The notes under the pieces: generated by a model
Databases searched by the model: none
Seen by the model: the letters and a program-made list of their open reading frames with translations, nothing else
Told to the model about the DNA's origin: nothing
Shown here: in pieces, positions 1-64,000 of the stretch
How positions within the stretch are numbered: the first letter of the stretch is position 1
How the letters are laid out: the number at the start of each line of letters is the position of its first letter
Origin: Minisyncoccota bacterium
GTDB lineage: Bacteria > Patescibacteriota > Minisyncoccia > Phycocordibacterales > PALSA-1337
Direction: 5' to 3'
Length of the DNA stretch: 64,000 nucleotides
NCBI GenBank assembly: GCA_036516895.1
Contig: DATDZD010000002.1
Location: forward strand, 13,769-77,768
Program-made: the position numbers and the translations under genes

Positions 1-611
1 CGGGGAATGGGAGAACGGTCTGGGTCTGCGTCAATGAGCAGATTTATTTTGACCAAGCGAACATTTGGAATATTTACCGGTTGTGAAAGAGGTGATGATG
101 TGCCAGCGTATGTATTGTCAAAATATTCAAAAAGAGCGGAGGATGTGGCATTTTTTATATTAGAAGCGAGGGTGATAAATGTTTCTTGCGATGGAATATA
201 AGATGGAGGAGAACCGGTTGATTTTATAATTCCTTTCTTGAGAATTGTCGCTATCAAATAATATCTGACTCTTTCTTGCAAACCATCTGCGTCAATATCG
301 CTAAAAAAAGTGATACTGCTTGTGGCCGCTTGGACAATAGGATAAGAGCCGTCACTTCCCGACTTTGCCGGACGAAGCTCCTTTACCATAGTTCTCAAAA
401 TAGCTCTAGCATCTTCCGCGCCTTGAAGAGAATCGCTTGAATATTTATTAAACTGAAATATATTCACTTGAAAAGAAGAGACGGCTATCATTATCAATCC
501 CAATATGGCTACAGCTAAAAGTATTTCAATCAAAGTAAATCCTCTGTCATTATGGGCAGATTTATCCTGATTTATTCTATTTGAATTCTTTCTCACGGCT
601 TCTATTGTCAT
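1..611 (-). CDS. Prepilin-type N-terminal cleavage/methylation domain protein (pseudopilin). The C-terminus lies beyond the window start
   Basis: Reverse-strand ORF starting at ATG 611-609. The translation MTIEAVRKNSNRINQDKSAHNDRGFTLIEILLAVAILGLIMIAV carries the canonical G|FTLIE class-III signal followed by a hydrophobic helix. It is not in the ORF track because it runs off the window edge. Confidence 0.6.
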   Translation of the reverse strand, partial: MTIEAVRKNSNRINQDKSAHNDRGFTLIEILLAVAILGLIMIAVSSFQVNIFQFNKYSSDSLQGAEDARAILRTMVKELRPAKSGSDGSYPIVQAATSSITFFSDIDADGLQERVRYYLIATILKKGIIKSTGSPPSYIPSQETFITLASNIKNATSSALFEYFDNTYAGTSSPLSQPVNIPNVRLVKINLLIDADPDRSPIP

Positions 612-619
612 AATGTTTT

Positions 620-2416
620 TTATGGAGAAAGTATTATGATTTCTTCTTTCCAATCTGATGAAATGGAGACCTCTGTGTCAGATGTAGTATATCCTTCTTT
701 TGAGACCGAGACGGTATATATTCCGTCTGATAACCCGGAGAAAATCACCTGCCCGGGAGGAGTGCAGGAAGAAGTGTAAGTAAAAGCAATGTCGGAAATA
801 TTGGGAGTTGATGTAGAAGATTCTGTCGAGAGAAAAACTTTGTATCTAACAAAACGGTCATTGTCATGTATAGAGTTAATATTAGAATTCACCAAAGTGT
901 AATATGTGCTCACAGTACCGTCTGGACCTTTATAATCCCATGTGGTAGTTGCTGTGATTTCTCTGTTCGTAGCGACCTGAAATTTGACGCTATTTTCTCC
1001 TGAAGCTATGGGCTGGTCTGTGGGAGACCATATTATATTGTGAAAATTGCTATCTGAACCAGTATCTATTGTGGAAGATTCAAGATATCCGACGGGATTG
1101 TACTCGCCAAAAACATTTCGCAATTTAATTTCTCCTTCCTGGCTACTTGTATCAATATTTCCATCATCATAAAAATATTTTACAATGTCTGTGAAAACAA
1201 CTTGACCTGAACCGCCAGACCAGTCCGTTTGATTTATATATCCCCTATCTGTCTTTTTTGACGAAAAATATTCACCAGTGTCAGTAAGATTCACAGTAGC
1301 GTCCGCAATAGGCAAGCCCGTACTGCTGTCTTTGACAGTGACCGAAAGCCCTTTTGGATTTTTAGAAGTCACCACCAGTTGAACATTCTGTGAGCTATTT
1401 GGATTCAAAGCTATGAAATTTGGAGGATTGACCCCTATAATATCGTAAGAGTCATCAAGACTTTTAACAATGTAACTATCCCATTCCACAGAACTATTGG
1501 AATAGGAACCACTGCCATTTGTAATCAGATTTTGGGAATATTTCGGAAGATTGACGCCAATAAGCTTTGAGCCGACAAGCTTAAAATCAATACCGCCTAC
1601 TGGAGCGCATATTGAATTTATGCTTGAGAAATATAGCACGCTTAATTGGTCAATAGAGAAACTTATTTGGGTGACTTGTTGGATAACAACAGTGGCGTTC
1701 GGCTGAATTGGGTTTGGATTTTCCATATCCTCGGGTGGATATGTCCTGGCTGTAGAGTATCCAGATTTAGAGATAGTGATAGCGTAAGCATTGACGCCAG
1801 TAGGAGCGTCTACGATTTGGAGCATTCCATTTACATCAGTAACATCATCTATAATAATATCGGGGTCTGCGAGAGTATTCACTATATGCACATCGGCATT
1901 TTGGACTGGTTGCCCGCTCCCGTCAAAAACTTTTATAAACAACGCGCCATTATTGGAAGCTGTTTCCAAATTTTTTGGAGCAATAGTCGTCGTCAAAATA
2001 ATGGGGATGAAATTCTTGCAAGCGGGACAGTTCACTTGCACTTCTATGAGTTTATTATCGGCAGGAGAAAGGTCATTTGGAGCACCTCCAATAGTCCCAT
2101 CAAAAGGCAGGTCAATATTTCTGACAGTAAAAATGACAATAAAAGGAATTCCTCCTCTAGTAAAGTTCTGAACATGCGGAATTTTTCCATTGGGAATACC
2201 GGAGATTTCTCCAACATCGGAATATGAAAGATTGCGAGCAATTTCAAATTGCTCATTTGCAAGATTGAGACCTAAAATTTTATATTGATTCAAGTTGATG
2301 AGAGTAAATAAACTGGTATAAGCCTGGTATACAGCAGTAGCGATGACAAGAAAGACCGCTACCCCCACAAGAGTTTCAATGAGAGTAAAAGATTTTGAGT
2401 GTGTTCTATATCGCAT
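620..2416 (-). CDS. Large pilin-like protein (598 aa) with a prepilin-type N-terminus, possibly a tip adhesin or minor pilin
   Basis: N-terminus MRYRTHSKSFTLIETLVGVAVFLVIATAVYQ is a prepilin-like methylation motif with Ser rather than Gly at position -1. It sits in an operon with PilC/PilB and the long C-terminal region is Thr/Ser/Asn-rich and beta-rich. Confidence 0.6.
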   Translation of the reverse strand: MRYRTHSKSFTLIETLVGVAVFLVIATAVYQAYTSLFTLINLNQYKILGLNLANEQFEIARNLSYSDVGEISGIPNGKIPHVQNFTRGGIPFIVIFTVRNIDLPFDGTIGGAPNDLSPADNKLIEVQVNCPACKNFIPIILTTTIAPKNLETASNNGALFIKVFDGSGQPVQNADVHIVNTLADPDIIIDDVTDVNGMLQIVDAPTGVNAYAITISKSGYSTARTYPPEDMENPNPIQPNATVVIQQVTQISFSIDQLSVLYFSSINSICAPVGGIDFKLVGSKLIGVNLPKYSQNLITNGSGSYSNSSVEWDSYIVKSLDDSYDIIGVNPPNFIALNPNSSQNVQLVVTSKNPKGLSVTVKDSSTGLPIADATVNLTDTGEYFSSKKTDRGYINQTDWSGGSGQVVFTDIVKYFYDDGNIDTSSQEGEIKLRNVFGEYNPVGYLESSTIDTGSDSNFHNIIWSPTDQPIASGENSVKFQVATNREITATTTWDYKGPDGTVSTYYTLVNSNINSIHDNDRFVRYKVFLSTESSTSTPNISDIAFTYTSSCTPPGQVIFSGLSDGIYTVSVSKEGYTTSDTEVSISSDWKEEIIILSP

Positions 2417-2422
2417 CTATTT

Positions 2423-3637
2423 TTATATTGCATCTACAAGAGAGTACATTGGAGTAATCATGGCCACAGCAAAGAACCCCACCGCGACTGCTATAACAAT
2501 CATGAGAAACGGCTCAATGACAGTAGACATATCTTTTGTCTTCTGGTCAACATCTTCTTCGTAGTATACAGCCACTCCGATAAGCATTTCTCCTATTTTT
2601 CCAGTTTCTTCTCCCACATTTATCATCTCGCTCATAAAGATGGGATAAATATCTGGATTTTCGGAAAAAACTTTTGAGAGAGGGTCGCCTTTCTCTACAG
2701 CTGTAGCAGATTTCTCAAGCACTTTTCTGTAGTGTACATTTTGCACAATATCAGAAGTAATTCTCAATGATTCCAAAATATCAACATCAGATTCTATAAG
2801 AGAAGAGAGGGTTCTCGCAGTGCGAGCAACATTGACTTCTTTTATTAGATTGCCAATAAGAGGTATCTTCAGAATAATTTTGTGGATAATATTTTTGCCA
2901 CGCGCGCTTTTTGACCATAAATAAAAAGCGAAGTAAAGAATAATAAAGCCAGTAAAAATAATAATGCCGTCATTTTGCAGTGCATTGCTTATAAATAACA
3001 CAATTCTTGTTGAAATTGGTAGAGAAAGATGTAATTCTGTAAAAGTCTTTGTTAAAGTAGGAACAACATATGTCAAAAGAATAATAGTTATTATAATCAT
3101 GGCCAATAAAATAACAGCCGGATACAACAAAGCGCCACGAATCCTTCTCTGTAGAGTATAATTTTTCTCCATTTGCAGAGTAACTATGCGCAATGACTCG
3201 CTCATAGTTCCGCTTTGTTCTCCAGAATGGACCATGGCTATCATGAGAGATGAGAACATATTCTTAAATGAACCCATAGCGTCGCTCAACGGCTTGCCTT
3301 TTCGCACATCTTCATTGAGAGTTGAGATAATGCTTTTGACTTTCTTGTTAGTTCCCTGCCTTTCCATAACAGAGAGAGCTTGGGACATGGAAAGTCCAGC
3401 TTTTATCATAGCGCCAAGACTTCTGGAGAAATTTATTTTCTCTTGAGTCCTTATGGAATTGATAAACGGAATCGATATGCTATTTAAAGTCAGCATTTTT
3501 TTATTTTCTTCTACCGATATCACTTCTTCTCCTGATGTTTTAATCATTTTGTACAACTCAAAGCGGTCTTTGGCGTCTTGCTCGCCTTTATGAGTTTCTC
3601 CACTTGGCTTTTTTGCTTTGAAAATGAAATGTGGCAT
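2423..3637 (-). CDS. pilC: Type IV pilus assembly platform protein PilC (GspF family)
   Basis: 404 aa with a polytopic membrane architecture and duplicated GspF-like regions. It lies adjacent to the PilB ATPase and the pilins. Confidence 0.8.
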   Translation of the reverse strand: MPHFIFKAKKPSGETHKGEQDAKDRFELYKMIKTSGEEVISVEENKKMLTLNSISIPFINSIRTQEKINFSRSLGAMIKAGLSMSQALSVMERQGTNKKVKSIISTLNEDVRKGKPLSDAMGSFKNMFSSLMIAMVHSGEQSGTMSESLRIVTLQMEKNYTLQRRIRGALLYPAVILLAMIIITIILLTYVVPTLTKTFTELHLSLPISTRIVLFISNALQNDGIIIFTGFIILYFAFYLWSKSARGKNIIHKIILKIPLIGNLIKEVNVARTARTLSSLIESDVDILESLRITSDIVQNVHYRKVLEKSATAVEKGDPLSKVFSENPDIYPIFMSEMINVGEETGKIGEMLIGVAVYYEEDVDQKTKDMSTVIEPFLMIVIAVAVGFFAVAMITPMYSLVDAI

Positions 3638-3696
3638 ATTTTATATGAAATCTTTGTGTAAAATTTTTTATGACAGCATTAACATGTTTCTTCTGT

Positions 3697-5457
3697 CTAT
3701 TCAGATATGACACGAAGAACTTCTTCTATGGTAGTAAACCCTTGCACCGCTTTGAAAATACCATCTTCAATCATGGTCATCATTCCCTCTTCCTTTGCTT
3801 GCACTTCTATATCTTCTGATGTTCCTCCTTTTATAATGATATCTTTTATTGTCTGATTTACTTTTAGAACTTCATGAATTCCTATGCGACCCTTATAGCC
3901 ATCATCGTCTTTTCCGGCAACTGCTTTCCAAAAAGGAATTTTCTCCCAAGATTCTGTATTTTTGATGATTTTCTCTACTTTAAGCACTTGAAGGACACGA
4001 TCCAAATTAACAGACTTTGATAAAGACGCTATTTCCGGCTTTGACAGAAAATATTTTTCTTTATTTTCAGAGAGACGACGCACAAGCCGTTGGGCAATAA
4101 TGACATTTATAGTGGAAACTAGAAGGAATGGCTCTATTTTCATATCAATAAGTCGCGGTATGGCTCCAGCAGCGCTATTGGTATGTAGAGTAGAGAGAAC
4201 AAGATGACCCGTCAAAGATGCATTAACCGCTAATCCAGCAGTTTCATTATCACGAATCTCGCCAACCATGATAATATCAGGGTCTTGGCGAACCAATGTA
4301 CGCAAGCCGGAGGCAAATGTAAAGCCGATTTCGGGATTGACTTGCGTCTGATTTATACGCTTCATTTGATATTCTACAGGGTCCTCAATAGTGGAAATAT
4401 TAACATCTGGCTGGTTCAAAATATCAAGAATGGTATAGAGAGTTGTGGTTTTTCCAGAGCCAGTCGGGCCTGTGGTCAGTATCATTCCTGTAGTCTGTAT
4501 GACGGCGTTATGTATTCTTTCAAGTCCTTCTCCATGAAAAGCCAGATATTCCAGAGTGAACCCCGAAACATTTTCCCTAAGAAGACGCATGACTGTTTTT
4601 TCTCCATAATATGTGGGAAGAATAGAAACGCGAAAAGAAACTTTCTCATTATTCATATCCACCTTGAAACGACCATCCTGTGGGAGGCGTTTCTCATCAA
4701 GCTTAAGATTTGAAAGGACTTTTATGCGAGCGGTAATAGATGGTTCGGCATTTTTTGGCAAAATCATAGCATCATGTAGAAGACCATCTATGCGATAGCG
4801 AACCAAAAGTTCTTCTTCCATTGGTTCAATATGTATATCTGAAGCATTCTGCAAAATGGCGTGTTTAAGCAAAGTATCCACAATACGCACCACAGGCAAA
4901 TCTTCGGCTATTTTTTTTAAATCTTTCTCTGTTGTAGGATTTCCATTCTTTATGCCCGCTTCTTCCGCTATAGTCTTTAGCGTGGCTGATTCTTTTTGAA
5001 TCAAATCTCCAAATTCCGCCTTTAGACTCTTTTGATATTGAACAATTACATTTTTTATTGATTCTGTGTCGGTCAGACGAGGCAATATCTTCAGATTAAC
5101 TTTTTTTTTGACAAAATCAATAGCAGAGAGGTCATTGACTTCAAGCATTGCCACCTCCAAAGTATCATCTGTTTTCTTGAATGCTATAATATTGTGATTC
5201 CTAGCCACCGGTTCTGGAATCATAGACAATGTTTCAAAAGGAATCTTTCTTGACTTCAAATCAACAAAAGGAATGCCAAGAACATATGCCTGCATGCGAC
5301 GGAGATTGTCTTCTGTGATTTTTCCCGAGTTTACGAGAATCTCTCCCACCCCTGTCCCTTTTTTCTCGGCTTCTTTGAGAGCGTAATCAAAGTCAGTTCT
5401 AGAAACAAGATTAGAGTCAATAATAAATTTATTAAGTTGCGAGTCAAGGATGAGCAT
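3697..5457 (-). CDS. pilB: Type IV pilus assembly ATPase PilB (GspE family)
   Basis: Walker A TGPTGSGKTTTLY, Walker B and Asp/His boxes (DPDIIMVGEIRD, TGHLVLSTLHTNSA) are present. The N-terminal GSPII_E-like domain is also present. The likely start is the internal Met (MLILDSQ...) rather than the track start at 5547. Confidence 0.85.
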   Translation of the reverse strand: MLILDSQLNKFIIDSNLVSRTDFDYALKEAEKKGTGVGEILVNSGKITEDNLRRMQAYVLGIPFVDLKSRKIPFETLSMIPEPVARNHNIIAFKKTDDTLEVAMLEVNDLSAIDFVKKKVNLKILPRLTDTESIKNVIVQYQKSLKAEFGDLIQKESATLKTIAEEAGIKNGNPTTEKDLKKIAEDLPVVRIVDTLLKHAILQNASDIHIEPMEEELLVRYRIDGLLHDAMILPKNAEPSITARIKVLSNLKLDEKRLPQDGRFKVDMNNEKVSFRVSILPTYYGEKTVMRLLRENVSGFTLEYLAFHGEGLERIHNAVIQTTGMILTTGPTGSGKTTTLYTILDILNQPDVNISTIEDPVEYQMKRINQTQVNPEIGFTFASGLRTLVRQDPDIIMVGEIRDNETAGLAVNASLTGHLVLSTLHTNSAAGAIPRLIDMKIEPFLLVSTINVIIAQRLVRRLSENKEKYFLSKPEIASLSKSVNLDRVLQVLKVEKIIKNTESWEKIPFWKAVAGKDDDGYKGRIGIHEVLKVNQTIKDIIIKGGTSEDIEVQAKEEGMMTMIEDGIFKAVQGFTTIEEVLRVISE

Positions 5458-5696
5458 TGATATTATTATATCATGAGTATAAAAATAACCCCCAATTCGC
5501 CAAAGCTTTCGCCGAGACAAATCGAGGGTCAAACACTGACCATCCACTGTATCTTAAACACCAAGATTTTCTCTGGCGTGTTTATGCAGTTTTGTCAAGT
5601 CTAGCATTTTTGCTCCTCTCTGCTATACTTTCTACATCTGAAGTTCGCCTGCCGGCGAACATTTTTTATAAGAAATTACAAACTAAACACAAAACC

Positions 5697-6830
5697 ATGT
5701 TTGACTTAAAGATAATGCATTCCGTTCTTCAGCAATTAGAAGAAGAGCGAGGTATACCAAAAGAGAAAATGCTTGAGGCGATTGAGCTGGCTTTGGCTAC
5801 TGCCTACAAAAAAGAATACGGCAAAAAAGGTCAGATTATCAGGGCTATATTTGATTCTAATAGCGGAAAAGTGGAGTTCTATCAGGTCAAGATAGTAGTA
5901 GATGAATCAAAGGTCATTATGGAAGATGAGGAGGAGCAAGAAATGGACCTAAAAACTATTGACCAAGAAAATATAAAGGTCAGATTCAATCCCGAACATC
6001 ATATTCTCCTAGCCGATGCAAAAAAGATAAAAAGAGATGCAAAAATAGATGATGATATCGTCTTTCCTCTGGAATTGAAAGAAAACTATGGTCGTATTGC
6101 CGCTCAAACAGCAAAGCAGGTCATCATTCAAAAGATAAGAGAAGCGGAAAAAATATCTGTTTTGAGCGAATATGGACAAAAAGAAGGAGAAATAGTGTCT
6201 GGAACAGTCCAACGACTAGAAAGAGGAGCATTATTCATTGATATGGGACGAGCAGTGGGAGTAATACCATACGAAGAACAAATACCAAACGAACATTACA
6301 AACAAGGAGAGCGCGTAAGAGCTTATTTATACGCAGTTGAAGAAACTCCAAAGGGTATTATGCTGAAGCTTTCCAGAGCACACCCGAAATTTTTATCAAA
6401 ACTTTTTGAAATAGAAGCTCCTGAAATAGCGCAAAGAGTAGTGGAGGTCAAAGCCATAGCTCGCGAGGCGGGTGCTCGTTCAAAGATAGCTGTTCATTCC
6501 ACTGACAGTCATATAGACCCTATCGGCTCTCTTGTCGGACAACGCGGGGTGAGAGTTTCCACAGTTATGAGCGAATTAGGTGGAGAAAAGATTGATATTA
6601 TTGAGTGGAACGAGGATATGTCAAAATTCATAGCCGAGGCACTCTCTCCGGCAAATATAGCAAGCATTGAACTTATTAAAGAAGAAAATCGCGCCATAGT
6701 AAAAGTCTCTGAAGACCAACAATCTCTAGCTATAGGAAAAGGCGGTCAAAATGTGCGTTTAGCCGCAAAACTCACTGGATGGAAAATAGATATTCAGCCA
6801 GTAGCTATAGGTAGTATAAAAAGCGAATAA
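5697..6830 (+). CDS. nusA: Transcription termination/antitermination factor NusA
   Basis: N-terminus MFDLKIMHSVLQQLEEERGIPKEKMLEAIELALATAYKK is the NusA N-domain signature, followed by S1 and KH domains (GSLVGQRGVRV..., IGKGGQNVRLAAKLTGWKIDI). The track start at 5457 overlaps the divergent pilB, so the ATG at 5697 is preferred. Confidence 0.85.
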   Translation: MFDLKIMHSVLQQLEEERGIPKEKMLEAIELALATAYKKEYGKKGQIIRAIFDSNSGKVEFYQVKIVVDESKVIMEDEEEQEMDLKTIDQENIKVRFNPEHHILLADAKKIKRDAKIDDDIVFPLELKENYGRIAAQTAKQVIIQKIREAEKISVLSEYGQKEGEIVSGTVQRLERGALFIDMGRAVGVIPYEEQIPNEHYKQGERVRAYLYAVEETPKGIMLKLSRAHPKFLSKLFEIEAPEIAQRVVEVKAIAREAGARSKIAVHSTDSHIDPIGSLVGQRGVRVSTVMSELGGEKIDIIEWNEDMSKFIAEALSPANIASIELIKEENRAIVKVSEDQQSLAIGKGGQNVRLAAKLTGWKIDIQPVAIGSIKSE

Positions 6831-6937
6831 TTTATTCATTAATTGGCAGGTATGCTATAATATGTATCGCAGGTATCATTAAATATTATTTATCAATCAT
6901 TAATTATAAAAAATTAGCAAAATAACGACAACTATTT

Positions 6938-7726
6938 ATGAAATCATCAATATCTAAAAAAATAACCTTATTATTCTCCGTATTCTCACTCTGTATATTC
7001 TTTGGCATTTCTACTGTTCAAGCCAATACAGACACGCAAATAGAAGCAATAAACCCAAAACCTGTTGCCACACGACCTCCTTTAGGTGAAAAAATAAAAG
7101 CCGATATAGAAAACCGTATTGAAAAAAATAAAGAAATGCGCAACGACGAATTGGGGCAGAGACAAGAAATAAAGAATATCAAACAAACCGCTAAGCAAGA
7201 GATAAAGGATTTGCGCTTAGAAAAGCGTGAGGAAATAAAACTAATTCGCGCGTCTAGCACAGATATGTTCAAGAGAACAGCTGAAATTCGCAAAGAAATC
7301 GCAAAGAAGATGGAAGTGAACAAATTTGAAATTCGCAAAAACGCTCTTGTGAGAGAGCTTAAAGTAGCCATAAGCAACCTTAATAATATCAATATCCGCA
7401 TTGAATCTAGAATCATCAAAGCTGAAAGCGAGGGTCGTAATATGATAGATGCAAAAGAGCTTCTGGTCACAGCCAATAATAAATTAGAAACAGCAAAAGC
7501 TGAAGTGCAAAGATTTGAAAATATCAGTATAGATTTAAACATCAATAATACAAACAACACAGTCGCCTCTACATCAGAAATTGACCTTGTAAAACCAAGA
7601 CAATTGGGAGATACAGCGATAAAAAGCGTCAGGGAAGCCAAAAGCGCATTCCAAAAAGTCGTGAATGCCATCGCTCGCGCTATGGGACTTGGAAACACAG
7701 CAAGCACAACAACTGTGACAAATTAA
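6938..7726 (+). CDS. Hypothetical secreted coiled-coil protein with signal peptide, Lys/Glu-rich
   Basis: Signal-like N-terminus ITLLFSVFSLCIFFGISTVQA followed by highly charged repetitive helix-forming sequence. Confidence 0.5.
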   Translation: MKSSISKKITLLFSVFSLCIFFGISTVQANTDTQIEAINPKPVATRPPLGEKIKADIENRIEKNKEMRNDELGQRQEIKNIKQTAKQEIKDLRLEKREEIKLIRASSTDMFKRTAEIRKEIAKKMEVNKFEIRKNALVRELKVAISNLNNINIRIESRIIKAESEGRNMIDAKELLVTANNKLETAKAEVQRFENISIDLNINNTNNTVASTSEIDLVKPRQLGDTAIKSVREAKSAFQKVVNAIARAMGLGNTASTTTVTN

Positions 7727-7744
7727 TAATATAAATAAAAAGAT

Positions 7745-8074
7745 ATGGATATAAATACTCAAAATTCAAGCGGTATGATGAATGGGATGTCCCCCACCCC
7801 AAACAATGAGAAAAAAGTGGGGCCTATTGTTGGAGCACTTATTATTGTTCTTATACTCATAATAGCGGCTCTTTATTTCTTTGGACAAAAACTCAATACA
7901 AATATTCCTTCTGAAACTCCATCTGCAAACGAAAACACCGAGATTTCATCGGAACAGACATCTCTCAATGTTCCACCTAATTCCATGACTGCCACAGCCA
8001 CAGAACCAGACAACATTCAATCCCTCCAATCAGACCTTGACATTCAGCTCAAAGATGTAGATTATAGCTTCTAG
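7745..8074 (+). CDS. Hypothetical small membrane protein
   Basis: 109 aa with one predicted TM segment (VGPIVGALIIVLILIIAALYFF). No recognisable family. Confidence 0.35.
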   Translation: MDINTQNSSGMMNGMSPTPNNEKKVGPIVGALIIVLILIIAALYFFGQKLNTNIPSETPSANENTEISSEQTSLNVPPNSMTATATEPDNIQSLQSDLDIQLKDVDYSF

Positions 8075-8149
8075 TCGTTGAAAGTGAATTTATAACAGCT
8101 TGAGAAAGTTATAAAAAATTAATAGTTTTAATAAAATATTCAATAAAAT

Positions 8150-10135
8150 ATGAATGCGTATGTTATTTTTGCCTTGATAAGTTCCATAATCGCCCTTTTA
8201 TACGGCTCTTTCCTCATTTCTTCCATTATGAAGAAGCCGACTGGAAATGACAAAATGAGAGAAATCGCCACCGCTATACAGCAAGGTGCAAAAGCGTATC
8301 TAAATCGTCAATATCAAACAATTGCTATTATTGCGCTTGTTCTTTTTATTGTATTATGGCCAACTTTAGGTATAAAAATCGCTCTTGGTTTCTTGATTGG
8401 CGCTATTTTTTCCGCTCTTGCTGGTTATATCGGCATGAATGTATCGGTCAGAGCAAATATTCGCACAACAGAAGCCGCTAGAAATGGTCTTGGTTCAGCT
8501 CTTTCAATCGCATTCAAAGGTGGTGCTGTAACAGGACTTTTTGTTGTTGGTCTAGCTCTTTTGGTTGTAACCGTATTTTATTCTATAACTGGTGATATAA
8601 ATTCACTTATCGGTCTTGCCTTTGGAGCTAGCCTTATTTCTGTCTTTGCTCGTCTTGGTGGAGGTATTTTCACAAAGGCCGCTGATGTAGGCACTGACCT
8701 AGTGGGCAAATTAGAAGCTGGAATTCCAGAAGATGACCCTAGAAATCCTGGCGTTATCGCTGACAATGTCGGTGACCATGTTGGAGACTGCGCTGGTATG
8801 GCTGCTGACCTATTTGAAACATACGCTGTCACCACTATTGCAACCATGATGCTTGGAGCTACTCTTTTTAAAGGGTTTGACGGAGCGCTTATTTATCCTC
8901 TGGCTCTTGGAGGAGTAGCTATTATCGCTTCTATCATCGGCACTTGGTTTGTTCATCTTGGAAAAAAACAGGACATCATGGGAGCAATGTATAAAGGGCT
9001 TATAGTTTCTGGAGTTCTTTCTGCTATTGTATTTTATCCTATTACAAATGGAATAATGGGCGCAAATGGCTTATATTCAGTAGCCAATTTATTTTTCTGC
9101 TCTATAATCGGACTTATAGTAACCGCTCTTCTTGTATTCATCACCGAATACTATACTTCTACAAAATATAGACCAGTTCAGTCTATAGCCGAAGCTAGTA
9201 TCTCCGGTCATGGAACAAATATCATACAAGGTTTAGCTATTTCCATGAAATCAACAGCTTGGCCTCTTATTGTCATAGTCATGGGAATCTTTTTTAGTTA
9301 TTATTTTGCTGGTCTCTATGGTATTGCTATAGCCGCAATGAGCATGCTTTCTATGGCGGGAATAATCATAGCCATAGACGCTTATGGACCTATTACAGAT
9401 AATGCCGGAGGTATTGCCGAAATGGCAAATCTTCCAAAAGAAATTCGTGATGTAACCGACCCTCTAGACGCCGTTGGGAATACAACAAAAGCTGTTACTA
9501 AAGGATATGCTATTGGCTCTGCTGGTTTAGCGGCTCTTGTATTATTCGCTTCATACACAGAAGCCACTCATGGAGCATTCACTTTTAGTCTAAGTGACCC
9601 TAAAGTCATCATCGGTCTCTTTATCGGTGGTCTCCTTCCTTATTACTTTGCCGCTCTTTGTATGGAATCTGTAGGTCTTACCGCCGCCAAAGTTGTTGAA
9701 GAAGTTCGCAGACAATTCCGAGAAATAGAAGGCATCATGGAAGGTATAACAAAGCCCGACTACGCTCGTTGTGTGGACATAGTGACAAAAGCCGCTATAA
9801 AACAAATGATAGTTCCAGCCCTTATTCCAGTCCTAGCACCTATTGTTGTCGGCTTTATCTTGGGTCCAGTAGCTCTTGGAGGACTTCTTGTTGGAAGCAT
9901 TGTCACAGGTCTCTTTGTAGCAATATCAATGACATCAGGAGGTGGAGCTTGGGACAATGCAAAGAAGCATATTGAACAAGGCAATCATGGCGGAAAAGGA
10001 AGCGACGCGCATAAAGCGGCTGTTACTGGAGATACTGTGGGAGACCCTTACAAAGACACCGCTGGACCAGCTATCAATCCTATGATAAAAATCCTAAATA
10101 TCGTAGCGCTTCTTATTGTGGTCTTTCTCATTTAA
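8150..10135 (+). CDS. hppA: Membrane-bound H+-translocating pyrophosphatase (V-type PPase)
   Basis: 661 aa polytopic protein with the hallmark motifs [50 protein letters not shown] and [16 protein letters not shown]. Confidence 0.9.
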
Positions 10136-10204
10136 TTTTGGTCAGTTTATTTTTTACTAATATCATTAAATCTATACATCTTATTTCTGAAATAATTAAA
10201 TGCA

Positions 10205-11284
10205 ATGACTGAAATAAAGAAGATAGAAAAATCTAGAGTAGAAATTACGGGTGTTATCTCAATTGAAGAATTTGAGAAATTCAGAAACCAAGCTCTCAAA
10301 AACATAAATGAAGAAGTAACCATAGATGGTTTCCGCAAAGGCAAAGTCCCAGAAAATATCCTTATTTCAAAAGTTGGAGAAATGACTATTCTAGAAGAGA
10401 TGGCTCAGCTTGCCATAAAAGAAGCTTATCCAAAAATAATTATCGATGAAAAAATTGACGCCATAGGTCAACCAGAAGTACATATTACAAAAATTGCCAA
10501 AGATAATCCTCTTGAATTCAAGATTGTCACGGCTATAGTGCCAGAAGTTAAACTTGGAGATTATAAGAAAATTATAGAGAAAGAAACAGGTAATGAGAAA
10601 AAAATAAAAGAAGACACAAAATCCGAGATAGAGAAAATTAGTGAACAAGAGATAGATGAAGCCATACTTCGTATTCGTCGTTCGCGAGCCGACCATAGTG
10701 GACATGACCATGAAAAGATGTCTGCCGAAGAACATGAGAAAGCTATTGACTCTTCCCTTCCAGAATTTACGGATGATTTTGTCAAGACTCTTGGCAGTTT
10801 CAAAGATATTAGAGACTTCAAAGAAAAATTGAGAATCATGCTTGTTGAGGAGAAAAAAGAAAAACAGAAAGAGAAAACAAGAATTACTATTTCAGATAAA
10901 CTCATAGAAAGCTCTACTATTGACCTCCCCGAAATACTTATTGAAAGTGAGTTGAGAAGAATGGAATCACAATTCTCTGACGATATTTCTAGAATGGGAG
11001 TAAAGATGGAAGATTATATTAAGCATGCAAAAAAATCCATGGAGGAGCTTTATAAAGATTGGAGACCTCATGCTGAGAAAAAAGCAAAGCTTCAGCTCAT
11101 ATTAAATAAAATCGCTAAAATTGAAAAAATAATAGTTGAACCAAAAGAAATAGAAGAACAAGTAGACGAGATAATGAAAAACCACAAAGACACTGACCAA
11201 GAACGCGCTACTGTATATATAGAAACCGTGCTCATGAATGAAAAAGTATTTCAGTTTTTAGAAAAGATTTCAAAGAGTAATTGA
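10205..11284 (+). CDS. tig: Trigger factor (short form)
   Basis: N-terminal ribosome-binding domain with the GFRKGKVP signature (IDGFRKGKVPENIL). 359 aa, shorter than the E. coli protein. Confidence 0.75.
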   Translation: MTEIKKIEKSRVEITGVISIEEFEKFRNQALKNINEEVTIDGFRKGKVPENILISKVGEMTILEEMAQLAIKEAYPKIIIDEKIDAIGQPEVHITKIAKDNPLEFKIVTAIVPEVKLGDYKKIIEKETGNEKKIKEDTKSEIEKISEQEIDEAILRIRRSRADHSGHDHEKMSAEEHEKAIDSSLPEFTDDFVKTLGSFKDIRDFKEKLRIMLVEEKKEKQKEKTRITISDKLIESSTIDLPEILIESELRRMESQFSDDISRMGVKMEDYIKHAKKSMEELYKDWRPHAEKKAKLQLILNKIAKIEKIIVEPKEIEEQVDEIMKNHKDTDQERATVYIETVLMNEKVFQFLEKISKSN

Positions 11285-11511
11285 AATGGGACAGCAGTAT
11301 GTGTGTGTATATCACCTATTAAGTATTAAGATCCAAAAAGCTCGTCTCAATGAGTAATTATTTACAAAGAGCTATGGTTGATACCATATCAAACTTGTTG
11401 TGTTTGTCAAGGGAGTGGGTAGGTAATATGTGTATGTATGGGGACAATTCTGTTTCAGTTATCTTATGAGATTTTTTTATAGAGACACTTAATATTGTTT
11501 TTAATATCTTG

Positions 11512-12252
11512 TCAAAAAACCATCCTAGAAATTACCGCTACCACAGCTGTCTCTGCTCGCAATATTTGTGGTCCGAGAGAATATATAGGTACATTATTTT
11601 TCTTAAAGAGTTCTAGTTCTTGTTCTGTCCATCCCCCTTCTGGTCCTATATACGCTCCGATAATATTATTGACTACCCCACTATCTGACAAATTTTCCTT
11701 GGGCTCATTGTCTATACACACATCTTTTTCAGAAAATCTTGGGGCTTTGGGGTCCCAAGCAATTGATTTTACATTAGAATAATTTGATATGGCTTTTTTC
11801 AAATCCATCATTTCGTGAAGCTCAGGCAAAATTCCCCTTCCAGATTGCTCTGACGCTTCAATAATGATTTTTTGTAGACGATTTTTATTAAGACCCTTCT
11901 TTTCACTTCTATCAGAAATGATAGGAACAATATGCAATACTCCTAGTTCTGTAGCTTTTTCTACCACCCAGTCAAAATTGCTTTTCTTTAGAATTGAGGA
12001 AAAAAGGTAGGTTTCACGGCTTGTCTTTACATTATTTTCAATCTTTTCTATTATCTTCAGATAGACAATATCCTTCTCATACTTATCCACAGTAGCTATA
12101 AAATCAAACCCTGAATTATCAAAAATGACCACCTTATCCCCAATACTAAAGTGTAGAACATTCCTCATTTGATTGAAAAGCATGGGAGAGGAAATCATTA
12201 TATTCTTATTGTTATTTATAGGTATATCGTTATAAAATCTATGTAATTTCAT
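11512..12252 (-). CDS. rsmE: 16S rRNA (uracil1498-N3)-methyltransferase RsmE
   Basis: C-terminal motifs GAYIGPEGGWTEQE and LGPQILRAETAVVAVIS are typical of RsmE (SPOUT family). The start is taken at MKLHRF, the internal Met of the track ORF. Confidence 0.75.
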   Translation of the reverse strand: MKLHRFYNDIPINNNKNIMISSPMLFNQMRNVLHFSIGDKVVIFDNSGFDFIATVDKYEKDIVYLKIIEKIENNVKTSRETYLFSSILKKSNFDWVVEKATELGVLHIVPIISDRSEKKGLNKNRLQKIIIEASEQSGRGILPELHEMMDLKKAISNYSNVKSIAWDPKAPRFSEKDVCIDNEPKENLSDSGVVNNIIGAYIGPEGGWTEQELELFKKNNVPIYSLGPQILRAETAVVAVISRMVF

Positions 12253-12308
12253 ATATTTAGCATATACTACATTTGCCAAATGTAAAAGATTGTGTATTAT
12301 TTATAGAG

Positions 12309-12414
12309 TTATACACAGGTTTATCCACCGAGTTATAAACAGGTTACACACAGTTTATCCACTTATCCACATAAAGTTATCCACTTTTTGCAATATTATC
12401 CACAGTTATCCACA
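12309..12414 (+). promoter_or_regulatory. Array of about nine same-orientation DnaA-box-like 9-mers, three of them perfect TTATCCACA, spaced about 11 bp apart and followed by an AT-rich stretch immediately upstream of clpP
   Basis: Boxes start at about 12309, 12321, 12333, 12344, 12355, 12363, 12378, 12396 and 12406. The perfect copies are at 12363, 12396 and 12406. Confidence 0.5.
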
Positions 12415-12443
12415 GTTTTAATTAAAATTAAACCAAAAATACC

Positions 12444-13016
12444 ATGCTTATCCCCACAGTTATAGAGAAAACCAATTTTGGAGAACGCGCTTATGACATA
12501 TACTCACGACTTCTAAAAGAGAATGTGATATTTCTTGGAGGACCAATAGATGACCATATAGCTAATATTATCATCGCTCAACTTCTTTTTCTCCAATATG
12601 AAGACCCAAAGAAAGATATAAACCTTTATATAAACTCCCCTGGCGGTTCTGTCACTGCAACCCTTGCCATTGTAGACACGATGAACCATGTAAAAAATAA
12701 TGTCTCCACTACATGCGTGGGTATTGCGGCATCAGGAGCGGCACTTGTTCTTTCTGCTGGAACAAAAGGCAAACGTTTTGCTCTTCCAAATTCCGAAGTT
12801 ATGATTCATCAACCATTGGGAGGAGTGGAGGGACAAGCGTCAGATATAGAAATAAGCGCGAAACATATATTAAGAATAAGAGAGAATTTAAATAAAATAC
12901 TAGCCAAAAATACAGGGCAATCGCTTTCAAAGATAGAAAAAGATGTAGACCGTGACTTCTTTATGGATGCTGAAGAAGCGAAAAAATACGGATTGATTGA
13001 CAAGGTTGTGGCATAG
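12444..13016 (+). CDS. clpP: ATP-dependent Clp protease proteolytic subunit
   Basis: 190 aa with [32 protein letters not shown]...NSPGGSVTA...MIHQPLGG, the catalytic Ser and His context. Confidence 0.9.
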
Positions 13017-13182
13017 TTATACGATAGATATATTACTGGAATAATTTACTGTAATTTCGCTTTTTCGAAAACGTCTTAATGAATCATATTCTTATATCCA
13101 AATGAACATCTCACTTCAGTCAACTATACCGTATAAAGATACATTATTTTTGTAATCAAGAAAGGCGAATTTATATTCGCAT

Positions 13183-14712
13183 ATGTCATTAAAATTAGTA
13201 GCATTGCTTCTAGGGCTAGCCGGAACGGCAGGGCTTGGAATAGGATATTATCTTCGTCTCATAATCTCTTTAGGAAAAAAGGGTTCAATGGAGCTTGAAA
13301 TAAAAGAGATGATACTCACAGCAAGGGAAGAAACAAAGAAAATAATCACAGAGGCCGAATCAAAAGCAAATAAAATCTTGGAGGAAGCGCGTCAGGATAT
13401 AAAAGAGAAAGAGGAAAAAATACAACAATCCGAAACACGCCTTATTAAAAAAGAGGACATCCTTGACAATCGTCAAACAGACATTGACAAAGAGATTGAG
13501 CTTATAAAGACACGCGTAGCAGAAATAAAAACCATACGCGAAAAAACAGATAAAATACAAATAGAAAAAATAGAGACTCTGCAAAAAGTCGCCAATATGA
13601 GTATGGATGAAGCCAAAGACGAACTCATAAAAACTGTAGAAAAAAATGCAGAAAAAGACATCTTGACCAGGATTGCCAAATTAGAACAATCTGGTGAAGA
13701 AATTCTTGAAAACAAAGCCAAAGATATTTTGGCTATGTCCATTCAACGCCTTTCAAATTCAGTGGCGTCAGATATTATGTCCACTTCCATCACTATTCCA
13801 AATGATGAAATAAAAGGCAAAATCATAGGAAAAGAAGGCAGAAACATCAAAGCATTTGAAAGAATGACTGGGGTGGAAGTAATTGTAGACGATACCCCCG
13901 GAAATATTACAATATCATCATTTGACCCTATCAGACGCCATATAGCTAAAACAGCATTAGAAGAACTCATAAAAGACGGTCGTATTCAACCAGCAAAAAT
14001 AGAAAAGATGGTTCAAGAAGCCCAAGAAAGTATAAATAAAACAATAAAAGAAAAAGGTGAGCAAGCCGCTTATGAATGTGGCGTTATTGGCCTCGACCCT
14101 CGTATTTTGCTTATACTAGGACGGCTTCATTTTCGTACTAGTTATGGACAAAATGTTCTTCAGCATTCAATAGAGATGTCTCATATTGCTGGCATGATAG
14201 CCGAAGAGATAGGAGCCAATACAGCTGTAGCGAAAACCGGCGCTCTTCTCCATGATATTGGTAAAGCCCTTGACCATGAAGTAGTTGGGACTCATGTAGA
14301 AATAGGACGGAGGATATTACAGAAATTTGGAGCAAGTGAGGATATAGTAAAAGCAATGCAAGCGCATCATGAAGAATATCCTTATGAAACTGTTGAATCA
14401 CGCATAGTTCAATCTGCTGATGCTATTTCAGGAGCTAGACCAGGAGCTAGACGAGACAGTATAGAGAACTATTTAAGACGCTTGGGAGACCTTGAAGCGA
14501 TTGCAAATGGTTTTGAGGGTGTGGAAAAATCTTATGCCCTCCAAGCAGGACGAGAAATACGCATTTTTGTAACTCCAGAAGCTATTACCGACCTAGAAGC
14601 CAAAAATCTAGCTAGAGATATAGCCATAAAAATAGAAAAAGACCTAAAATATCCTGGCGAAATAAAAGTTACTGTTATACGAGAGACAAGGGCTATTGAA
14701 TTTGCCAGGTAA
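13183..14712 (+). CDS. rny: Ribonuclease Y
   Basis: N-terminal TM anchor, coiled coil, KH domain (GKIIGKEGRNIKAFERMTGVEVIVDD) and HD domain (LLHDIGKA...HHEE). Confidence 0.85.
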   Translation: MSLKLVALLLGLAGTAGLGIGYYLRLIISLGKKGSMELEIKEMILTAREETKKIITEAESKANKILEEARQDIKEKEEKIQQSETRLIKKEDILDNRQTDIDKEIELIKTRVAEIKTIREKTDKIQIEKIETLQKVANMSMDEAKDELIKTVEKNAEKDILTRIAKLEQSGEEILENKAKDILAMSIQRLSNSVASDIMSTSITIPNDEIKGKIIGKEGRNIKAFERMTGVEVIVDDTPGNITISSFDPIRRHIAKTALEELIKDGRIQPAKIEKMVQEAQESINKTIKEKGEQAAYECGVIGLDPRILLILGRLHFRTSYGQNVLQHSIEMSHIAGMIAEEIGANTAVAKTGALLHDIGKALDHEVVGTHVEIGRRILQKFGASEDIVKAMQAHHEEYPYETVESRIVQSADAISGARPGARRDSIENYLRRLGDLEAIANGFEGVEKSYALQAGREIRIFVTPEAITDLEAKNLARDIAIKIEKDLKYPGEIKVTVIRETRAIEFAR

Positions 14713-14728
14713 ACTATAATCATGTCTA

Positions 14729-14827
14729 GGTAAAATGGCTCGCCTGCTTGCGGTCGGAAGCACTTATTTTTGTCTCGCAAGCTCGAAAAAATAAGTCTTC
14801 CTCTCCGCAGCTCGCACGATTTTACTG
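14729..14827 (+). repeat. Intergenic imperfect-palindromic repeat, family copy A (about 99 bp) with conserved termini GGTAAAATGGCTCGC...GCTCGCACGATTTTAC
   Basis: Directly seen. It lies immediately downstream of the rny stop. There are nested inverted repeats (GCTTGCG/CGCAAGC and GGAAGCACTTATTTTT/AAAAAATAAGTCTTCC). It is homologous to the copies at 23562, 26795, 39388 and 43510. Confidence 0.6.
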
Positions 14828-14960
14828 GAAACTAAATATCTTGCATTATTTTGACTTATATGTTCCTATTTTTACCCCATTGCGTATAAAATGGCTTGTT
14901 ATATAATGATGTGGAGGTTATATACTGTTTCAGTTGATATTATTAATAATAACAATAAAT

Positions 14961-15233
14961 ATGAATAAAGTAGGAATTATAGACGCAGTCCACACAATAT
15001 TGGGTGGAACAAAGGTTCAAGCAGAGCAAGCTGTAGACACAATGTTAAATTCAATCATTGATTCTCTCAAAAGAGGAGAGGAGGTTTCTATAGCTGGACT
15101 TGGTATTTTCTCTGTAAAACAGAGAGCGGCGCGAGATGCTAGAAATCCTCGCACGGGAGAAGCTATAAAGGTAGCAGCTATGAAAGTGCCGAAGTTCCGA
15201 GCAGCAAAAGCTCTGAAGGATGCAGTAAAATAG
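14961..15233 (+). CDS. hup: DNA-binding protein HU
   Basis: 90 aa with the HU/IHF signature: MNKVGIIDAVHTILG..., GLGIFSVKQRAARDARNPRTGEAIKVAAMKVPKFRAAKALK. Confidence 0.85.
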   Translation: MNKVGIIDAVHTILGGTKVQAEQAVDTMLNSIIDSLKRGEEVSIAGLGIFSVKQRAARDARNPRTGEAIKVAAMKVPKFRAAKALKDAVK

Positions 15234-15405
15234 GGTCAAAAGTCAAAAATAAGGAGAATCAAATAGAAAATAAAAATCTTCAAGAAAATAATTCGCTCAA
15301 AAGAATTTTTATTAACAAAAAACCACCATAGTTGAAAAACTGGTGGTTTTTGCTTTAAGCAATGTATAATTATTAATACTGATTACTGAGATTAAAGAAT
15401 TGATA

Positions 15406-16086
15406 CTACCATGGGAACTTCTCTCTTTTGTACCAAAACTGTCCTGTCTCTATATTTTTATCTATTGCTGTATCAAAAATATATTTGGCTGATTCATCTG
15501 TGGTCATATCCCCTTTCCAAGCTCCCATATCTGTCTTAACTCTTCCTGGATGTATTGAAGAAACAGTGATTTTGTTTTTTAATCTGAAAGCTAGATATGT
15601 TGTGAACATGTTTAATGCGCATTTAGATATTTTATATGCTGGGTAATCTGCATGGTGGACTTTTTCAAGAGAGCCAGCCGATGAAGAAATGTTTACAATA
15701 TGCCCCCCATTATTTATTAAAGGCAATATTCTTTCAGTAAAATCAATTGGACCTATTAGATTGACTTCCAAAGTTTTCCTAAGCTTATCAATAACTACTG
15801 TATTTTCTCCTTCGTCAAAAAGTGCACCGGCATTATTTATATGAATATCAATCTTTTTGCTATTATCATTACTATCCATAGATAGAAGTTTTTCTATACC
15901 TGAAGCACACTCTTTTATACTTTTCGGTTCAAGTAAATCTAGCTTAAAAAGCTTTAAATTATCACGACCAAAATCAACATCTCCCGTAATAGAAGTACCT
16001 ATAACAAAATACCCTTCATTTATAAACTTATGAGCAAGTGCTTTTCCTATTCCTCTACTTATTCCTGTTATACATACTATTTTCAT
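15406..16086 (-). CDS. Short-chain dehydrogenase/reductase (SDR) family oxidoreductase
   Basis: TGISRGIGKALA Rossmann motif, an NNAG motif, and a YxxxK active site (YKISKCALN). Confidence 0.75.
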   Translation of the reverse strand: MKIVCITGISRGIGKALAHKFINEGYFVIGTSITGDVDFGRDNLKLFKLDLLEPKSIKECASGIEKLLSMDSNDNSKKIDIHINNAGALFDEGENTVVIDKLRKTLEVNLIGPIDFTERILPLINNGGHIVNISSSAGSLEKVHHADYPAYKISKCALNMFTTYLAFRLKNKITVSSIHPGRVKTDMGAWKGDMTTDESAKYIFDTAIDKNIETGQFWYKREKFPW

Positions 16087-16087
16087 T

Positions 16088-16161
16088 TGGTGCGGGATGG
16101 GAGAGTCGAACTCCCCACCACAGTTTGGAAAACTGTTATTTTACCGATAAACTAATCCCGC
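16088..16161 (-). tRNA. tRNA-Gly (anticodon UCC), CCA encoded
   Basis: Reverse complement GCGGGATTAGTTTATCGGTAAAATAACAGTTTTCCAAACTGTGGTGGGGAGTTCGACTCTCCCATCCCGCACCA. The acceptor stem is GCGGGAT/ATCCCGC. The anticodon stem ACAGT/ACTGT encloses the loop UUUCCAA, giving UCC. The T-loop is TTCGACT. An initial read as Trp was rejected after folding. Confidence 0.7.
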
Positions 16162-16270
16162 TTTCGTTTATTCATACTTTATAATTATTTACTTTTCCTT
16201 AATTCACCCATGAACAAAACTTATACTACCAGAAATATTTTTTTTTACTACTTCCCCACTTTCATGTCCT

Positions 16271-16702
16271 TTACATATTCCCAGTATGCTCATTCTCAAC
16301 AATCTTTTTTATCTCATCAACTTCTTCTTTCATCTCTTTTACTGTCTCACTCAACTCTTCTATTTGTCTTTCTTCTACTCCAACTTCTTTCTCTGTTCTT
16401 TCAGTTGCTTTTTTTTGATGTTTCAATCCAGATATAAGAATAGTGTCTCCAATAAAATAAGAGACGAACAGCCCTGTAGCCAAAAGGATGGCGGTAACGA
16501 TTAACATATTAATTGGTTCATAAAAGATGAAACCGAGAATACCGCCTTTTGCTTGTAAAATATCTGCTGTATGCCACACTCCTCTCCAAAATAATACAAT
16601 AGCTATACCACCAATGATTGTGTATATAATAGGATAATGGCTCAAATGACCTCGTACTTTATCTTCAAATTTATCAAAAAAGATTATGATTGATTTCCAC
16701 AT
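16271..16702 (-). CDS. Hypothetical membrane protein (3-4 TM) with an acidic coiled-coil C-terminus
   Basis: 143 aa. Hydrophobic segments IIGGIAIVLFW, GFIFYEPINMLIVTAILLATGLFVSYFIG. Confidence 0.45.
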   Translation of the reverse strand: MWKSIIIFFDKFEDKVRGHLSHYPIIYTIIGGIAIVLFWRGVWHTADILQAKGGILGFIFYEPINMLIVTAILLATGLFVSYFIGDTILISGLKHQKKATERTEKEVGVEERQIEELSETVKEMKEEVDEIKKIVENEHTGNM

Positions 16703-16759
16703 GTAAGTATTTAAATACCATCATAACATTATTTAATTCATAATACTGTAATCTATATA

Positions 16760-16835
16760 TGGTCGGAGCGCCGGGATTCGAACCCGGAGTCGCCTGTTCC
16801 CAAAACAGGAATGTTAACCGTTACACCACGCTCCG
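16760..16835 (-). tRNA. tRNA-Pro (anticodon UGG), CCA encoded
   Basis: Reverse complement CGGAGCGTGGTGTAACGGTTAACATTCCTGTTTTGGGAACAGGCGACTCCGGGTTCGAATCCCGGCGCTCCGACCA. The anticodon stem CCTGT/ACAGG encloses the loop UUUGGGA. The T-loop is TTCGAAT. Confidence 0.8.
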
Positions 16836-17009
16836 ATGATTTTCTTTAACTTTCTTTCTTTAACTTTTTTAACTTTTTATTACTAAGAACTTTCACATAC
16901 TAGCACAATAACCAATAAAACTCCATATTTTTAGCTCTGATTTGATAAAAACCTTATGTAAATATGAATTTATATAATATCTGCAAAATAATGTTTGTTG
17001 TGATGAGAT

Positions 17010-17396
17010 TTATAGAATAACATTTTCCATAAAAGTAACCTTTGCTCTTCTCGTTTTTTGGTCCATACGAACAACAATGACATGGAATTGAAATTCGGTA
17101 TCCAGCTTATACTTTCTCTCGAGCAAATAAGTCTGAACAGCTCTTTTAAGGCGTTTGCATTTAAGTTCATGGACATTTTCTTCTGGTCTATATTCATCTT
17201 TTGACCTATTATTTGTCTTTTTTACTATTATGCTTTTGACCTCAATGAAGTGGATTATGCCATCTTTTGCAACGATAATATCAATTTCACCCCACTTTTT
17301 GCTATAGTTTCTCTCAATAATAAGAAAATTATGCTTCTTTAGCCACTTACAAGCAATTTCCTCACCAATATCTCCTATAAGACGGTTATAAGCCAT
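17010..17396 (-). CDS. yraN: YraN/UPF0102 family endonuclease
   Basis: 128 aa. N-terminus [55 protein letters not shown] fits the UPF0102 signature (GE.D.I). Confidence 0.7.
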
Positions 17397-17408
17397 ATTA
17401 TTTGTCCT

Positions 17409-17448
17409 TTATACACATTGTCCACAGACTTATCCACAGTTATACACA
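17409..17448 (+). promoter_or_regulatory. Second phased array of DnaA-box-like 9-mers (TTATACACA, TTGTCCACA, TTATCCACA perfect, TTATACACA) at about 10-11 bp spacing
   Basis: Directly seen between the yraN start (17396, minus strand) and the tRNA-Gly(GCC) 3' end (17491). All four boxes share one orientation. Confidence 0.45.
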
Positions 17449-17490
17449 TCCATACACAGTATGACCCCCAATAATCTACAACTTTCCTAA

Positions 17491-17564
17491 TGGTGCGGGC
17501 ACCGGGAATCGAACCCGAATCTCGTCCTTGGCAAGGACGTGTTCTACCACTAAACCATGCCCGC
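17491..17564 (-). tRNA. tRNA-Gly (anticodon GCC), CCA encoded
   Basis: Reverse complement GCGGGCATGGTTTAGTGGTAGAACACGTCCTTGCCAAGGACGAGATTCGGGTTCGATTCCCGGTGCCCGCACCA. The anticodon stem CGTCC/GGACG encloses the loop UUGCCAA. Confidence 0.8.
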
Positions 17565-17748
17565 ATTTTGTTATTTTTACATATTATATTATGCAAGTGT
17601 AAATCACTTTCAATTCAGTATAAGATAATTCGTCTTTTTTTACCAGATTTTTTGCTATATAATACCACTTTCCTACCCCCCCCCACCAATACTTTTATCC
17701 CATTTATTTCTCTCTATTCTCTCCACTTTATGGGGTACAGATCACTTG

Positions 17749-17821
17749 TGCGCTCGGAGGGACTCGAACCCCCAACCCCCTGGTCCGAAGCCAGGTGCTC
17801 TATCCATTGAGCCACGAGCGC
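17749..17821 (-). tRNA. tRNA-Arg (anticodon UCG), CCA not encoded
   Basis: Reverse complement GCGCTCGTGGCTCAATGGATAGAGCACCTGGCTTCGGACCAGGGGGTTGGGGGTTCGAGTCCCTCCGAGCGCA. The anticodon stem CCTGG/CCAGG encloses the loop CUUCGGA. Confidence 0.75.
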
Positions 17822-17883
17822 GTATTATTGACTATATATAGTTTTATTACTCTCAATCACTCTAAACTTATGAACACCTTACA

Positions 17884-18576
17884 TCAACTATAATACCTCA
17901 TCAAGAGCTTTTGCCAAGCAATCACCTTTCTTAAAACCTCAACCTTTATAACCAAAATTTCCAAAGAACCCTTGTATTCCCTATCTCTTTCATTATTTCT
18001 AGACCTAATATACACAGTTTTTTGAAATAAATCATGAGGAATTCCGACTATTCTAGACCAAATTTCTTCACAATTTCGGTCTTTGTGAGATATATCCAGA
18101 AAAACCCTATATTTAGCCATTTTACAAGATAAATTGAGATATTTTTCCATCCAGACAAGAATTATCTTGATTATATTAACATCGGCACTTGTAAACTGAA
18201 AAGCACTACCTTGCTTTAGACCATGGGACAAATAAAGTCCCATTCCCAACATAAAAAATGAATCTCTTTGCAATTTTGGGAAATCTTTCTCAATATTCTC
18301 ATACATTATCTTTTCTTTGAAAATCTTTTTTGTTCGTATTGATATGGAAGCGTTGAGTCTTCCCTTTTCCATTTTAGCTTTTAGATTTTTTTGTAAAGCA
18401 ATTTTTTCAATTTCAGTTAGTCGTACATTTTTTACCCAATTTGAAACAGATGTTTTTGATATATTTAGCTTACTAGCGATATCATTGTATGAATAACCCA
18501 ACCTTCTCAATTCAATAGCTTTTTTGGCTATTTGTACAGTATCTCTCATGGTATATAGTATTATACCACTATTCAT
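17884..18576 (-). CDS. Hypothetical protein with an N-terminal helix-turn-helix
   Basis: 230 aa. An HTH-like segment (LGYSYNDIASKLNISKTSVSNWVKN) lies near the N-terminus. It is adjacent to the tRNA cluster and no catalytic family was recognised. Confidence 0.45.
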   Translation of the reverse strand: MNSGIILYTMRDTVQIAKKAIELRRLGYSYNDIASKLNISKTSVSNWVKNVRLTEIEKIALQKNLKAKMEKGRLNASISIRTKKIFKEKIMYENIEKDFPKLQRDSFFMLGMGLYLSHGLKQGSAFQFTSADVNIIKIILVWMEKYLNLSCKMAKYRVFLDISHKDRNCEEIWSRIVGIPHDLFQKTVYIRSRNNERDREYKGSLEILVIKVEVLRKVIAWQKLLMRYYS

Positions 18577-18646
18577 AACTATGCAAAATATAGTCTAAAT
18601 GTTAGAATTGCTATGGTCGTAATACCGATTTAATTTTAATCCAAAA

Positions 18647-20137
18647 ATGATAGAAACCGCAAAAAACTTCATTATTCCTACCGAAATCACATCAATCATT
18701 TACACTCTAGAAAAGAGTGGCTATGAAGCATACCTTATTGGGGGATGTGTGCGGGACCTTCTGCTTGGCAGGGTTCCAAAGGATTGGGATATTACTACAA
18801 ATGCCATTCCAGAAAAAATCATTCCCCTTTTTCAAAAGACTTTTTATGAAAACACTTTTGGAACTGTGGCAATAGTAAATGAATCCGCTATAGACAACAC
18901 ATTAAGGATTGTGGAAGTTACTCCATATCGTCTTGAAAGTGTTTATAGTGACTTCAGACACCCCAATGAAGTCAAGTTCAGTACCAAACTCGAAGATGAC
19001 CTGAAGCGTCGTGATTTCACTATTAACGCCATTGCAATGAGTTTATCCAAAGGCGCAATAAAAGACATAGTTGATCTTTATGGTGGTATAAAGGACATAA
19101 AGGACAGGAATATAGGGACTGTTGGTAATCCTATAGACCGTTTCAATGAAGATGCATTGCGTATGATAAGAGCTGTAAGATTAGCTACTGAACTAGGTTT
19201 CACGATTAACATAGATACAAAAATGGCTATACAGAGCCATAGAAAACTTTTAAACAAAATATCAATTGAGAGAATAAGAGAAGAATTGATAAAGATTATC
19301 ATGTCAAAAGAGCCGAAAAAAGGGCTAGAACTTTTGGAAGAAACGAGACTTTTACAAATAATCGTACCGGAATTACCAAAAGCAAAAGGAATAGAGCAAA
19401 ATCAAGCTCATGCTTATGATGTTTGGGAACATCTATTGAGAACACTTCAACACTCTGCCGACAAAGAATGGCCAGTAGAGATTCGTTTATCTGCTCTATT
19501 CCATGATATTTCAAAGCCAGAAACCCGTCGCTTTTCACGTGAAACTAACCAATATACTTTCTATGGACATGAAGTCGTTGGTTCACATGTAACAAGAACC
19601 ATACTAGAGAGACTCAAATTTCCAAGTAAGACCATAGAAAAAGTAACAAAATTAGTGCGTTGGCATATGTTTTTCTCTGATACAGAAACAATTACACTTT
19701 CAGCAGTAAGAAGAATGGTGAGTAATGTTGGTGTAGATAATATATGGGACCTTATGAACATACGTATTTGTGACCGTATAGGAACAGGTAGACCAAAAGC
19801 AAATCCTTATAGATTACGCAAATACAAAGCCATGATAGAAGAAGCCCTAAGAGACCCTGTGTCTGTATCAATGCTAAAAACTGACGGAAAACATCTTATG
19901 GAGGTTACACATGAAACTCCTGGACCCAAGATAGGATTTATACTACATGCTTTGTTGGAGGAAGTATTAGACAACCCAAATCTTAATACTTCTGAATATT
20001 TAGACAAAAAAGCTATGGAATTAGCCAAATTACCAATAAAAGAACTTGAAACTCTTGGAAAAATAGCAAAAGAAAAAAAAGAAGAAAAGGATATAGAAAA
20101 TATAAGTGAAATAAGAAAAAAGTACCATGTTTCATAA
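18647..20137 (+). CDS. cca: CCA-adding tRNA nucleotidyltransferase / poly(A) polymerase family with a C-terminal HD domain
   Basis: GGCVRDLLLGRVPKDWDITT is the nucleotidyltransferase head motif, the RRDFTINA motif follows, and the HD region is LFHDISKP...YGHEVVGSHV. Confidence 0.8.
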   Translation: MIETAKNFIIPTEITSIIYTLEKSGYEAYLIGGCVRDLLLGRVPKDWDITTNAIPEKIIPLFQKTFYENTFGTVAIVNESAIDNTLRIVEVTPYRLESVYSDFRHPNEVKFSTKLEDDLKRRDFTINAIAMSLSKGAIKDIVDLYGGIKDIKDRNIGTVGNPIDRFNEDALRMIRAVRLATELGFTINIDTKMAIQSHRKLLNKISIERIREELIKIIMSKEPKKGLELLEETRLLQIIVPELPKAKGIEQNQAHAYDVWEHLLRTLQHSADKEWPVEIRLSALFHDISKPETRRFSRETNQYTFYGHEVVGSHVTRTILERLKFPSKTIEKVTKLVRWHMFFSDTETITLSAVRRMVSNVGVDNIWDLMNIRICDRIGTGRPKANPYRLRKYKAMIEEALRDPVSVSMLKTDGKHLMEVTHETPGPKIGFILHALLEEVLDNPNLNTSEYLDKKAMELAKLPIKELETLGKIAKEKKEEKDIENISEIRKKYHVS

Positions 20138-20663
20138 GAAACCGTTTCACATGAAATCACTATAAATCAGTATCTATCTTAAAAAATTGATGGAATAAAC
20201 TAGAACATAGATTTTTGTATATTTTACACAGTATTAGTAAACAAATAAACCGCGTAATTAACGCGGGCATCAGAGGTTACATGATTGATTCCTGCGTATT
20301 TACGCGGTTCTTGTGAAATCATTAAATAGATCTAGAAGGATCATAGAAAAACTGACCTCGGGGTCAACTAAGGGAACAAGCGTATTATCTTGCTAAAAAG
20401 TTAAAAATTTCCCAGAGGGGAATTAATGATTTATGTTTGAGAAGAAATACGCTATAGACCAAAGCTGACAAAGGGTTGTTTTTTCTTTTATGATTTCAAA
20501 AAGCCTACTACCATTGATGACGAAGAACTATGTGTATATCTTTTCTCGGTCGGATATACAATCTGAAGATATTTTATCATTAATAAAAGACATGTAAAGG
20601 ACAGATAATAAAAAATCTGTGGATAACTCTTAGAACAGTTTGATTTTATTTTAAAGATGTCCT

Positions 20664-21467
20664 TTATAAAGAACACTTGAGTATAATTTCAATAGGACAA
20701 TGGTCTGAACCGAAAACATTATCTAAAATCTTGGTGCTACTTACATACTTCAATAGTGGAGAAGTGACAAAGAAATAATCAATTCTCCAACCAACATTTC
20801 TCTCTCTTGAGAAAGTTTTCATATCCCAATAAGTATATTTGTCCTTAAGATTTGGATATAAATGACGAAATACATCAATATAACCATTATTCAAAACTTG
20901 ATCAATCCACGCTCTTTCTATAGGCAAAAATCCTGTATTATCTTTATTTTCTTTTGGTCTAGCTAGGTCTATTTCGTTATGAGCAGTATTTGTATCTCCA
21001 CAAAATATTATTTCGTAGCCATTTCTCTTGTGTCTATTTATATATTTTAAAAATTCATCATAAAAATTTAACTTATATTCGAGTCGTTCTGGACACCCAC
21101 CACCATTTGGGAAATAGGTATTTATGATTAAGATTTTATTTGAACCAGAGAGCAAAGAACCCTTTTTGAAGAATAGACCTAGAAATCGTCCTTCTTGGTC
21201 ATATTCTTCAATTCCAAAACCATATTCAACTCTTTCCGGCTTAACTTTTGTATATACAGCTACTCCACTATATCCTTTTCTACCCTTTGAATGGTCAAAA
21301 TATCCATAATATCCGTAGGGATTACATATGCCTTCTTCTAACTGTTCTGGGTGAGCTTTTGTTTCTTGAATACAATAAACATCTGGTGACTCTTGTAAAA
21401 ACCAATCAAATCCGCCCTTTTTAACATTTGCTCGCAAACCATTTACATTCCAAGAGATAATTTTCAT
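20664..21467 (-). CDS. xth: Exodeoxyribonuclease III (AP endonuclease, EEP family)
   Basis: MKIISWNVNGLRANVKKG...YCIQETKAHPEQL and a C-terminal SDHCPIE are the Xth/APE1 family signatures. Confidence 0.85.
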   Translation of the reverse strand: MKIISWNVNGLRANVKKGGFDWFLQESPDVYCIQETKAHPEQLEEGICNPYGYYGYFDHSKGRKGYSGVAVYTKVKPERVEYGFGIEEYDQEGRFLGLFFKKGSLLSGSNKILIINTYFPNGGGCPERLEYKLNFYDEFLKYINRHKRNGYEIIFCGDTNTAHNEIDLARPKENKDNTGFLPIERAWIDQVLNNGYIDVFRHLYPNLKDKYTYWDMKTFSRERNVGWRIDYFFVTSPLLKYVSSTKILDNVFGSDHCPIEIILKCSL

Positions 21468-21609
21468 GAAATCATTGTAACAAATCTAGAGATATTAAGG
21501 TAATTCAGAAACACCGAGTTCAACAATCAATCGCAACACTTGTAGTAGAATCCAAGTATCATGCAAAAAATCAAATATAGAAGATTGGTAGCGACGAGAT
21601 TGTCTTGAC

Positions 21610-22536
21610 CTACTTTCTTTTATTATGAAACTCCTTATGAATCTTCTTGAGTTGGCTATCGGTCACATGTGTATAAATTTGTGTCGTTCCTATATTTGCA
21701 TGTCCCAAAAGCATTTGGACAGAGCGGAGGTCTGCTCCATTTGATAATAAATCTGTCGCAAAAAGATGACGTAAAACATGAGGAGTCACTTTTTTTGAAA
21801 TACCAGCTTTTATGGCATGCTGTTTGACTATTCTCTCAATGGAACGACGAGAAAGAGCTGGCTCATTTCTCTCTGTGTTATTTTCCCTATCTCCCGTTTT
21901 TACGAAAAGAGCATCATTGATATCAGTTCTTCTATCTAAATATTTTTTTATTGCACTTTTAGCTTCTGTAGAAAGAAAAACTACTCTTATTTTTTCACCT
22001 TTACCTCTAATAGAGAGCTCGTCTAATTTCAAATCAATATCTCTAGACAGAGAACAAAGTTCCGAAACGCGCAAGCCAGTAGAAAATAGTAGCTCTAAAA
22101 TAGCTTTATCTCGCAATGCCTTCAAATCATTGCCATCTGAAGTATTGAGAAGTCGCTTCAGTTCATCAGAAGAAATAAGATCCAGGGCGCGCTCTCCTAC
22201 CTTTGCCAACTCTATATATTCTGGAGAAAGTGTTTTTATGCCTCTTTTTGCGATGTATTTGAGAAAAGCACGCAAGGCAATAAGATGATAATTCTGCGTT
22301 TTTTTCTTGAGAGTCTCTCCTGTAGCTCTATTGTTTCCTCCTGATTGTCTATTTAGCCATAGACGATAGTTGCGCACTATATTTTCAGTAATATCATTGG
22401 TATCTTTTATACAAGCATGGTCAATAAAACGGGTGAGATAGTGGTCATAATTTTCAACAGTTTTGACGGCTCGTCCTTTTTCTATTTCAATATATTCAAG
22501 AAATTCTTGCTTCAAGTCTTTAATATTGTGCGACAT
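21610..22536 (-). CDS. Tyrosine site-specific recombinase (XerC/XerD-like)
   Basis: The C-terminal catalytic region HVLRHLFATDLLSNGADLRSVQMLLGHANIGTTQIYTHV carries the R..HxxR..Y pattern. The start is chosen at the internal Met MSHNIKDL. Confidence 0.8.
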   Translation of the reverse strand: MSHNIKDLKQEFLEYIEIEKGRAVKTVENYDHYLTRFIDHACIKDTNDITENIVRNYRLWLNRQSGGNNRATGETLKKKTQNYHLIALRAFLKYIAKRGIKTLSPEYIELAKVGERALDLISSDELKRLLNTSDGNDLKALRDKAILELLFSTGLRVSELCSLSRDIDLKLDELSIRGKGEKIRVVFLSTEAKSAIKKYLDRRTDINDALFVKTGDRENNTERNEPALSRRSIERIVKQHAIKAGISKKVTPHVLRHLFATDLLSNGADLRSVQMLLGHANIGTTQIYTHVTDSQLKKIHKEFHNKRK

Positions 22537-22591
22537 GCTATTATTGTAACAAACTTGCAATATAAAGCTATTCGTGCTATTATCCTTCATC

Positions 22592-22858
22592 ATGCTGACA
22601 ACAAGACAGAAAGCGAATGTCATAAAAACATCTGCAATTCATGATAAAGACACGGGGTCTCCCGAGGTTCAAATTTCTATTTTGACAAGAAGGATTGAAG
22701 AATTGGCAGGACATTTGAAGAAACACAAGAAAGACAACCATTCAAGACGCGGACTTCTAGCTATGGTAGCAGATCGCCAAACCCACATGAATTATTTGAA
22801 GAAAAAGCATCCAAAACGCTATTCGTCTATTGCAAAAAAGCTTGACCTTAAAAAATAG
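22592..22858 (+). CDS. rpsO: 30S ribosomal protein S15
   Basis: MLTTRQKANVIKTSAIHDKDTGSPEVQISILTRRIEELAGHLKKHKKDNHSRRGLLAMVADR. The GSPEVQ and HSRRGLL motifs are diagnostic. Confidence 0.85.
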   Translation: MLTTRQKANVIKTSAIHDKDTGSPEVQISILTRRIEELAGHLKKHKKDNHSRRGLLAMVADRQTHMNYLKKKHPKRYSSIAKKLDLKK

Positions 22859-22981
22859 GAGTGGAGATGAATAGAAAATCATTAAGTGGTGCGGATTAGT
22901 AGAATTATTAAGGAATTTAATAATAGTAAATGCTATACTTAACATGTAGCATGTATTTTTAATAAGTAATAATATTTACAT

Positions 22982-23557
22982 ATGTCAGTTATCAAACATA
23001 AAGAACAAAGAGTTGGAGTTTTTATAGATACGCAAAACATTTATCATAGTGGAAAAAATCTCTATCATTCAAAAGTCAACTTTGGACAGATAGTCAAAGA
23101 CGCTCTGGATGGCAGGTCTCTTATTCGCGCTGTGGCGTATGTCATAACAACGGAAGCAGGAGACGAGAAAGGATTTTTTGATGCTCTTACTAAAATGGGT
23201 ATTGAAACAAAGACAAAAGACCTTCAGATTTTTGGAAGTGGAGCGAAAAAAGCCGATTGGGATGTGGGACTTGCCATAGACGCTGTGAAATTGGCGCCGA
23301 AACTTGACGCAGTCATACTTGTTACGGGGGACGGAGACTTCATACCGCTCGTGGAGTATCTTCAGATGAATCAAGGTTGCCAGGTGGAAGTAGTTTCTTT
23401 TGGAAAATCAACTTCAGCCAAACTTATTGAGGTAGCGGATGACTTTATTGACCTTGACCAAAACGCCAGGAAATATCTCATAGGAAGTCAGACTACATTC
23501 AGAGGAAAGGGAAGAAATGGAGTAAAGCAGGAAAAAATTGAAGAAAAAACTGTGTAG
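22982..23557 (+). CDS. NYN/LabA-like (PIN-like nuclease fold) domain protein
   Basis: VGVFIDTQNIYHS...LVTGDGDFIPLVEYLQ pattern typical of LabA/NYN (DUF88). Confidence 0.65.
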   Translation: MSVIKHKEQRVGVFIDTQNIYHSGKNLYHSKVNFGQIVKDALDGRSLIRAVAYVITTEAGDEKGFFDALTKMGIETKTKDLQIFGSGAKKADWDVGLAIDAVKLAPKLDAVILVTGDGDFIPLVEYLQMNQGCQVEVVSFGKSTSAKLIEVADDFIDLDQNARKYLIGSQTTFRGKGRNGVKQEKIEEKTV

Positions 23558-23561
23558 TAAA

Positions 23562-23659
23562 TAAAATCATGCGAGCATGCGGGGAGGAAACCCTATTTTT
23601 TCGAACCTGAGAGACAAAAATAAGTGCTTCCGACCGAAAGTAGGCGAGCTGATTTTACC
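23562..23659 (-). repeat. Intergenic palindromic repeat, family copy D in reverse orientation
   Basis: The reverse complement reads GGTAAAATCAGCTCGCCTACTTTCGGTCGGAAGCACTTATTTTTGTCTC...CCCCGCATGCTCGCATGATTTTAT. It lies between the NYN gene stop and the next gene start. Confidence 0.55.
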
Positions 23660-23670
23660 AAGATAAAAAA

Positions 23671-24705
23671 ATGAATGAAGATATATTTAATAAACAAAAT
23701 ATACCAAATATCCCATTACAAACTCCTCCGGAGATTCCTGCAAAGACTATTCCTACCCAAGAATCAATACGCACATATGAAAGCGATATGGCTAAAGTCT
23801 TGATGCAGAAAAAAGCTTCTGCTGTCACGATAGCTATAGCTGAAAATAAAAAAAAAGAGGGCGGAGAAAGCATATCAAACGCTCCAGAAAAAAATCGCGC
23901 GAAACAAGTCTTGATGATACTTATGAGCATAATATTCATAAGTGGGGGAGTTGTGGGAGCATATTATCTTTATCTTCAGAGTCCTTTTGCAAAACCTACT
24001 CCAATACCAAAACCACTTTCTGCTGTGAGTATTATCCCTTCTGATAAACAAGTAGATTTTAATATAAGCAACATTCCTGATAAAGGAATACTTGCGCAGA
24101 TATATCCGCAATTTAGTAGAAATATTTTACCCGCGGGACAAATATTGGAATTAATTATCAAAGAAAAAAGTGCTATACAAACACAAAATGGGGCGCAAGA
24201 CACGGATTCAGAAAAATCTCTGAATAAAATAACTGGGTCATCTTTCATAAAAAAGAGTGGCATAGACATGCCAGATATTTTACTTAGGTCAATAACAGAT
24301 AGATGGATGATAGGAGCATATGCGGAAGAGAGCGGGAGTAAAACTCCATTTGTAGTTTTCACAACAGATTTTTTTCAAAATGCTTTTGCGGGAATGCTAG
24401 CGTGGGAAGATTCCATGGCTGATGATTTATCCGTCATGCTAAATTATAAAGAAAAAGCGAGAAATATGGAAAGGATATTGGAGATAGACGCTTCTTCAAC
24501 ACCGATTTCATCGTATTTTAATATACAAGGGCAATTTATTGATAAACAAATACATAATCGAGATGTGAGAGAATTCATAAGCAGTGGAGGTGAGTTGTTG
24601 TTTCTATATTCTTTTATTGATAAAGAAACCTTCATAATGACTACAACGGAAACCTCTTTATCTGCAAGTATTGACCGTATTGAAAAGCAAACCTATGTAA
24701 GGTAG
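23671..24705 (+). CDS. Hypothetical membrane-anchored protein (single TM after a Pro-rich N-terminus)
   Basis: 344 aa with a TM segment LMILMSIIFISGGVVGAYYLYL. No recognisable family. Confidence 0.45.
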   Translation: MNEDIFNKQNIPNIPLQTPPEIPAKTIPTQESIRTYESDMAKVLMQKKASAVTIAIAENKKKEGGESISNAPEKNRAKQVLMILMSIIFISGGVVGAYYLYLQSPFAKPTPIPKPLSAVSIIPSDKQVDFNISNIPDKGILAQIYPQFSRNILPAGQILELIIKEKSAIQTQNGAQDTDSEKSLNKITGSSFIKKSGIDMPDILLRSITDRWMIGAYAEESGSKTPFVVFTTDFFQNAFAGMLAWEDSMADDLSVMLNYKEKARNMERILEIDASSTPISSYFNIQGQFIDKQIHNRDVREFISSGGELLFLYSFIDKETFIMTTTETSLSASIDRIEKQTYVR

Positions 24706-24714
24706 AATAAGTTT

Positions 24715-25077
24715 ATGAATAAAAAAGACATTCAATATTTCAAAAACAAACTAGAAAAAGAAAAACGGCTTCTTGAAGACGAACTTGGCACTATTGGCAA
24801 GGCAAATTCTGAAAGTCCAAGCGGTTGGGAAGTAACCGCAGGCAAAATAGAAGTTGACAGCGCTGATGAAAACGAAACCGCCGACAAAATGGAAGAAATG
24901 GAAGAAAATGAACTTATCTTTGGTCAACTAGAGAAACAATTGAGTGAAATAAAGTACGCTTTAGAACGCATTGAGAAAGGTGCTTACGGCATATGTGAAA
25001 TATCAGGTAAACCGATTGAGAAAGACCGTTTAGAGGCAAATCCTTCGGCCAGAACTTGCAAGCAACATATGAAGTAG
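24715..25077 (+). CDS. DksA/TraR family C4-type zinc-finger protein
   Basis: Coiled-coil N-terminus with a C-terminal CEISGKPIEKDRLEANPSARTCKQH four-Cys zinc finger. Confidence 0.6.
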   Translation: MNKKDIQYFKNKLEKEKRLLEDELGTIGKANSESPSGWEVTAGKIEVDSADENETADKMEEMEENELIFGQLEKQLSEIKYALERIEKGAYGICEISGKPIEKDRLEANPSARTCKQHMK

Positions 25078-25145
25078 TAAGGATTATAATATAAATACTT
25101 CTGTCGCCTTATTTACAAAATACAATTTCTGTCTTCTAAAGTAAG

Positions 25146-25200
25146 ATTTTATCAAAATTTTAAAACTTTTTTATCAGAATTTTATCTCGGTCTGCTAGAG
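25146..25200 (+). promoter_or_regulatory. Conserved roughly 55 bp motif (ATTTTATCAAAATTTTA...TTTATCTCGGTYTG.TA) upstream of comM, shared with the region upstream of the gene at 53580
   Basis: Two copies, at 25146-25200 and 53481-53535, align with about 40 of 52 identities. This includes an identical 17-mer and a 15/17 match over TTTATCTCGGT. Confidence 0.35.
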
Positions 25201-25207
25201 TGGGAGA

Positions 25208-26770
25208 ATGAGCGTATCAAAAACATATAGTGCACAACTTTCTGGTCTTAAGACTCATATAGTAACTATAGAAGTGGACCTTTCAAATGGTCTTCATGCT
25301 TTTGTCATAGTCGGACTTGGAGATAAAGCAGTTGAAGAAGCGAAAGACCGTATTTCAGCGGGAATAAAAAATAGTGGATATATTTCACCAAAACAAAAAA
25401 ATCAAAAGGTTGTAATATCTCTTGCTCCTGCCGACCTTAGAAAAGAAGGACCTTCTTTTGACCTTGGCATGGCTCTTTGTTATCTCAAAGCAAGTGGAGA
25501 TATTAATTTTGATGCTGAAAAGAAACTTTTTCTTGGAGAGCTTTCTCTTGAAGGTCAGTTGAGAAAAATAAGCGGAGTGCTTCCTCTAGTCAAAGGAGCT
25601 TATGAAAAAGGATTTAGAGAAATATTTCTTCCTAAAGAAAATGCAATGGAAGCTGGGTTAGTGAAGGGTGTGACCATATATGCTGTTTGTAGTCTAGATG
25701 AAACAATAGGACATCTTATAAATCGGAAAAATGGTTTTATCAAAGCGTATCCGCCAACAAAAATCCTATACGAAAAACAGTCTTTTGATACTGATTTCTC
25801 TTTTATCCAAGGACAAGAAACTGCCAAACGAGGTTTAGAGATAGCAGCGGCGGGCGGACACAATATCGCCATGTATGGACCGCCGGGAACTGGAAAAACA
25901 ATGCTTGCCAGAGCATTTCAGACCATATTGCCTCCATTGAACCATGAAGAAATCCTAGAGGTTACAAGCATACATTCACTGGCGCGTATCTTGGACAAGC
26001 CGTTTATAACTTATCCGCCGTTTAGGTCTCCACATCACACATCCTCATATGCATCTCTAGTGGGAGGAGGACCATTCCCCAAGCCAGGAGAAATAACTCT
26101 GGCTCACCGCGGAGTGCTTTTTCTTGATGAATTTCCAGAATTTGACAGAAACGCCATTGATGCTCTGCGCCAACCACTTGAAGACCATTTCATTACAATT
26201 TCTAGAATAAAAGGCGTCATAGCCTTTCCCGCTCAATGTATTCTAATAGCCAGTATGAATCCCTGTCCTTGCGGGTATGGAAAAGAAAAGGGATGTTTGT
26301 GTACAGACAAAGACATAACTCGTTATAGAAGAAAAATATCAGGACCTATTATTGACCGTATAGACTTATGGGTTTCTGTATCAAAGGTGGAATATCAAAA
26401 ACTTGCAGGTCCCTACAAAGATTCTTCAATTAGTCCTTCCAAAAATTCCACAGAATTAAGCCGTGATTCCGAATCAATAAGAAAAAGAGTTTTAATAGCT
26501 CGCAAATCTCAAAAAAGAAGATTCGTAAGTAAAAAAATAACTAACAAGAGAATAAATGGCGAAATGAGTGTTTCCGATATTGAAAAATGTATCACTTTGT
26601 CTATTGATATAAGAAATCTTCTTACCACTTCTGCAGAAAAATTGTCCTTATCGGGCAGAGCATTTCATCGTGTCATAAAAGTGTCTCGGACAATAGCGGA
26701 TTTGGAAGGTGATAAAGAAATTAAAAAAGAGCATATTTTAGAAGCACTTCAATACAGGCAGAAGTTCTAG
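25208..26770 (+). CDS. comM: YifB/ComM family Mg-chelatase-like AAA+ ATPase
   Basis: N-terminal Lon-like domain (THIVTIEVDLSNGLHAFVIVGLGD), Walker A GPPGTGKTMLA, Walker B LFLDEFPEF, and the C-terminal ChlI-like domain. Confidence 0.85.
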   Translation: MSVSKTYSAQLSGLKTHIVTIEVDLSNGLHAFVIVGLGDKAVEEAKDRISAGIKNSGYISPKQKNQKVVISLAPADLRKEGPSFDLGMALCYLKASGDINFDAEKKLFLGELSLEGQLRKISGVLPLVKGAYEKGFREIFLPKENAMEAGLVKGVTIYAVCSLDETIGHLINRKNGFIKAYPPTKILYEKQSFDTDFSFIQGQETAKRGLEIAAAGGHNIAMYGPPGTGKTMLARAFQTILPPLNHEEILEVTSIHSLARILDKPFITYPPFRSPHHTSSYASLVGGGPFPKPGEITLAHRGVLFLDEFPEFDRNAIDALRQPLEDHFITISRIKGVIAFPAQCILIASMNPCPCGYGKEKGCLCTDKDITRYRRKISGPIIDRIDLWVSVSKVEYQKLAGPYKDSSISPSKNSTELSRDSESIRKRVLIARKSQKRRFVSKKITNKRINGEMSVSDIEKCITLSIDIRNLLTTSAEKLSLSGRAFHRVIKVSRTIADLEGDKEIKKEHILEALQYRQKF

Positions 26771-26794
26771 TAAAATCGTAAAAAATATCATCTA

Positions 26795-26966
26795 GGTAAA
26801 ATCGGCTCGCTTACTTGCGGTCGGAAGCACTTATTTTTGTCTCGCAAGCTCAAAAAAATAAATCTTCCTCCTTACAGGAGCGGTACACCTTTCGCATTTG
26901 ATTACAAATGCTCAAGGTCTTGCGAAAGCTTCGCTTTCTCACCCCGCAAGCTCGCACGATTTTACT
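26795..26966 (+). repeat. Intergenic palindromic repeat, family copy B (about 172 bp, carries an internal insertion)
   Basis: GGTAAAATCGGCTCGCTTACTTGCGGTCGGAAGCACTTATTTTTGTCTCGCAAGCTC...CCCGCAAGCTCGCACGATTTTACTT. It lies between the convergent comM and M23 peptidase genes. Confidence 0.6.
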
Positions 26967-26977
26967 TAATTTAGATT

Positions 26978-28054
26978 CTAGAACGGATTCTTGGCTCCGC
27001 GGATTTCAAAGTGCACATGAGGACCAGTAGTCTTGCCGGTTATACCTAACTTTGCAATCATATCTCCTTTTTCCACTCTTTGACCTACAGAGACTAGATT
27101 TGTAGAGTTATGTGCATAGAGAGTCTGTGTGCCATTTGGGTGTGAAATAACAACATAGTTTCCATAACCACCGTGCCAAGAACCATCTGATGTGCTAACA
27201 ATTACTACACCACCAGCTGAAGCGTATATAGGAGTTCCAACAGGAGCGGCGAGGTCAACACCATTATATCCATGAATACTCTGTGATTTCCTTCCAACAT
27301 AAACAGGACGCATATAATACCCAACATATGAAGGAACTTTTGAAGAGACATTTACAGACGAAGATTTGGTATCGTAAGTCGGTTCAGCATCTGGAACAAT
27401 GATTACATCTCCTTCTGCTATGACTGAATTGATAGACAGATTATTGTATTCTAAGATTTCATCAATGTCCGCTTTATATTTTGCCACAATACCCTTTATC
27501 GTATCTCCCTTCTTAACAATATGTTTTATGCCTGAAATAGGAAGAATAACCAAGGTTTGACCTTCTTTTATAGTCTTGTTTTTTCCTAGGTCGTTGGCCC
27601 AAACAATAGTATTGACTGAAACATCAAACATATTGGCTATTTCAGAAAGAGTATCTCCGGAACGCACAATATAAATGCTAATCTGCGTATTTATTGGATT
27701 TTCTATATCAGAAATAGTGCCAGAGGGACCAATTTCGGCTAAAAATATGTTCTCTGAAGCTGAAATGCGTTGTTCGTTTGGAATATTTGGATGAGGATTG
27801 CTATTTAAAGCGGCTTTGAGAACAGTCATGTTTTGAGAATTTGGAGCATCTTGAATGTCAAAAGTCTTAGCTGACGCTTTATCTGTAGCCATATCAGAAA
27901 TAAAAGAAAAAAGACTGGCATTTGCAGTCTGTGGATAAAAAAGTGGCAAAATTATTATAAAAAAAGCAATAAACAGCTCTTTGGAGAGATTTATGGACGA
28001 ATATGTATTTTGGGAAAATGTATAACGAAAAAATTTCATAACAAAAATAGCCAT
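26978..28054 (-). CDS. LysM-domain M23 family metallopeptidase
   Basis: Two LysM repeats (YIVRSGDTLSEIANMF..., HIVKKGDTIKGIVAKY...) plus the M23 catalytic region HGYNGVDLAAP...GPHVHFEIR. Confidence 0.85.
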   Translation of the reverse strand: MAIFVMKFFRYTFSQNTYSSINLSKELFIAFFIIILPLFYPQTANASLFSFISDMATDKASAKTFDIQDAPNSQNMTVLKAALNSNPHPNIPNEQRISASENIFLAEIGPSGTISDIENPINTQISIYIVRSGDTLSEIANMFDVSVNTIVWANDLGKNKTIKEGQTLVILPISGIKHIVKKGDTIKGIVAKYKADIDEILEYNNLSINSVIAEGDVIIVPDAEPTYDTKSSSVNVSSKVPSYVGYYMRPVYVGRKSQSIHGYNGVDLAAPVGTPIYASAGGVVIVSTSDGSWHGGYGNYVVISHPNGTQTLYAHNSTNLVSVGQRVEKGDMIAKLGITGKTTGPHVHFEIRGAKNPF

Positions 28055-28232
28055 TCGGCAATATCTGAAGGTCGTTTATTAAACGAAAAGGAAATGCGGA
28101 AATTTCTGTGTATGGCTCTATTGAGCCATATTTGTATCTCTATTTAATGAGATACACAATCAGGTTACTGGAAGATGACAATAAAGTCAATGAGGGTGGT
28201 GGATAGACAAAACTGTGCTATAGTGTTCTTGC

Positions 28233-30197
28233 ATGACTTCCAAAGAATTGAATACTAGACAGAGACAAGCTGTGGAAACACTAGCGGGACCTCTTCTTGT
28301 CTTGGCGGGAGCAGGAGCAGGAAAAACCAAGACAATAGGTCATAGAATCATAAATCTCATAAGAAGTGGTGTTGAACCATCAAAGATTTTAGCTATTACT
28401 TTTACAAATAAAGCCGCAGGGGAGATGCGTAATAGAATCTTTGACCTACTGGAAACTGATAAAAATCTCAATATTCCAATTTCTATATCAAAAATAAAAG
28501 AAGAGAAGCCCTTTATTAGCACATTTCATGCTCTTGGAGTGCATATTATTAAAGAAAATAGCTCTTTAATAGGGCTTCCTAGACATTTCAGCATATTTGA
28601 CAGAGGAGATTCAAAACAAGCCATAAAAAAATCTCTAGAATCTCTCAATATTGACCCAAAAAAATTTGAACCGGGAGCAATTCTTAATACAATTTCAAAA
28701 GAAAAAGGGAATGGGATAACACATGAAAAATATTCTAGCAATTTGAAAGGTGAACCACAGGAATTTTATCAAAAGATAGTTGCCGATACTTGGAGAGAAT
28801 ATGAAAAAATCTTAATGCAAGAAAAAGCGTTGGATTTTGATGATTTATTATTAAAAACAGCAATATTACTAAAGAACTATCCTGAAATAAGAGCCAAATA
28901 CAACTCTGTATGGGAACACATTCATATAGACGAATATCAAGACACAAACAAAGTGCAATACGATATAGCTACCATGTTGACTGGAGACAATAAGAATATC
29001 TGTGTTGTGGGCGATATTGACCAGATGATATATTCTTGGCGAGGCGCTGATTTGCAAAATATTTTGGACTTCGAAAAGACTTACCCTGAAGCAAAGGTTA
29101 TTCTTTTGGAAGAGAATTATCGTTCAACTCAAACCATCCTTTCCGCCGCCAATAATGTCATACGCAAAAATATTATGCGCCGTGAAAAAAATCTCTTTAC
29201 AAAAAATTCAGAAGGAGAAAAAATAGAGCTCATAATTTCCGTTAATGAAAAAGAAGAAGCTCGCATGATTGCTGACAATGCCAGAACCCTTATTGAAAAT
29301 GGCACTCGCCCTAGAGAGATCGCTGTCCTTTATAGAGCCAATTTCCAATCGCGAGTACTTGAAGAAGCATTCTTGAACAAAAATATTCCATATCAAATAC
29401 TCGGCGTTAGATTTTTTGAAAGAAAAGAAATAAAGGATACGCTTTCATTTATAAAATCCGCTCTAAATAGAGAAAGTGCGAGCGATATGGCGCGAATAGT
29501 AAATATTCCTCCGCGAGGTATAGGGAAATCGACTATTTTGAAGGTTATAATGAAACAAGAACATGCTTTGGGGCCATCTCTCAAGATAAAAGTCTCACAA
29601 TTTTTGCATTTATTGGACAGTATAAAACATATTGCCATGACCAAGAAACCTTCTGTATTGATTAAATATATCTTAAAAGAAACTGGTATGGAAATGACAT
29701 ATAAAAATGGTTCGGCAGAAGAACAAGAAAAGCTTGAAAACCTTAGAGAATTGACCTCCGTTGCAACACAATATGACTTTCTACCACCGGAAGAAGGGGT
29801 TGAGGCTCTTCTCTCAAATTCCGCTCTAGCTACAGACCAAGACGAGCTTGAAAAAAACAATAATGCGGTTAAACTTATGACTGTCCATGCGTCAAAAGGA
29901 TTGGAATTTGATGGCGTATTTATTTCCGGATTAGAGCAAGATTTATTTCCTCACCAAAGAATTGGAAAAGATGAAATAAGCCAATCCGAAGCGGAAGAAG
30001 AAAGAAGATTGTTTTATGTGGCTCTTACTAGGGCTAGAAAAAAAATCTTTTTGAGCTATTCCCAAACACGCACGATATATGGAACAACAAAAGTAAATAT
30101 ACCCTCCGAATTTATATCGGATATTGGGGACGAACACATAACGCAAAATAGTTATGAAAAACCGCGCGGGGTAAAATCTATTTTTATTGATTTTTAA
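28233..30197 (+). CDS. pcrA: ATP-dependent DNA helicase, UvrD/PcrA family
   Basis: LNTRQRQAVETLAGPLLVLAGAGAGKTKTIGHRIINLI (motif I). Also DEYQDTN, VVGDIDQMIYSWRGA, and C-terminal TVHASKGLEF and RRLFYVALTRARKK motifs. Confidence 0.85.
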   Translation: MTSKELNTRQRQAVETLAGPLLVLAGAGAGKTKTIGHRIINLIRSGVEPSKILAITFTNKAAGEMRNRIFDLLETDKNLNIPISISKIKEEKPFISTFHALGVHIIKENSSLIGLPRHFSIFDRGDSKQAIKKSLESLNIDPKKFEPGAILNTISKEKGNGITHEKYSSNLKGEPQEFYQKIVADTWREYEKILMQEKALDFDDLLLKTAILLKNYPEIRAKYNSVWEHIHIDEYQDTNKVQYDIATMLTGDNKNICVVGDIDQMIYSWRGADLQNILDFEKTYPEAKVILLEENYRSTQTILSAANNVIRKNIMRREKNLFTKNSEGEKIELIISVNEKEEARMIADNARTLIENGTRPREIAVLYRANFQSRVLEEAFLNKNIPYQILGVRFFERKEIKDTLSFIKSALNRESASDMARIVNIPPRGIGKSTILKVIMKQEHALGPSLKIKVSQFLHLLDSIKHIAMTKKPSVLIKYILKETGMEMTYKNGSAEEQEKLENLRELTSVATQYDFLPPEEGVEALLSNSALATDQDELEKNNNAVKLMTVHASKGLEFDGVFISGLEQDLFPHQRIGKDEISQSEAEEERRLFYVALTRARKKIFLSYSQTRTIYGTTKVNIPSEFISDIGDEHITQNSYEKPRGVKSIFIDF

Positions 30198-31089
30198 TAT
30201 GGACTTTATAGCAAAAAAATCCCTTGGACAAAACTTTCTTCACGCTCCGCAGGTGATTTCAAAGATGATTCACACGACAAATATTACTCCGGATGATATT
30301 GTCCTTGAAGTTGGTCCAGGTAAAGGAGCTCTGACAGAAAAACTTCTGGAAATTGGAGCTAAAGTCATAGCTGTAGAAAAAGATGATAGACTTATATCTT
30401 TTCTATCAGACAAATTTTCAAAAGAAATAGAGAGCGGACAATTAAAAATAATTCACCAAGATATTTTAGATTTCAATCCATCATTATATGGTTTATCTTC
30501 TAGTAATTATTCCATAATAGCCAATATTCCTTATTACATCAGCGGAGAATTTTTAAGAAAGTTCCTAGAGTCAGATATCCAGCCGTCAAGAATGGTCATA
30601 ATGCTCCAAAAAGAGCTTGCAAAAAGAATCGTGGATAAAAAGGGAAGTATACTTTCCATATCAGTCAAAGCTTATGGGAATCCAAAATACATAACCTCTG
30701 TGCCAAGAAAATTCTTTAGACCAATGCCAAATGTTGATTCAGCAATGCTTTTAATTGAAAATATATCAAAAAAATTCTTCCTTAGGGAAAACAGAATAGA
30801 AGATGAAAGAAAAAAACAAGAAAGAGAAAAGAAAGAAGATATTGAAATGAGCCCAGGAAAAGAAAAAATAAACAACAGAGAGACAAGAATGAGTGAAAAA
30901 AGGTTTTTTGAGCTAGTAAAAGCTGGTTTTGCTCATAAAAGAAAGGTTCTTATAAAAAATATTGAAGAAATAATGACTAAAGACGACATAAAAGAGATTT
31001 GGGAAAGCCAAAAATGGTCTCTTACTCTGCGTGCTGAAGAGCTAACCATTGAGGATTGGATGAAAATAGCTTGTTTTCCACAGAAATAG
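30187..31089 (+). CDS. rsmA: 16S rRNA (adenine1518/1519-N6)-dimethyltransferase RsmA/KsgA, with a Lys/Glu-rich insertion
   Basis: KSLGQNFLHAPQVISKMI...LEVGPGKGALTEKLL is the SAM motif, and ANIPYYIS matches the NLPY motif. Confidence 0.8.
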   Translation: MIFNMDFIAKKSLGQNFLHAPQVISKMIHTTNITPDDIVLEVGPGKGALTEKLLEIGAKVIAVEKDDRLISFLSDKFSKEIESGQLKIIHQDILDFNPSLYGLSSSNYSIIANIPYYISGEFLRKFLESDIQPSRMVIMLQKELAKRIVDKKGSILSISVKAYGNPKYITSVPRKFFRPMPNVDSAMLLIENISKKFFLRENRIEDERKKQEREKKEDIEMSPGKEKINNRETRMSEKRFFELVKAGFAHKRKVLIKNIEEIMTKDDIKEIWESQKWSLTLRAEELTIEDWMKIACFPQK

Positions 31090-31182
31090 CATAAAAATCT
31101 TAGAGAATAATTTACTTTCTTGTTATAATCAACGATAGTGCCCTTGTACTACCCATGAAATAAAGGGCTACCCAGTTTAATT

Positions 31183-32151
31183 ATGGGCAAAAGAAATATC
31201 ATTTTGATTTTCTTGTCTCTACTTATTGTAGTTACGGCTTTTTTCTTTGCAGAATATAGAAATATCAAAACAAAAAAAGCGTCTTATAATGCTATACTTT
31301 CTGCTAATACAGAAACTTTGTCTCCGGAGCTTCAAAACGAAGACAGCGACAATGATGGACTAAAGGACTGGGAAGAGATTTTGCTTGGTACAGACCCTCG
31401 CAATTCGGATACTGATGGTGATGAAACAACTGATGGTAAAGAAGCGGATTTGGGTAGGAATCCTCTTGTCAAAGGACCGAAAGATAGCACAAAGATAACA
31501 TCATCAAATTCAACTGCGATAGAAAATGATTTGACTCCGACAGACAAATTAGCTAGAGACTTTTTTGCTCGCTATATGGAACTTCGTCAAGTTGGACTTT
31601 CACAAGACAAGCAAAGCCAACAAGAACTAGTAGGGCAAGTCTTGAAAAGCGGTATTGTTCTAGCTGTTCCAAAAACATACGAATTGAAAGATATTCTGGT
31701 GATTCCAGATGATAGCAAAGAAGCGGTAAAAAAATATGGGAATGATGTGGGGGCGGTATTTAAAAAATATATTAATTCCAATACTAAAAATGAAATGGTA
31801 ATCGCTAAAGAAAGTGTTGATAAAGAAGATCCAAATCTTTTAAAAGAAATTGACCCAATTATTTCTATATACAAAAATATCCTAACAGAACTACTTAAAA
31901 TAAAGACACCGAAATCTTTAAATGAAAACCATATAGATATGATAAATAGCATAAGTACTCTCAAGTTTTCTGCCGAATCATTGAGAAAAATAGATACAGA
32001 TGCTCTCGCTGGTGTTCAGGGGACAAGTATATGGCTCGGAGCGGCAACTATCCTTAATAAAACTTTCAATACCATCAAGAATAGCTTTTCAACAAACGGG
32101 ATTACTTATACAACAAATGAATCTGGCAGTTTTTTTATGCTACAACAATAA
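31183..32151 (+). CDS. Hypothetical membrane-anchored protein with Asp-rich calcium-binding-like repeats
   Basis: N-terminal TM segment, then DSDNDGLKDWEE..DPRNSDTDGDETTDGKEAD resembling DxDxDG repeats. Confidence 0.4.
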   Translation: MGKRNIILIFLSLLIVVTAFFFAEYRNIKTKKASYNAILSANTETLSPELQNEDSDNDGLKDWEEILLGTDPRNSDTDGDETTDGKEADLGRNPLVKGPKDSTKITSSNSTAIENDLTPTDKLARDFFARYMELRQVGLSQDKQSQQELVGQVLKSGIVLAVPKTYELKDILVIPDDSKEAVKKYGNDVGAVFKKYINSNTKNEMVIAKESVDKEDPNLLKEIDPIISIYKNILTELLKIKTPKSLNENHIDMINSISTLKFSAESLRKIDTDALAGVQGTSIWLGAATILNKTFNTIKNSFSTNGITYTTNESGSFFMLQQ

Positions 32152-32153
32152 TC

Positions 32154-33794
32154 ATGAAAAATATTTTGTCTAAAAGAATAATTTCAGGAATACTCATTAT
32201 AACAATGATATCCTCTGTAATAGGATTATCTTTTCCAAAAAAATCACAAGCCATATTTGGTATTGGGGATATTACTTTTGACCCAACATCTTTTGCTCAA
32301 CATGTAATAAATACAGCAAACACTACCGCCACTTCCTTTTCATCTTATTCCATGCAATTCAAAGAATATGTCCTAGACGGACTTGCAACCGCTCTCGTAA
32401 AACAAATCATACGACAAATGACAGCCAGCGTAGTCAACTGGATAAACTCCGGTTTTGAAGGAAGTCCTTCTTTTGTTACAAATCCAGGTTCATTTTTCCT
32501 TGATGTGGCAGACCAAATCACTGGAGATTTTCTGGCGAAAGCTGGTGGACCACTTACAGCACTTTGTTCTCCATTCAGCATAGACATTCGTATCGCTCTA
32601 GCTTTCAAATATCATCCAAATGTTCTCAAAAAATATGAATGTACTTTGGGAAAAATAATTACAAATAGTAAAAATGCTGTAAAAGGTGCGAGTATAAATG
32701 GATTCACAGCTGGAGATTTCAGCCAAGGGGGATGGCCAGCTTTTGTTTCCCTGACTACAGAACCACAGAATAATTATATTGGAGCGTATCTCATAGCGGA
32801 GGATGAGCTTTCTATAAGGGTGGCGAATGCTCAACTTCAGCAAAAAGATGAAATAAGTCAGGGAAGAGGGTTCTTATCTTGGAGAAAGTGTAGAAAAACT
32901 GGGGAGACAGCGACCGTTCAAGGTTCCGAATCAGCATATGTTGACCATGAACTTGGAGATAATAGTGATCCAAGTAGAACAGAGAGCAACGCTCCTGTAG
33001 TTCATACAAACCAAACCGGAAAAGATTGTGAAATCCAAACCCCAGGCTCTATTATCGTAAGCTCTCTTGAGGCAAATATAAATGGTCCTTTGCATGAACT
33101 CCAGCTTGCAGATGAAATAAATGAAATCGTTAATGCTCTCTTTGCTCAACTCGTCACTCAAGTGTTAACAAAAGGATTGGGATCACTTAGCGGAAGCGGT
33201 CCTAGCGATTCTTCTTCATACATCTATCAGATTCAACAAGAAGCAAAAAATGACACATCCCAAGTCGCTCCAATAAAAGCTGAGATATTAAAAAACATGA
33301 CGACATATTTGGACAACACTTTGCAATACAAGAACAATAAAAACCAGTCTCTAAATCTAATGCTTGATGTCAAAAATTCATACGAATTAGCAAAATCATG
33401 TTATGCTGGAAAAATATCTTCTTCCAACCCTCCACTATCTTCATCACAAGCAAGTTTCGCTCAAAGCAAAATAACTGAAATAGATTCCATCATAAATACT
33501 AAGGTAGCACCTCCTGCTACAAAACTTCTCACGGAAGCACAGGAAGCTGATGCTCGTTATGCAACTCTCAAAAAGATAGAAACTGATGTCAATGCAGCAA
33601 AGACTACCAATGACCTCAACATCCAAAGTCAACAATACAGTCAGATGATTCAAAACAGAACACTTACATCAGCGTCAGACATAGCCAATTCTCAACAAGA
33701 GCTAGACGACACCAAAATTGTGATTGATCCAATGAAAACAGACGCTGGAAGAAAACTTCAAGAATGTCAGTTATTTCCATCGGGAAGCATATAA
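32154..33794 (+). CDS. Hypothetical secreted protein (signal peptide)
   Basis: 546 aa. N-terminal hydrophobic signal ending KSQA. No recognisable catalytic motif. Confidence 0.45.
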   Translation: MKNILSKRIISGILIITMISSVIGLSFPKKSQAIFGIGDITFDPTSFAQHVINTANTTATSFSSYSMQFKEYVLDGLATALVKQIIRQMTASVVNWINSGFEGSPSFVTNPGSFFLDVADQITGDFLAKAGGPLTALCSPFSIDIRIALAFKYHPNVLKKYECTLGKIITNSKNAVKGASINGFTAGDFSQGGWPAFVSLTTEPQNNYIGAYLIAEDELSIRVANAQLQQKDEISQGRGFLSWRKCRKTGETATVQGSESAYVDHELGDNSDPSRTESNAPVVHTNQTGKDCEIQTPGSIIVSSLEANINGPLHELQLADEINEIVNALFAQLVTQVLTKGLGSLSGSGPSDSSSYIYQIQQEAKNDTSQVAPIKAEILKNMTTYLDNTLQYKNNKNQSLNLMLDVKNSYELAKSCYAGKISSSNPPLSSSQASFAQSKITEIDSIINTKVAPPATKLLTEAQEADARYATLKKIETDVNAAKTTNDLNIQSQQYSQMIQNRTLTSASDIANSQQELDDTKIVIDPMKTDAGRKLQECQLFPSGSI

Positions 33795-33802
33795 AATAAC
33801 CC

Positions 33803-35707
33803 ATGAAAAAACACCTGCCTACAATTCTCACTTTGATGATAATCCTAGCAATAGGAGTAGCGATTTTGACTCCAAATATAGCCATGGCAACAGTTTCAGG
33901 AACCAGTATAGTTACAGGAGTCGGTGTAAGCGTGATAAATACAACCCTCGCAAACATTGGAAACGCCATTCTCGGCTGGACAGCCGTTCTTGTTACAGCA
34001 GGCGGAGCTTTCTTGAGTATGGCCATAAACCTCACTACCCATATAGACAAAATATATGAAACTGTATCAGGTATAAAATCCGTATGGGTTACGATAAGAG
34101 ATATATCTAGCATATTTATAATATTTGCTCTCTTATATTTCTCCATAAGGACAATATTGGGTTTTGGCGGTTATAGCACCACAGGCAATCTCAAGGGTCT
34201 TATAGTAAATATATTTATAGCCGGTCTTCTTATAAACTTCAGTCTTTTCTTCGTCAGAGTGGCTATTGACGCTTCAAATCTAGTCTCTTTGCAGTTCTAT
34301 AATGCTATTGCTCCCGATACTTCTAAAAACTGGAGCGTTGGAGATGTATTCAATAATGGCGGTCTCTCAAATGTGTTCATGCAGAGTCTCAAGATTCCGA
34401 CAATATACCAACAATCAAAGAGTTCACAAGGTTTTGATATAGCGGCTGGAATCGGTTTTGCTATCCTTGGAGGAATCATCATGATGGTTACTGCGGCTAT
34501 AAGCTTCTTCGCCGCTGCCATTGCTTTTACTGCTCGCACCGCTATTTTACTTTTTGTTATGGCTATGTCTCCTATATTCTTCGTGGGAATGATATTTCCG
34601 GAAGTAAAAAAGAAAGTGTCCGATAAAATTTCTGGTTTGCTTTATAGTCAATGTGTATTTATGCCTGTATACCTTTTTCTCATGTACATTGCTCTCAAAA
34701 TAATAAGTGATGAAAATTTCATGAAAATATTCAACCCAAATACTTCTGGAGTAGCCGATACAAATGGTTTTGGTCCTGTTTGGATAGGTATTATCATTCA
34801 ATATGCCATCGCCCTTATATTTATAAATATTCCACTAGTAGCGGCAATAGAAATGGGAGCAATCGGTATGAAATGGGCGCCCGGATCATCCGGAGCAAAT
34901 GCTGTAAATAAATGGCTTGGGGGAAAGATTGGGGGATTTGCTGGTAGGAATATTGCTGGTAGAGCTGGGCAGTTGTCTGGTGTGGGCTTTGATAGAATGG
35001 CAGCTTCAGCTCAAGGTTCTTCTCTTGGCAAAGGTACATCAACTGTTCTTCGCGCTCTTGGTATTAGTCAGGGAATTCGTGGCGGATTAACTGCTACAGA
35101 GAAAGGAAAATATGGTGGAACACAAAGTCTTGGTGATATTCAGAAGGAAAATAAGGAGAGGGCAAGAACTATTTCTGGGGTACAGAGAATGAAAGAACAA
35201 CATTTAGCTCTTGCAGCAGTCATTGGTTCAAAGAATACTTCAATAACACCAGCGCAAATGGATAAATTTAGAGAAACTGTGGATAAAATGGGTAATAAAG
35301 ATTTTGAAAATATGAATTTTGAAACCATTAAAGACCCTGTTCTTGCTTCTAACCTATCATCTAAACAAGCTGAATCATTATTGGAAGGAGATATACTTAC
35401 CTCGCAACAGAAAGACGAGTTCAAAAAAATACGAAAAGATAAGATTGTCACAATCATTAATTCTGGAACAGCAACAGATGCCGAAATACATATGAAAAAA
35501 TTATCAGGAAAAGAATTGTCTAAAATGGACAAGACTGTTATTAAGAATCCGAATGTCTTAAAATACTTAACCCCAACTCAACTATTAGAAATGAGAGATA
35601 TTGATGGAGATACTAAAAAATTCATTGGTGACTATATAGAAAATACTGCACTAGGAGACCATAAAGCAAAAGGTTATATAAGAAAAAATCGTACGGAGTG
35701 GAGCTAA
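33803..35707 (+). CDS. Polytopic membrane protein with a hydrophilic C-terminal domain, a VirB6/TrbL-like candidate
   Basis: 634 aa with at least 7 hydrophobic helices in the first 360 aa, then a soluble C-terminal half. The architecture and position upstream of VirB3-like and VirB4 genes resemble Gram-positive VirB6 analogues. This is architecture-based inference only. Confidence 0.4.
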   Translation: MKKHLPTILTLMIILAIGVAILTPNIAMATVSGTSIVTGVGVSVINTTLANIGNAILGWTAVLVTAGGAFLSMAINLTTHIDKIYETVSGIKSVWVTIRDISSIFIIFALLYFSIRTILGFGGYSTTGNLKGLIVNIFIAGLLINFSLFFVRVAIDASNLVSLQFYNAIAPDTSKNWSVGDVFNNGGLSNVFMQSLKIPTIYQQSKSSQGFDIAAGIGFAILGGIIMMVTAAISFFAAAIAFTARTAILLFVMAMSPIFFVGMIFPEVKKKVSDKISGLLYSQCVFMPVYLFLMYIALKIISDENFMKIFNPNTSGVADTNGFGPVWIGIIIQYAIALIFINIPLVAAIEMGAIGMKWAPGSSGANAVNKWLGGKIGGFAGRNIAGRAGQLSGVGFDRMAASAQGSSLGKGTSTVLRALGISQGIRGGLTATEKGKYGGTQSLGDIQKENKERARTISGVQRMKEQHLALAAVIGSKNTSITPAQMDKFRETVDKMGNKDFENMNFETIKDPVLASNLSSKQAESLLEGDILTSQQKDEFKKIRKDKIVTIINSGTATDAEIHMKKLSGKELSKMDKTVIKNPNVLKYLTPTQLLEMRDIDGDTKKFIGDYIENTALGDHKAKGYIRKNRTEWS

Positions 35708-36417
35708 AATATTTTAAAATTATGGATAATCAAAATACACAAAACTTACCTGCAGATATTCTCAAAGCGATTGAGTCTTCTGATGTCTATACTCATCTTG
35801 AAAGTATAGGGGATAGATACAATCTTCTTATTGATCAAATTGGTCAATTAAATGCTGATACAGAAAAATTAATGGTTGGGAAATTAAAATCAGAGATATT
35901 TGTAATCACCATCGCAAAAGATTTGGAAATATCACAAGAAATAGCACAAAAAATATCTGACGATATCAATAATGAGATATTTACTGGTCTTCGTGAATCT
36001 CTTCGTAAAATGCAGGAACAGAGTGAAAAAAAATTCACAAACCCGCTCACACCTCCACCTCCTCCTACTTTCCAAATCCCTAAACCAGTACCACTAACAC
36101 CAACCACTCCTATACCCAAACCGCCGATTACTCAACCTCCTCAAAAAATAAACATCTCTTCAATAGAAAAAGTCGGCAACTTTACCATTGAAAAACGCCC
36201 ATTATCAAATTCCCCCCAATATAAAGATACAAACTTAAAAAGAGAAGATGTTTTGAGGGATATGGAAAACCCAACAACAAAGAGTGGTGTATCTTTTGTA
36301 GACCATCTCCTCTCCAAGCCATTATCAAATGAAATGCAAACAGAAACAAAAAATAAAACCGCTCCTCCACAAGGTTTGCCAGAATATACAGCCGACCCAT
36401 ATAGAGAGCCCATATAG
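35698..36417 (+). CDS. Hypothetical proline-rich protein
   Basis: PPPPTFQIPKPVPLTPTTPIPKPPITQPPQK low-complexity linker. No TM segment. Confidence 0.35.
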   Translation: MELKYFKIMDNQNTQNLPADILKAIESSDVYTHLESIGDRYNLLIDQIGQLNADTEKLMVGKLKSEIFVITIAKDLEISQEIAQKISDDINNEIFTGLRESLRKMQEQSEKKFTNPLTPPPPPTFQIPKPVPLTPTTPIPKPPITQPPQKINISSIEKVGNFTIEKRPLSNSPQYKDTNLKREDVLRDMENPTTKSGVSFVDHLLSKPLSNEMQTETKNKTAPPQGLPEYTADPYREPI

Positions 36418-36435
36418 TAATGCTATAATAAACCC

Positions 36436-36864
36436 ATGCGTTTTCAAGTCCCACAGTTCATTGAAGTAGAAGATAAAATTTTCGGGCCATTAACCCTGAA
36501 ACAATTCATATATCTTGCCGGGGGAGCGGGACTTTCTTTTGTCATATATCAATCCCTCGGCTCTCTTGTATTGGCATTCTTGCCTATCACCATCATCATG
36601 TCTTTTTCTTCAGCATTGGCCTTTTATAAAATAAACAATAAGCCCTTCATTTTCGTCGTTGAAGCGGCATTCAAATACTTTTTCTCAAGCAAATTGTATA
36701 TATGGAAAAAAGGGGAGAACAGCAAAGCGTTGTCAAAATCAGATTCGGAAGCAAAACAATACGCCTCTGTCATGGTTCCAAAAATTTCAGATAGCAAACT
36801 AAAGGATTTGACATGGAGCTTGGATATAAAAGAGAGCATGTACACAGATAGAAATCAAAAATAA
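36436..36864 (+). CDS. Small two-TM membrane protein, VirB3-like candidate
   Basis: 142 aa with a hydrophobic hairpin LAGGAGLSFVIYQSLGSLVLAFLPITIIMSF. It lies directly upstream of the VirB4-like ORFs. Confidence 0.35.
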   Translation: MRFQVPQFIEVEDKIFGPLTLKQFIYLAGGAGLSFVIYQSLGSLVLAFLPITIIMSFSSALAFYKINNKPFIFVVEAAFKYFFSSKLYIWKKGENSKALSKSDSEAKQYASVMVPKISDSKLKDLTWSLDIKESMYTDRNQK

Positions 36865-36865
36865 T

Positions 36866-37498
36866 ATGGCTACGAGTCAAAAAACAACTCAAGATTTTGT
36901 ACCGATACGAGAAATACGCGACGGTGTTGTCATATTGAAAGATGGTTCAATGCGCGCTTTGGTATTGGCTTCGTCTCTCAATTTCGCCTTGAAATCAACC
37001 GATGAACAAAACGCCATAATTCTTCAATTTCAAAATTTCCTCAACTCTCTTGACTTCTCTGTGCAGATTTTCGTCCAGTCAAAAAAGCTTGATATAAGGC
37101 CGTATATTGCTCTACTTGAAGAACGATACAAGGAGCAAGTGACTGAACTTATGAAAATACAAACCAGAGAATACATAGAGTTTATAAAGACTTTCGTGGA
37201 AAATTCCAATATTATGACAAAAAGTTTCTTTTTGATAGTGCCTTACATGCCCCCAACGCTTACTGCAAGCAAAAATCCGGTCAGCAATCTCTTTAATAAA
37301 AAAACTGAAGATAAAACAGTTATAAACGCAGAATTTGAAGAATACAGAAGCCAGCTGGAACAGAGGGTGGGGGTAGTAGAGCAGGGTTTGGTCAGATGCG
37401 GAATAAGGGTGGCGGAACTTGGAACAGAGGAGGTGGTAGAATTGTATTATAAAATATTCAACCCCGGAGAAACAGAGAAACCGATACAGATAAACTGA
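36866..37498 (+). CDS. VirB4 N-terminal-domain-like protein (first part of a split VirB4)
   Basis: DFVPIREIRDGVVILKDGSMRALVLASSLNFALKSTDEQNAIILQFQNFLNSLDFSVQIFVQS resembles the N-terminal region of Gram-positive VirB4/ConE ATPases. The 210 aa here plus the 613 aa of the next ORF approximate full-length VirB4. Confidence 0.4.
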   Translation: MATSQKTTQDFVPIREIRDGVVILKDGSMRALVLASSLNFALKSTDEQNAIILQFQNFLNSLDFSVQIFVQSKKLDIRPYIALLEERYKEQVTELMKIQTREYIEFIKTFVENSNIMTKSFFLIVPYMPPTLTASKNPVSNLFNKKTEDKTVINAEFEEYRSQLEQRVGVVEQGLVRCGIRVAELGTEEVVELYYKIFNPGETEKPIQIN

Positions 37499-37545
37499 TT
37501 ATTCACCAGAAAATCTCCACATAAACAAATAAAAACAATAAAAAA

Positions 37546-39387
37546 ATGAGTATATTTAGCAAATTATTAGGAAAAAAAGAACAAGAAAAGCCAATCGTTT
37601 CTCTTATGCCACAAGAGATATATGAAGCTGGCATCTTGGAACTCAAAGATGTCATTGCCCCTTCGGCTCTCAAAATAAGCCCTAAAGAAATAAACCTTGG
37701 AGAAAAGGTGGCTAGAACATTTTTTGTTATATCCTATCCACGCTTTCTTTCTGAAAGCTGGTTTGCTCCTATTATAAATCTTGATAAAGTCTTCAATATT
37801 TCTATTTTCATCCATCCAGTAGACACCGCAAAAATACTTCGTCATTTCCAAAAGAAAGTAGCGGAGGTCCAAAGCCAAATATCACAAAGAGAAGATAAGG
37901 GTTTAGTGCGGGACCCTATGCTTGATACCGCCTACCAAGACCTTGAGGTGCTCCGAGACAGCTTGATGCAAGCACAAGAAAAGATATTTGATGTTGGCGT
38001 ATACATCACTCTATATGGAGACTCTAGTGCAGAGCTTGATAAAACAGAGTCAGAAATAAAATCCATCCTGGAATCAAAGCTCGTATACATAAAGCCCGCT
38101 CTCTTTCAACAGGAAAGTGGGTACAGAAGCGTTCTTCCTATTGCCAATGATGAGCTAGCGGTGCACTCAAAGCTCAATTCTTCTCCTCTTTCTTCTCTCT
38201 TTCCTTTCGTTTCTTTTGACCTAACATCAGACAAAGGAATTCTCTACGGAATCAATCGCCACAACTCGTCTCTTGTACTTTTTGATAGATTTCTCTTGGA
38301 AAATTACAATTCTGTAACATTTGCAAAAGCTGGAGCGGGAAAATCATACTGCACAAAGCTGGAAATACTCCGTACTCTTATGTTTGACACAGATGTCATT
38401 GTTATAGACCCGGAAAAAGAATACGAGTACATGGCAGAAGCCACTGGAGGAAAATATTTTAATATTTCTCTAAATTCAGAACATCATATCAACCCTTTTG
38501 ACCTTCCTATTCCTAGAGAAGACGAGTCGGCTATAGATGTCCTTCGTTCAAACATTATCAATCTTGTCGGACTCTTTCGCATAATGCTCGGAGGTCTATC
38601 CCAAGAAGAAGACGCTATTATAGACCGAGCTATTACAGAGACATACGCTCTCAAAGATATTACAGCAGAATCAAACTTCAGAAATGTTGAACCGCCACTT
38701 CTATCCGACTTTGAGCTTGTTTTGGCGGGTATGGAAGGAGCCGAATCGCTTGTAGAACGACTGACAAAGTATACAAAAGGCACATGGTCGGGCTTTATAA
38801 ACCGTCCTTCAAATGTTGATATAAACAAAAAATTCGTGGTTTTTTCACTTCGCGATATGGAAGACGAACTCAAACCAGTAGCAATGTATATTGTTACTCA
38901 CTATATCTGGAACGCTATACGCAAACAGCTTAAAAAACGCCTTTTGGTCATAGATGAAGCATGGTGGATGATGAAATCAGAAGATACGGCTTCATTTCTA
39001 CTCGGTCTGGCAAAAAGAGGTCGCAAATACTATCTAGGTCTAGCCACAATCACCCAAGATGTTGATGATTTTCTCAAATCTCCGTATGGTTTGCCTATTA
39101 TTACAAATTCTTCAATTCAAATACTCCTCAAACAATCTCCTTCATCAATAGACAATATCCAAAGAACTTTCAACTTAACAGACGAAGAAAAATATCTTCT
39201 CATTGAATCGGATGTGGGGGAGGGAATATTCTTTGTCGGGCTAAAGCATGTAGCCATAAAAGTCGTAGCCTCATATACAGAAGACCAGATTATTACCACA
39301 AACCCCGCCCAGGTCATGGCAATTCAGCAAGCAAAGAAAGATTTGGAAATGAGTCATGCGATGACGGAGAAAGAAGTGTCAGTATAA
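37546..39387 (+). CDS. VirB4/TraC/TrbE-family conjugation-type ATPase (C-terminal part)
   Basis: Walker A TFAKAGAGKSYCTKLE, Walker B RLLVIDEAWWMM, and a conserved ITQDVDDF region typical of VirB4. Confidence 0.7.
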   Translation: MSIFSKLLGKKEQEKPIVSLMPQEIYEAGILELKDVIAPSALKISPKEINLGEKVARTFFVISYPRFLSESWFAPIINLDKVFNISIFIHPVDTAKILRHFQKKVAEVQSQISQREDKGLVRDPMLDTAYQDLEVLRDSLMQAQEKIFDVGVYITLYGDSSAELDKTESEIKSILESKLVYIKPALFQQESGYRSVLPIANDELAVHSKLNSSPLSSLFPFVSFDLTSDKGILYGINRHNSSLVLFDRFLLENYNSVTFAKAGAGKSYCTKLEILRTLMFDTDVIVIDPEKEYEYMAEATGGKYFNISLNSEHHINPFDLPIPREDESAIDVLRSNIINLVGLFRIMLGGLSQEEDAIIDRAITETYALKDITAESNFRNVEPPLLSDFELVLAGMEGAESLVERLTKYTKGTWSGFINRPSNVDINKKFVVFSLRDMEDELKPVAMYIVTHYIWNAIRKQLKKRLLVIDEAWWMMKSEDTASFLLGLAKRGRKYYLGLATITQDVDDFLKSPYGLPIITNSSIQILLKQSPSSIDNIQRTFNLTDEEKYLLIESDVGEGIFFVGLKHVAIKVVASYTEDQIITTNPAQVMAIQQAKKDLEMSHAMTEKEVSV

Positions 39388-39567
39388 GTAAAATCGTGCG
39401 AACATCCGTATATATCAGGTGTGGAGAGAATACTTTCTTTTTCCGGGTACGAGAATTTTTTACTAAAAATTCTCTCAAGTCCTCGCGCCGACGCGCTCGG
39501 AAGCCCCTCCAAAAGAAGTATTCTCTCCACACCTAGCATACAATAAAGAATGCGAGTCAATTTTACC
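39388..39567 (-). repeat. Intergenic palindromic repeat, divergent family copy E (about 180 bp, reverse orientation)
   Basis: It starts GTAAAATCGTGCGA and ends GCGAGTCAATTTTACC. The internal part is itself a long palindrome (GGTGTGGAGAGAATACTTCTTTT ... AAAAGAAGTATTCTCTCCACACC). It lies directly after the VirB4 stop. Confidence 0.5.
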
Positions 39568-39572
39568 AAAAC

Positions 39573-39989
39573 ATGAACATGGATGAACAAAACAAAGAAA
39601 ACAGAATAGGAACAATAGCTATATTAGTCCTTATTTTCGTATCCGGTCTAGCTGACGCAGGAACATTAATCCCTTTTGTGGGCGACTTCGTAAGCCCTTT
39701 GTTTTGGACATGTATGACATACTATCTTTACAAGATAAAACATGGGCTTCTAAATTGGAAAATATTTGCTCCGAGTATTGTCTCTTTTGTATCGGAATTT
39801 ATCCCTGTAGTGCAAGCATTCCCAACAATTATAGGCGCTACTATAGCCATAATATTTGTATCCCGACTTGAAGATAAGACTGGAATATCTCTAATGAAAC
39901 CCTTATCGCAAGGTCAGAAAGTTCACTTACCCAGCAGAACACCACCTCTTAATCAAGGCGGAATAAGGCAACCAAGAAATATATTATAA
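39573..39989 (+). CDS. Hypothetical small membrane protein
   Basis: 138 aa with 2-3 hydrophobic helices. Confidence 0.4.
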   Translation: MNMDEQNKENRIGTIAILVLIFVSGLADAGTLIPFVGDFVSPLFWTCMTYYLYKIKHGLLNWKIFAPSIVSFVSEFIPVVQAFPTIIGATIAIIFVSRLEDKTGISLMKPLSQGQKVHLPSRTPPLNQGGIRQPRNIL

Positions 39990-40018
39990 TAGTCAGAATT
40001 TATGATAAAATATAGCAA

Positions 40019-41068
40019 ATGAAATCTCGCACAAAAATACTATTGAAAACTACACTGAATATCTTCTATGTTACATTTTTTACAATAATTTTTTCTTTTA
40101 TATTTGTCATATCTATTCACGCCCAAATTCCCAACTCTATTGATGGTGTAGAGATTGGCTCTGACCCAGAAAATCCCAATCCGGGACAAAATGTAACCGT
40201 GAGTGTAGAGAGTTATAATACAGACTTGAATTCTGCTTCTGTTGTTTGGCTTGTAAATGGCAAGAATTATGCTCAAGGTACTGGTTTGAAATCTGTGAGT
40301 GTTTCTGCGCCGTCTTTGGGTAAAAATACAAGTATTGTGACAATTATTATGACCGCCGAAGGAAAGGAGGTCAGAAAATCAATAACAATAAAATCAGGGT
40401 CAGTAGATTTAGTATGGGAAAGTGAAGGTTATATTCCACCTTTTTACAAAGGCAAAGCGGTTTTCGCCTATGAAAATCTTGTCAAAATAACTGCCATGCC
40501 ACACCTTTCTAATAATGAAAGTGCAGAATTGGACTCTCGCACTCTAATATATAAATGGAAAAAGAATGACAAGGTAGTCCTAGATCAGTCTGGCTATGGA
40601 AAACAAACTCTGATTATAAAAGAAGATATTCCTAGACCTATTGATATAGAATTGGAAGTAACAACAAAGAATGGCAGTCAAAAGGGTGTGGCGTTTATAA
40701 CTCTTCAGCCGGGAGAGCCATCAATCTCTTTCTATGAAGAAGACCCTCTCTATGGAGTGTTATACAATAAAGCTATTATTAACAGAATCAGTCTTTCAAA
40801 TCAAGAAATAAATATCCGTGCTGTGCCATATAATTTTACTTCATACGCCAAAAACTCTCCTTTGACCTATTCTTGGAGTATAAATAATCTTCTTCAGCCA
40901 GAACTTTCCACAAACCAGAGTATTATCTTGAGAACAAGAGGGGATACAGAAGGAAGTTCGGCTATTTCTCTTGAAGTTAGAAATACAGATGACATACTTC
41001 AAGGAGCACGCAATACCATAGATGTATTATTTAATAAAAGACCAATAGAAAGCAGTGTGGCCTTTTGA
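40019..41068 (+). CDS. Hypothetical secreted or membrane-anchored beta-rich protein
   Basis: 349 aa with an N-terminal TM/signal (IFYVTFFTIIFSFIFVISIHA) and repetitive beta-strand-like sequence. Confidence 0.45.
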   Translation: MKSRTKILLKTTLNIFYVTFFTIIFSFIFVISIHAQIPNSIDGVEIGSDPENPNPGQNVTVSVESYNTDLNSASVVWLVNGKNYAQGTGLKSVSVSAPSLGKNTSIVTIIMTAEGKEVRKSITIKSGSVDLVWESEGYIPPFYKGKAVFAYENLVKITAMPHLSNNESAELDSRTLIYKWKKNDKVVLDQSGYGKQTLIIKEDIPRPIDIELEVTTKNGSQKGVAFITLQPGEPSISFYEEDPLYGVLYNKAIINRISLSNQEINIRAVPYNFTSYAKNSPLTYSWSINNLLQPELSTNQSIILRTRGDTEGSSAISLEVRNTDDILQGARNTIDVLFNKRPIESSVAF

Positions 41069-41077
41069 TAAAAAGAA

Positions 41078-42226
41078 ATGAAAAAAATAATTTCTTACAA
41101 TTTCATAATGCTCATATATCTCGCTATAATCTTTGGTTCTAGCATAAATATTTCTCATGCTCAAAATACATACAAACTTCTTGAGCCGTTGCCCAATATA
41201 ATGGGCACTGGGCAAAAAGGTGAGTGTGTTGATGAAAAAAATAAAACTATAACTTGTATAAACCTTGAAACTTATGTGGGCTATGTCTTCAAACTAGCTA
41301 TAGCTCTTGCTGTATTTTTGGCAGTGGTAGTCCTCATATATGGCGGTTTTGAATACATGCTAGGCGAAGCCATAGGTACCAAAGCTGCCGCAAAATCAAG
41401 AATGACAAATGCCATTTATGGGCTTCTTGGAGCGTTGGTTTCATATTTGATATTGGTCACAATAGACCCAAGATTGGTGCAGATAAATACGAATATTCCG
41501 GAGATAAATATTAAAATAGATAGAGAAACTGCGAATTTTCAGAAGCAGTTAAGTAATGATTTGAACAATATGTCAGGAGAATCAAGATTGAAGGTAATAG
41601 AAGCTACAAATAAGATAAAGGAGCTTGAAAAAGAAAGAGGTGGTGTTATGCAAAAACTTGGTTCAGGTACCAGTATTGAAAACGAAAATTATGTAAAAGA
41701 ATTGGCTAGAATTGACCAGGAAATCAAAGAGAATAAATCTACAGTAATAACAGAGTCGGCCAAATCATTAGGGTCAAGCCAGTTTGGTAAGATTTTTGAT
41801 GTAATTCGTACTCCTCAAAACTATAATGCGACTTCCTTAAAGATTACAGACGAAGCTCAAGGAGTTATAGATAGTAACAGAAATACTATTGTTAAAAACT
41901 ATGATGATTATGCAAAACAGCTTGATGAGATTCAAGAGTATGAAAAAGCTAGAGAAGTTAGAACGACAAAAGAATTTCTTTTAGATCAAATAAAACAGGA
42001 ACAGGAATTGCGTGGGATGATTAATCACTATAATCACGAAGACCCTATCAAAAAACCTTATTGGGAAAAACAAATGAGAGATCTACTTGCAAAATATGCC
42101 AGTCCACCAAAAGACGAGATGGTTAATAAATATAGAAATTATCCTGATATATTAACTCAATATAATGAATATAAGACTGTCCGAGCAAACATAATTAGTC
42201 AAACCCTAAAACCCCCAGGAAAATAA
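41078..42226 (+). CDS. Hypothetical protein with a signal peptide, a hydrophobic helical hairpin, and a long coiled coil
   Basis: Signal MKKIISYNFIMLIYLAIIFGSSINISHA, then Cys-containing segment, then two TM helices (VFKLAIALAVFLAVVVLIY...LLGALVSYLILVTI). This is a VirB2/TrbC-like topology at the N-terminus. Confidence 0.4.
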   Translation: MKKIISYNFIMLIYLAIIFGSSINISHAQNTYKLLEPLPNIMGTGQKGECVDEKNKTITCINLETYVGYVFKLAIALAVFLAVVVLIYGGFEYMLGEAIGTKAAAKSRMTNAIYGLLGALVSYLILVTIDPRLVQINTNIPEINIKIDRETANFQKQLSNDLNNMSGESRLKVIEATNKIKELEKERGGVMQKLGSGTSIENENYVKELARIDQEIKENKSTVITESAKSLGSSQFGKIFDVIRTPQNYNATSLKITDEAQGVIDSNRNTIVKNYDDYAKQLDEIQEYEKAREVRTTKEFLLDQIKQEQELRGMINHYNHEDPIKKPYWEKQMRDLLAKYASPPKDEMVNKYRNYPDILTQYNEYKTVRANIISQTLKPPGK

Positions 42227-42227
42227 T

Positions 42228-43487
42228 ATGACCAAAAAAATAATTTTCATCTTCATGCTCATTATTCTCCTCGCCGGAGGCGTGTATTACTTTTTTTTCT
42301 ATCAGAGCAAGCCCATGTCACTTACCGATACAGCAGAAGCTCCTCCAACAGGATTCAGTCCTATAAACCGCTCTAGTGTTGCTACACCAAAAAATACAAC
42401 ACCATCAGCAACAAGCACCCCCAGACAGAATACAGTAACGGAGCAAGCAAGAATACCAGCCCTACGCCACTTGAGCACAACCCCTGTAGGTGGCTTCATG
42501 GCAAGCTCTACAGCCAGTTCTACAGTGGTTCGTTATGTGGATAGGGGAGTAGGTCATATATACGAATCTTTAAGTACAAAGAACGAAATAAAAAAGATAT
42601 CAAATACCACAATTCCTCGTATATATGAAAGTTATTGGAATAAAAACCTAAATACTGCCATTTTTAGATACATGAAAGACGAGACAGATACAATAGCAAA
42701 TTTCTATGCTGAAATAAGACCAATCAAAACATCAACCAGCACTTTAGAAACAATAAATGAAGTAAATAGCGAAATAAAAGGAAAATTCATATCTTCGGAT
42801 ATAAAAGAAATAGCTGTCTCTCCAAAAAAAGACCGTGTTTTCACTTTCAATATAGAAAATGGAAGAGGGATAGGGTATATCTCTGGTTTTGATGAAAGTA
42901 AAAAGACAAAAATCATTGACATACCTATTACTCAAGTCAATATAGAGTGGCCAGAAGAAAATACTCTTGCAATTACAACAAAATCATCCGGTGTATCATC
43001 TGGATATTTATATCTAATAGACATAAAAAAACCATCTCTCAAAAAAATACTGGGCGGGATTACAGGTTTGAATGCAAAGGTAAGTCATGACGCAAAGAAA
43101 ATACTTTTCTCATCTAGCAATTCAAAGGGATTTGCGATGAGTATATACAATATAAAAGATTCTTCTACACAAGAAATGGTCTTTAGAACTACCGCTGACA
43201 AATGCGTATGGAGCAAAATTCGCCCAAACGAACTTTATTGCTCCGTCCCAGTAGAATTCCCAGCAGGAATGTATCCTGATGATTGGTACAAGGGGGTAAT
43301 ATCATTTGCAGACCAGATATGGCAATTAGACACAACGACAGGAGAAGTGCATCTTATGGCAAATCTTTTGAAAATTTCTGATGAACTTATTGATGCTGTA
43401 GACCTGACTCTAGACCCGAAAGAAGACTATTTATTCTTTGTAAATAAAAGAGATTTGACTCTTTGGTCGCTGGATTTGAATAGATAA
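42228..43487 (+). CDS. Hypothetical membrane-anchored protein with a Ser/Thr-rich linker and a beta-propeller-like C-terminal region
   Basis: 419 aa with an N-terminal TM helix. No catalytic motif recognised. Confidence 0.4.
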   Translation: MTKKIIFIFMLIILLAGGVYYFFFYQSKPMSLTDTAEAPPTGFSPINRSSVATPKNTTPSATSTPRQNTVTEQARIPALRHLSTTPVGGFMASSTASSTVVRYVDRGVGHIYESLSTKNEIKKISNTTIPRIYESYWNKNLNTAIFRYMKDETDTIANFYAEIRPIKTSTSTLETINEVNSEIKGKFISSDIKEIAVSPKKDRVFTFNIENGRGIGYISGFDESKKTKIIDIPITQVNIEWPEENTLAITTKSSGVSSGYLYLIDIKKPSLKKILGGITGLNAKVSHDAKKILFSSSNSKGFAMSIYNIKDSSTQEMVFRTTADKCVWSKIRPNELYCSVPVEFPAGMYPDDWYKGVISFADQIWQLDTTTGEVHLMANLLKISDELIDAVDLTLDPKEDYLFFVNKRDLTLWSLDLNR

Positions 43488-43509
43488 AATTATGCAAAAT
43501 TATTGTTTA

Positions 43510-43617
43510 GGTAAAATCAGCTCGCCTACTTGCGCTCGGAAGCTCTTTTATTTGTTCTCCGCCTGCTGGCGGATAAAAATAAAAGACTTCCTCACCGCAG
43601 GCTCGCACGATTTTACT
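43510..43617 (+). repeat. Intergenic palindromic repeat, family copy C
   Basis: GGTAAAATCAGCTCGCCTACTTGCGCTCGGAAGCTC...CACCGCAGGCTCGCACGATTTTACT. It lies between convergent genes (the 42228 gene and yidC). Confidence 0.6.
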
Positions 43618-43623
43618 AAATAA

Positions 43624-44370
43624 TTACAATGGCTGATGCTTTTTTAAGTGCCTTCTCACAACAATCTCTTGTCCTAAAGTAAAAATACTCGTAACCGTCC
43701 AATAAAGAGCCACCACAGCCGCTATATTGTAAGAAATAAAGAAAACCATTATAGGAAAGACATATTTCATGCTTTTTGTCATATTTTGAGCCATGTCCAT
43801 CTGAATATTTGAACTTGTGTCAGTATTTACACCAGTCCCTGTAGATTTCATTGAAGCAAGAGAGAAGTGGAGCTGTAGAAATTGAGCAATTGCCGCAATA
43901 ATAGCCATAATTGTATTTTTTGCACCTATATCCACAAGACCAAGAAAATTCATATCTACCGTGGGAACATTTACGAAACCGTAAAGCAATTCCGTATTTA
44001 CAACAGGCAAACCAGAACGAAAGAAAATAGAATAAAGAGCCCAGATAATAGGCAATTGAACTAAAAGAACTAGAAAACTAGAAAAAGGACTAATTTTCTT
44101 TTCTTTATACAAAGCCATCATCTTAAGAGCTTGACCCTGACGGTCGTCTTTCATCATCTGCTTCAAACGATTTATTTCCGGCTCTAATTCTTTCATGCGA
44201 ACCTGCGTAACTATGGCTTTCTTTGATAATGGAAAAAGGATGAGGCGTATAATGATAGTAAATATAATAACTACAATTCCAGCGTCTACCCAAGGAAGAA
44301 TATCCATCAAGTATATAAGCCCATTGTAAAGTGGATTAAATATAATGGTGTTATAGAAAGAAGAGAACAT
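43624..44370 (-). CDS. yidC: Membrane protein insertase YidC (short form)
   Basis: 248 aa polytopic protein. It sits in the conserved rpmH-rnpA-yidC arrangement and has YidC-like TM helices with a conserved Arg-containing first helix. Confidence 0.75.
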   Translation of the reverse strand: MFSSFYNTIIFNPLYNGLIYLMDILPWVDAGIVVIIFTIIIRLILFPLSKKAIVTQVRMKELEPEINRLKQMMKDDRQGQALKMMALYKEKKISPFSSFLVLLVQLPIIWALYSIFFRSGLPVVNTELLYGFVNVPTVDMNFLGLVDIGAKNTIMAIIAAIAQFLQLHFSLASMKSTGTGVNTDTSSNIQMDMAQNMTKSMKYVFPIMVFFISYNIAAVVALYWTVTSIFTLGQEIVVRRHLKKHQPL

Positions 44371-44379
44371 GTGTGTATT

Positions 44380-44715
44380 TTACTTCAAAAGACCCAATTT
44401 AACAAAAGATTGCTCTAAAATAGATGATATTTCAATAAAAGACGCCTTTTTTATAGAGTCTTTAGATATAAAGACGCCATAAAATCCTTCTTTAATTTTC
44501 GGATACAATATTCTTATCGCCGAATACACTCTTCTACGAATTTTATTCCTCTCTACAGCGCTTTTTGCTACTTTTTTTGGAACTGATACAGAAAAACGAC
44601 TTGGACCAATAGTTTTTAATAATTTTAAAATAAACAAGGAAGAATGATAAGTCATCCCACCATCAATAGTATCCTTAAAGAGAGTTGTGGTCAGTCTTTT
44701 TTGGTTTGGAAGCAT
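44380..44715 (-). CDS. rnpA: Ribonuclease P protein component
   Basis: 111 aa basic protein with the RNR motif region AVERNKIRRRVYSAIR. It lies immediately downstream of rpmH. Confidence 0.8.
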   Translation of the reverse strand: MLPNQKRLTTTLFKDTIDGGMTYHSSLFILKLLKTIGPSRFSVSVPKKVAKSAVERNKIRRRVYSAIRILYPKIKEGFYGVFISKDSIKKASFIEISSILEQSFVKLGLLK

Positions 44716-44716
44716 A

Positions 44717-44851
44717 TTACACAGCTATTTTCTTTCTGCCTTTTGCCCTGCGACGCTTTATAACATTTCTTCCATTGCTAGTCTTGCTTCTAACAAGAAA
44801 ACCGTGTGTTTTTGCACGCTTTCTTTTCTTTGGTTTATAGGTAAATGACAT
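44717..44851 (-). CDS. rpmH: 50S ribosomal protein L34
   Basis: [44 protein letters not shown] is the L34 signature. The track ORF is longer but the conserved L34 starts at this Met. Confidence 0.85.
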
Positions 44852-44992
44852 ATTTAGCAAGAATACATTATGATAGAAGAAAAGGCAAGGAGTACGAGTA
44901 AAATTTAGGCGAAATCCGTTCCGCAGAAGTCTTTTTTTCTGACGCTTGCCGGAAGAAAAAAAGAGCTTGTGCGGAAGCAAGGATTTCACCAA

Positions 44993-45152
44993 ATTTTACC
45001 TAGACATTATTTTAATTTATCTTGTAGTTTTATTTTTCCACAGGTTATCAACATACTTATAAACTTTCCACAAGTTCTTTACTTTTTAAAGAAGTATATA
45101 CTACTAATACTATTTTATTTATTTTTATCATCATCATAAAAATCTCATAAAA
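44993..45152 (+). promoter_or_regulatory. AT-rich dnaA upstream region with degenerate DnaA boxes (TTTTCCACA, TTATCAACA, TTTCCACAA), an oriC candidate part
   Basis: Directly seen. It lies between the divergent rpmH and dnaA genes and ends in a very AT-rich stretch before the dnaA ATG. Confidence 0.4.
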
Positions 45153-46499
45153 ATGAATGAACATGCACAACTTTGGGAAAATGCCTTGGTAGAAATAGAA
45201 CTTGCTGTTTCTGAAGCTAATTTTTCCACATGGTTTAAAGGCAGTTTTATCTTAAAGCAAGAAGAGGGAACTATATACCTCGGAGTTCCCAACTCGTTTA
45301 CTCGCGACTGGCTTTATAAGAAATTTCATCCTGTAATATTGAGAACTCTTAGAAAAATGAATGAGCAAGTCCGCTCTCTTGAGTATGTTATAACAAAAGA
45401 CGCTGAAAAGAAGAAAGCTGAGGAAAAAAAGAAAGCTTTGCCAGCGCCTACCACATCTATGCCTCTTCAAGATTTCTATATAAACAAAGAAGATAATCTA
45501 AATCCAAGATATATCTTTGAAAACTTTGTTGTGGGACCTTTCAATGAGCTTGCCAATGCCGCCTCAAGAACTGTGGTAAAAAATCCGGGTACTTCTTATA
45601 ATCCTTTGTTCATATATGGAAATACAGGTCATGGCAAAACTCATCTTATCCAAGCGATAGGAAATCATATAAAGCAGGACCATCCTCAGAAAAAGGTCTT
45701 TTATTTGACTTCTGAAAGATTTGGTTCAGAGTATTTCAGTGCTCTTCAGGGAAATAAAGCTCAACAATTTAAAGAAAAATACAGAAAGTATGATGTTATT
45801 ATTATGGACGATGTTCAATTTTTCTCGGGAAAAGATAAATTCCAAGAAGAATTTTTTTATCTTTTTAATACTTTCCACGAAAGCAATCGTCAACTCGTCT
45901 TTTCTTGCGACAAACACCCAAACTTCATTCCAGGACTTGAAGACCGCATTAAATCAAGATTTAATGCGGGCATGATTATTGAATTGCCCGCTCCAGACCA
46001 TGAATCTCGCATAGCTATCCTCAAAGCCAAAAGTTTGGCAAATAATGTAATGTTAGAAAATAACATTCTTGAATTTTTAGCTTCAAATATTGAAAGTAAT
46101 GTCAGGGAACTTGAAGGAGTAATAAATACTCTTGTTTGTCAGACACAGTTGAAAGGTCGTCCTCTTTCCTTGATTGAAATTAAAAATTTAGTAAAAAATA
46201 GCACAAAGCCAAAGAAAAACATATCAATAAAGGATGTTATAAAGCTTGTTTCAGATTTTTATAATATAAACGAGGAAAGTGTATATGATAAAACAAGAAA
46301 AAAAGAGGTGGTAAAGCCAAGACAAGTGATTATGTATCTTCTTAGAGAGGACTTAAATGTGTCATTTCCTTCAATAGGAGATAAAATGGGCGGAAGAGAC
46401 CATACAACAGTTATTCACTCTTATGAAAAAGTTAGAGAAGAAATCAAAACTGATTCAATTTTAATGGAGGAAATATCCCAAATACGGTCCATGTTATAA
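45153..46499 (+). CDS. dnaA: Chromosomal replication initiator protein DnaA
   Basis: 448 aa. The AAA+ region has NPLFIYGNTGHGKTHLIQAIGN and IIMDDVQFFSGKD. The C-terminal domain IV has a DnaA signature-like IGDKMGGRDHTTVIHSYEKV. Confidence 0.9.
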   Translation: MNEHAQLWENALVEIELAVSEANFSTWFKGSFILKQEEGTIYLGVPNSFTRDWLYKKFHPVILRTLRKMNEQVRSLEYVITKDAEKKKAEEKKKALPAPTTSMPLQDFYINKEDNLNPRYIFENFVVGPFNELANAASRTVVKNPGTSYNPLFIYGNTGHGKTHLIQAIGNHIKQDHPQKKVFYLTSERFGSEYFSALQGNKAQQFKEKYRKYDVIIMDDVQFFSGKDKFQEEFFYLFNTFHESNRQLVFSCDKHPNFIPGLEDRIKSRFNAGMIIELPAPDHESRIAILKAKSLANNVMLENNILEFLASNIESNVRELEGVINTLVCQTQLKGRPLSLIEIKNLVKNSTKPKKNISIKDVIKLVSDFYNINEESVYDKTRKKEVVKPRQVIMYLLREDLNVSFPSIGDKMGGRDHTTVIHSYEKVREEIKTDSILMEEISQIRSML

Positions 46500-46716
46500 A
46501 TTGTGGATATTGTGTGGAAAGATACTGTATTTATGTGTATAACTTTAGATAAAAATATGATAAATAAAAAACTTATAGAAGATATTAGAAGTAATTCAAA
46601 AATTATCAACAATTTAATTATTAAAATATATTTAAAAATATCGGTTTAAAAAAGTTATCCACATATCCACAGGACTAATAATAGTAATAAGTATTAATAT
46701 AAATTAAATTAAAAAT
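46500..46716 (+). promoter_or_regulatory. dnaA-dnaN intergenic AT-rich region with tandem DnaA boxes (TTATCCACA perfect, ATATCCACA), an oriC candidate part
   Basis: The sequence aaaaGTTATCCACATATCCACAGGact sits within a 217 bp spacer of more than 80% A+T. Confidence 0.45.
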
Positions 46717-47823
46717 ATGAGAATAGAATGTGCACAAGATAAATTAAAAGAAGCAATAACTCTAGCCGACCATATTTCAGGAAAACATATGACTCTTCCT
46801 GTTTTATCTTGTATTCTTCTTGAAACAAATAAAAACAATACTTTAACTATAAAAGCTACAAATCTTGATTTAGGTATAGAGATTACAATCCCCGCCAAAA
46901 TCACAGAACAAGGAGTGGTCGCTATACCAAGTGGAATATTTTCTTCTTTTATAAATAATATATCTGAAGGAGAAAAAAGTGTTAAATTTGAGACCCAAGA
47001 TAATAATATAAAAATAAACACCCCAAAAAGCTCTGGAACCATAAAAACCTTACCACATGAAGATTTCCCCAGTATTCCTCGTATAACAAGCAAAAATACC
47101 TTTTTATTAAATTCTTCAGATTTTATAAAAGGATTAAAATCAGTATGGTACAGCTCATCTATTTCAAGTATAAAGCCAGAATTATCAAGTGTTTATATTT
47201 ATTGTGAGGATGAATTTGTTATATTTGTAGCCACGGACTCATTTCGTTTGGCTGAAAAAAAGGTAAAAATAAAGAAAAGTAAGGATTTTGGTCAAATACT
47301 CATACCTCATAAAAATATTCCTGAAATATTAAGAACTTTAGAGAATATACAAGGAGAAATAGATATTGAACTTGAAAAAAATCAAATATCTTTTAGTCGC
47401 GATGGTTTGTATCTTGTCTCCCGTGTTATTGATGGTATATTTCCAGATTACAAACAGATTATTCCAAAACAAAATGAAACTGAAGTTACAATACTTAAGC
47501 AGGATCTCATAAATGCTCTTAAATTATCAAATATTTTTTCAGATAAATTTAATCAAATAAATATAAAAGTCGCTCCATCCTCCAAAAAATGCGAAATTAG
47601 GACAAAAAATAATGATATTGGAGAAAATGTAACTATTTTTGATGCTGTTGTTACTGGGGAGTCAGTAGATATAAATTTTAATTATAAATATATTATTGAT
47701 AGTTTTCAATCCATTGATTCTGATAGCTTAACTCTCACTTTTAATGGATTACACAAACCAATGATTATTACTCCAGTATCGGATAATACCTTTAGATATA
47801 TAGTAATGCCTATGAATAGATAG
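46717..47823 (+). CDS. dnaN: DNA polymerase III beta sliding clamp
   Basis: 368 aa. MRIECAQDKLKEAITLADHISGKHMTLPVLSCILLET... has the three-domain beta-clamp pattern and lies directly after dnaA. Confidence 0.9.
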   Translation: MRIECAQDKLKEAITLADHISGKHMTLPVLSCILLETNKNNTLTIKATNLDLGIEITIPAKITEQGVVAIPSGIFSSFINNISEGEKSVKFETQDNNIKINTPKSSGTIKTLPHEDFPSIPRITSKNTFLLNSSDFIKGLKSVWYSSSISSIKPELSSVYIYCEDEFVIFVATDSFRLAEKKVKIKKSKDFGQILIPHKNIPEILRTLENIQGEIDIELEKNQISFSRDGLYLVSRVIDGIFPDYKQIIPKQNETEVTILKQDLINALKLSNIFSDKFNQINIKVAPSSKKCEIRTKNNDIGENVTIFDAVVTGESVDINFNYKYIIDSFQSIDSDSLTLTFNGLHKPMIITPVSDNTFRYIVMPMNR

Positions 47824-47830
47824 GGAATTT

Positions 47831-48118
47831 GTGAATAATAGGAATATTATAAGTAATATAATGAAAAGTATATCGGGATTTTTTGATAGACATAGAAATA
47901 GAGCTATAGCCGAAATACAAAACCGTATTCTAATTGCAGAAATAATAAAAAAACACATAGGAGTAGATTTGAAAATAGAAGAAATTGTCATTTCGTCAGG
48001 AATATTAAGAATAAAGTCGTCACTTATTATAAAAAATGAAATTTTTATAAAAAAAACACAAATTCTAAAAGAAATAAATCAAAAAATAAATAATCTAAAG
48101 ATAATTGATATTGCGTAG
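47831..48118 (+). CDS. DUF721-like small protein (DciA-like candidate) downstream of dnaN
   Basis: 95 aa. GILRIKSSLIIKNEIFIKKTQILKEINQKINNLKIIDI matches the DUF721 core pattern (G.L.v...s..w..el......ll.kl). Being next to dnaN is typical for this family. Confidence 0.45.
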   Translation: MNNRNIISNIMKSISGFFDRHRNRAIAEIQNRILIAEIIKKHIGVDLKIEEIVISSGILRIKSSLIIKNEIFIKKTQILKEINQKINNLKIIDIA

Positions 48119-48180
48119 GTAGTATGTAATCTCTCCTGTGCACAATTTAATTTTATTAAATTGTTTTACTCTTGTGTGTT

Positions 48181-50709
48181 TTATTCTTGGACAATAATAT
48201 CAACAACCGCTTCTCCAGTATTAAGCATATTGTCATAAACTATCACTCTTATGGTATTTTTTCCTTGGCTAGCTCCAATATTTTGTGGTATAAAATTAAG
48301 TATTTTAGGGTCTTGTTCGCTCAATGAAAGATATCGGTCATTTAGATATAGTTCCGTTTTTTTGATTGGATATTTTCCTGTTATAAGTAATTCTATTTGT
48401 ACTTTTGATTTTTGATTAAAAGTTGTATTGGGTATTGGCGAATTTATTTTTACTTTTGGAGAATTGGCTTGGGTATGAATATCATCTATATCTATTGGGA
48501 TGTCTGCTAATATAGCTTCCACAAAGCCTGGATTGTTCTTTTTCCAATTCTCAAACCAGTTTCTAACCCCATATTCCCAGTATTCGTATTGAGAATCGGA
48601 CTTAGGGTCTTTTGGTATATCTCCATTAGGATTATCTTTATCTACCCAGTGAAGAATGGAGTGAACGCTATTTATTATCATCTGTTGTTGTGTTTCTAGG
48701 GGGGTGTCTTTTGTAGCTACCTTTTTTGAAATTGAATCTATGTTATATGAAATACCACCTTTCCATATTCCACTTAATACTGGCTTAAGGTCTATGGGTA
48801 GCGGTTCTGGTTTTTTGAAATATTCTTTTGGGATATAATCATTTATTTCTGACATAAAAGCTCCCCAGACGGGAGAAATGACAAGTCCAGCCACTTTTTT
48901 ACCCATAGAAGTATTGTCATTTTTTCCCGCCCAAGCTCCCACCACTATGTTTGGAGTATATCCTTCTATCCAGACATCGCGATAATCATTTGTAGTACCT
49001 GTTTTTATGGCTACCTGTTTGCCACCCAGAGCGTCACCTATAGGTATAAGACTAGACATGCGGACTTTGGTATCAGAAAGAATATCGGATATTTGGCGGG
49101 CAATCTGGGCGGGTATAACCTGATTTGGATAATCTCTCGCTTCTTCAATAATATTTCCAGAGCTATCTTCTACTTTTAATATTGACCTGTACGGATTTCT
49201 TATCCCATCATTTGCAAATACTCCATAAGCGCTAGTTAGCTCCAAAAGAGAAACCTCTCCACCTCCAAGAACCAGAGTTAATCCATAACGGTCAGGGTCG
49301 TTCAAGCTAGTTATACCCATAGCTTTTGCTGTTACTAGCGATTCTTTTATACCTGCTAAATAAAGGGCTTTTACCGCTGGAATATTACGAGAATGAGCTA
49401 ATGCTTCTCTTATGGTAAGAGGACCTTCATAAAGTCCATCATATTCTTCAGGAGTGTAGCATTTTTTAAGGTCAGTTTTTTCATTTTTTGGTTTTCCTTC
49501 TATTGTACATTCTGTAGAAAATTCTGTTTGAACATCAAAAAGAACTGTATCTGGAGTATACCCTTTCATAAAAGCAGTAGCGTAAACGAATGGTTTAAAT
49601 GTAGAACCTGGCTGGCGGTATGCTGTAGTAACATTGAAATTACCATCTATTTTTGTATCAAAATAATCTCTTGAGCCAACCATAGTCAAAATGTCCCCGT
49701 TCTTAGGATTTATGGCTATCATTGCTGTATTGCTGGCATTGAACTGAGATTCAAGATTTGGAGAGAATTTTTTTATAACTTTCTCTGCTTTTTCCTGTAT
49801 ACTATAGTCAAGAGTGGTTATGACTTTTAATCCACCTTCGTCCACCATATCCTGACCGTACTTTTGAATCAAATAATCTCTTACATAAAGAGAAAAATGA
49901 GGAGCTCTAATGCCAGAAGTATTTTTTTCCAAAAACTGCACTTTTTCCTTTATGGCAGAATCATATTCTTTGTTTGTAATATAGCCATATTCTTTCATTT
50001 TATTTAATACAAGTTTTTGTCTAACATCTAGACGGTCTTTGTTTTTGCCATAAGGAGAATAGAAAGTGGGGGCTTGAGGTATGGCCGCAATATATGCTGA
50101 TTCGGCTATAGTCACATCTTTTGCTGATTTTCCAAAAAATGTTTTGCTAGCTTCTTCAACTCCATAAATATTTCCACCATAAGGACTTTCATTCAAATAA
50201 GTTTCAAATATCTGGTCTTTTGTCAGTATTTTTTCTATTTTTAGGGCTAGAATCCACTCTTTTAATTTTCTGGTGATAGTTTTATCTTGAGTCAACACAG
50301 AATTCTTTATGACTTGTTGGGTTATAGTAGAGCCACCCTGAACAAGACCTCCTCCTGTAATATTGGCGATGATAGCTCTAAGTATAGAAGCTGGTTGTAT
50401 GCCATGATGCCTGTAGAACTCAACATCTTCTACTGAAATGGTGGCATCTTTTATATATTTAGAAATGTCTTCAAATGGAATAATAGTGCGCTTAGCATCA
50501 CTATGAATATCATATAGCAATATTTCCCCAGTCCTATCATATATTTTTGTTGATTGAGCCACTTTACGAGCTTCAAAAGCGCTTAAGTCTGGTATCTGTA
50601 GAGTAGAAAACCAAATAGCTCCTAATCCAATTAAAATAAGAGCCACGGATAAACAAAATAATATGAGTGACTTTATGTGTTTTAGCCACCATGGACGGCG
50701 TCGCGACAT
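48181..50709 (-). CDS. Penicillin-binding protein 1A (bifunctional glycosyltransferase/transpeptidase) with a long C-terminal extension
   Basis: N-terminal TM. The GT51 motifs are EDVEFYRHHGI and GGSTITQQVIKN. The transpeptidase motifs are SxxK (PGSTFKP), SRN and KTGT (VAIKTGTTND). Confidence 0.85.
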   Translation of the reverse strand: MSRRRPWWLKHIKSLILFCLSVALILIGLGAIWFSTLQIPDLSAFEARKVAQSTKIYDRTGEILLYDIHSDAKRTIIPFEDISKYIKDATISVEDVEFYRHHGIQPASILRAIIANITGGGLVQGGSTITQQVIKNSVLTQDKTITRKLKEWILALKIEKILTKDQIFETYLNESPYGGNIYGVEEASKTFFGKSAKDVTIAESAYIAAIPQAPTFYSPYGKNKDRLDVRQKLVLNKMKEYGYITNKEYDSAIKEKVQFLEKNTSGIRAPHFSLYVRDYLIQKYGQDMVDEGGLKVITTLDYSIQEKAEKVIKKFSPNLESQFNASNTAMIAINPKNGDILTMVGSRDYFDTKIDGNFNVTTAYRQPGSTFKPFVYATAFMKGYTPDTVLFDVQTEFSTECTIEGKPKNEKTDLKKCYTPEEYDGLYEGPLTIREALAHSRNIPAVKALYLAGIKESLVTAKAMGITSLNDPDRYGLTLVLGGGEVSLLELTSAYGVFANDGIRNPYRSILKVEDSSGNIIEEARDYPNQVIPAQIARQISDILSDTKVRMSSLIPIGDALGGKQVAIKTGTTNDYRDVWIEGYTPNIVVGAWAGKNDNTSMGKKVAGLVISPVWGAFMSEINDYIPKEYFKKPEPLPIDLKPVLSGIWKGGISYNIDSISKKVATKDTPLETQQQMIINSVHSILHWVDKDNPNGDIPKDPKSDSQYEYWEYGVRNWFENWKKNNPGFVEAILADIPIDIDDIHTQANSPKVKINSPIPNTTFNQKSKVQIELLITGKYPIKKTELYLNDRYLSLSEQDPKILNFIPQNIGASQGKNTIRVIVYDNMLNTGEAVVDIIVQE

Positions 50710-50737
50710 GGCAAAATTGTACCATACATGTTAGATT

Positions 50738-51958
50738 ATGTGCATGTTTGGAGTAAAAAAGACGGAAATAATAACTGATGAAAAAAAGATAGACGAGCTT
50801 CTTTCTCGTGGGGTAGAGGAAGTGATAGAGAAAGATAAGCTCTTATCTAAATTGAAAAGCGGTAAACAATTGCGTATAAAGTTGGGGATTGACCCAACAA
50901 GTTCAAATATTCATATTGGGCGTACTATTCCATTACTCAAGCTTCGCGATTTCCAAGAGCTTGGTCATAAAATAGTTTTGATAATTGGAGACTTTACAGC
51001 AGTGATAGGGGATACTTCCGATAAAGAAAGCGAAAGACCAATGCTTACAGAGGTACAGGTAAAAAAGAATTTAGAAAATTATATAGACCAAGTTGGAAAA
51101 GTTATAGACATTACTAAATGTGAAATACATTACAATAGTAAATGGCTTAGCAATCTTAGTTATAATGAAATATGCAAACAAGCCGATGTATTTTCTTTGA
51201 GCGATTTCATCTCCAGAGAGAATATAAAGAAACGACTAGATACAGGAAAAAGAATTTCATTGCGAGAATTGATGTACCCCTTGATGCAAGGATATGATTC
51301 GGTTGCTATAAAATCCGATGTGGAGATTGGCGGTACTGACCAGAGATTCAATCTTCTTGCCGGAAGAGAATTGCAGAGATATTACAAACAAGAACCACAG
51401 GATATTATTACAAACCCACTAGTTGAAGGTCTGGATGGCAGGAAAATGAGTTCAAGTTGGGGAAATACAATCAATTTATTAGATTTTGCAAATGATATGT
51501 ATGGAAAAGTCATGTCTTTGCACGACAATTTTATTATCAAATATTTCACCCTGACCACCAGAGTAGGTCTTGATATTATAGAAAATTACAAAACAGCTCT
51601 GGTTTCAGGCACAAATCCAAAAGATATAAAAATGAAACTGGCTTATGAGCTTGTAAGATTGTATTTTTCTGATAATGAAGCGAAAAAAGCCGAAAAATAT
51701 TTTACAAACACTTTTAGCAGAAAAGAAGTTCCAGAAGATGTTATGGAAATAGTCACTTCAAAAGGAGCAGATATAAAAGACCTTCTTGTAGAATCAAAAA
51801 TAGTTTCTTCAAATGCAGAGTGGCGACGGCTGGTGGAAGGGAATGCTGTGTCTATTGTCGGCACAGAAGAAGTAATAAAAGATTCATTTATAAAAGCAGA
51901 AAATACTCAAGTTTTTCGTATTGGTAAAAAGAGGTTTGTGAAGGTGGTGGTGAGGTAG
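50738..51958 (+). CDS. tyrS: Tyrosyl-tRNA synthetase
   Basis: Class I HIGH motif (GIDPTSSNIHIGR), a KMSSS variant of KMSKS, and a C-terminal S4-like domain (GNAVSIVGTEEV...RIGKKRFVKVVV). Confidence 0.8.
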   Translation: MCMFGVKKTEIITDEKKIDELLSRGVEEVIEKDKLLSKLKSGKQLRIKLGIDPTSSNIHIGRTIPLLKLRDFQELGHKIVLIIGDFTAVIGDTSDKESERPMLTEVQVKKNLENYIDQVGKVIDITKCEIHYNSKWLSNLSYNEICKQADVFSLSDFISRENIKKRLDTGKRISLRELMYPLMQGYDSVAIKSDVEIGGTDQRFNLLAGRELQRYYKQEPQDIITNPLVEGLDGRKMSSSWGNTINLLDFANDMYGKVMSLHDNFIIKYFTLTTRVGLDIIENYKTALVSGTNPKDIKMKLAYELVRLYFSDNEAKKAEKYFTNTFSRKEVPEDVMEIVTSKGADIKDLLVESKIVSSNAEWRRLVEGNAVSIVGTEEVIKDSFIKAENTQVFRIGKKRFVKVVVR

Positions 51959-52207
51959 GCGTATTATTATAAGGAGACTGACTTATTAATTAAATTAATT
52001 GTATGGATTTTAATATCATCGCTACGATTCTGAGTATTATTGCAAGTATTGTATTTATGATTGCTGCATATATGACACGAAAAGATCGAAATGAAATTCG
52101 TAAAGTTGTAACTAAAATAAATACTACTAATTTTGGAAATTTTTCAGGAAACATATCTCATTTAAATGCTGGGGCTGGTTTTGATTTTTCACATAAATAA
52201 ACACAAA

Positions 52208-52672
52208 ATGTTAGAAAGAAAACAAAAATTGCTTGAATTGGAAAAGACTAATAAATATTTTTTCCACGGCTCAGAAAAAGAAATAGATATATTTAAACCA
52301 CATCAAGCATATAACTGGCGGAATGGGGTAAAAGAAAAGGATGGCGAACCAGCGACCTTTGCATCCCCATCAGTTAACTACGCTATCTTTATGGCTATTT
52401 TTAACAAAAAGAATTGCCCAAATGAATTAAAGTCTGGAGTAAAAGTTTCTGCAGAAAATATAGAGAGTAATAAGTTTGAAATTACTTTTGAAACTAGTAG
52501 AGGAACTTTAGCGAATCTCGTCACTAATGCAACTGGATATGTCTATGTTTTTGATAGGAAAGATTTCCCAAAAAGAAATAGCCCAGCAGAATATATGTCA
52601 CACTCGGAAGTAACTCCTTTAGAAAAAATTCTGGTTACAAAAGAAGATTTATCTAAATTGGCCATATTATGA
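52208..52672 (+). CDS. Hypothetical protein
   Basis: Start taken at MLERKQKLL inside the track ORF 52166..52672. No family recognised. Its stop overlaps the ATG of the next gene (ATGA). Confidence 0.4.
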   Translation: MLERKQKLLELEKTNKYFFHGSEKEIDIFKPHQAYNWRNGVKEKDGEPATFASPSVNYAIFMAIFNKKNCPNELKSGVKVSAENIESNKFEITFETSRGTLANLVTNATGYVYVFDRKDFPKRNSPAEYMSHSEVTPLEKILVTKEDLSKLAIL

Positions 52673-53317
52673 AAATAGAATTTACATACGACATAAACAA
52701 AGACATCGAGAACTTTATCAATGGAACGAGAGCGGTAAACAGCAAAAAACCGACAAAAGTTTCAGACCTCATTTTCTGAAAAGTATGGTGATACTTTTAA
52801 AGTAGAAAAGGTCAAAGCGTTCATAGAGGAACAAGATAAAACAAACAACTTTGATGCGAATAAAGAAATTGTTGCTGTTGAAGAAAGGTGGAAAATTGCC
52901 GAACCTGTTTTCATTGAGCGAGTAGAAAAGATATTTGGCATTTCCTACCCCGTGCCGATTATTACCGTTTATTTGACCCATAATGAGCGTTGCACCTACA
53001 ACATCGAGCAGGACTACTTTTTCGTCAGAATTGGCTCGGAATTTTCCAATAACACGATAATGCACGAACTTTTGCATTTCTACACTTGGCACGCTTTCGG
53101 TAAAAAGTTATTGGACGAAGGGCTTTCAAAATTGACATACAACAATATTAAAGAATCTTTAACTGAAATTTTGAATCTTGAGTTTTTCGATTTGCTGAAA
53201 GGGAAGCCCGATAGTGGCTATCCACAACATCAGGAAATGCGTACTAAAGTCAAAAAAATATGGCTGGAGAAGAAAGATGTGAAACCGGTTATTGATGGTA
53301 TTCTTGGAGATGAATAA
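52669..53317 (+). pseudogene. HExxH-motif (putative zinc metallopeptidase-like) protein gene interrupted by a frameshift in an A6 homopolymer
   Basis: Frame A (MKIEFTYDINKDIENFINGTRAVNSKKPTKVSDLIF*) stops at 52777. Frame +1 reads through from just after the A6 run at 52744-52749 (NRQKFQTSFSEKYGD...TIMHELLHFYTWH...ILGDE) to 53317. Deleting one A would fuse them into about 215 aa. Confidence 0.45.
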
Positions 53318-53480
53318 TTTAAGAAATAAAATTTTTAAAATAGAAGATATTCAAGAATTATTCGCATCGGTAAAAGACAATTTGTAAAAATTATGACGAA
53401 ATAGAAGTATTACTATAAAAATAATCATCTGACAACAAAATCTCCACTTCCCGCAAGGGGATTTTTTGTTGTGTAAACTA

Positions 53481-53535
53481 AATTTTATCAAAATTTTATT
53501 ATTTTTTCATTAAAACTTTATCTCGGTTTGATATG
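53481..53535 (+). promoter_or_regulatory. Second copy of the conserved upstream motif ATTTTATCAAAATTTTA...TTTATCTCGGTTTGATA, 45 bp before the gene at 53580
   Basis: See the alignment with 25146-25200. Confidence 0.35.
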
Positions 53536-53579
53536 GTTTCTAAGTAATTTACATTATTAGCTTAAAAACACATATTATT

Positions 53580-53948
53580 ATGGAAACACAAACAGGTATA
53601 GGAGAATTTGGACCAATTTATGAAGGAATAAAAGGAAAATATGCTATAGATTTTTTATTGAAAAAGAAATCTGGGGAAGTTCCTGGTGCAATGAAAAGAA
53701 AAGAATTGGGAAATATTGATTTTATTTATGGAAAGCAGGGTGAGCAAGGTTACGGATTAGCTCATATTGAAGAATATCATCCAGATGTTCTTCCTTATCT
53801 TGTGTCAATTATTCAACATGGAGAAATATTCAAGCAAGCTAAAGATCGCATTATTATTGTTCATAAAGTTCCTTTAGAAAAAGGGGTGGCCGTGATAAGA
53901 CTGGATTGGAATGGTATACGGAAACAGTGGCTTGTTAGTGCTTTTTAA
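53580..53948 (+). CDS. Hypothetical protein
   Basis: 122 aa with no recognised family. It is preceded by the conserved motif shared with comM. Confidence 0.45.
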   Translation: METQTGIGEFGPIYEGIKGKYAIDFLLKKKSGEVPGAMKRKELGNIDFIYGKQGEQGYGLAHIEEYHPDVLPYLVSIIQHGEIFKQAKDRIIIVHKVPLEKGVAVIRLDWNGIRKQWLVSAF

Positions 53949-54374
53949 ACGAAATCAACCCACATCCTTAGGGGATATGGGTCGCTTGCGAATTTCAGCC
54001 CCTCAAGCGATTTACATTGATTTGAGAGTAATATTATAATAACACACCGTTCTTAATAAAATCAATCAAAAATAACAATCCTACTCCTCCCATCTATCTT
54101 TGAAAGGATTTACTTCTTCTTCGTCCAATATTGCATCTTCCTCCAATTCTTCATCAACCTCTTCTCCCACGGCAGTTTCTGGGTCAATGATTTTTTCTTC
54201 AGCGTCAATTTCTATTATTTTTTCTTCTTCAGTGGGTCTTGTATTATTTTGTTCTTTTGTTTTAGGCATATCTTTTTGCTATTTTACTACTTTATTTAAT
54301 TTAATTTTTCCAATTGATAACTGGTTAATTATTTTATTTCCATAGTTGTAACAAAATGTCGCTTTTTTTGCAAA

Positions 54375-54950
54375 CTACCCTACCTGTGGAAAACTTTTTC
54401 CTTGGTGGGCTATGCAGGTCAGAGCCACTGCTATGGCGTCATATTCATCATCTTGTATTTTCTCATGATTTTTTCTATTGTCCACACTATTGTTTTTCTT
54501 TCTGTCCTTTTCAGTATCTTTTTTATTGTCTTTCTTATCGGTTTTCCTACTCATTTCCACCAAAAGAGGCAACATTTTTATAATCTGACTTTTATCGCTT
54601 GTACCATGTCCTGTCACAGCTATTTTTACTTGCAAGGGGGTGTATTCAAATATTGGAATATTGTTTTTAATAGCTTCATAAGATATAACCCCTTTAGCTT
54701 CAGCTACTCTCATGGCGGTTTTTTGGTTCTTTGTTATAAAGAGAGATTCAATAGCCATGGCGTCTGGACAGTGCTTCTCTATAATGTCGGCGATTTTGTT
54801 TCCAACTTTTCCCAGTCTTGTATAAAAAGGGTCTTTTGAGGAAGTTTGCAAACATTCCGAATAAAGCAGAGTTTCTTTTTGTTTAATATTTTTCTCAACT
54901 ATAGATATCCCAACTCGGTCATATCCAGGGTCAATTCCAAGTATTTTCAT
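54375..54950 (-). CDS. ruvC: Crossover junction endodeoxyribonuclease RuvC with a Lys-rich C-terminal tail
   Basis: MKILGIDPGYDRVGISIV...AMAIESLFITKNQKTAMRVAEAKG...VTGHGTSDKSQI gives the RuvC catalytic D/E/D pattern. Confidence 0.85.
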   Translation of the reverse strand: MKILGIDPGYDRVGISIVEKNIKQKETLLYSECLQTSSKDPFYTRLGKVGNKIADIIEKHCPDAMAIESLFITKNQKTAMRVAEAKGVISYEAIKNNIPIFEYTPLQVKIAVTGHGTSDKSQIIKMLPLLVEMSRKTDKKDNKKDTEKDRKKNNSVDNRKNHEKIQDDEYDAIAVALTCIAHQGKSFPQVG

Positions 54951-55031
54951 ATTATTTCATTTAATTATTTTTTTCTATCCTAATTAAATCTATAATTTCT
55001 AGTTATTTTTAAGTATTTATTATCAGTATAA

Positions 55032-55562
55032 CTACTCAGCATTTGTAAATACATTTTGAACTTCATCATTTTCTTCAATTTCTTCTACTAGGGCATGAAG
55101 TTTGGAAATATCTGCTTCTTCAAGAGGTATTTCATTGTTTGCTTTCCAGCCATCGTGTGTTTTTGTAAATGCCCAAACGGCACTTCCTTGCGCTGCAAGT
55201 TCACAACCATGTTTTGAGAGTATATGTTTAATTTCTTGTGCCGCCTTATTTCTATTATCAGTTAGTGCTTCAATAAGAATGGCTGTTCCTCCCGGACCAT
55301 AAGATTCATACATCACTGTTTCCATAGCTATGCTATTATCCGTCACGGCTTTCTTGATAGCTCGTTCTATAGTGTCATTTGGCATATTTTCTTTCCTCGC
55401 TTTTTCTATAGCCATTGCCAATCCCGGGGATTTCATATTTCCACCTGCTTTCTTGGCTTCTACTGTTATCAATCTGACATATTTACCAAAAGATTTGCTC
55501 CTCTGAGCATCGTTTTTGGCTTTCTGATGTTTTATCTTTGAAAATTTATTATGTCCGGACAT
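55032..55562 (-). CDS. yebC: YebC/PmpR family probable transcriptional regulator (short form)
   Basis: MSGHNKFSKIKHQKAKNDAQRSKSFGKYVRLITVEAKKAGGNMKSPGLAMAIEKARKENMPNDTIERAIKK matches the YebC N-terminal signature. It lies upstream of ruvC as in many bacteria. Confidence 0.75.
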   Translation of the reverse strand: MSGHNKFSKIKHQKAKNDAQRSKSFGKYVRLITVEAKKAGGNMKSPGLAMAIEKARKENMPNDTIERAIKKAVTDNSIAMETVMYESYGPGGTAILIEALTDNRNKAAQEIKHILSKHGCELAAQGSAVWAFTKTHDGWKANNEIPLEEADISKLHALVEEIEENDEVQNVFTNAE

Positions 55563-55570
55563 GGGGGTAT

Positions 55571-56434
55571 TTATGGTTTTAATTTTTTTAGCACCTCTTT
55601 TATTTCTTCTTTTTGTTTTTTCTGTAGCTCTTTCATTTCTCTCTTGTGTCTCGCCGTCATCTTTTTTATATCCTCTGCAGATGGCAATGATTCTGGATAA
55701 ATGTTTGACTTAATCAACACCCCTCTGATGTTCCTATTATTTGTTACATGCTCATTAAGTATACTACCTTTTCCTTGTAGGTCTTTTCTTTTTGTATTTT
55801 CGGTAGTTATAGCTGTTGCAAATTCTTTTGCTGAGATTGTTACCTCTGGTAAAATGTCTGCAAGCGGTGCATTTTTCTTTGCACCAAGTCTCCTTTTCAT
55901 ATCTTCTGTTGTTTTTCCACCAAATAGTGCCTTGTCACCAAAGCTTCGTATTTCAGATATACCACGACCATCTACACCTCTACCGAATACTAATACGGCG
56001 AAAGCCTTTTCAGTAATGGTTAGCTTTTCTCTAGCGCTAATTCTCTTGAGTTCTGCTATTCTTTGTTCAATCATTTCCATCTTTCTGGTTTGTGTTACAA
56101 AATATGCTTGTGCAAAGGCAATTTCTGTTTTTCGAGGATCTCCATTAAGAGTAATTAGATAACAAGCGTATCTAGTCAGCTTAATATCTGGTATTTCTTG
56201 CTTCGTGTTTTTTCCAACAATTATTAGCTTCGTGACGTCACGAAAGTGATCCGCAACAGAACCCCTGGCATTTTTACAAGCTTCTTTTGCTCTCACGATA
56301 GCCGTCTCAAAGTTTTCCCAACGCAAATAACCCAATAAAGGATACAAATCTCGTGCATACCAATACTCTACGCCATTTTCACGACGGACATTATCAAAAG
56401 TTTTGTATAGAATTTGTAATTGAGTATTTTCCAT
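55571..56434 (-). CDS. DinD / Bro-N (KilA-N-like) domain protein
   Basis: The N-terminus NGVEYWYARDLYPLLGYLRWENFETAIVRAKEACK resembles Bro-N/DinD antirepressor-like domains, and a Lys-rich coiled-coil tail follows. The family call is from memory. Confidence 0.45.
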   Translation of the reverse strand: MENTQLQILYKTFDNVRRENGVEYWYARDLYPLLGYLRWENFETAIVRAKEACKNARGSVADHFRDVTKLIIVGKNTKQEIPDIKLTRYACYLITLNGDPRKTEIAFAQAYFVTQTRKMEMIEQRIAELKRISAREKLTITEKAFAVLVFGRGVDGRGISEIRSFGDKALFGGKTTEDMKRRLGAKKNAPLADILPEVTISAKEFATAITTENTKRKDLQGKGSILNEHVTNNRNIRGVLIKSNIYPESLPSAEDIKKMTARHKREMKELQKKQKEEIKEVLKKLKP

Positions 56435-56537
56435 TACTCAATTTTATCACTAGAAAATATTCTGTAAACTTATCAGAGAGAATTAGTTGTTCTGTAATTT
56501 TTTCTTAGGGTAATATAATGAATATATTTTTGTATTT

Positions 56538-57296
56538 TTACTTATTATTTTCCCAAATATAATCAAACATAATACGAAATGTCTCAGTGATGTATTTACT
56601 TTCAATTACCACAGTAACAATTGATTCTTTGAAGTTGGTAATAGCTACTTTATCTCCATAAATAATGATTTGAGCGGGAATGTTTAGTTTTTCTGTAGAG
56701 ACTTTCTTTCGAGTAATGAGGTATTTCTCATCTTCTCCAACTGGCATCACGGTTAGTTGTCCTTCGACATATGGAGTAATGGCTTTTGTTCGTATATTCT
56801 TTGCTGTTTGTTTTTCTATATGCTCTTTTGTCAGATTAAGAATCTCTGGTATGGCTTTATATATAGGAGCACTTATGATTAAAATATCTTGCCCAATATC
56901 GAGAATATCCCCATGTACTCTTTCAATGCCCTCCACTCCTTCATAAAATTGGATGTTCGGTTTACCTGAAAGAGCGTTAAACTCTGATGATAATATGCCG
57001 AATATGGTACTGAAGTCTGAAAAAGCGTGGTTAAGGTTCTGTCTATTTTTCTCAACCATTTCCTTAATATTCCTAGGATGTTTTGGCAAGAAAAGTGCGA
57101 TCTTGCCTATGTCATCTCGCTTCTCAACAAGATTTAGAGCTATGAGCTGGTCAATAATTTTATATGTAAGTGCTCTACCCACAGCTGTTTTTGAAGCTAT
57201 TGTTTTTGCCGAAGAGAAGCCATTGCTTAAAAGATAGGTATATATTTTTGCTTGTTCAAGACTAAGTCCGCATTCCACTAATATTTTTTCATTCAT
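56538..57296 (-). CDS. TrmB-like winged-helix transcriptional regulator
   Basis: The N-terminal HTH LSLEQAKIYTYLLSNGFSSAKTIASKTAVGRALTYKIIDQLIALNLVEK is typical of the TrmB family, and the C-terminal region is TrmB_C-like. Confidence 0.5.
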   Translation of the reverse strand: MNEKILVECGLSLEQAKIYTYLLSNGFSSAKTIASKTAVGRALTYKIIDQLIALNLVEKRDDIGKIALFLPKHPRNIKEMVEKNRQNLNHAFSDFSTIFGILSSEFNALSGKPNIQFYEGVEGIERVHGDILDIGQDILIISAPIYKAIPEILNLTKEHIEKQTAKNIRTKAITPYVEGQLTVMPVGEDEKYLITRKKVSTEKLNIPAQIIIYGDKVAITNFKESIVTVVIESKYITETFRIMFDYIWENNK

Positions 57297-57395
57297 TTTG
57301 TTATATTGTTATGACAATAATATGCTTATTTATCAAGGATACTATAGAAATCGTTATAATACAAGGATTAAAGTGTGGATAAGTGTTGTTATGTA

Positions 57396-57424
57396 TTGAC
57401 AAATCTGTTCAGTATGCTATGATT
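57396..57424 (+). promoter_or_regulatory. Candidate sigma-70-like promoter (TTGACA, 17 bp spacer, ATGATT) driving the GC-rich islet operon
   Basis: TTGACA is at 57396-57401 and ATGATT at 57419-57424, with the first islet ATG at 57434. A perfect DnaA box TGTGGATAA at 57374-57382 lies just upstream. Confidence 0.3.
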
Positions 57425-57433
57425 GTTTCAGAT

Positions 57434-57781
57434 ATGAAAACAACATACTTCGGTTTCGGGATCGCTCCCAGCATGTTTCCCTCGAATTGCACCATTCGTA
57501 AGCAGGAGCTTACGGTGGAGCAGGCAAAGGAAACCATCGCCGGGGGCGTGACCTCCTGCCTCAACCCTAGCCACAAGGCGAGCATTGAGGTGATGGAGAC
57601 GAGGTTCGGCATGAAGGTGGAGATACCGGCGAAAGCGCCGAGCGTCTCCCTCCAAGCTGGAGACCGCTTGGTGGTGATGGGGGTCAGGGGACTCCCCCGG
57701 TTGGAAAACCGGCACGAGTACACCCCCGAGGAGGTGGCAGGTGCGAAGTTCGACTTCGCGCTCTTCACGGTCGGGGAGTAA
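57434..57781 (+). CDS. DUF1874-like (STIV B116 / AcrIII-1 / Crn2 ring nuclease family) candidate; GC-rich foreign gene
   Basis: 115 aa from MKTTYFGFGIAPSMFPSN.... The pattern aromatic-xxx-S-x-M-F, a His at residue 47 (NPSHKAS), GDRLVVMGVRG and RLEN resemble the DUF1874 fold family as recalled from memory. Local GC is about 60% against about 33% for the host. The start follows the promoter at 57396. Confidence 0.4.
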   Translation: MKTTYFGFGIAPSMFPSNCTIRKQELTVEQAKETIAGGVTSCLNPSHKASIEVMETRFGMKVEIPAKAPSVSLQAGDRLVVMGVRGLPRLENRHEYTPEEVAGAKFDFALFTVGE

Positions 57782-57959
57782 TCTCGTAGGGTTGAAGATG
57801 AACCTAAAAACTTTCCTCTCCTGCAGAGTGTGCAGAGAACATGTGATGGTACAGCATATAAATGTATCCATAATGTGATTTGGGCAACCAAGTCCGACTC
57901 TGGGGAAGCTCCAGGGCGCCTGACAAGCGGAAACTGTTGGGATGATTCATTTCATCTCT

Positions 57960-58010
57960 TGCCTCTCGGAATGTATATTCCGACTGATGAGTCCGAAAGG
58001 ACGAAAGGCA
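57960..58010 (+). ncRNA. Hammerhead ribozyme, type III (HHR-1)
   Basis: UGCCU-C^-UCGGAAU-GUAU-AUUCCGA-CUGAUGA-GUCC-GAAA-GGAC-GAA-AGGCA. Stem III is UGCCU/AGGCA with A15.1-U16.1. The cleavage site is C17, after 57965. Stem I is a 7 bp hairpin. The CUGAUGA core is at 57984-57990. Stem II is GUCC/GGAC with a GAAA loop (G10.1-C11.1), followed by G12 A13 A14. All invariant core nucleotides are present. Confidence 0.75.
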
Positions 58011-58233
58011 GAATATCTTTGAATTTCCTTGTGAAAGCAAGTTTGTAAGATTAGAGAATTGAGTCTTGCAGTAAAAATAAAGGTGTCATACCAAATCATG
58101 CAAGTGAGGTGAGTATGAAAAAGAAAAGCTGAAAGTGCTTTCGACCTAACTTGGCCGAGATGAACAGCCCGGCCCATCATCCAGAGAGTGACCCTGCTAC
58201 GGTACGACAGTTCATTTTGACTGTCATACCGAA

Positions 58234-58446
58234 ATGGGATGGGTGCTTGCACCCATGTTCAAAATTTTCAGACCGATTCCTGCTAGTAAGGAATCGGTAA
58301 AGGATTTGCTCCGTAGCGTGATTGGTAACAATCAGCGTAAGGAGTGGTATAAATCCCGCTCAAGGACCACCATCCTTGAGCACTTCATTGAGTCCTTGAT
58401 TGAAAGATTATTGAGGATTCATAGAGTTTCAGTTTCAGTTTTTTAA
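58234..58446 (+). CDS. Small hypothetical ORF within the HHR-flanked unit
   Basis: 70 aa with no strong RBS and no recognisable family. It may be non-coding. Confidence 0.2.
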   Translation: MGWVLAPMFKIFRPIPASKESVKDLLRSVIGNNQRKEWYKSRSRTTILEHFIESLIERLLRIHRVSVSVF

Positions 58447-58474
58447 AAATTAAATAAAGAAAGGAGGTGAAAGG

Positions 58475-58834
58475 ATGCGAAGTTCGTGTCGGGAAGACGG
58501 GAGGCGCAATACCCTTGGTTATTTCAGAGGTGCTCGGGAATTTTTTCCTCAAGGCACCTTTAAGGAAATCGAGTTAGTTGTGGCTCTCGATCCAGTCTGG
58601 CATTCATCGGATGGAATCAGCGAGGTAGTCATGGCGATTGGGGCTGCAGAGCGTAAGCTCAATAGTCTCAAAGACCGAAAGGATTACCTGGTAAGATCCA
58701 TTGCCGATGATCAGAATTGGTGGCGTCCTTCCCCAGAAATGAAACAGCTATATAGACAAGAGCTTAAAACTCTTCGTCAAGAAGCTGTGAAATTTCAGAG
58801 GGAACTGGATGAACTCCAAGCCATTATTGGATGA
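58475..58834 (+). CDS. Hypothetical protein (islet ORF) with a strong Shine-Dalgarno sequence
   Basis: AAAGGAGGTGAAAGG sits immediately before the ATG, a context absent from host genes. 119 aa with a C-terminal coiled-coil-like region. Confidence 0.5.
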   Translation: MRSSCREDGRRNTLGYFRGAREFFPQGTFKEIELVVALDPVWHSSDGISEVVMAIGAAERKLNSLKDRKDYLVRSIADDQNWWRPSPEMKQLYRQELKTLRQEAVKFQRELDELQAIIG

Positions 58835-58972
58835 CCGCAGGAAAGACTGCCAAAGGATCACTCCAACCTTTGTAATAGAAGAGTGAAAAGTTCACCTGAA
58901 CAAGGATGAAACTTTTGTCACCGTCATAAAATGGTGAGTTGGGGTTGCAGACCCTGGGGATCGTAAGATTCT

Positions 58973-59027
58973 CTTCTGTCTCGGAATATGTATTCCGACT
59001 GATGAGCTCAAAAGAGCGAAACAGAAG
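58973..59027 (+). ncRNA. Hammerhead ribozyme, type III (HHR-2)
   Basis: CUUCUGU-C^-UCGGAAU-AUGU-AUUCCGA-CUGAUGA-GCUC-AAAA-GAGC-GAA-ACAGAAG. Stem III is 7 bp (CUUCUGU/ACAGAAG). The cleavage site is C17, after 58980. Stem I is identical to that of HHR-1. The CUGAUGA core is at 58999-59005 and stem II is GCUC/GAGC. Confidence 0.75.
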
Positions 59028-59073
59028 TTTTTATAAATATTTTTTAAATCAAAAAAAGAAAGGAGGTGAAAAA

Positions 59074-59406
59074 ATGAAAATCGTGCGTTTGGAGCCAGAG
59101 AAGATTCTCGAAGCGATTCGTATCGCAAGTGAGAGTTTTGGAACATTCCACTTTACTCATCTGCCGGAGAGGATCAGGGATGGTGTAGATGAGCTTGCAG
59201 AGGATTTTAGGCTATACTCGTTTTGGGAAAGTAGCGACTTTTGTTGCTGTTTTTCTCCAAAGTGGGCTGCTGAAGATGCCTCTGATAGGGGAATGGCGGT
59301 GGATTCCAAGGATCTCGCGAAAAGGAAGAAGGGATTCGCAAAAGTCTGCCAAATTTTTGGCTGTTCAGCTAAGGATGAGGTGGTTGGGATCCGTCCAATT
59401 CTTTGA
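59074..59406 (+). CDS. Hypothetical protein (islet ORF) with a strong Shine-Dalgarno sequence
   Basis: AAAGGAGGTGAAAAA sits before the ATG at 59074. 110 aa, MKIVRLEPEKILEAIRIASESFGTF.... No family recognised. Confidence 0.5.
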   Translation: MKIVRLEPEKILEAIRIASESFGTFHFTHLPERIRDGVDELAEDFRLYSFWESSDFCCCFSPKWAAEDASDRGMAVDSKDLAKRKKGFAKVCQIFGCSAKDEVVGIRPIL

Positions 59407-59471
59407 GCTTCTAAAACTGCGACCTACGGCACGCGGGGAAGAGTAACTTCCTGGCAACAGAATTGTTACAG

Positions 59472-59490
59472 GAGAATCCATGATTCTCCA
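59472..59490 (+). terminator. Hairpin GGAGAATC-CAT-GATTCTCC followed by an A/T-rich tract, a candidate islet terminator
   Basis: Perfect 8 bp stem. A weak T-tract (aatttattaatttcg) follows. Confidence 0.25.
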
Positions 59491-59539
59491 ATTTATTAAT
59501 TTCGTAACTCGCGTTGTGAATTTATAGATTAAAAAATAG

Positions 59540-60589
59540 TTACAACAATTTTCCAGACCCCTTTATCTCCAAATGCGCGTACGCCTTCTCTGTCGGAGCT
59601 CGCCCGCGAGGTGTGCGCTCGAGAAGGCCGAGCTGGATTAAATACGGTTCGTACACTTCCTCTATCGTCGCTTGTTCTTCGGAAAGGGCGGCGGCTATGG
59701 TATTTAAGCCAACGGGCTTGCCACCGAATTTGTTTATCATTGTCTTCAATATATCTCTATCTGCACCGTTCAATCCCAAATGGTCCACACCCAACATTTT
59801 TAACGCTTTCTCAACTATATCTTGAGAGAGAGATGTTTTCTCAATCTGGGCGTAATCTCTGCATCTTTTTAGAAAATAGTTTGCTGTTCTTGGAGTAAAT
59901 CTGCTTCTTGACGCTATGGCTTTTATGGCGTCTGGGTGAATATCAATATCAAGTATCTTTGCTGACCTTTTTATAATTTCTCCTATTTCGCTTTCAGTAT
60001 AAAATTCAAGCTTGAAAACTCCACCAGAAAAACGAGAACGCAGGGGAGAAGAAATCATAGCTATGCGAGTAGTAGCGGCAATAAGTGTAAAAGAGGGAAG
60101 TTCAAGCTGAATAGTTCTAGCCGAAGGTCCTTTTCCAATGATAATATCAAGCGTCCCAGTTTCCATAGCTGGGTAAAGCACTTCTTCAATAGCTTTGTTT
60201 AGCCGATGTATTTCGTCTATAAAAAGAATATCTCCGTGAGATAGATTTGTAAGAATTGAAGCCAAATCTCCTATCTTTAATATAGCAGGTCCAGAAGTGA
60301 CTTTCATTTGAGCTTCTGTTTCTTTTGAAATGAGATGAGCTAGTGTTGTTTTTCCCAAGCCGGGCGGTCCATAGAAAAGAATATGCTCTGGAGGGTGATT
60401 GCGCTCTTTTGCCGCAGTTAAAAGTATATGCAGATTATCCTTTATTCCTTTTTGTCCTATATATTCTGCCCAACGGCCTGGACGCAAGGTCTGGTCAAGG
60501 TAACCGGACTCGCTATTTCTGTCAGTCACCCTATCTCTCGTCGCGTTTTTTTTCTTGCCATTTTCTGTTTTGGGTGATATTTTTTTCAT
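59540..60589 (-). CDS. ruvB: Holliday junction branch migration ATPase RuvB
   Basis: LDQTLRPGRWAEYIGQKGIKDNL..HILFYGPPGLGKTTLAHLIS (Walker A), Walker B ILFIDEIHRL, and a winged-helix C-terminal domain. Confidence 0.9.
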   Translation of the reverse strand: MKKISPKTENGKKKNATRDRVTDRNSESGYLDQTLRPGRWAEYIGQKGIKDNLHILLTAAKERNHPPEHILFYGPPGLGKTTLAHLISKETEAQMKVTSGPAILKIGDLASILTNLSHGDILFIDEIHRLNKAIEEVLYPAMETGTLDIIIGKGPSARTIQLELPSFTLIAATTRIAMISSPLRSRFSGGVFKLEFYTESEIGEIIKRSAKILDIDIHPDAIKAIASRSRFTPRTANYFLKRCRDYAQIEKTSLSQDIVEKALKMLGVDHLGLNGADRDILKTMINKFGGKPVGLNTIAAALSEEQATIEEVYEPYLIQLGLLERTPRGRAPTEKAYAHLEIKGSGKLL

Positions 60590-61027
60590 ATAGGTTGAGA
60601 AGATGTCTATATATTTATCATTGACATATCAATCAAACTGTGCTAGTCTTTCCATATTGATTGATTAAGATTGATATTAAATGGTAATGGGAAAGTAGTT
60701 TATAGTATAGCACTTTGTATGAAAGCTTCGGATTCATGAATCTCTAAGCAATATAGCTAGTTTACTAGTTATCTGACATAGTGTCGTGGACATTCTGGTT
60801 ACCATCTTGTATGTGTTTACTGGGGTCATCCTTGGCCCTATGTTTATCTTTTAATGATCGCATTGAAAGCATTGCTTAGAGATTCTTGCACCCGACTCGC
60901 ATTTAATAATCAAATACCTATAATTTTTCATAAAACCTCATATTAACTTTCTAAACTTATAGTACTACTATTTTTTCCAATTTCAATTGACACTGTAAAA
61001 TTTATAGTTCGTAACTATTCGTAATGA

Positions 61028-61363
61028 TTATAAATTCTTCGGAGGAAGTTTAATACCATGCCCTTCCAGTCGCTCTCTATCACTTGCTGTGACTCTAGAA
61101 AGTTCAAGGTGTTGCGTTCTATGTTTATCCTCCAATTTTCTTATTTCTCTTTCCAATTCTCTTATTTTTGCCTCATCTTGAGGAATTTTTCTCTTTCTTT
61201 CATCAATTTCACGCATTTCCTTCTCGTTTTGTTGTTTGAAGTTTGTTATTTCTTCTTGCAATTTCTGTTTTTCTGATTTCTTTTCATTTAGAATACTAGC
61301 GTCATGTTCCATCTCCTGTTTTAGTCGTTTGAAAGTCAGTTCAAAATTATCAATTGAGCTCAT
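61028..61363 (-). CDS. Hypothetical coiled-coil protein downstream of the second PilB-like ATPase
   Basis: 111 aa with a highly charged heptad-like sequence. Confidence 0.4.
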   Translation of the reverse strand: MSSIDNFELTFKRLKQEMEHDASILNEKKSEKQKLQEEITNFKQQNEKEMREIDERKRKIPQDEAKIRELEREIRKLEDKHRTQHLELSRVTASDRERLEGHGIKLPPKNL

Positions 61364-61419
61364 TTTTTTATTAATTAGTTAGTATTATTTTCTATTTATT
61401 TTCTTACCCATTCAGCCAA

Positions 61420-63090
61420 TTATTCCTCTATAGTAATAACTCTTTCAAGTTCATCTAGCGATGTAATTCCTTGTAAGACTTTTATTATACCATCTTGCGT
61501 CATAGTGAGAATTCCTTGAGCAGCTGCAGCTTTTGCTATTTCCGTATCACTTGAATTGTATTCAATCACTTTATTTACTTCTTCATTTAATTTCATTCCC
61601 TCATAAATACCTATACGACCTTTGTATCCTGTATTATTGCATTTTTCGCATCCTACATGACCGAAAACTGAAGGAGGCATGACCGGAATCTCTTTTTTAT
61701 CAACAATGGTAGCTAGTATCTCGTCTATTTTTCTTTTTATTTCTCCTTCTATTGCTATGGCTTTCTTGCAGAAAGGACATAGTTTGCGGATAAGTCGTTG
61801 GGCTAGGGCGATGTTTATTGCAGAACTCATGATTTTTGGATTGATACCGAGGTCAATCAGGCGAGGGAATGACCCAGCAGAGCTATTTGTATGTAATGTG
61901 GAGAAGACGAGATGTCCAGTAAGAGAAGAATTGATGGCTATAGAGGCAGTTTCTCCATCGCGTATTTCACCAACCATGATTATGTCTGGGTCTTGGCGCA
62001 ATGCGGAGCGCAGTCCCTCTAGAAAAGTATATCCTTTGTCATTGACTTGTGTTTGCACAATGCCAGGCAAATGATATTCAATAGGGTCTTCAATCGTAAT
62101 TATTTTCACACCGGGATTATGGACTTTTTTTAGAAAGGCGTACAATGTGGTGGTTTTTCCAGAACCAGTCGGACCTGTGGTGAGCAACATGCCATTTGGT
62201 TTTGTAATTTCTTTCTCCAGAATTGATAAAAGTTTTTTTGGAATACCCAGTTCTTCCATGGATATGGAAATAGTTTTTGGATTTAGAAGGCGCATGACTA
62301 TGGATTCATCATAAGCTCCAGGGAGAACAGATGTTCTTATTTCAATATTATCTTTGCCTATATGCACACTGAAACGACCGTCTTGGGCGTCTTTTTTGAT
62401 ATTTATCTTTAGTCCAGAAAGAAGTTTTATGCGTGAGAGTAGAAGATTATAAGTATCATGGTCAAAATTTAAGACATTCACAAGGACACCATCAAGACGA
62501 TATCTCAAACGGATATAATCTTCTTCTGGTTCTATATGGATATCAGAGGCCTCCACCGCCATTGCTCCAGCCAGTATTGTCTCCAAGATACGAGAAACTC
62601 TATAGCTTTTTTTCATAGCCAGAGTATTTTCCAGAATAGAGACTATTGCGGGCAATCCTTTTGCCTTTTCTATAATAGTGGCAATTTCCTCGCTTGATAT
62701 TTCAAGAGAACCGGCTTTTGTCTCATAAGCGAAAGATAAATCTTTGTACATTGACCATGCCTTTTCAAGGCTGGCTGTTGAAGATATGGCAAGAGTTATT
62801 TCGTATCCCTTTTTCTTTATATCTAAAAGAGTTTCTTGAATTTTTTGGTCTTCAGGATTTCTAACTGCAATTTTAAGTCTTTTGTCTGCCAGAGCATAGC
62901 CCGCCATTTTCATTTCTCGGGCATTTTTTTCATCAATCAATCGCAAAGCGTCGGCACTGATGGATACAACAGTCAGGTCAACATATTCTATGCCATATTT
63001 TGCTGATAAGAATTGCACTAGCTCCTCCTCTTCTTGTTTGAGAAGGTCTCCTATTTTTCTATTTTGTTTATCTTCATCAAACTGAATCAT
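61420..63090 (-). CDS. Second GspE/PilB-family secretion ATPase with a tetracysteine zinc finger
   Basis: Walker A LTTGPTGSGKTTTLY, the box MVGEIRDGETA, TGHLVFSTLHTNS, and a C-terminal CPFCKK...CEKCNNTGYKGR motif. The start is taken at MIQFDED (ATG 63090), not the track start. Confidence 0.8.
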   Translation of the reverse strand: MIQFDEDKQNRKIGDLLKQEEEELVQFLSAKYGIEYVDLTVVSISADALRLIDEKNAREMKMAGYALADKRLKIAVRNPEDQKIQETLLDIKKKGYEITLAISSTASLEKAWSMYKDLSFAYETKAGSLEISSEEIATIIEKAKGLPAIVSILENTLAMKKSYRVSRILETILAGAMAVEASDIHIEPEEDYIRLRYRLDGVLVNVLNFDHDTYNLLLSRIKLLSGLKINIKKDAQDGRFSVHIGKDNIEIRTSVLPGAYDESIVMRLLNPKTISISMEELGIPKKLLSILEKEITKPNGMLLTTGPTGSGKTTTLYAFLKKVHNPGVKIITIEDPIEYHLPGIVQTQVNDKGYTFLEGLRSALRQDPDIIMVGEIRDGETASIAINSSLTGHLVFSTLHTNSSAGSFPRLIDLGINPKIMSSAINIALAQRLIRKLCPFCKKAIAIEGEIKRKIDEILATIVDKKEIPVMPPSVFGHVGCEKCNNTGYKGRIGIYEGMKLNEEVNKVIEYNSSDTEIAKAAAAQGILTMTQDGIIKVLQGITSLDELERVITIEE

Positions 63091-63157
63091 TATGCTATAA
63101 GTATACCTTATATTGTTTTTCTGTTGTAATCTATGGTGGGTGGTGTAAGATTTCATA

Positions 63158-63238
63158 TAAATGGCTCGGAAGTACTTTTTCTGAACCTGAACGCATTCGT
63201 CAGGGAAGGTGAAGGAAAAGTACTTCCGAGCCATTTAG
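63158..63238 (+). repeat. Perfect 21 bp-arm palindrome AAATGGCTCGGAAGTACTTTT...AAAAGTACTTCCGAGCCATTT, possibly a minimal member of the intergenic repeat family
   Basis: Directly seen. It shares AAATGGCTCG and GCTCGGAAG with repeat copies A and C. It lies between the divergent PilB-like gene and tRNA-Thr. Confidence 0.45.
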
Positions 63239-63240
63239 AC

Positions 63241-63316
63241 GCCGATGTAGCTCAGTTAGCAGAGCACCACTTTCGTAAAGTGGTTGTCGTCAGTGCAATT
63301 CTGGCCATCGGCTCCA
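63241..63316 (+). tRNA. tRNA-Thr (anticodon CGU), CCA encoded
   Basis: GCCGATGTAGCTCAGTTAGCAGAGCACCACTTTCGTAAAGTGGTTGTCGTCAGTGCAATTCTGGCCATCGGCTCCA. The anticodon stem CCACT/AGTGG encloses the loop UUCGUAA. The acceptor stem is GCCGATG/CATCGGC. Confidence 0.8.
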
Positions 63317-63327
63317 AAATTTTTTGC

Positions 63328-64000
63328 CTAGATATCTTTCTCCGCTTCCAGAAACTCGTCCAGATTACCCTCAAAAACTTTATCTATTTGTGAAGTCTCA
63401 ATATTTGTCCTGTGATCTTTAACCATCTTATATGGATGTGTGACATATGAACGAATCTGATTTCCCCACTCAATAGAAGTAGTCTTGCTTATATACATAC
63501 CTTTCTCTTTTGCCACTCTTTCATCTTCTTTCGTTTTAAATATCTTGCCTCGCAGAATATCCAATGCTTTTTCTTTATTCTGTGCTTGTGAGCGTTCGGA
63601 GGTGACATGAACAGATAGGTTTGTGGGTTTATGAACAATACGCACAGCCGTTTCTCTTTTATTTACATTTTGTCCTCCCGGACCACCAGATTTTGCAATA
63701 GAAATTTCTAAATCTTTATCGTTAATATCAATATCGGTAGAATGTATTTTTTCAAATTTTGGTATGACTTCTACCATAGAAAAAGAAGTGTGGCGAAGTT
63801 GTTTTGCATTGAAAGGAGAAATGCGAACTAAACGATGAACGCCGGATTCATTTTTCAAAATACCATAGACACCTGCAGTTGACACACCAGTTGTTTTGTC
63901 ATTTCGCAAACTTCCGTTTATTTCAACTGTAATATTCCTATAGCCCCCATGATTATTTTCATTAGCATGAATAATCTGCATTCCCCAACCTTTTTTCTCC
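63328..64000 (-). CDS. prfB: Peptide chain release factor 2, C-terminal part (the N-terminus lies beyond the window end)
   Basis: An SPF tripeptide (RISPFNAKQ) and the GGQ motif (SGGPGGQNVNKRETAVRIVH). The reading frame is open to the window edge. Confidence 0.75.
   Translation of the reverse strand, partial: EKKGWGMQIIHANENNHGGYRNITVEINGSLRNDKTTGVSTAGVYGILKNESGVHRLVRISPFNAKQLRHTSFSMVEVIPKFEKIHSTDIDINDKDLEISIAKSGGPGGQNVNKRETAVRIVHKPTNLSVHVTSERSQAQNKEKALDILRGKIFKTKEDERVAKEKGMYISKTTSIEWGNQIRSYVTHPYKMVKDHRTNIETSQIDKVFEGNLDEFLEAEKDI

Follow-up and report, generated by a model that had tools for sequence, protein, structure and literature searches.

A dense, same-orientation cluster of DnaA boxes between a predicted clpP promoter and the clpP start codon in a Minisyncoccota genome

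Described DnaA-box clusters and the array upstream of clpP

The DnaA-box clusters of Bacillus subtilis are said, following work by Okumura and colleagues in 2012, to restrain initiation jointly. Eight regions of this chromosome are stably bound by DnaA, six of them outside oriC, and the binding is at dense intergenic box clusters (Ishikawa et al. 2007, PMC2533591). The clusters outside oriC (yqeG-sda, ywlC-ywlB, yydA-yycS, gcp-ydiF, ywcI-vpr and thdF-jag) hold 4-10 boxes in 44-96 bp, are mostly near oriC and are stably occupied by DnaA (PMC2533591); the consensus used for them is TTATNCACA (Ishikawa et al. 2007, PMC2533591). DnaA acts as a repressor of ywlC and yydA and as an activator of sda, and between species the clusters are patchily conserved (PMC2533591).

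In Escherichia coli, datA is a non-origin DnaA-box cluster fairly close to oriC that could lower active DnaA after initiation. Kasho and Katayama are said to have found, in 2013, that datA needs an IHF site and stimulates ATP hydrolysis on DnaA. Within E. coli oriC, the low-affinity sites of R1-tau-I and R4-C reportedly have 2-bp gaps, as attributed to Rozgaja and co-workers in 2011. These weak-site arrays fill from strong anchor boxes. The BUS of oriC comprises a box pair, DnaA-trios and an A+T-rich region (Richardson 2016/2019; Pelliciari 2021, PMC8287927), and the published trio test looks for 3'-[G/A]A[T/A]-5', at least three times, within 16 bp of a box.

The window, that is, the whole 64,000-nucleotide stretch of DNA analysed here, encodes ClpP, RsmE and DnaA proteins whose best matches are in uncultured Patescibacteria/Parcubacteria (Paceibacterota) MAGs. 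To our knowledge, CPR bacteria, including the Parcubacteria, remain uncultivated, their genomes are small and poor in recognisable regulators, and almost nothing is known of how their replication and gene expression are controlled. Literature searches found no paper describing a link between DnaA boxes and clpP, and nothing on DnaA-box clusters in Patescibacteria.

Scanning the window for TTATCCACA-like 9-mers with at most two mismatches located nine at 12309-12414, all on the + strand: three perfect, four with one mismatch and two with two. They start at 12309 (TTATACACA), 12321 (TTATCCACC), 12333 (TTATAAACA), 12344 (TTACACACA), 12355 (TTATCCACT), 12363 (TTATCCACA, perfect), 12377 (TTATCCACT), 12396 (TTATCCACA, perfect) and 12406 (TTATCCACA, perfect). 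This recount agrees with an earlier note on this DNA, which had reported nine boxes in 106 bp (three perfect, the rest with 1-2 mismatches) in one orientation, just upstream of clpP and about 33 kb from dnaA; the array ends 29 bp before the clpP ATG (12444) and is 32.7 kb from dnaA, with the dnaA/dnaN origin region 32.7-34 kb away. Compared with TTATNCACA, four of the nine boxes are exact matches and the other five differ by one mismatch. The half nearer the predicted promoter (12309..12363, + strand) contains five imperfect boxes with 1-2 mismatches, the last of which forms, with the perfect box at 12363, an overlapping pair with an 8-bp offset (12355..12371, + strand, TTATCCACTTATCCACA). The strongest sites, two perfect boxes in tandem 10 bp apart, are those nearest clpP (12396..12414, + strand, TTATCCACAgTTATCCACA).

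Further boxes on the + strand lie outside the array at 12083 (perfect) and 12134 (one mismatch), both within rsmE, and a tenth box, TTATCCCCA, occupies clpP codons 2-4 (12448-12456), where relatives have TTATACCAA; with these flanking sites, the same-strand boxes span 12083-12456. The interval 12240-12460 is 100% identical across eight independent assemblies from different samples, so the array is not an assembly artefact. These assemblies are nearly clonal: since their flanks are equally similar (99.6-100% identical over 2-12 kb), the identity of the array among them is silent on constraint, and the population data are too shallow to show any constraint on the array.

The density of the boxes is well beyond expectation. 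The window as a whole contains 48 sites with at most one mismatch, as against 20.4 +/- 4.3 in shuffled sequence, and seven of the 48 lie within ~100 nt on one strand, where arithmetic from the shuffle mean gives ~0.016; the earlier claim that the array is no chance occurrence is thereby upheld. The array is the densest DnaA-box cluster in the window, every other 150-bp stretch holding four boxes at most. The start-to-start intervals are 12, 12, 11, 11, 8, 14, 19 and 10 bp, such that the regular spacing of about 11 bp previously described applies to the first five boxes and not to the rest. The boxes reach a phase coherence of R=0.69-0.74 for a period of 10.5-11 bp, and when nine sites were packed at random into the array's own span, 12.6% of packings reached the same coherence (p ~0.13). 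The helical phasing that had been proposed is therefore not significant, and is mostly a consequence of box density.

By analogy, the B. subtilis clusters appear to be the closest precedent for the array. Like them, it is dense and intergenic, lies near oriC and beside promoters, and is patchy between species; it has the size of such a cluster (nine boxes in 106 bp, compared with 4-10 in 44-96 bp) and fits their general definition, in which four to five or more boxes that differ from TTATNCACA by no more than one mismatch are packed into less than ~100 bp of intergenic DNA near oriC. In contrast to the B. subtilis clusters, its boxes all point one way, are packed more tightly and lie in the predicted transcribed leader of clpP, and it belongs to a Parcubacterium (CPR), whose genome is small. 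The array also resembles the weak-site arrays of E. coli oriC in having same-orientation 9-mers with 2-3 bp gaps and consensus boxes as anchors, from which ATP-DnaA could extend from strong to weak sites. The E. coli arrays are accompanied by a DUE, whereas this one has no DUE-sized A+T tract, trio run or skew switch. In general terms it would be reasonable to regard it as a DnaA oligomerisation array, and it is probably best filed as a lineage-specific addition to the known class of non-origin DnaA-box clusters, one that stands out because its boxes are so dense, share a single orientation and sit between clpP and a conserved promoter.

Position of the replication origin

The evidence places the origin at dnaA-dnaN and not at the array. 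The genes in this region are yidC (43624-44370, - strand), rnpA (44380-44715, - strand), rpmH (~44717-44851, - strand, read directly), dnaA (45153-46499, + strand) and dnaN (46717-47823, + strand). Between rpmH and dnaA is a cluster of boxes (45034..45133, + strand; boxes at 45034, 45045, 45064 and 45125) that corresponds to the oriC1/dnaA-promoter side of a canonical origin region. The spacer between dnaA and dnaN ends in AAAAAAGTTATCCACATATCCACAGGACTAATAATAGTAATAAGTATTAATATAAATTAAATTAAAAATATG and contains the probable oriC unwinding module (46655..46716, + strand): a tandem box pair with an 8-bp offset (TTATCCACAtATCCACA), a short G-containing spacer (GGA), the triplets CTA ATA ATA GTA ATA and an A+T-rich run to the dnaN ATG. 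The five consecutive xTA triplets (46675-46689) are on the box strand and read 3'-xAT-5' on the other. This layout fits the published unwinding modules of B. subtilis and C. difficile. Over 70 bp, the module is nearly invariant in three relatives with DnaA proteins 83-88% identical (L098, L099 and L100), in which the remaining spacer is beyond alignment, and the window reaches its highest A+T content within 46541-46716, whichever scale between 30 and 150 bp is used.

Strand composition points to the same place. Because raw GC skew over all positions was too noisy in 2-kb windows, skews were taken at third codon positions instead and expressed on the + strand, which cancels the effect of gene orientation. 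To the left of 45 kb, genes have pooled skews of -0.070 (GC3) and +0.087 (AT3), and to the right of 47.9 kb they have +0.077 and -0.047, respectively. The best step falls at 44.0-49.4 kb and beats all 2000 permutations of gene order (p<1/2000); the result holds when 9 kb are added from a contig of the same species (L101, 22 mismatches over a 12.6-kb overlap), for a total of 73 kb of genome examined. The switch at dnaA runs from G<C to G>C, which is the direction of an origin and not of a terminus. Across 12.4 kb there is no change of sign (GC3 -0.104 to -0.058; AT3 +0.075 to +0.091). Among the three relatives, the local GC3 sign change is as expected in L099 and L100 and not in L098, and the support for the skew from relatives is only moderate.

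According to the earlier note, replication might start at the array, as the true origin or as part of a bipartite one, rather than next to dnaA. An origin function of the array, whether as the true origin, as an additional one or as one half of a bipartite pair, is highly improbable. What speaks for such a role is that the array is the densest box cluster in the window, that its overlapping pair (12355..12371) has the same 8-bp offset as the oriC pair (46655-46671), and that a short A+T-rich stretch follows it. In addition, the top strand after box 9 reads GTT TTA ATT AAA, in which three NTN triplets satisfy the most lenient published trio rule, (.A.){3,}; this rule is easily satisfied by chance in A+T-rich DNA, only one of the three fits [C/T]T[A/T], and no run of xTA trios comparable to that at 46675-46689 follows the array. 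The array resembles a BUS in its tandem boxes and the shared pair offset, and differs from the conserved BUS of this genome in having three NTN triplets, no xTA and only a 29-bp leader.

That A+T-rich stretch occupies 12415..12443 on the + strand, between the array and the clpP ATG. It had been put at more than 85% A+T; the figure is 82.8%, over just 29 bp, which is in the 96.5th percentile of 30-bp windows, with values in the 66th-82nd percentile at scales of 60-150 bp, and is ordinary for this genome. Because these last 29 bp (TTTTAATTAAAATTAAACC...) align with the short clpP leaders of two relatives (L016 and L017), the stretch is the ancestral clpP leader, and not an unwinding element or one of DUE size. 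An origin at the array is further contradicted by the conserved dnaA-dnaN module and by the skew sign switch at 44-49 kb, with none at 12.4 kb; moreover, the array is missing from all relatives except the closest. Bipartite origins are not known to have halves 33 kb from dnaA; theirs lie on either side of the gene, within ~1-2 kb of it. The conserved module, the A+T maximum, the skew switch and the match to published layouts thus place the origin at dnaA-dnaN. Whatever the function of the array, the densest DnaA-box cluster of a genome need not be its origin, a point that matters for automated origin prediction in MAGs.

Domain IV of the DnaA of this genome keeps KPRQ...FPSIG...GGRDHTTV. Since these canonical base-contacting motifs are retained, the canonical box should be the target of this DnaA, and the type of box found in the array is also used at the genome's own dnaA-dnaN module.

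The clpP leader and its possible control by DnaA

The local gene order is H+-PPase, tig (10205-11284, + strand), rsmE (11512..12252, - strand, a 16S rRNA methyltransferase gene divergent from clpP), the array, clpP (12444..13016, + strand, 190 aa, Pfam CLP_protease 1.8e-82) and rny (13183-14712, + strand). The predicted clpP promoter, TTGCCA-16-TATTAT (12273..12300, + strand), is the best sigma-70-type match in the spacer, agreeing with the consensus at 10 of 12 positions. From this consensus prediction the transcript would start near 12307 and carry the array at ~+2 to +108. Orthologous promoters (TTGCCAAAT...TATTAT/TATGAT/TATCAT) are present in five relatives (L002, L016, L017, L014 and L095). 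The distance from the end of the -10 element to the clpP ATG is 6-49 nt in relatives and 143 nt in the window, the extra DNA being the array. In many relatives the predicted -10 element ends 6-7 nt before the ATG, which implies that their clpP mRNAs may be leaderless.

A structured RNA leader or riboswitch was rejected: the clpP leader lacks stable RNA structure (MFE -10.8 kcal/mol, z=+0.61 versus shuffles) and matches no Rfam family at the gathering score, a result that favours a role of the array at the DNA level. An iteron or plasmid origin was likewise rejected, as the repeat units are of 8-12 bp, there are no plasmid-type direct repeats of 17-22 bp and no rep gene next to the array, and the neighbours are rsmE, clpP, rny and tig.

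We consider it somewhat probable that the array is a recent, lineage-specific, non-origin DnaA-box cluster that functions as a putative clpP operator and as a DnaA sink. DnaA would first bind the three perfect boxes on the clpP side; given plentiful ATP-DnaA, it would then spread cooperatively across the 2-3 bp gaps over the weaker boxes toward the promoter, giving a same-orientation oligomer over ~+2 to +108 of the transcribed leader. Such an oligomer could be a roadblock or operator, with high DnaA leading to less clpP transcription, and the 9-12 sites, at 33 kb from oriC, would in addition tie up part of the cellular DnaA. Binding by DnaA, its cooperative spread, the direction in which clpP responds and any influence on when initiation occurs are all inferred from sequence features. 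That direction depends on the promoter used: a weaker promoter-like site, TCCACA-18-TAAAAT (12399..12428, + strand), matches the consensus at 9 of 12 positions and has its -35 element within boxes 8 and 9, and given this site (a consensus match only) the array might serve as an upstream element and not as a roadblock. The two fall-backs to an origin that the earlier note had offered, DnaA control of clpP and DnaA titration, both fit this anatomy and remain the best explanations: the array is dense, separates the conserved promoter of clpP from its ATG, and is 33 kb from oriC.

It seems unlikely that the array is purely a sink, comparable to the B. subtilis clusters or functionally to datA, that titrates or inactivates DnaA once the nearby origin has fired and whose position in the clpP leader is incidental. 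The very high box density at 33 kb from oriC is what would be expected of a sink (the high-affinity clusters of Bacillus are mostly near oriC), as are the additional same-strand boxes, which widen the binding zone to 12083-12456, and the fact that relatives run clpP without the array. However, 9-12 sites make a small sink, and the array, unlike the oriC module, is not conserved in the clade. With the array between promoter and ATG, titration would also be inseparable from interference with transcription, and sink and operator look alike in sequence. A datA-type mechanism in particular is at odds with the absence of an IHF-type consensus in or beside the array (WATCAANNNNTTR has no match at 11769-15392), as datA requires one. 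The array and datA are alike in being non-origin clusters fairly close to oriC that could reduce the pool of active DnaA; datA has fewer boxes over a longer region, and there is no sequence relationship between the two. An HU-family gene is present at ~14961-15233.

The divergent gene offers another possible target. A promoter-like TTTACA-16-TATGCT reads toward rsmE (12286->12259, - strand), with a predicted start that coincides with the rsmE ATG, and the array is 23-128 bp upstream of its -35 element. Read along the rsmE coding strand, the boxes appear as TGTGGATAA, in the same relative orientation as the conserved boxes before yraN (see below), and the two boxes in the 5' coding region of rsmE are conserved in the closest other species. 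An activating or repressing role at the rsmE promoter nevertheless has against it that the strongest boxes are farthest from rsmE and nearest clpP. Binding of another protein with a similar repeat would have to be reconciled with a repeat consensus that is the canonical DnaA box, used also at the genome's own oriC, and with the lack of a 17-22 bp iteron-type unit or rep gene. Either of these possibilities is improbable, and would be less parsimonious than a role of DnaA at clpP.

If DnaA does gate clpP, the locus would be a compact, datable case of a new DnaA-regulated gene or sink formed by tandem repeat expansion, and would provide a testable link between initiation and proteolysis.

Distribution among relatives and origin of the array

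At most one box is found in the 320 bp before clpP in 80 of 80 related species (ClpP 69-91% identical), many of which have the same tig-rsmE-clpP-rny synteny. The rsmE-clpP spacers (51-100 bp) of L001, L002, L095, L096 and L097 have no boxes. Among other ClpP relatives, the clpP spacers of P0121 and P0130 are 47-63 bp in gene maps, and those of P0123 and P0253 are short and box-free in the DNA itself. In all, more than 80 related species lack the array, and it follows that clpP has no general need for it. A metagenome scan with RsmE recovered distant homologues only (24-35% identity) and no close relatives, and a scan of viral contigs for the tandem perfect pair gave only pairs or short box runs on seven unrelated contigs.

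The nearest other species among 5.8 billion proteins is L094 (RsmE 68% identical; the next best is 58%), which is represented by a 2-kb contig and is ~20% diverged at the DNA level. Its contig has the promoter TTGCCA-16-TAATAT followed by TTATCAATAgagTTATCCACT at the same positions, where the contig ends; as far as it reaches, the first two array boxes are therefore common to both species in position, and both boxes within rsmE (12083 and 12134) are kept as well. The shared start suggests that the array, or at least its beginning, is older than the split of the two species and otherwise a lineage-specific gain. Such retention of the start across a species split speaks for the reading as operator and sink.

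The repeat structure of the array points to tandem expansion as its probable source, since TRF detects tandem units of 8, 10 and 11 bp: GTTATACACAG at 12308-12362, TTATCCAC at 12355-12370 and TTATCCACAG at 12396-12417. Expansion of one 10-12 bp box unit by slippage could also have been neutral or nearly so, leaving an array to which DnaA may bind without any selected function. The tandem units, the restriction to one lineage, a phasing no better than that of dense packing and the near clonality of the eight sampled genomes, in which constraint is not in evidence, are all compatible with such a history, which we nonetheless judge quite unlikely. The units in the 5' half have diverged (69% matches), yet all nine boxes remain within one mismatch of TTATNCACA, suggesting that boxes have been maintained rather than left to decay. 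The start of the array and both rsmE boxes also persist in a species ~20% diverged (L094), and a DnaA oligomer on the leader would be unlikely to be phenotypically silent.

A more specific proposal is that tandem expansion of boxes converted a near-leaderless clpP into a gene gated by an ATP-DnaA filament, coupling the level of the main processive protease to the state of initiation; we put this forward as a doubtful but conceivable outcome. If it were true, and if ClpXP or ClpCP degraded DnaA or a regulator of initiation, a feedback loop between initiator and protease would be closed. Together with the conserved boxes at yraN, it would also make DnaA a major transcription factor in reduced genomes that are poor in regulators.

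The yraN boxes form a second non-origin cluster of 4-5 boxes (17409..17448, + strand), immediately before the start of yraN/UPF0102 (17010-17396, - strand). Boxes orthologous to these (TTTATAAACAGTATCCCCAnnnTTATCCACAG and variants) are found at the same position in L001, L002, L008 and L095, for at least five species in all, and in 1.25 Mb of related loci there are three clusters of at least three boxes, two of which are this yraN site. This conservation suggests that the clade maintains DnaA boxes at a promoter outside the origin and that DnaA may be used as a transcription factor at yraN, and it makes a regulatory role of the clpP array more credible. The window thus combines a canonical Bacillus-like origin at dnaA-dnaN with two non-origin clusters, one conserved (yraN) and one apparently created recently (clpP). 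The tandem perfect boxes of the array (12396..12414) are 95% identical to 17430-17448 in the yraN cluster, a match too short to prove copying. The yraN cluster itself sits downstream of a tRNA gene.

DnaA boxes outside the clpP array

A second cluster of DnaA boxes is found at window positions 17409-17448, directly upstream of yraN/UPF0102, with a tRNA gene on one side and the yraN ATG on the other. Orthologous clusters are present in contigs of related species (L001, 8916-8952; L002, 6430-6478; L008, 4745-4790; L095, 14738-14768), and the number of boxes ranges from three to five across species. Both the position and the sequence of this cluster are kept in at least five species of the clade; in contrast, the array upstream of clpP is without such conservation. 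The yraN cluster is probably a DnaA-regulated promoter.

Perfect TTATCCACA boxes occur 11 times in the 64-kb window, against approximately 0.8 expected on both strands as estimated from base composition. Six are isolated, lying outside the clusters: five on the minus strand (2881, 20618, 27930, 35278, and 57374) and one on the plus strand (12083). The box at 57374 is 78 bp upstream of a gene for a TrmB-family regulator (56538-57296, minus strand).

A one-mismatch box, TTATCCCCA, is located within the clpP coding sequence itself (12448-12456, codons 2-4; CTT ATC CCC ACA), 42 bp past box 9 of the array. The Leu-Ile-Pro-Thr that it encodes is identical in the ClpP proteins of relatives, but the codons there read CTTATACCAACA, which is not a box.

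The 10-bp unit TTATCCACAG of the clpP array is also found as tandem perfect DnaA boxes in seven unrelated IMG/VR viral contigs; most stand in twos or threes, and a single run is longer and degenerate (examples include L106, 1934-1964; L107, 8430-8460; L110, 6920-6949; and L108, 682-735).

Predicted promoters of clpP and rsmE

When the 60 nt upstream of clpP were inspected, the predicted promoter -10 was found to end 6-7 nt before the ATG in many relatives (L014, L020, L022, L023, L026, L027, L030, and L095). The same close spacing is observed in the window at a promoter-like site for the divergent gene rsmE (12259-12286, minus strand). Because the predicted -10 lies this near to the ATG, leaderless mRNAs for both genes appear to be common in the clade.

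Secretion-like cluster, repeats, and ribozyme match

A type IV secretion (T4SS)-like cluster (approximately 33800-43490) is located directly upstream of yidC-rnpA-rpmH-dnaA. Synteny with relatives (L098, L099, and L100 1-8700) suggests that it includes PrgI, TraC-like, and VirB4/TraG P-loop genes; a weak match to a T4SS pilin is present at 41078-42226. This arrangement is consistent with that published for Patescibacteria, in which T4SS genes are placed next to dnaA (PMC12102498).

An intergenic repeat of approximately 100 nt is sited just downstream of genes at 14725-14826 (+), 23562-23664 (-), 26791-26966 (+), and 43508-43617 (+), with partial matches at 39385-39401 and 44993-45007. The repeats share 88-94% identity and contain internal inverted repeats (for example, 14749-14771 paired with 14787-14809). 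No Rfam family matches them; they may be terminator-like, REP- or MITE-like elements, or small RNAs.

A match to the Rfam ribozyme family Hammerhead_3 is present at 58973-59027 (+); its bit score of 49.4 (E=7.6e-08) narrowly exceeds the family's gathering score, 48.5. The surrounding G+C content (0.43-0.44) is above that of the rest of the window, and the segment could be mobile or of foreign origin.

Follow-up and report, generated by a model that had tools for sequence, protein, structure and literature searches.

What kind of element is the hairpin-forming repeat that lies between the genes for RNase Y and HU at 14729-14826, and that recurs throughout the window (the whole 64-kb stretch of DNA analysed here)? 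An earlier note on this stretch had likened it to MITE, REP, Correia or ERIC elements. A dispersed repeat of that kind is supported by what we find, namely lineage-specific insertions, one polymorphic site, and copies in many intergenic regions of housekeeping genes. We put at roughly 70% the probability that the family is small, non-coding, non-autonomous mobile hairpin DNA, a fold-back repeat of the MITE/ERIC/Correia/REPIN kind.

Copies of the repeat in the window

The window contains six hairpin-forming copies of about 100-180 nt, named A (start 14729), B (23560), C (26795), D (39388), E (43510) and G (44897), with the letter F kept for a hairpin at 63158; together they occupy 763 nt, or 1.2% of the window. 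The earlier note had counted five copies, possibly six. Reading its intervals directly, we find all five present, whereas the suspected sixth at 63158 is not supported as a member, and the true sixth is copy G, which came to light when related metagenome contigs were compared with the window by BLAST. With a covariance model derived from 16 copies and run unfiltered over the whole window, A, B, E and G reach 87-102 bits and C reaches 52-67 bits. Moreover, with at most three mismatches allowed, the window has five occurrences of the 3' motif CTCGCACGATTTTAC against 1.1 expected, and none of 100 shuffles reaches five.

Copy A (14729-14826, plus strand) is a type 1 copy (for the types, see the next section) of 98 nt (95 bits, MFE -35.6, z -4.8) between rny (stop 14712) and the HU gene (start 14961), and is sense to both. 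Copy B (23560-23659, minus strand) is the most diverged of type 1 (94 bits, z -2.3); it lies 3 nt past the stop of the NYN gene and 11 nt ahead of the next start, antisense to both genes. Copy C (26795-26966, plus strand), in the spacer between the convergent comM-like and M23 genes, is a type 1 copy in which about 72 nt have been added between the 3' arms of P3 and P2; this insert has no second occurrence in the sequence searched. A solo terminus fragment, CTAGTAAAATCG (26767-26778, plus strand), of the 3'-end type and inverted, is found 16 nt upstream of copy C and overlaps the comM stop codon. Copy D (39388-39567, minus strand, 180 nt) has type-4-like termini, GGTAAAATTGACTCGCATTC...GGATGTTCGCACGATTTTAC, around a different core, a 144-nt hairpin that is unique in the sequence searched. 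Its membership rests on these termini, which are similar to those of the L046b subfamily (L numbers denote metagenome contigs), and the covariance model sees the inner hairpin only (E=0.27). Copy D fills the spacer between the VirB4-like gene and the next gene. Copy E (43510-43617, plus strand; type 2, 108 nt, 102 bits, z -7.2) lies between the convergent 42228 gene and yidC. Copy G (44897-45000, minus strand; type 4, 104 nt, 87 bits, MFE -48.2, z -8.9) occupies the rpmH-dnaA intergenic region, identified by gene order and DnaA homology, between a DnaA-box-like block and the rpmH promoter, and its basal stem is fully paired via compensatory changes.

The gene names given in the earlier note (RNase Y, NYN, ComM-like, M23, VirB4-like, YidC) are borne out, as is the variable interior it described, with an insertion in one copy and a different core in another; these are our copies C and D, which it called B and E. 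It also placed every copy within a few bp of a stop codon. This is true of A-E (0-24 nt) and untrue of G and of the copies on L052 and L044, which sit between divergent genes.

Hairpin F (63158-63238, plus strand) is near-perfect, with 31-bp arms and a z-score of -9.6, and lies directly before tRNA-Thr. It shares no more than 15 nt (GCTCGGAAG.ACTTTT) with any copy, this being also its best BLAST stretch, and scores E=2.9-8.6 with the covariance model and E=0.8 with nhmmer. Because the shared stretch is so short and the model E-value so high, it is not counted as a family member. The T2SSE ORF that overlaps it (61420-63234) is 40-48 codons longer than its orthologues, so that hairpin F is probably intergenic. 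This ORF and the one at 3697-5547 are paralogous PilB-like T2SSE ATPase genes (repeat D1, 73% identical over 146 nt).

Hairpin structure and subfamilies

Every copy forms one long imperfect hairpin that folds on either strand, with energies of -26 to -78 kcal/mol and z-scores against shuffles of -2.3 to -8.9. The conserved module is the basal stem, with about 20-25 nt per arm, and the apical hairpin module is exchangeable and defines the subfamilies. The element begins with (GTCTAG)GGTAAAATCGGCTCGC and ends with GCTCGCACGATTTTACT; its terminal inverted repeats are RGTAAAATCG and CGATTTTACT, and the whole element is an imperfect palindrome. The earlier note had taken the shared termini to be reverse complements of each other, which holds for GTAAAATC and GATTTTAC. 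The GCTCGC blocks, in contrast, are direct repeats on the two arms, and pair as GC..GC around a 2x2 TC/TC mismatch, beside a bulged A on the 3' arm.

Type 1 comprises A, B, C and the copies on L045, L049 and L052; type 2 comprises E, L044a, L046a, L047a and L048; type 3 is L050; and type 4 comprises G, L046b and L068 together with the more distant L047b and L044b. The basal stem differs in sequence between the subfamilies with its pairing kept, and compensatory changes are visible by eye. Terminal pair 3 is T-A, G-C or C-G depending on the subfamily, and the mismatched GCTCGC/GCTCGC is swapped in other subfamilies for the fully paired GGTGAA/TTCGCC, GGACAA/TTGTCT or GACGAA/TTCGTC. In a model-based alignment of 17 copies, standard pairs make up 96.4% of cells versus 84.1% in column shuffles, a level reached by none of 500 shuffles, and both-sided changes are found in 14 of the 28 pairs; these statistics are generous, because the copies share ancestry and the alignment was made to fit the structure. 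As a control, sliding the partners by 1-3 columns lowers the pairing to 51% or less. From these comparisons we conclude that the hairpin is under constraint.

Distribution and genomic contexts

Overall, 18 complete copies are known, 17 recovered by the model (E<1e-6, 272 kb searched) and D by its termini. A search of metagenomes for the two-terminus pattern returned nine contigs from Rifle-type JGI samples and Hainich groundwater, one of which (L051) is the window itself and eight of which are new contexts; nhmmer and the covariance model add three copies (L044b, L047b and L068). Eleven further complete copies are found on other metagenome contigs, all between housekeeping genes and in both orientations, and the similarity is not restricted to this contig, an outcome that the earlier note had named as one that would count against a repeat family. 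Nor do the elements correspond to a known ncRNA family: searches of Rfam in gathering and E-value modes gave miRNA-hairpin noise of at most 22 bits, against thresholds of at least 57. In the GTDB representatives (185,579 species with one genome each, the source genome being absent), the two-terminus pattern gave two chance matches only. A 16-mer terminus matched 41 times in viral contigs, always in coding sequence and never with a 5' partner, and phage and plasmid collections yielded no family match. The covariance model found zero copies over about 140 kb of relatives' loci. As for the host, the DnaA of the window has the same sequence as a protein assigned by NCBI to a 'Candidatus Paceibacterota' MAG.

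All flanking genes examined are housekeeping or unannotated. In the window they are RNase Y/HU, NYN, ComM/M23, VirB4-like, YidC and rpmH/dnaA; on the other contigs, those named by Pfam are MurB, TatD/S6, EF-P/RecA, RseP, L10/L12, MurG, DnaJ/TrpRS, L9/L27, GreA and Mur ligase/sigma-70. Convergent, co-directional and divergent spacers are occupied alike, and relative to co-directional neighbours about five copies are sense and about seven antisense. The placement of the copies is neutral with respect to orientation and spacer type.

Insertion, loss and spread

To judge whether the copies are insertions, we compared the window with five syntenic relatives (DnaA 83-88% identical, same gene order). 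All five lack an element at sites D and E: where the window has spacers of 185 and 136 nt, the relatives have 0-10 nt or overlapping genes (5-10 nt or overlap at D, 0-9 nt or overlap at E). Site G is likewise empty in the three relatives checked (on four contigs), the window having about 120 extra bases that hold copy G. Judged by these alignments, the copies are lineage-specific insertions. At a finer scale, contig L050 from Hainich well H43 has exactly 114 extra nt, its copy of the element, relative to L062, L063 and L064, whose flanks align with it base for base and whose DnaJ is 99% identical. This filled/empty pair shows that copies are gained or lost between near-identical strains.

The copies themselves are often much alike. 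Those on L045 and L049 are 100% identical at different loci, and type-2 copies from Hainich (Germany) and from Rifle-type contigs (Colorado) are 97-99% identical. On the same Hainich contig, greA has 79% DNA identity to its best non-identical protein-database match, which lies on a Rifle-type contig, and 2-3 kb of syntenic genes are 77-82% identical. The spread of the family looks recent or horizontal, within one or a few Paceibacteria lineages in aquifers; the high identity of the copies could in principle come from selection instead of recent movement. Furthermore, C, L068, L047b and L044b have terminal fragments of other copies next to them; the copies therefore cluster, nest and decay.

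Effects on transcripts and the regulatory alternatives

An inserted copy would be co-transcribed with its neighbours in either orientation and would add a very stable stem-loop to the transcript, which could serve as a 3'-end barrier or as an RNase processing site. Correia and ERIC elements are targets of RNase III or RNase E (PMC10969869), and comparable effects here, by RNase III/RNase E processing or by the creation of promoters, are plausible. On the mobile-element reading, such an effect would be a by-product and not the cause of the family's existence.

The reverse could be argued, i.e., that the repeat is a regulatory hairpin selected by the host as a factor-independent terminator working in both directions, as a stabiliser of 3' ends or as a site for RNase Y/III, with mobility incidental. 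A stop codon is only 0-24 nt away in five of the six window copies, either strand gives a very stable hairpin, the stem is flanked by AAAA and UUUU as in bidirectional terminators, and the Correia/ERIC precedent just cited speaks for such a role. However, the same gene order is found in relatives that lack the element, with spacers of 0-10 nt, and a near-identical strain lacks the copy at the DnaJ locus; moreover, G, L052 and L044 lie between divergent genes and L047b within the rplJ-rplL operon. A consensus terminator scan over 14-28 kb, which covers A, B and C only, flagged none of them. In all copies the U-run is 4 nt long and base-paired inside the stem, as against at least five U in the eight nt directly after the G+C-rich stem of an intrinsic terminator, and the copies do not look like canonical terminators. 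We regard host selection for regulation as quite improbable.

A multi-copy family of small-RNA genes was also considered. Each copy would have its own promoter, with transcription starting at the GG of GGUAAAAUC, and would yield an RNA hairpin some 100 nt long, its 5' and 3' ends paired, that works in trans or serves as a decoy for a protein. In copies from four subfamilies (A, G, L048 and L068) the 5' GG is preceded, at a distance of exactly 8 nt, by a TAWAAT hexamer, and similar hexamers are found in C and E; directly ahead of the 5' end GTCTAG is conserved, with no such constraint on the 3' flank. No such hexamer is seen in B, D, L045, L050 and L052, though, there is no -35 element, and the hexamer of L068 and C belongs to a terminus fragment of another copy. 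In the scan of 14-28 kb, which was uninformative on canonical terminators and promoters, promoter-like sites occur at the frequency of shuffled sequence. The pairs covary and the covariance model gives 102 bits on the given strand against 29 on the opposite one, but the two strands fold equally well, and the excess of G.T over A.C pairs on the named strand (18 versus 4) falls to 6 versus 4 without one inherited terminal pair, which supplies 12 of the 18 and so gives no evidence on the acting strand. With no terminator after the element, no match in Rfam, and an apical part that is freely exchanged (C, D), a small-RNA family seems distinctly unlikely, and small mobile hairpin DNA remains the reading that we prefer.

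Mechanism of movement

If the family is mobile hairpin DNA, it would move by means of an enzyme supplied in trans and encoded elsewhere in the genome. No Pfam transposase was found in the window ORFs scanned, the ORFs flanking copies or the relatives' gene calls (about 0.3 Mb in total), no pair of termini encloses an ORF in the same amount of sequence searched for an autonomous partner, and no HUH or RAYT gene was seen in the 64-kb window and the scattered contigs. Only one recombinase was detected in the window, a tyrosine recombinase of Xer type (21610-22623, minus strand), 0.9 kb from copy B. It scores 246 bits with the XerD and 230 bits with the XerC model, both below cut-offs, passes the XerA/'integron integrase' model NF040815, and scores 131 bits with the integron integrase model, for which the cut-off is 265.

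The ends of the element are asymmetric, as (GT)CTAG precedes the 5' end in several subfamilies and only a T follows the 3' end. The earlier note had proposed a check for target-site duplications, and no consistent duplication emerges. The 2-nt flanks match in 8 of 16 copies (TA in five, TT in three), where about five matches are expected. Duplications of 2, 3 or 4 nt and CTAG targets in the style of IS630/IS5 were each tried as a model; none suits most copies, and the 4-nt models fail. It is probable that the enzyme in trans would read the folded, paired base of the element and not a strict terminal sequence, because the termini change with pairing kept, the ends are asymmetric and no regular target duplication is present.

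The filled/empty pair at the L050 site offers a closer view of a junction. The empty allele reads GGACTATAGTAA|AATCATTG and the filled one GGACTCTAGTAAAATC[...]CCTAGAATCACTG, with a 4-nt AATC repeat on both sides, or alternatively TA plus a 3-nt indel. Since AATC stands on both sides, the pair can be read as a 4-nt duplication, as a flush insertion 3' of AGTAA, or as a loss by slippage. The empty allele also contains TAGTAAAATC, which includes the terminal 8-mer GTAAAATC, and may for that reason be a deletion product instead of a naive site. About 0.8 occurrences of this 8-mer are expected per 11.7 kb, and in 129 kb of element-free relatives it is observed 10 times where about seven are expected. 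A native signal was rejected as the explanation, the 8-mer not being enriched in those relatives. Its presence in the empty allele, unexpected by chance, points to a terminus-like target or to a footprint. IS200/IS605-style insertion 3' of AGTAA suits the filled/empty pair and was also rejected, for it needs a variable right end and the orientation bias is absent. In fact, the six window copies alternate in orientation, which lends no support to single-strand insertion biased by replication strand. GC skew over the 64 kb was uninformative on origin placement and replication-strand bias.

Could the hairpin itself be the substrate of recombination, as a folded single strand of the attC, CTX-phage attP or REP/RAYT-like kind moved by a structure-specific recombinase? 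The enzyme would be the Xer-like recombinase at 21610-22623, whose gene lies close to copy B, or an unseen HUH enzyme. Such a substrate would account for subfamilies that conserve structure and not sequence, for the conserved bulge and mismatch on one arm, for an apical part variable in length and sequence, for asymmetric ends with a conserved 5' CTAG and no regular duplication, and for the terminus-like 8-mer at the empty site. On the other hand, the recombinase resembles an ordinary single-copy Xer, with only the XerA model passed, the end motifs are opposite in arrangement to the attC R''/R', no cassette genes travel with the hairpin in the filled/empty pair, no HUH gene is seen, and the six copies have no orientation bias. 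We consider this alternative rather unlikely.

A bolder reading can be formulated, in which a hairpin specified by its structure would move as folded ssDNA. A host enzyme, either the Xer-type tyrosine recombinase or an HUH nuclease, would cut and join at the stem base, and the targets would be mimics of the element terminus (AGTAA^AATC), often overlapping stop codons. This reading is tentative and, on the present evidence, rather unlikely. If true, it would amount to attC/CTX-phi-like recombination outside integrons in streamlined CPR genomes, spreading between species.

Other small repeats and motifs

Several further features were noted in the window and on the related contigs. Paired DnaA-box motifs (TTATCCACA) occur at 12345-12371, 17412-17438 and 46645-46671; only the last lies between dnaA and dnaN, the others being upstream of clpP and near a tRNA cluster. 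An AT-rich intergenic repeat of 52 nt (ATTTTATCAAAATTTTA...TTTATCTCGGTYTG) is present at 25146-25197 and 53482-53533, upstream of comM and of the 53580 gene, and at 5006-5064 of L046, with 83-89% identity, and may be a promoter or operator motif. A 36-nt stretch (..GGGAACTGGGCCAAAAGCCCGG..) beside an element copy is 100% identical between positions 1149-1184 of L044, a German contig, and 4666-4701 of L052, a Rifle-type contig; it is perhaps another small repeat, or else a terminator.

Two type III hammerhead ribozyme motifs (58973-59027 and 57958-58012, both on the plus strand) score 49.4 bits, above the gathering score, and 42.2 bits (E=1.8e-7). One is about 460 nt upstream of a small function-unassigned ORF (58475-58834), and the other overlaps the 5' part of a mechanical TTG ORF (58939-59406); the two ORFs have a near-identical ribosome-binding region (repeat D13). 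Both motifs lie in an island of about 4 kb (55571-59406) with Bro-N and TrmB-like genes, between the YebC and RuvB genes, which are adjacent in relative L060.

Significance of the family

The genomes of CPR/Patescibacteria are small and tightly packed, and this family expands spacers that measure 0-10 nt in relatives; one insertion is within the rplJ-rplL operon and another next to the replication origin. The earlier note considered repeat families of this kind poorly described in CPR genomes, and our literature search found no account of any. Near-identical copies across continents, in genomes whose housekeeping genes differ by about 20%, point to recent DNA exchange among episymbiotic bacteria. 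The family also breaks metagenome assemblies at its copies and is a likely cause of MAG fragmentation. Among the rny contigs L053-L056, three of four independent assemblies of the window's strain end at most about 310 nt downstream of rny, L055 inside copy A, and repeat-induced contig breaks at copy A may contribute to these ends. The copies could be used as strain-typing markers, and as natural insertions for testing the effects of stable hairpins on transcription in unculturable organisms.

Comparison with known repeat systems

The small size (98-180 nt, where MITEs stay under about 500 bp), non-coding nature, copy number, terminal inverted repeats and presence/absence polymorphism of the family are those of a MITE; a cognate autonomous IS with the same termini was not found in about 0.3 Mb. 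A MITE in the strict sense would also show a target-site duplication of fixed length, for which the flanks described above give no consistent sign. Other parallels are ERIC/IRU of enterobacteria and YPAL of Yersinia, which are likewise imperfect palindromes of about 70-130 nt, intergenic only and in both orientations, and which have larger forms produced by internal insertions at fixed points, as in copy C. In contrast to them, the present family lies in a different phylum, has no sequence similarity to them, consists of copies much more alike (95-100%), and has an exchangeable apical module and a conserved 5' CTAG. ERIC-type elements are also known as co-transcribed hairpins that alter the fate of the mRNA (PMC10969869).

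In the case of integron attC sites, the likeness lies in an imperfectly paired hairpin whose ends are conserved, whose length and top vary, and which has unpaired bases and a position just past a stop codon. An attC site is defined by 5' RYYYAAC ... GTTRRRY 3' cores and is accompanied by an integron integrase and cassette arrays. Identity with attC was rejected, since the ends here, GTAAAAT...ATTTTAC, have the reverse arrangement, the only recombinase is Xer-like and the neighbours are core genes; there is no integrase or cassette array, the core genes are in conserved order, and the hairpin moves alone.

REP/REPIN-RAYT systems share with the family hairpin-forming intergenic repeats in which structure is important, asymmetric ends, the lack of target duplication, and clusters. 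A REPIN pairs two REP palindromes of 20-40 nt as an inverted doublet, with a 5' motif of the GTAG type on each, and comes with a RAYT gene. Here a single continuous hairpin is found whose arms are not self-palindromic, and no RAYT is seen in the sequence searched; a REP/REPIN doublet was rejected on account of the continuous hairpin and non-palindromic arms.

In Correia elements the terminal repeats measure 26 bp, the TA duplication is regular and an IHF site is present, whereas the strict terminal repeat here is about 10 nt and TA duplication is irregular. The Correia elements of Neisseria (CREE/NEMIS) are short fold-back repeats that make up about 1-2% of the DNA, fall into subtypes and insert near genes; their terminal repeats pair in RNA, and sigma-70-like hexamers stand at their ends (PMC10969869). 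A Correia-like feature here is the TAAAAT in each terminus. Taken together, these comparisons indicate that the family, while sharing no sequence with ERIC, Correia or REPIN-type elements, behaves like these intergenic fold-back repeats: the sequence family is new, and the kind of small mobile repeat is already familiar.

Follow-up and report, generated by a model that had tools for sequence, protein, structure and literature searches.

A conserved row of DnaA-type boxes in front of yraN in Paceibacteria, a candidate site of DnaA control near oriC

The window, a stretch of 64,000 nucleotides that was analysed as a whole, holds a row of DnaA-type boxes in the short gap between yraN and a tRNA-Gly gene, and the question is what such a row does in front of this gene. 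The host is a small-genome groundwater bacterium. The array is probably an oriC-proximal cluster of DnaA boxes that serves as the yraN control region, where DnaA would gate transcription, probably by repression. We are more confident that the array is a functional DnaA-binding cluster than we are of this mechanism, and the reading of the repeats as DnaA boxes is well supported. In the literature, no report was found of DnaA boxes in Patescibacteria (CPR) or of DnaA regulation of yraN. DnaA-box clusters at promoters near oriC are already known; what is new is the case of yraN and of Patescibacteria.

Sequence reading and pattern search found the 94-bp gap between yraN and tRNA-Gly(gcc) (17397-17490) filled by DnaA-type boxes on the + strand. 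The genes and boxes concerned are as follows.

17010-17396, - strand: yraN (UPF0102, PD-(D/E)XK nuclease; Pfam PF02021, E=1e-18), downstream of the array
17409-17417, + strand: box 3, TTATACACA, counterpart of TGKKTATAA in relatives; starts 9 nt from box 2
17418-17426, + strand: box 2, TTGTCCACA, with TGKGGA as its conserved part; starts 12 nt from box 1
17430-17438, + strand: box 1, TTATCCACA, a perfect box (TGTGGATAA on the yraN sense strand) and the anchor of the conserved module
17440-17448, + strand: box 0, TTATACACA, an extra, upstream box; starts 10 nt from box 1 and occurs in a subset of relatives only
17450-17458, + strand: weak fifth unit (box -1), CCATACACA, with 3 mismatches to the consensus; not conserved in relatives
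17491-17564, - strand: tRNA-Gly(gcc), directly upstream of the array and on the same strand as yraN (tRNA search)

The YraN of the window matches, at 100% identity, the entry 'YraN family protein [Candidatus Paceibacterota]', and the contigs on which this protein occurs derive from metagenome samples. Within 40 bp of the + strand the pattern search returned four boxes of no more than one mismatch, box 1 being perfect, plus the weak fifth. This agrees with the earlier note, which had described four to five boxes of one orientation between yraN and tRNA-Gly: four are good, the fifth is poor, and all lie on the + strand. The note had also placed them in a 95 bp spacer at a spacing of 10-11 bp. 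The spacer is indeed the gap between yraN and tRNA-Gly but measures 94 bp, and the spacing is about one helical turn on average (start-to-start distances of 9, 12, 10 and 10 nt; mean 10.25) but actually ranges from 9 to 12 nt. The 3' end of tRNA-Gly(gcc) faces the array, with 32 nt between it and the weak fifth unit and 42 nt between it and box 0, the nearest good box.

The frequency of such boxes was compared with 300 dinucleotide-preserving shuffles of the window. At up to one mismatch the window contained 48 boxes, where the shuffles predict 19.9 +/- 4.3; for perfect boxes the observed number was 11 and the predicted one 0.69. A group of four same-strand boxes in 50 bp arose in 0/300 shuffles, the largest group being 2, in 27/300. 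Taking a cluster to be at least three boxes within one mismatch of TTATCCACA in ~100 bp, above chance, the array is a cluster. A box number far above random, stated before, was thus borne out by the shuffles of the window, with most of the excess in three clusters. Outside these the excess of boxes with at most one mismatch was small (28 vs 19.3 expected, P=0.04), and that of perfect boxes was clear (6 vs 0.67 expected, P=7e-5). Two isolated perfect boxes reported before, at 20618-20626 and 57374-57382, were both recovered by the pattern search. An excess of boxes is expected in this window because it holds oriC.

The dnaA gene (45153-46499, with all three Pfam DnaA domains present) is followed by dnaN (46717-47823), and the spacer between them carries TTATCCACATATCCACA, then GGAC, then TAATAATAGTAATAAGTA, then AT-rich DNA, a unit located at 46655-46716. 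The oriC boxes TTATCCACA-TATCCACA, the GGAC and the TAATAATAGTAATAAGTA are the same in the window and in three relatives. Tandem boxes, a GC-cluster and DnaA-trios make up a described plan of bacterial origins (PMC8287927), and the dnaA-dnaN spacer reads as a canonical oriC, 28 kb from the yraN array. The region upstream of dnaA has a conserved four-box set, in which the TTATAAAC variant (as in box 3) occurs beside a CCACA box. Both oriC and the dnaA promoter share the motif and the box-N3-box spacing with the yraN array. The DnaA of the window aligns over its full length with B. subtilis DnaA. We take the DNA contacts of domain IV in E. coli DnaA to be R399, R407, Q408, K415, P423, D433, H434, T435 and H439; in the alignment the window protein keeps R399, R407, Q408, P423, D433, H434, T435 and H439, and K415 is replaced by R, a conservative change. 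Since the organism's own oriC uses the motif and the domain IV contact residues are kept, its DnaA can be expected to recognise the canonical box. Between dnaA and yraN lie 28 kb in the window, 32 kb in a second genome and 27 kb in a third, so the site is consistently near the origin in all three. In B. subtilis and other Firmicutes, and in Actinobacteria, DnaA-box clusters also gather near oriC (PMC3245932).

Relatives were used to ask which part of the array is kept. The set consisted of 80 species-level genomes with YraN proteins 45-70% identical to that of the window, and 78 loci had enough upstream sequence. A yraN-sense box (TGTGGATAA orientation) was present within 400 nt upstream of yraN in 74/78 Paceibacteria loci, and a perfect one in 52/78. 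The rate expected from the background of the same loci is 7.7% (binomial 5e-77, a value that ignores shared ancestry). Alignment on box 1 gave the module consensus AAAAC-TGKGGATAA-nTn-TGKGGA-yAn-TGKKTATAA-(A)AGACA-N3-5-AAT-ATGGCTTATAnnCGT. The box 1 position was TGKGGATAA in 69/69 module sequences, but these had been selected on box 1; box 2 (module positions 13-18), whose positions were not tightly used in selection, carried 1.0-2.0 bits at each position. Positions 26-31 of the module, a -10-like hexamer, were conserved as well. A 70-nt profile built from the relatives located the module in the window.

17380-17444, - strand: whole module (70-nt profile built from relatives, nhmmer E=1e-18)

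The array was the only strong match to this profile in the window, and each of three relatives' 20-kb loci had one match; further copies in these sequences were weak partial matches only. From this comparison the array is an expanded version, with four to five boxes, of a three-box module of ~65 nt kept before yraN. The box 0 and box 1 arrangement, TGTGTATAAcTGTGGATAA, is common to three relatives (L010, L012, L045), with variants in four more (L019, L041, L057, L016). The YraN proteins are only 45-70% identical and the flanking intergenic DNA is otherwise unalignable, yet the three core boxes are kept, and the array is under strong purifying selection across the class.

The module follows yraN when the neighbourhood changes. 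The common gene order in the relatives is tRNA-Arg(tcg), tRNA-Gly(gcc), boxes, yraN, tRNA-Pro(tgg), and where the tRNA genes diverge or are found downstream of yraN or elsewhere, yraN keeps the boxes in front of it. Eight loci have divergent or downstream tRNA genes and keep the module (L028, L055, L058, L078, L079, L029, L053, L061). The distance from the module to yraN ranges from ~40 to 650 nt among the relatives, which means that other elements sit between module and gene in many genomes; this counts against the favoured reading.

A reverse test, in which public metagenome contigs were scanned for the module pattern alone, led back to the same gene. Among the 80 loci analysed, yraN was downstream on the same strand in 65 (62 of them within 600 nt), and 4 were cut off by the contig end. 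Of the usable loci, 65/76 had yraN and 11 had no detectable yraN. Five of these 11 are Firmicute-like and carry three boxes before an rlmH-type SPOUT methyltransferase gene, and two Paceibacteria-type loci (L105, L166) keep the module with no detectable yraN downstream. Apart from the module, no box cluster was found in ~0.94 Mb of related loci, with one apparent exception (L050, 2722-2790).

The module also contains elements that resemble a promoter and that stand in a nearly constant position relative to an ATG.

17431-17436, - strand: candidate -35 hexamer TGGATA inside box 1, assigned by geometry only, 17 nt upstream of the candidate -10
17408-17413, - strand: candidate -10 hexamer TATAAA, overlapping the 3' end of box 3, assigned by its fixed position 10-12 nt from the ATG
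17403-17408, - strand: conserved (A)AGACA block, here AGGACA (module alignment), which supplies an AAGGA Shine-Dalgarno-like sequence for a read-through transcript
17382-17396, - strand: conserved block ATGGCTTATAACCGT, whose ATG is the yraN start codon in this genome (ATG register analysis)

In the window the yraN ATG lies 12 nt past the candidate -10. The register was surveyed across both the genome and the metagenome set, in 133 distinct matches of module type. ATGG[CT] occurred within 40 nt past box 3 in 75/133, at 12 nt in 44 and at 10 nt in 14 (58/75). In 20/75 the frame from this ATG was open beyond the 200 nt examined, and it was visibly continuous with yraN in the listed cases; in the remaining sequences the ATG opens an ORF of 2-28 codons. 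A conserved leader peptide (MAYxRV/L...) was considered and rejected: seven sequences stop at codon 3 with the nucleotides still conserved, which indicates a constraint on the DNA or RNA sequence and not on a peptide.

DnaA-regulated yraN is favoured because the boxes stay with yraN, in a fixed orientation and in a fixed register with promoter-like elements and the ATG. Regulation is argued to be the selected function on the same three grounds of orientation, ATG register and persistence beside yraN. In the proposed mechanism, DnaA would bind the perfect box 1 and spread head-to-tail to the two weaker boxes, first box 2, whose start is 12 nt away, and then box 3, another 9 nt along. Bound DnaA would cover the -35, the spacer and the -10 (boxes 1-3), excluding RNA polymerase and shutting the promoter. 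A promoter built into the boxes would give an mRNA with a leader of a few nucleotides. The bound protein would also block read-through from the upstream tRNA-Arg/tRNA-Gly promoter, and abundant active DnaA would in this way turn yraN down. The extra boxes 0 and -1 of this lineage may strengthen cooperative occupancy. DnaA-repressed promoters of B. subtilis work by this logic (PMC3245932). The E. coli dnaA promoter follows the same logic of repression by DnaA.

The promoter is the least secure part of this proposal. The candidate -10 (TATAAA or TATAAG) is without the usual last T, and the candidate -35 matches 4/6. TTGGCA-N17-TATTAT, found upstream of tRNA-Arg in most relatives, is the clear housekeeping promoter of the clade. 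With hexamers this weak and a housekeeping promoter this different, the promoter assignment is weak, and we infer it, the direction of regulation and the occupancy by DnaA; DnaA could activate yraN instead of repressing it. Two other promoter readings were set aside. The array as a generic promoter was rejected because the module is unlike TTGGCA-N17-TATTAT, and an alternative with its -35 in box 2 and AAATAT as its -10 was rejected for this genome because the start would fall past the yraN ATG. TATAANRGACA, considered as a general promoter signal, was in two-fold excess only, and several of its matches fell inside coding sequence.

Known DnaA-box clusters show how far the proposal has precedent. 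The yraN module and the five Firmicute-like rlmH loci from metagenomes have the same box-N3-box-box geometry. We take the rlmH of these loci to be B. subtilis yydA, and with the shared geometry this assignment would make box-N3-box-box a form of DnaA site already known to work. In B. subtilis the yydA cluster binds DnaA, carries the yydA promoter and is DnaA-repressed; besides yydA, DnaA represses ywlC and dnaA there, and initiation too is restrained by the clusters (PMC3245932, PMC4447404). The B. subtilis clusters (yydA, ywlC, sda, dnaA) resemble the array in having several consensus-like boxes in less than 100 bp near oriC. They overlap the promoter of the neighbouring gene, as the array may do with its candidate hexamers. 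In Bacillus the clusters precede different genes in each species (PMC3245932), while here one gene is preceded across a class. The yraN module further differs from the B. subtilis clusters in its target, yraN, and in its extra conserved blocks in a fixed ATG register, and the host, an uncultured Patescibacteria lineage, is different from Bacillus.

E. coli offers another compact arrangement for comparison. In DARS function, box I faces boxes II and III, and regulation of DARS needs flanking IHF and Fis sites. This opposed layout is absent from the array, where all boxes have one orientation. What DARS1 and DARS2 (DnaA-reactivating sequences) have in common with the array is a compact set of three DnaA boxes outside oriC (PMC6868365).

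The array may instead be mainly a DnaA sink or a DnaA-inactivating locus near oriC, with yraN next to it incidentally, which we regard as unlikely. Its position 27-32 kb from dnaA in three genomes would fit, as would the two loci that keep the module without yraN (L105, L166). There are parallels as well. In B. subtilis, initiation is restrained by oriC-proximal clusters (PMC3245932), and the sink reading likens the array to the yydA and ywcI clusters there and to E. coli datA, a DnaA-ATP hydrolysis locus. The boxes of datA, like the array, come directly after tRNA-Gly(GCC) genes, where read-through from a tRNA promoter can reach them, an exposure that is presumed for the array (PMC10950094). 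In the E. coli locus, which was checked, the datA boxes begin 19 nt past glyY. They spread over several hundred bp in mixed orientation, and the function of datA needs an IHF site between essential boxes, both of which speak against equating the array with it. Taken on the tRNA sense strand, the two tRNA-proximal datA boxes are TTATCCACA, whereas those of the yraN array are TGTGGATAA. Under altered gene order the boxes track yraN and not the tRNA genes. Since they follow yraN when the tRNAs move, the adjacency to tRNA-Gly(GCC) common to datA and the array may be coincidence. A pure sink requires neither the orientation to yraN fixed in 74/78 loci nor the fixed ATG register, and three to five boxes hold few DnaA molecules. 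A sink role and yraN regulation are mutually compatible. A cluster ~28 kb from oriC would hold some DnaA, and the array may have a minor buffering role of this kind with no conflict with regulation.

Another alternative, about equally unlikely, is that yraN is transcribed by read-through from tRNA-Arg and tRNA-Gly and that DnaA bound at the array acts as a roadblock or attenuator, stopping or slowing RNA polymerase. Two upstream features are relevant.

17748-17821, - strand: tRNA-Arg(tcg), first of the tRNA pair transcribed toward the array (tRNA search)
17890-17917, - strand: sigma-70-type promoter-like site TTGGCA-16-TATTAT, upstream of tRNA-Arg (promoter scan)

In the window the two tRNA genes and yraN share a strand behind this good promoter-like site, from which transcription might run on into the array. 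The search showed no terminator-like site from there to yraN, the gap between tRNA-Gly and yraN included, and a read-through mRNA could use the AAGGA 9 nt before the yraN ATG. In datA of E. coli, one of the boxes covers part of a terminator/attenuator and of the -35 of a small gene downstream, and DnaA bound to box 2 reduces read-through from glyVXY (PMC10950094). Just past the boxes, a weak hairpin and a T run are present in many relatives, which would suit an attenuator, but RNAalifold predicted zero pairs past the boxes in 27 downstream sequences. Folds of single sequences gave weak AAGACA...UGUCUU hairpins of -4 to -13 kcal/mol that are absent from many lineages. The retention of the module at the eight loci with divergent or downstream tRNA genes (L028, L055, L058, L078, L079, L029, L053, L061) also argues against this alternative. 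A roadblock is compatible with a DnaA-repressed promoter, and both could act together.

A structured RNA upstream of yraN, such as a riboswitch or a conserved terminator, was considered separately and rejected, Rfam and RNAalifold both being negative. Near the array there was no Rfam match except the tRNAs, either at the gathering score in the window or at E<=1 in 16000-21000. Two weak, sub-threshold antisense Rfam matches lay over two tRNA genes in the latter region.

There is a small chance that the likeness to DnaA boxes is coincidental and that the repeats are bound by another factor or form the core promoter of a sigma factor. G is tolerated at position 3 of TGKGGATAA (16/69 box 1 copies, 24/69 box 2 copies). 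The frequent TGGGGATAA variant alters a box position that is important for binding by E. coli DnaA, and this counts against the DnaA reading. The flanking blocks AAAAC, AGACA and ATGGCTTATA are conserved though they are not DnaA boxes, and a conserved helix-turn-helix gene lies nearby at 17884-18576. Against this, the exact 9-mer TTATCCACA is present in 52/78 relatives, and the motif with its box-N3-box spacing recurs at the oriC of the lineage, at the dnaA promoter and at the five Firmicute-like rlmH loci. The housekeeping promoter of the clade is different, and a single promoter needs no three direct repeats.

A second replication origin, or the remnant of one, is very improbable. The boxes of the array stand in tandem, head to tail in one orientation, the better match comes upstream and no gap exceeds 3 bp, as in the basal unwinding system of oriC (PMC8287927). 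In that system DnaA-trios (3'-GAT-5') follow about 13 bp from the main box, and an AT-rich element comes after them. The array differs from it in having neither DnaA-trios nor an AT-rich element and in not lying beside dnaA/dnaN: on the + strand the last box is followed by GTATGACCCCCAATAATCTACAAC and then the tRNA, with no run of trios and no AT-rich unwinding element, and the sequence beyond GTTTT is not conserved. The complete unit of boxes, GGAC, trio and AT-rich DNA is conserved in the dnaA-dnaN spacer, 28 kb away. That the array is a functionless product of chance or of recent tandem-repeat slippage is hardly credible, for although the units are ~10 nt long and mutually similar and boxes 0 and -1 are lineage-specific, none of the 300 shuffles gave a four-box cluster, and the conservation of the three core boxes between unalignable flanks at 45-70% YraN identity appears already to contradict it.

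The earlier note had gone on to suggest a DnaA regulon, or several titration sites, in a small genome. DnaA-regulated yraN remains the favoured reading of this array, but the extension to a regulon of many genes is not supported. A larger array of about ten boxes lies between rsmE and clpP at 12309-12414. In three relatives that match the gene order across 20 kb, the clpP-rsmE spacer measures 48-107 bp and has 0 boxes, and the nearest relative found (67% RsmE identity) has at least 2 boxes at the contig end. Since it is missing from the three relatives, the rsmE-clpP array is lineage-specific, and a titration-type or recently evolved site would fit it better. A conserved multi-gene regulon was rejected on this ground and because the ~0.94 Mb of related loci is almost without other clusters; as far as these sequences indicate, a broad conserved regulon past dnaA itself and yraN is unsupported.

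What DnaA control of yraN would mean depends on what YraN does. The gene is widespread, and a recent preprint describes YraN as the ssDNA endonuclease partner of the ComM helicase on transformation D-loops, with no mention of DnaA (bioRxiv 10.1101/2024.02.06.579203). Natural competence has been demonstrated in one cultivated CPR group (PMC10633639). The tentative and rather doubtful extension of the favoured reading is that DnaA directly gates YraN across the class Paceibacteria, tying recombination of incoming DNA to the replication-initiation cycle, with the module doubling as a datA-like buffer. A non-specific ssDNA nuclease might, for example, be kept scarce during origin unwinding, when active DnaA is plentiful. 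The buffer role would be that of a module 27-32 kb from oriC, often just past tRNA-Gly(GCC). Any coupling of transformation to replication through yraN is a speculation drawn from the conserved linkage.

Should DnaA gate yraN, there would be a direct link between the state of replication and the recombination step of transformation, and the array would be a second DnaA-box cluster behind tRNA-Gly(GCC) genes, besides E. coli datA. If it does not, the site still marks an oriC-proximal organisation in these genomes. To our knowledge, gene regulation and replication control in the Candidate Phyla Radiation are almost uncharted, and most of its members are unculturable. The module is a sharply defined candidate regulatory site, conserved class-wide, with a known protein (DnaA) as its likely reader and a known gene as its likely target, and it can be tested with recombinant protein and synthetic DNA alone. 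The window also encodes ComM (25208-26770), 8 kb from yraN, and type IV pilus genes (620-5547). An HU-type gene is located at 14934-15233, and its counterparts in relatives carry Bac_DNA_binding.

The first DnaA-box array, in the rsmE-clpP spacer (12309-12414), holds about ten boxes on one strand, three of them perfect, and its box density is higher than that of the window's oriC, the dnaA-dnaN spacer. The array is missing from three relatives with identical gene order (L171-L173) and is present at least in part in L174, the nearest relative found. Because of this distribution, the array looks like a lineage-specific gain.

Three relatives retain a single DnaA box in the divergent spacer ahead of nusA (L171 14224, L172 14250, L173 14422); the box is perfect or differs from the consensus at one position. 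It is possible that nusA is a further conserved DnaA target.

The three-box unit found upstream of yraN in Paceibacteria, here called the module, also appears outside its usual setting. In five Firmicute-like metagenome loci (L087, L101, L121, L133, L157) a gene of the rlmH type (SPOUT methyltransferase, PF02590) is preceded by TGTGGATAA-ACC-TGTGGAAGA-TGTGTATAA, and the three-box geometry is identical to that of the Paceibacteria yraN module. Two Paceibacteria-type contigs (L105 and L166) retain the full module, including ATGGCT..., adjoining tRNA-Gly, with yraN undetectable downstream of it. The module can therefore outlive its gene, or move away from it.

Other sequence features in the window
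17890-17917: promoter-like site upstream of tRNA-Arg(tcg)
19533-19544 and 20145-20156: palindrome GTTTCAYRTGAAAC
28100-28135: spacer with the near-palindrome TGTGTATGGCTCTATTGAGCCATATTTG
14732-14809, 23578-23669, 26790-26871 and 43500-43555: dispersed element
39388-39572 and 44716-45152: spacers with sequence similar to the dispersed element
57955-58006 and 58970-59021: hammerhead-like direct repeats
58441-58477 and 59040-59076: ribosome-binding repeats AAGGAGGTGAAA

In more distant relatives the palindrome GTTTCAYRTGAAAC recurs between the module and yraN, just upstream of the gene and sometimes in several copies (L033, L039, L041, L045, L049-L051, L061-L067 and others), and it looks like a site for a further regulator that binds as a dimer. 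The window shows no enrichment of the palindrome, with 5 hits against 5.1 expected. Many relatives have GAGCCATAT downstream of the module. The near-palindrome TGTGTATGGCTCTATTGAGCCATATTTG, located between the genes for an M23 peptidase and a UvrD-type helicase, consists of the half-site ATATGGCT, which also follows the yraN boxes.

Most relatives (L007-L086) have a sigma-70-type promoter, gcTTGGCAaaagc-N-TATTAT, some 20-90 nt ahead of tRNA-Arg(tcg). This promoter is well conserved, its spacer is 17 nt long, and it provides a working promoter consensus for the clade.

Between cca and an exonuclease III-family (xth-like) gene lies a stretch of 526 bp (20138-20663) in which there is no convincing ORF and no Rfam match at E<=1. 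It contains an isolated perfect DnaA box at 20618, followed by CTC as in the yraN module, together with several AAAGACA / AAGGACA / TGTCCTT motifs and self-complementary GC-rich segments at 20250-20310. The left end of the stretch carries GTTTCA..TGAAAC palindromes.

Intergenic spacers of the window hold copies, in both orientations, of a dispersed element some 75-80 nt long with the core GGCTCGC..TTGCGGTCGGAAGCACTTATTTTTGTCTCGCAAGCTC. Its copies are 84-92% alike, and the element may represent either a terminator-type repeat or a miniature mobile one.

The segment 57297-59539 is a gene-poor island with a G+C content of 0.43-0.44, against about 0.35 elsewhere, and its left edge carries a perfect DnaA box (57374). 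Within it a hammerhead-like sequence, CTGATGAG...CGAAA, occurs as two direct copies that share 81% identity and lie 1015 nt from each other; the second copy (58973-59027) reaches the Rfam Hammerhead_3 gathering score. The island also has two small ORFs, each preceded by an identical strong ribosome-binding repeat. A mobile element, or one resembling a satellite, is a possible explanation of the island.

What the first reader, a model, noticed from the sequence alone, without database searches (positions are those of the whole stretch)
25146..25200. Conserved roughly 55 bp upstream element shared by comM and the hypothetical gene at 53580
ATTTTATCAAAATTTTA (17/17 identical) ... TTTATCTCGGT.TG.TA (15/17) occurs at 25146-25200 and 53481-53535. 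Each copy sits 10-45 bp upstream of a + strand start codon. This suggests a shared promoter, operator or 5'-UTR element, for instance a competence or stress regulon, or a small repeat.
Basis: seen in the sequence. Interest (0 to 1): 0.5.

Follow-up and report, generated by a model that had tools for sequence, protein, structure and literature searches.

The report
Shared promoter-operator of putative competence regulon
The two look-alike stretches are copies of a conserved promoter-plus-operator module that, in a group of uncultured groundwater Patescibacteria, sits in front of DNA-uptake genes (comM, comEC, dprA, a pilin) and small nuclease or toxin genes, giving a first handle on how these bacteria might control DNA uptake.

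Summary
Window 25146-25201 and 53482-53537 share a 52-56 nt ungapped match (83%), and they are the only two sites in the 64 kb that score above 12 bits with a motif model (60.1 and 54.6 bits).

The element is not a mobile repeat, an att site or a structured RNA. It is a promoter with no -35 box and an extended -10 (TGnTAnnGT). At comM the -10 ends 6 nt before the ATG, which implies a leaderless mRNA. Upstream lie 7-bp direct repeats (TTTTATC) in 11-bp phase, at about -28, -39, (-50) and -61.

The module is conserved upstream of comM orthologues with 73-79% protein identity. It also lies upstream of PBECR1 homologues in unrelated genomic contexts. ComEC genes chosen by protein homology alone carry it, one of them on the same contig as a motif-bearing comM. 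A metagenome scan found it before comEC, a split-off ComEC metallo-beta-lactamase gene, dprA, a pilin, MazF-like, HigB-like and LPD3-like genes.

One lineage carries a diverged repeat (TCTTNAT) that keeps the 11-bp architecture before both comM and comEC.

Best reading: an unidentified DNA-binding regulator binds the repeats in tandem and controls a competence-associated regulon. The geometry matches PhoB-type class II activation. The regulator, the sign of regulation and the transcription start sites are inferred, not shown.

The parts
25146..25201 (+). Copy 1 of the promoter-operator module, upstream of comM
   Evidence: Sequence. Repeat family D8. Weight-matrix score 60.1 bits. Aligned with orthologous comM upstream regions in A1.
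25147..25153 (+). Distal direct repeat TTTTATC, about -61..-55 relative to the predicted start
   Evidence: In 18 of 25 non-redundant metagenome sites this position holds TTTTATC with at most 1 mismatch, although the search pattern did not constrain it.
25158..25164 (+). Degenerate repeat TTTTAAA in the same 11-bp phase, about -50..-44
   Evidence: Only partly conserved in homologues.
25169..25175 (+). Middle direct repeat TTTTATC, -39..-33, where a -35 box would lie
25180..25186 (+). Proximal direct repeat TTTTATC, -28..-22, 9 bp upstream of the -10 hexamer
   Evidence: The spacing to the -10 is fixed in all but one of the homologous sites.
25193..25201 (+). Extended -10 element TGCTAGAGT (TG at -15/-14, hexamer TAGAGT at -12..-7)
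   Evidence: In 7 of 60 window genes TGnTAnnnT ends 6-8 nt before the start codon, against 0.27 expected.
25208..26770 (+). comM (YifB/ComM Mg-chelatase-like AAA+ ATPase). The A of its ATG at 25208 is the predicted transcription start, giving a leaderless mRNA.
   Evidence: Pfam Mg_chelatase 5.1e-86, ChlI and Mg_chelatase_C. The start site is inferred from the -10 position only.
53448..53467 (+). Terminator-like hairpin plus T-run closing the preceding + strand gene, just upstream of copy 2
   Evidence: Similar hairpins precede the element at comM in L092, L093, L134 and L135.
53469..53478 (+). Extra upstream box TTGTGTAAAC, about -75..-66. Present in copy 2 and many homologous sites, absent from copy 1.
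   Evidence: TTGTGTAAC in L092, L093, L094, L095, L099.
53482..53537 (+). Copy 2 of the module, upstream of the PBECR1 gene
   Evidence: D8. 54.6 bits. A1.
53483..53489 (+). Distal direct repeat TTTTATC of copy 2
53505..53511 (+). Degenerate middle repeat of copy 2 (TTTCATT in register)
   Evidence: This is the main difference from copy 1.
53516..53522 (+). Proximal repeat of copy 2 (CTTTATC)
53529..53537 (+). Extended -10 element TGATATGGT of copy 2. Predicted start near 53543-53544, giving a leader of about 36 nt.
   Evidence: PBECR1 homologues have the same -10 (TGTTATGGT or TGCTATGGT) with a 30-nt leader or with a 6-nt gap to the ATG.
53580..53948 (+). 122-aa PBECR1-domain protein (phage-Barnase-EndoU-ColicinE5/D-RelE-like nuclease 1)
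   Evidence: Pfam PF18809, 1.6e-8. It matches the interior of large phage proteins in PHROGs.

Best explanation
Both copies are instances of one conserved cis-regulatory module of about 56 bp (about 70 bp with the extra upstream box).

Anatomy:
- The 3' end is a promoter for the housekeeping sigma factor. It has an extended -10 (TGnTAnnGT) and no -35 box.
- At comM the -10 ends 6 nt before the ATG, so the mRNA is predicted to be leaderless.
- Immediately upstream are 7-bp direct repeats (TTTTATC) in 11-bp phase, at -28..-22, -39..-33, a weak one near -50, and -61..-55. All lie on one face of the DNA helix.

Proposed mechanism: a sequence-specific DNA-binding protein, not yet identified, binds these repeats head to tail. 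From the position that a -35 box would occupy, it controls RNA polymerase. The most likely mode is class II activation, as PhoB does at pho boxes.

Regulon: the module marks a regulon in one Paceibacteria-like lineage of Patescibacteria.
- It couples DNA uptake and recombination genes (comM, comEC, a separate ComEC metallo-beta-lactamase gene, dprA, a type IV pilin) with small nuclease or toxin genes (PBECR1, MazF-like, HigB/Gp49-like, LPD3-like).

Shown: the sequence anatomy, the conservation and the downstream gene set.
Inferred: the transcription starts, protein binding, the sign of regulation, and the link to competence as a physiological state.
For: 1. Specificity. Only two sites in 64 kb exceed 12 bits, at 60.1 and 54.6 bits. 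The shuffle maximum is 4.3 bits.

2. Conservation upstream of orthologues.
- The element lies upstream of comM in L092 (79% protein identity), L093 (76%), L135 (73%, 51 bits) and, degenerate, L134 (75%, 27 bits).
- In every case the -10 ends 6 nt before the ATG, while the rest of the intergenic region has diverged.
- L107 from the metagenome scan is a further comM case.

3. Same module, other gene family, other contexts. PBECR1 homologues in L094, L095 and L096 sit next to secG, groES or other genes and still carry the module.

4. Metagenome scan.
- It gave 37 loci. Of 25 non-redundant good sites, 18 have TTTTATC (at most 1 mismatch) at the distal position, which the pattern did not constrain. 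Chance is 0.0035 per site.
- Fifteen of the 25 share the spacer AGGA.

5. Downstream genes confirmed by Pfam:
- ComEC PF03772 twice.
- A ComEC metallo-beta-lactamase part: weak Pfam hit (Lactamase_B, E 0.0024) in L125 only; L110 copy assigned by eye, no Pfam support.
- DprA PF02481.
- An N_methyl pilin.
- PemK/MazF twice; a third MazF-like case in L125 was named by similarity only, not Pfam-checked.
- Gp49/HigB with an XRE-type partner, twice (partner named from sequence only).
- PBECR1.

6. Independent test with ComEC homologues chosen by protein similarity alone.
- L137 lies on the same contig as the L092 comM and has the element (57.9 bits) 6 nt before comEC.
- L139 has it at 60.0 bits.

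7. Co-variation. In the GROS21 genome the comM upstream region (L136) and the promoter before comEC (L138) share a diverged element, 49 of 56 identical. Its repeats read TCTTNAT and are still in 11-bp phase.

8. The -10 assignment. TGnTAnnnT ending 6-8 nt before the start codon occurs at 7 of 60 window genes, against 0.27 expected.

9. Geometry. The 7+4+7 bp repeat pair spans -39..-22 and lies 9 bp from the -10. From established knowledge, pho boxes lie 10 bp upstream of the -10. The repeat-to-(-10) spacing is fixed in all true sites but one. Fixed spacing is what is expected for an activator that must touch RNA polymerase.
Against: - No regulator has been identified. The window encodes no OmpR-family response regulator, and no DNA-binding family recurs next to the sites.
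- There are no expression or transcription-start data.
- The core promoter resembles constitutive promoters of the same genome, so a repressor would fit equally well on that count.
- The type IV pilus machinery genes in the window lack the motif. These are the pilB-like genes at 3697-5547 and 61420-63234, the pilC-like gene at 2423-3637 and a pilin-like gene at 620-2416.
- About half of the motif-bearing genes are not competence genes. They include toxins, a NUDIX gene, an IS200-like gene and a pentose-phosphate operon.
- dprA and the pilin are each represented once.
- The metagenome sample is biased by the search pattern.
- The motif is absent upstream of comM in relatives with 58% protein identity or less.
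Confidence: 0.7

Rival explanations
1. Same operator array, opposite sign. A repressor binds the phased repeats across -39..-22 and blocks an extended -10 promoter that would otherwise be constitutive. This would resemble an SOS-type or stress-type switch, or a toxin-antitoxin-type autoregulator taken over by other genes.
For: - The core TGnTAnnnT box is the same type found at apparently constitutive leaderless genes in the window.
- The repeats overlap the region that RNA polymerase must occupy.
- Several regulated genes are toxins of toxin-antitoxin type, and such promoters are classically repressed.
Against: - The distance between the proximal repeat and the -10 is fixed in all sites but one. 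Repressors do not need fixed spacing.
- Known competence regulons are driven by activators or sigma factors (established knowledge).
- No LexA-type box is present.
Confidence: 0.25
2. The conserved block is the recognition sequence of an alternative sigma factor dedicated to competence genes, analogous to ComX or SigH in Firmicutes, rather than an operator for a separate regulator.
For: - Competence regulons in Firmicutes use such sigma factors (established knowledge).
- G at -8 of the hexamer is present in all 7 sites that were found without the pattern.
- The spacer AGGATTT in 15 of 25 sites resembles the SigH -35 core AGGAWWT.
Against: - TG at -15/-14 plus TA...T at the same distance from the ATG is the signature of the housekeeping promoters of this genome.
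- The two window copies do not match AGGAWWT, and the -10 does not match RNNGAAT or the cin-box.
- The number of repeats varies from 2 to 5, at 11- or 22-bp steps. That fits a regulator array, not a single -35 box.
- TTTATC lies 9 or 20 bp from the -10, outside the usual 16-18 bp range for a -35 box.
Confidence: 0.12
3. A recently duplicated or mobile promoter cassette, small repeat or att site, with no shared regulation.
For: - The two copies are direct repeats 28,336 bp apart.
- The hairpin + TTGTGTAAC + repeats context of copy 2 resembles the comM upstream region of other species more than copy 1 does.
Against: - The 28 kb between the copies is core genome: uvrD, ksgA, a type IV secretion-like cluster, yidC, rnpA, dnaA, dnaN, a penicillin-binding protein and a tRNA synthetase.
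- There are no terminal inverted repeats or target duplications.
- Differences between the copies cluster in the spacers between the boxes.
- The element stays at orthologous positions across species.
- There are no hits in viral contigs.
Confidence: 0.04
4. A structured 5' leader RNA (riboswitch or small RNA), or merely intrinsically curved AT-rich DNA acting as an UP element.
For: - T-tracts in 11-bp phase would bend DNA.
- Copy 2 and some homologues have 30-60 nt leaders.
Against: - Rfam gives no hit at either copy.
- The folding z-score of copy 1 is 0.05, and RNAalifold predicts no pairs on alignment A1.
- At comM and many other genes the element ends 6 nt before the ATG.
- The conserved letters include the non-A/T positions (the C of TATC, and CTCGG), and they co-vary as a unit in the GROS21 lineage. 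Simple curvature would not require that.
Confidence: 0.03

Closest known systems
Pho box promoters activated by PhoB (OmpR/PhoB winged-helix response regulators; class II activation)
   Same: - Two 7-bp direct repeats separated by 4 bp, giving an 11-bp period.
- The pair lies 9-10 bp upstream of the -10 hexamer and takes the place of a -35 box.
- Further repeats extend upstream in phase.
- The distance to the -10 is fixed.
   Different: - The repeat sequence is TTTTATC, not CTGTCAT.
- The regulated genes concern DNA uptake and toxins, not phosphate.
- No OmpR-family regulator is encoded in the window. One lies in L094 but is not linked to the element.
- The promoter also has an extended -10 and gives leaderless mRNA.
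Competence regulon promoter elements: CRP-S sites with Sxy/TfoX (Haemophilus, Vibrio, E. coli), the ComX cin-box (streptococci), ComK boxes (Bacillus subtilis)
   Same: - One dedicated cis-element is shared by comM, comEC/rec2, dprA and pilin genes.
- As in pneumococcus (fratricide genes) and Vibrio (type VI secretion), killing or nuclease functions appear in the same regulon.
   Different: - None of the three sequence signatures is present.
- The architecture here is direct repeats next to an extended -10, not a palindrome, a special -10 or paired AT-boxes.
- The host is an uncultured Patescibacteria lineage for which no competence regulator is described in the papers searched.
AggR/Rns-type (AraC family) binding sites
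   Same: The site is an A/T tract followed by TATC (WWWWWWWTATC) at a fixed distance upstream of an extended -10 type promoter (PMC6392122).
   Different: - AggR sites are single and lie 21-23 bp from the -10.
- Here TATC lies 9, 20 and 42 bp from the -10, and the sites are repeated in phase.
- No AraC-family gene was seen near any site.
BldC-type small winged-helix proteins that oligomerise head to tail on direct repeats
   Same: A variable number of AT-rich direct repeats is bound cooperatively on one DNA face in promoters (PMC5859096).
   Different: BldC repeats are 9 bp units (AATTNNNNC), not 7+4 bp units. No BldC homologue was identified here.

Membership tests
Extended -10 sigma-70-type promoter giving a leaderless mRNA | TGn immediately upstream of a TAnnnT hexamer | tested here: met
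   TGCTAGAGT at 25193-25201 and TGATATGGT at 53529-53537. The same holds in all homologous sites.
Extended -10 sigma-70-type promoter giving a leaderless mRNA | The -10 ends about 6-8 nt before the start codon, and there is no Shine-Dalgarno sequence | tested here: met
   - comM: 6 nt.
- 7 of 60 window genes show this arrangement, against 0.27 expected.
- Many homologous sites have exactly 6 nt.
- Copy 2 instead has a 42-nt gap.
Extended -10 sigma-70-type promoter giving a leaderless mRNA | Transcription start mapped at the A of the ATG | not testable with these tools
   Needs 5'-RACE, dRNA-seq or metatranscriptome 5' ends.
Pho box / OmpR-PhoB class II promoter | Two 7-bp direct repeats with a 4-bp spacer, about 10 bp upstream of the -10, in place of a -35 box | tested here: met
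   TTTTATC-AGAA-TTTTATC at 25169-25186, 9 bp before TAGAGT. Conserved.
Pho box / OmpR-PhoB class II promoter | Repeat consensus CTGTCAT | tested here: not met
   No match. The repeat is TTTTATC.
Pho box / OmpR-PhoB class II promoter | A cognate OmpR-family response regulator in the genome | tested here: inconclusive
   phmmer with the L094 regulator finds none in the window or the other loci held. Only 64 kb of this genome is available.
CRP-S / Sxy competence regulon | TGCGA-N6-TCGCA site upstream of com genes | tested here: not met
   No match in either copy.
ComX (sigma X) cin-box regulon | TACGAATA at the -10 | tested here: not met
   No match.
ComK regulon | Paired AAAA-N5-TTTT boxes | tested here: not met
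   No match in either copy.
Competence regulon in the functional sense | One cis-element shared by several DNA-uptake and DNA-processing genes in the same genome | tested here: met
   comM (L092) and comEC (L137) lie on the same contig of GCA_039740755.1 and carry near-identical elements. The variant element is shared by comM and comEC in the GROS21 scaffold. dprA and a pilin carry it in other contigs.
Competence regulon in the functional sense | Co-induction of these genes together with transformability | not testable with these tools
   Needs expression data or genetics.
LexA / SOS box | CGAAC-N4-GTTCG or CTGT-N8-ACAG palindrome | tested here: not met
   No match. No recA, lexA or uvr genes are among the downstream genes.
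AggR/Rns (AraC-family) site | WWWWWWWTATC 21-23 bp upstream of the -10 | tested here: not met
   A/T tract plus TATC is present, but at 9, 20 and 42 bp from the -10.
IHF site | WATCAANNNNTTR conserved across homologous sites | tested here: not met
   Both window copies match (TATCAAAATTTTA). Homologues read TATCGA... or TATCGT..., so the match is not conserved.
Integrated element att sites / MITE | Direct repeats flanking accessory DNA, or terminal inverted repeats with target duplication | tested here: not met
   The interior holds dnaA, dnaN, uvrD, yidC and other core genes. No inverted termini were found.
Structured RNA (Rfam family or riboswitch) | A covariance-model hit or a conserved secondary structure | tested here: not met
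   No Rfam hit at the copies. Folding z-score 0.05. No consensus pairs.

The most novel reading that the evidence does not exclude
This motif could be the operator of the first competence regulon, and of its still unknown master regulator, to be recognised in Patescibacteria (candidate phyla radiation).

In this reading the regulator switches on the DNA channel (ComEC), the DNA processing proteins (DprA, ComM) and a pilin. It also switches on stand-alone nuclease or toxin domains otherwise known from phage and conjugative 'polyvalent' proteins (PBECR1, LPD3-like), plus MazF and HigB toxins.

That would couple DNA uptake to killing or nucleic-acid attack on neighbours or host cells, as fratricide does in pneumococcus. 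The regulator and its site co-evolve between lineages (TTTTATC versus TCTTNAT).
Probability: 0.3. Interest if true: 0.8.

Novelty: new variant of a known kind. Interest (0 to 1): 0.66.

Why it matters
Patescibacteria are a large, mostly uncultured part of bacterial diversity. They have tiny genomes and depend on outside sources of nucleotides.

Natural competence that needs ComEC has been shown experimentally in Saccharibacteria (PMC10633639). In the papers I could search, nothing is reported on how DNA uptake is regulated in this group.

A well-defined cis-element shared by comM, comEC, dprA and a pilin gene makes the question directly testable.
- The element can be used as bait to find the regulator.
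- It can serve as a marker to list the regulon in any genome of the clade.
- It can serve as an inducible promoter candidate for genetic tools.

The apparent co-regulation with nuclease and toxin genes suggests a link between DNA uptake and antagonism that would be worth testing.

The finding also documents the promoter grammar of this lineage: extended -10, no -35 box, leaderless mRNA.

Tried and rejected
- attL/attR of an integrated island: rejected, because the 28 kb between the copies is core genome including dnaA and dnaN.
- Structured RNA or riboswitch: rejected.
- General promoter shared by all genes: rejected, since only 2 sites occur in 64 kb.
- Known boxes (CRP-S, CRP, cin-box, ComK box, pho-box sequence, LexA, sigma-54, DnaA box): none present.
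- IHF consensus: it matches the two window copies but is not conserved in homologues.
- SigH-like -35/-10: only a partial resemblance, and not in the window copies.
- Strain variation: ten contigs of the same population were identical across copy 2, so they gave no information.
- comM loci of GTDB species representatives (58% protein identity or less): too distant. No canonical motif was found, though L003 and L013 show similar 11-bp-phased TTTA repeats by eye.
- Viral contigs: no hit.
- Search for the regulator:
  - no OmpR-type protein in the window;
  - no recurrent DNA-binding family near the sites;
  - PHROGs gave nothing useful for the unknown regulon proteins.
- About 10 of the 37 metagenome loci (L100, L101, L104, L117/L124/L133, L120/L132, L121, L131) match only the pattern, lack the flanking conservation, and were treated as chance hits.

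Full report
**Observation**

The two stretches are in the sequence as described, on the + strand.
- The 17-mer ATTTTATCAAAATTTTA occurs exactly twice in the window, at 25146 and 53482.
- The box TTTATCTCGGTYTG occurs exactly twice, at 25181 and 53517, at the same distance from the 17-mer.
- The repeat finder lists the pair as a 52-nt ungapped repeat of 83% identity (family D8).

An exact 17-mer repeat alone is not extraordinary, with 0.78 expected per Markov-1 window. The whole element is. A 56-column weight matrix trained only on sites from other genomes scores the two copies at 60.1 and 54.6 bits. Nothing else in the window passes 12 bits, and shuffled windows reach at most 4.3 bits.

**Context**

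The window comes from a Patescibacteria (candidate phyla radiation) genome with about 36% G+C. The closest ComM proteins carry source names such as Paceibacterota and Patescibacteria group. The same population is assembled from several groundwater samples.

- Copy 1 lies between a dksA/traR-type zinc-finger gene (24715-25077) and comM (25208-26770; Mg_chelatase 5.1e-86).
- Copy 2 lies after a terminator-like hairpin (53448-53461) and before a 122-aa PBECR1 nuclease-like gene (53580-53948; PF18809, 1.6e-8).
- The 28 kb between the copies holds uvrD, ksgA, a type IV secretion-like cluster, yidC, rnpA, dnaA, dnaN, a penicillin-binding protein and a tRNA synthetase. The copies therefore do not flank an inserted island.

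**Anatomy**

Many genes in this genome lack a Shine-Dalgarno sequence. In 7 of 60 genes a TGnTAnnnT box ends 6-8 nt before the start codon, against 0.27 expected. This is the signature of extended -10 promoters that give leaderless mRNAs.

- Copy 1 ends in exactly such a box: TGCTAGAGT at 25193-25201, then GGGAGA, then the ATG.
- Copy 2 ends in TGATATGGT at 53529-53537, 42 nt before its ATG.

Taking the A of the comM ATG as +1, the element holds TTTTATC at -28..-22, -39..-33 and -61..-55, and a weaker TTTTAAA near -50. These are direct repeats in 11-bp phase, and there is no -35 hexamer. Copy 2 has the same register, with a degenerate middle repeat and an extra box TTGTGTAAAC at about -75..-66.

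No RNA structure is conserved. The folding z-score for copy 1 is 0.05, RNAalifold predicts no pairs, and Rfam gives no hit at the copies.

**Conservation**

Distant comM loci (58% protein identity or less, 80 species representatives) do not keep the motif. There the dksA-like gene often abuts comM.

Closer orthologues, found by protein search and fetched with their flanks, do keep it.
- L092 (79% identity), L093 (76%) and L135 (73%) have the element at 51-68 bits.
- L134 (75%) has a degenerate copy at 27 bits.
- In each case the -10 ends 6 nt before the ATG, while the rest of the spacer has diverged (alignment A1).

PBECR1 homologues lie in quite different neighbourhoods, next to secG, groES or other genes. 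They carry the same module, including the TTGTGTAAC box.

**Wider distribution and regulon**

An exact-pattern scan of metagenome contigs returned 37 loci. The pattern was TTTATC-N5-TTTATCTC-N3-4-TGNTANNGT. About ten loci match only the pattern and look like chance. The rest share much more than the pattern required.
- Of 25 non-redundant sites, 18 have TTTTATC (at most 1 mismatch) at the unconstrained distal position. Chance is 0.0035 per site.
- Fifteen have the spacer AGGA, and 21 have TGA before the hexamer.

The genes behind these promoters are as follows.
- ComEC, twice.
- A separate ComEC metallo-beta-lactamase-domain gene, twice with its own motif. Only the L125 copy has a Pfam hit, and it is weak (Lactamase_B, E 0.0024, below cut-off). 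The L110 copy gave no supporting Pfam hit, so that assignment rests on sequence resemblance by eye.
- DprA.
- A type IV pilin.
- One more comM (L107).
- PBECR1.
- MazF/PemK-like. Two are Pfam-confirmed (L103, L115). A third, in L125, was found with the matrix and named by similarity only.
- Gp49/HigB with an XRE-type partner, twice. The partner was named from its sequence only.
- A family of 123-147 aa with weak similarity to LPD3, four times.
- A small coiled-coil protein.
- An IS200-like transposase.
- A NUDIX protein.
- A small ORF ahead of rpiB-rpe-tkt.

A weak site (18 bits) precedes a gene I read by eye as a pilB/comGA-like ATPase, on the same contig as the pilin. Viral contigs gave no hit.

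**Independent test**

I took ComEC homologues by protein similarity only and fetched three.
- L137 is on the same contig of GCA_039740755.1 as the L092 comM. It has the element (57.9 bits) 6 nt before the comEC ATG, nearly identical to that genome's comM element.
- L139 (GCA_964655515.1) has it at 60.0 bits, also 6 nt before the ATG.
- L138 is on the same GROS21 scaffold as L136, whose comM lacks the canonical motif. There, the comM upstream region and a promoter ahead of a short mazF-like remnant plus comEC share a diverged element, 49 of 56 positions identical. Its repeats read TCTTNAT but are again in 11-bp phase next to the -10.

Keeping the architecture while the repeat sequence changes in parallel at two promoters of one genome is what is expected of a regulator and its sites evolving together.

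**Mechanism**

Shown: the sequence anatomy, its conservation, and the set of downstream genes.

Inferred:
- (a) Transcription starts 7 nt after the -10. At comM that is the A of the ATG.
- (b) A sequence-specific protein binds the repeats in tandem.
- (c) The protein activates transcription.

The activator reading rests on geometry. The 7+4+7 bp pair spans -39..-22 and lies 9 bp from the -10, replacing the -35 box. Pho boxes bound by PhoB do the same (established knowledge). The spacing is fixed in all true sites but one.

A repressor that blocks an otherwise constitutive extended -10 promoter remains a serious alternative. A dedicated sigma factor is less likely, for three reasons.
- The TGnTA...T box and its distance to the ATG are those of housekeeping promoters here.
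- The number of repeats varies from two to five.
- The repeats lie 9 or 20 bp from the -10.

The regulator is unknown. No OmpR-family protein is encoded in the window, and no DNA-binding family recurs near the sites.

**Comparison with known systems**

The element works like a pho box in geometry and like a competence-regulon box in gene content, but it is a member of none of the known motif families. CRP-S, cin-box, ComK box, the pho-box sequence, LexA, sigma-54 and DnaA signatures are all absent.

- AggR/Rns sites (A/T tract plus TATC at 21-23 bp from an extended -10; PMC6392122) resemble a single repeat, but the spacing and the multiplicity differ.
- BldC shows that small winged-helix proteins can oligomerise head to tail on direct repeats (PMC5859096), but its unit is 9 bp.
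- The IHF consensus matches the two window copies but is not conserved in homologues.

Searches of the paper library found no description of a competence regulon, promoter motif or regulator in Patescibacteria. The one experimental study of competence in the group shows ComEC-dependent transformation in Saccharibacteria, and in the passages I read it says nothing on regulation (PMC10633639). That study also separates the essential type IV pilus functions from competence. This fits the absence of the motif from the pilus machinery genes in this window.

**Caveats**

- There are no expression data.
- The metagenome sample is shaped by the search pattern.
- About half of the motif-bearing genes are not classical competence genes, so 'competence-associated' could turn out to be a broader stress or conflict regulon.
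- dprA and the pilin are single examples.
- Only 64 kb of the source genome could be scanned.

**Verdict**

This is a real, conserved promoter-operator module that defines a lineage-specific regulon centred on DNA-uptake genes. It is a new variant of a known kind of system. Interest is moderate to high, because it makes regulation of DNA uptake in an uncultured phylum directly testable.

Noticed in passing
window 57958-58012 and 58973-59027 (+): Two type III hammerhead ribozyme matches 1015 nt apart: 49.4 bits (above the Rfam gathering score) and 42.2 bits (below it, E 1.8e-7). Similar strong ribosome-binding sites with ATG follow at 58441-58477 and 59040-59076. The surrounding small ORFs have no Pfam match.
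   Followed up: partly
window 14725-14830, 26790-26970, 43505-43621 (+) and 23560-23670 (reverse orientation): A roughly 110-nt imperfectly palindromic intergenic repeat in four copies (alignment A2). One copy starts just after the comM stop codon. It contains nested long stems (GGAAGCACTTATTTTT / AAAAAATAAGTCTTCC). No Rfam family matches. It may be a bidirectional terminator, a REP-like element or a small RNA.
   Followed up: partly
window 12345-12440, 17412-17438, 46645-46671: Clusters of perfect or near-perfect DnaA boxes (TTATCCACA). The dnaA (45153-46499) and dnaN (46717-47823) region lies in the window, so the replication origin is probably here. More than one box cluster exists.
   Followed up: no
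window-wide, e.g. upstream of 20664-21467(-), 28233, 36436, 40019, 48181-50709(-), 55571-56434(-): Promoter grammar of this genome: TGnTAnnnT ends 6-8 nt before the start codon in 7 of 60 genes (0.27 expected). Most genes have no Shine-Dalgarno sequence. This implies widespread leaderless mRNAs.
   Followed up: yes
window 4145-4290 vs 61853-61998: Two paralogous PilB/GspE-type ATPase genes (3697-5547 and 61420-63234, both on the - strand) share a 146-nt stretch at 73% identity. Neither carries the motif.
   Followed up: no
L137 10001-12732, L138 10001-12657, L139 7936-10600: In this clade ComEC is split into a Competence-domain gene and a separate metallo-beta-lactamase-domain gene. A superoxide-dismutase-like gene lies on the opposite strand between them and overlaps the 3' end of comEC by about 70 nt. 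The synteny recJ-rnhA-comEC is conserved.
   Followed up: no
L138 9856-10008: In the GROS21 scaffold the variant promoter is followed by a 50-codon ORF whose start resembles MazF-like proteins (MNYEKDFDNW...). It is apparently a remnant, lying directly ahead of comEC.
   Followed up: partly
L102 and L110 (contig Ga0172379_10000968): Three motif copies lie on one contig, each flanked by similar GC-rich hairpins (for example GCGCAGGTCTACCCTGCGC). One copy drives an IS200/Y1-transposase-like gene, which recalls REP elements and their transposases. Pilin gene clusters lie divergent to motif sites in L102 and L115.
   Followed up: no
L134 12810-15863: The UvrD-like helicase of this relative is 1017 aa long and carries an intein (Intein_splicing). 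The window's orthologue at 28233-30197 (654 aa) has none.
   Followed up: no
L087-L090 (contigs of 750-875 bp around window 53165-54040): Several assemblies of the same population break about 415 nt upstream of the PBECR1 gene and about 90 nt downstream of it. The ORF at 52166-52672 is 154 or 168 aa in different samples. This suggests a strain-variable spot.
   Followed up: no
window 16088-17821 (-): Four tRNA genes (Gly-tcc, Pro-tgg, Gly-gcc, Arg-tcg) are each separated by small protein genes (143 aa; a 128-aa UPF0102/NERD-like protein) rather than clustered.
   Followed up: no
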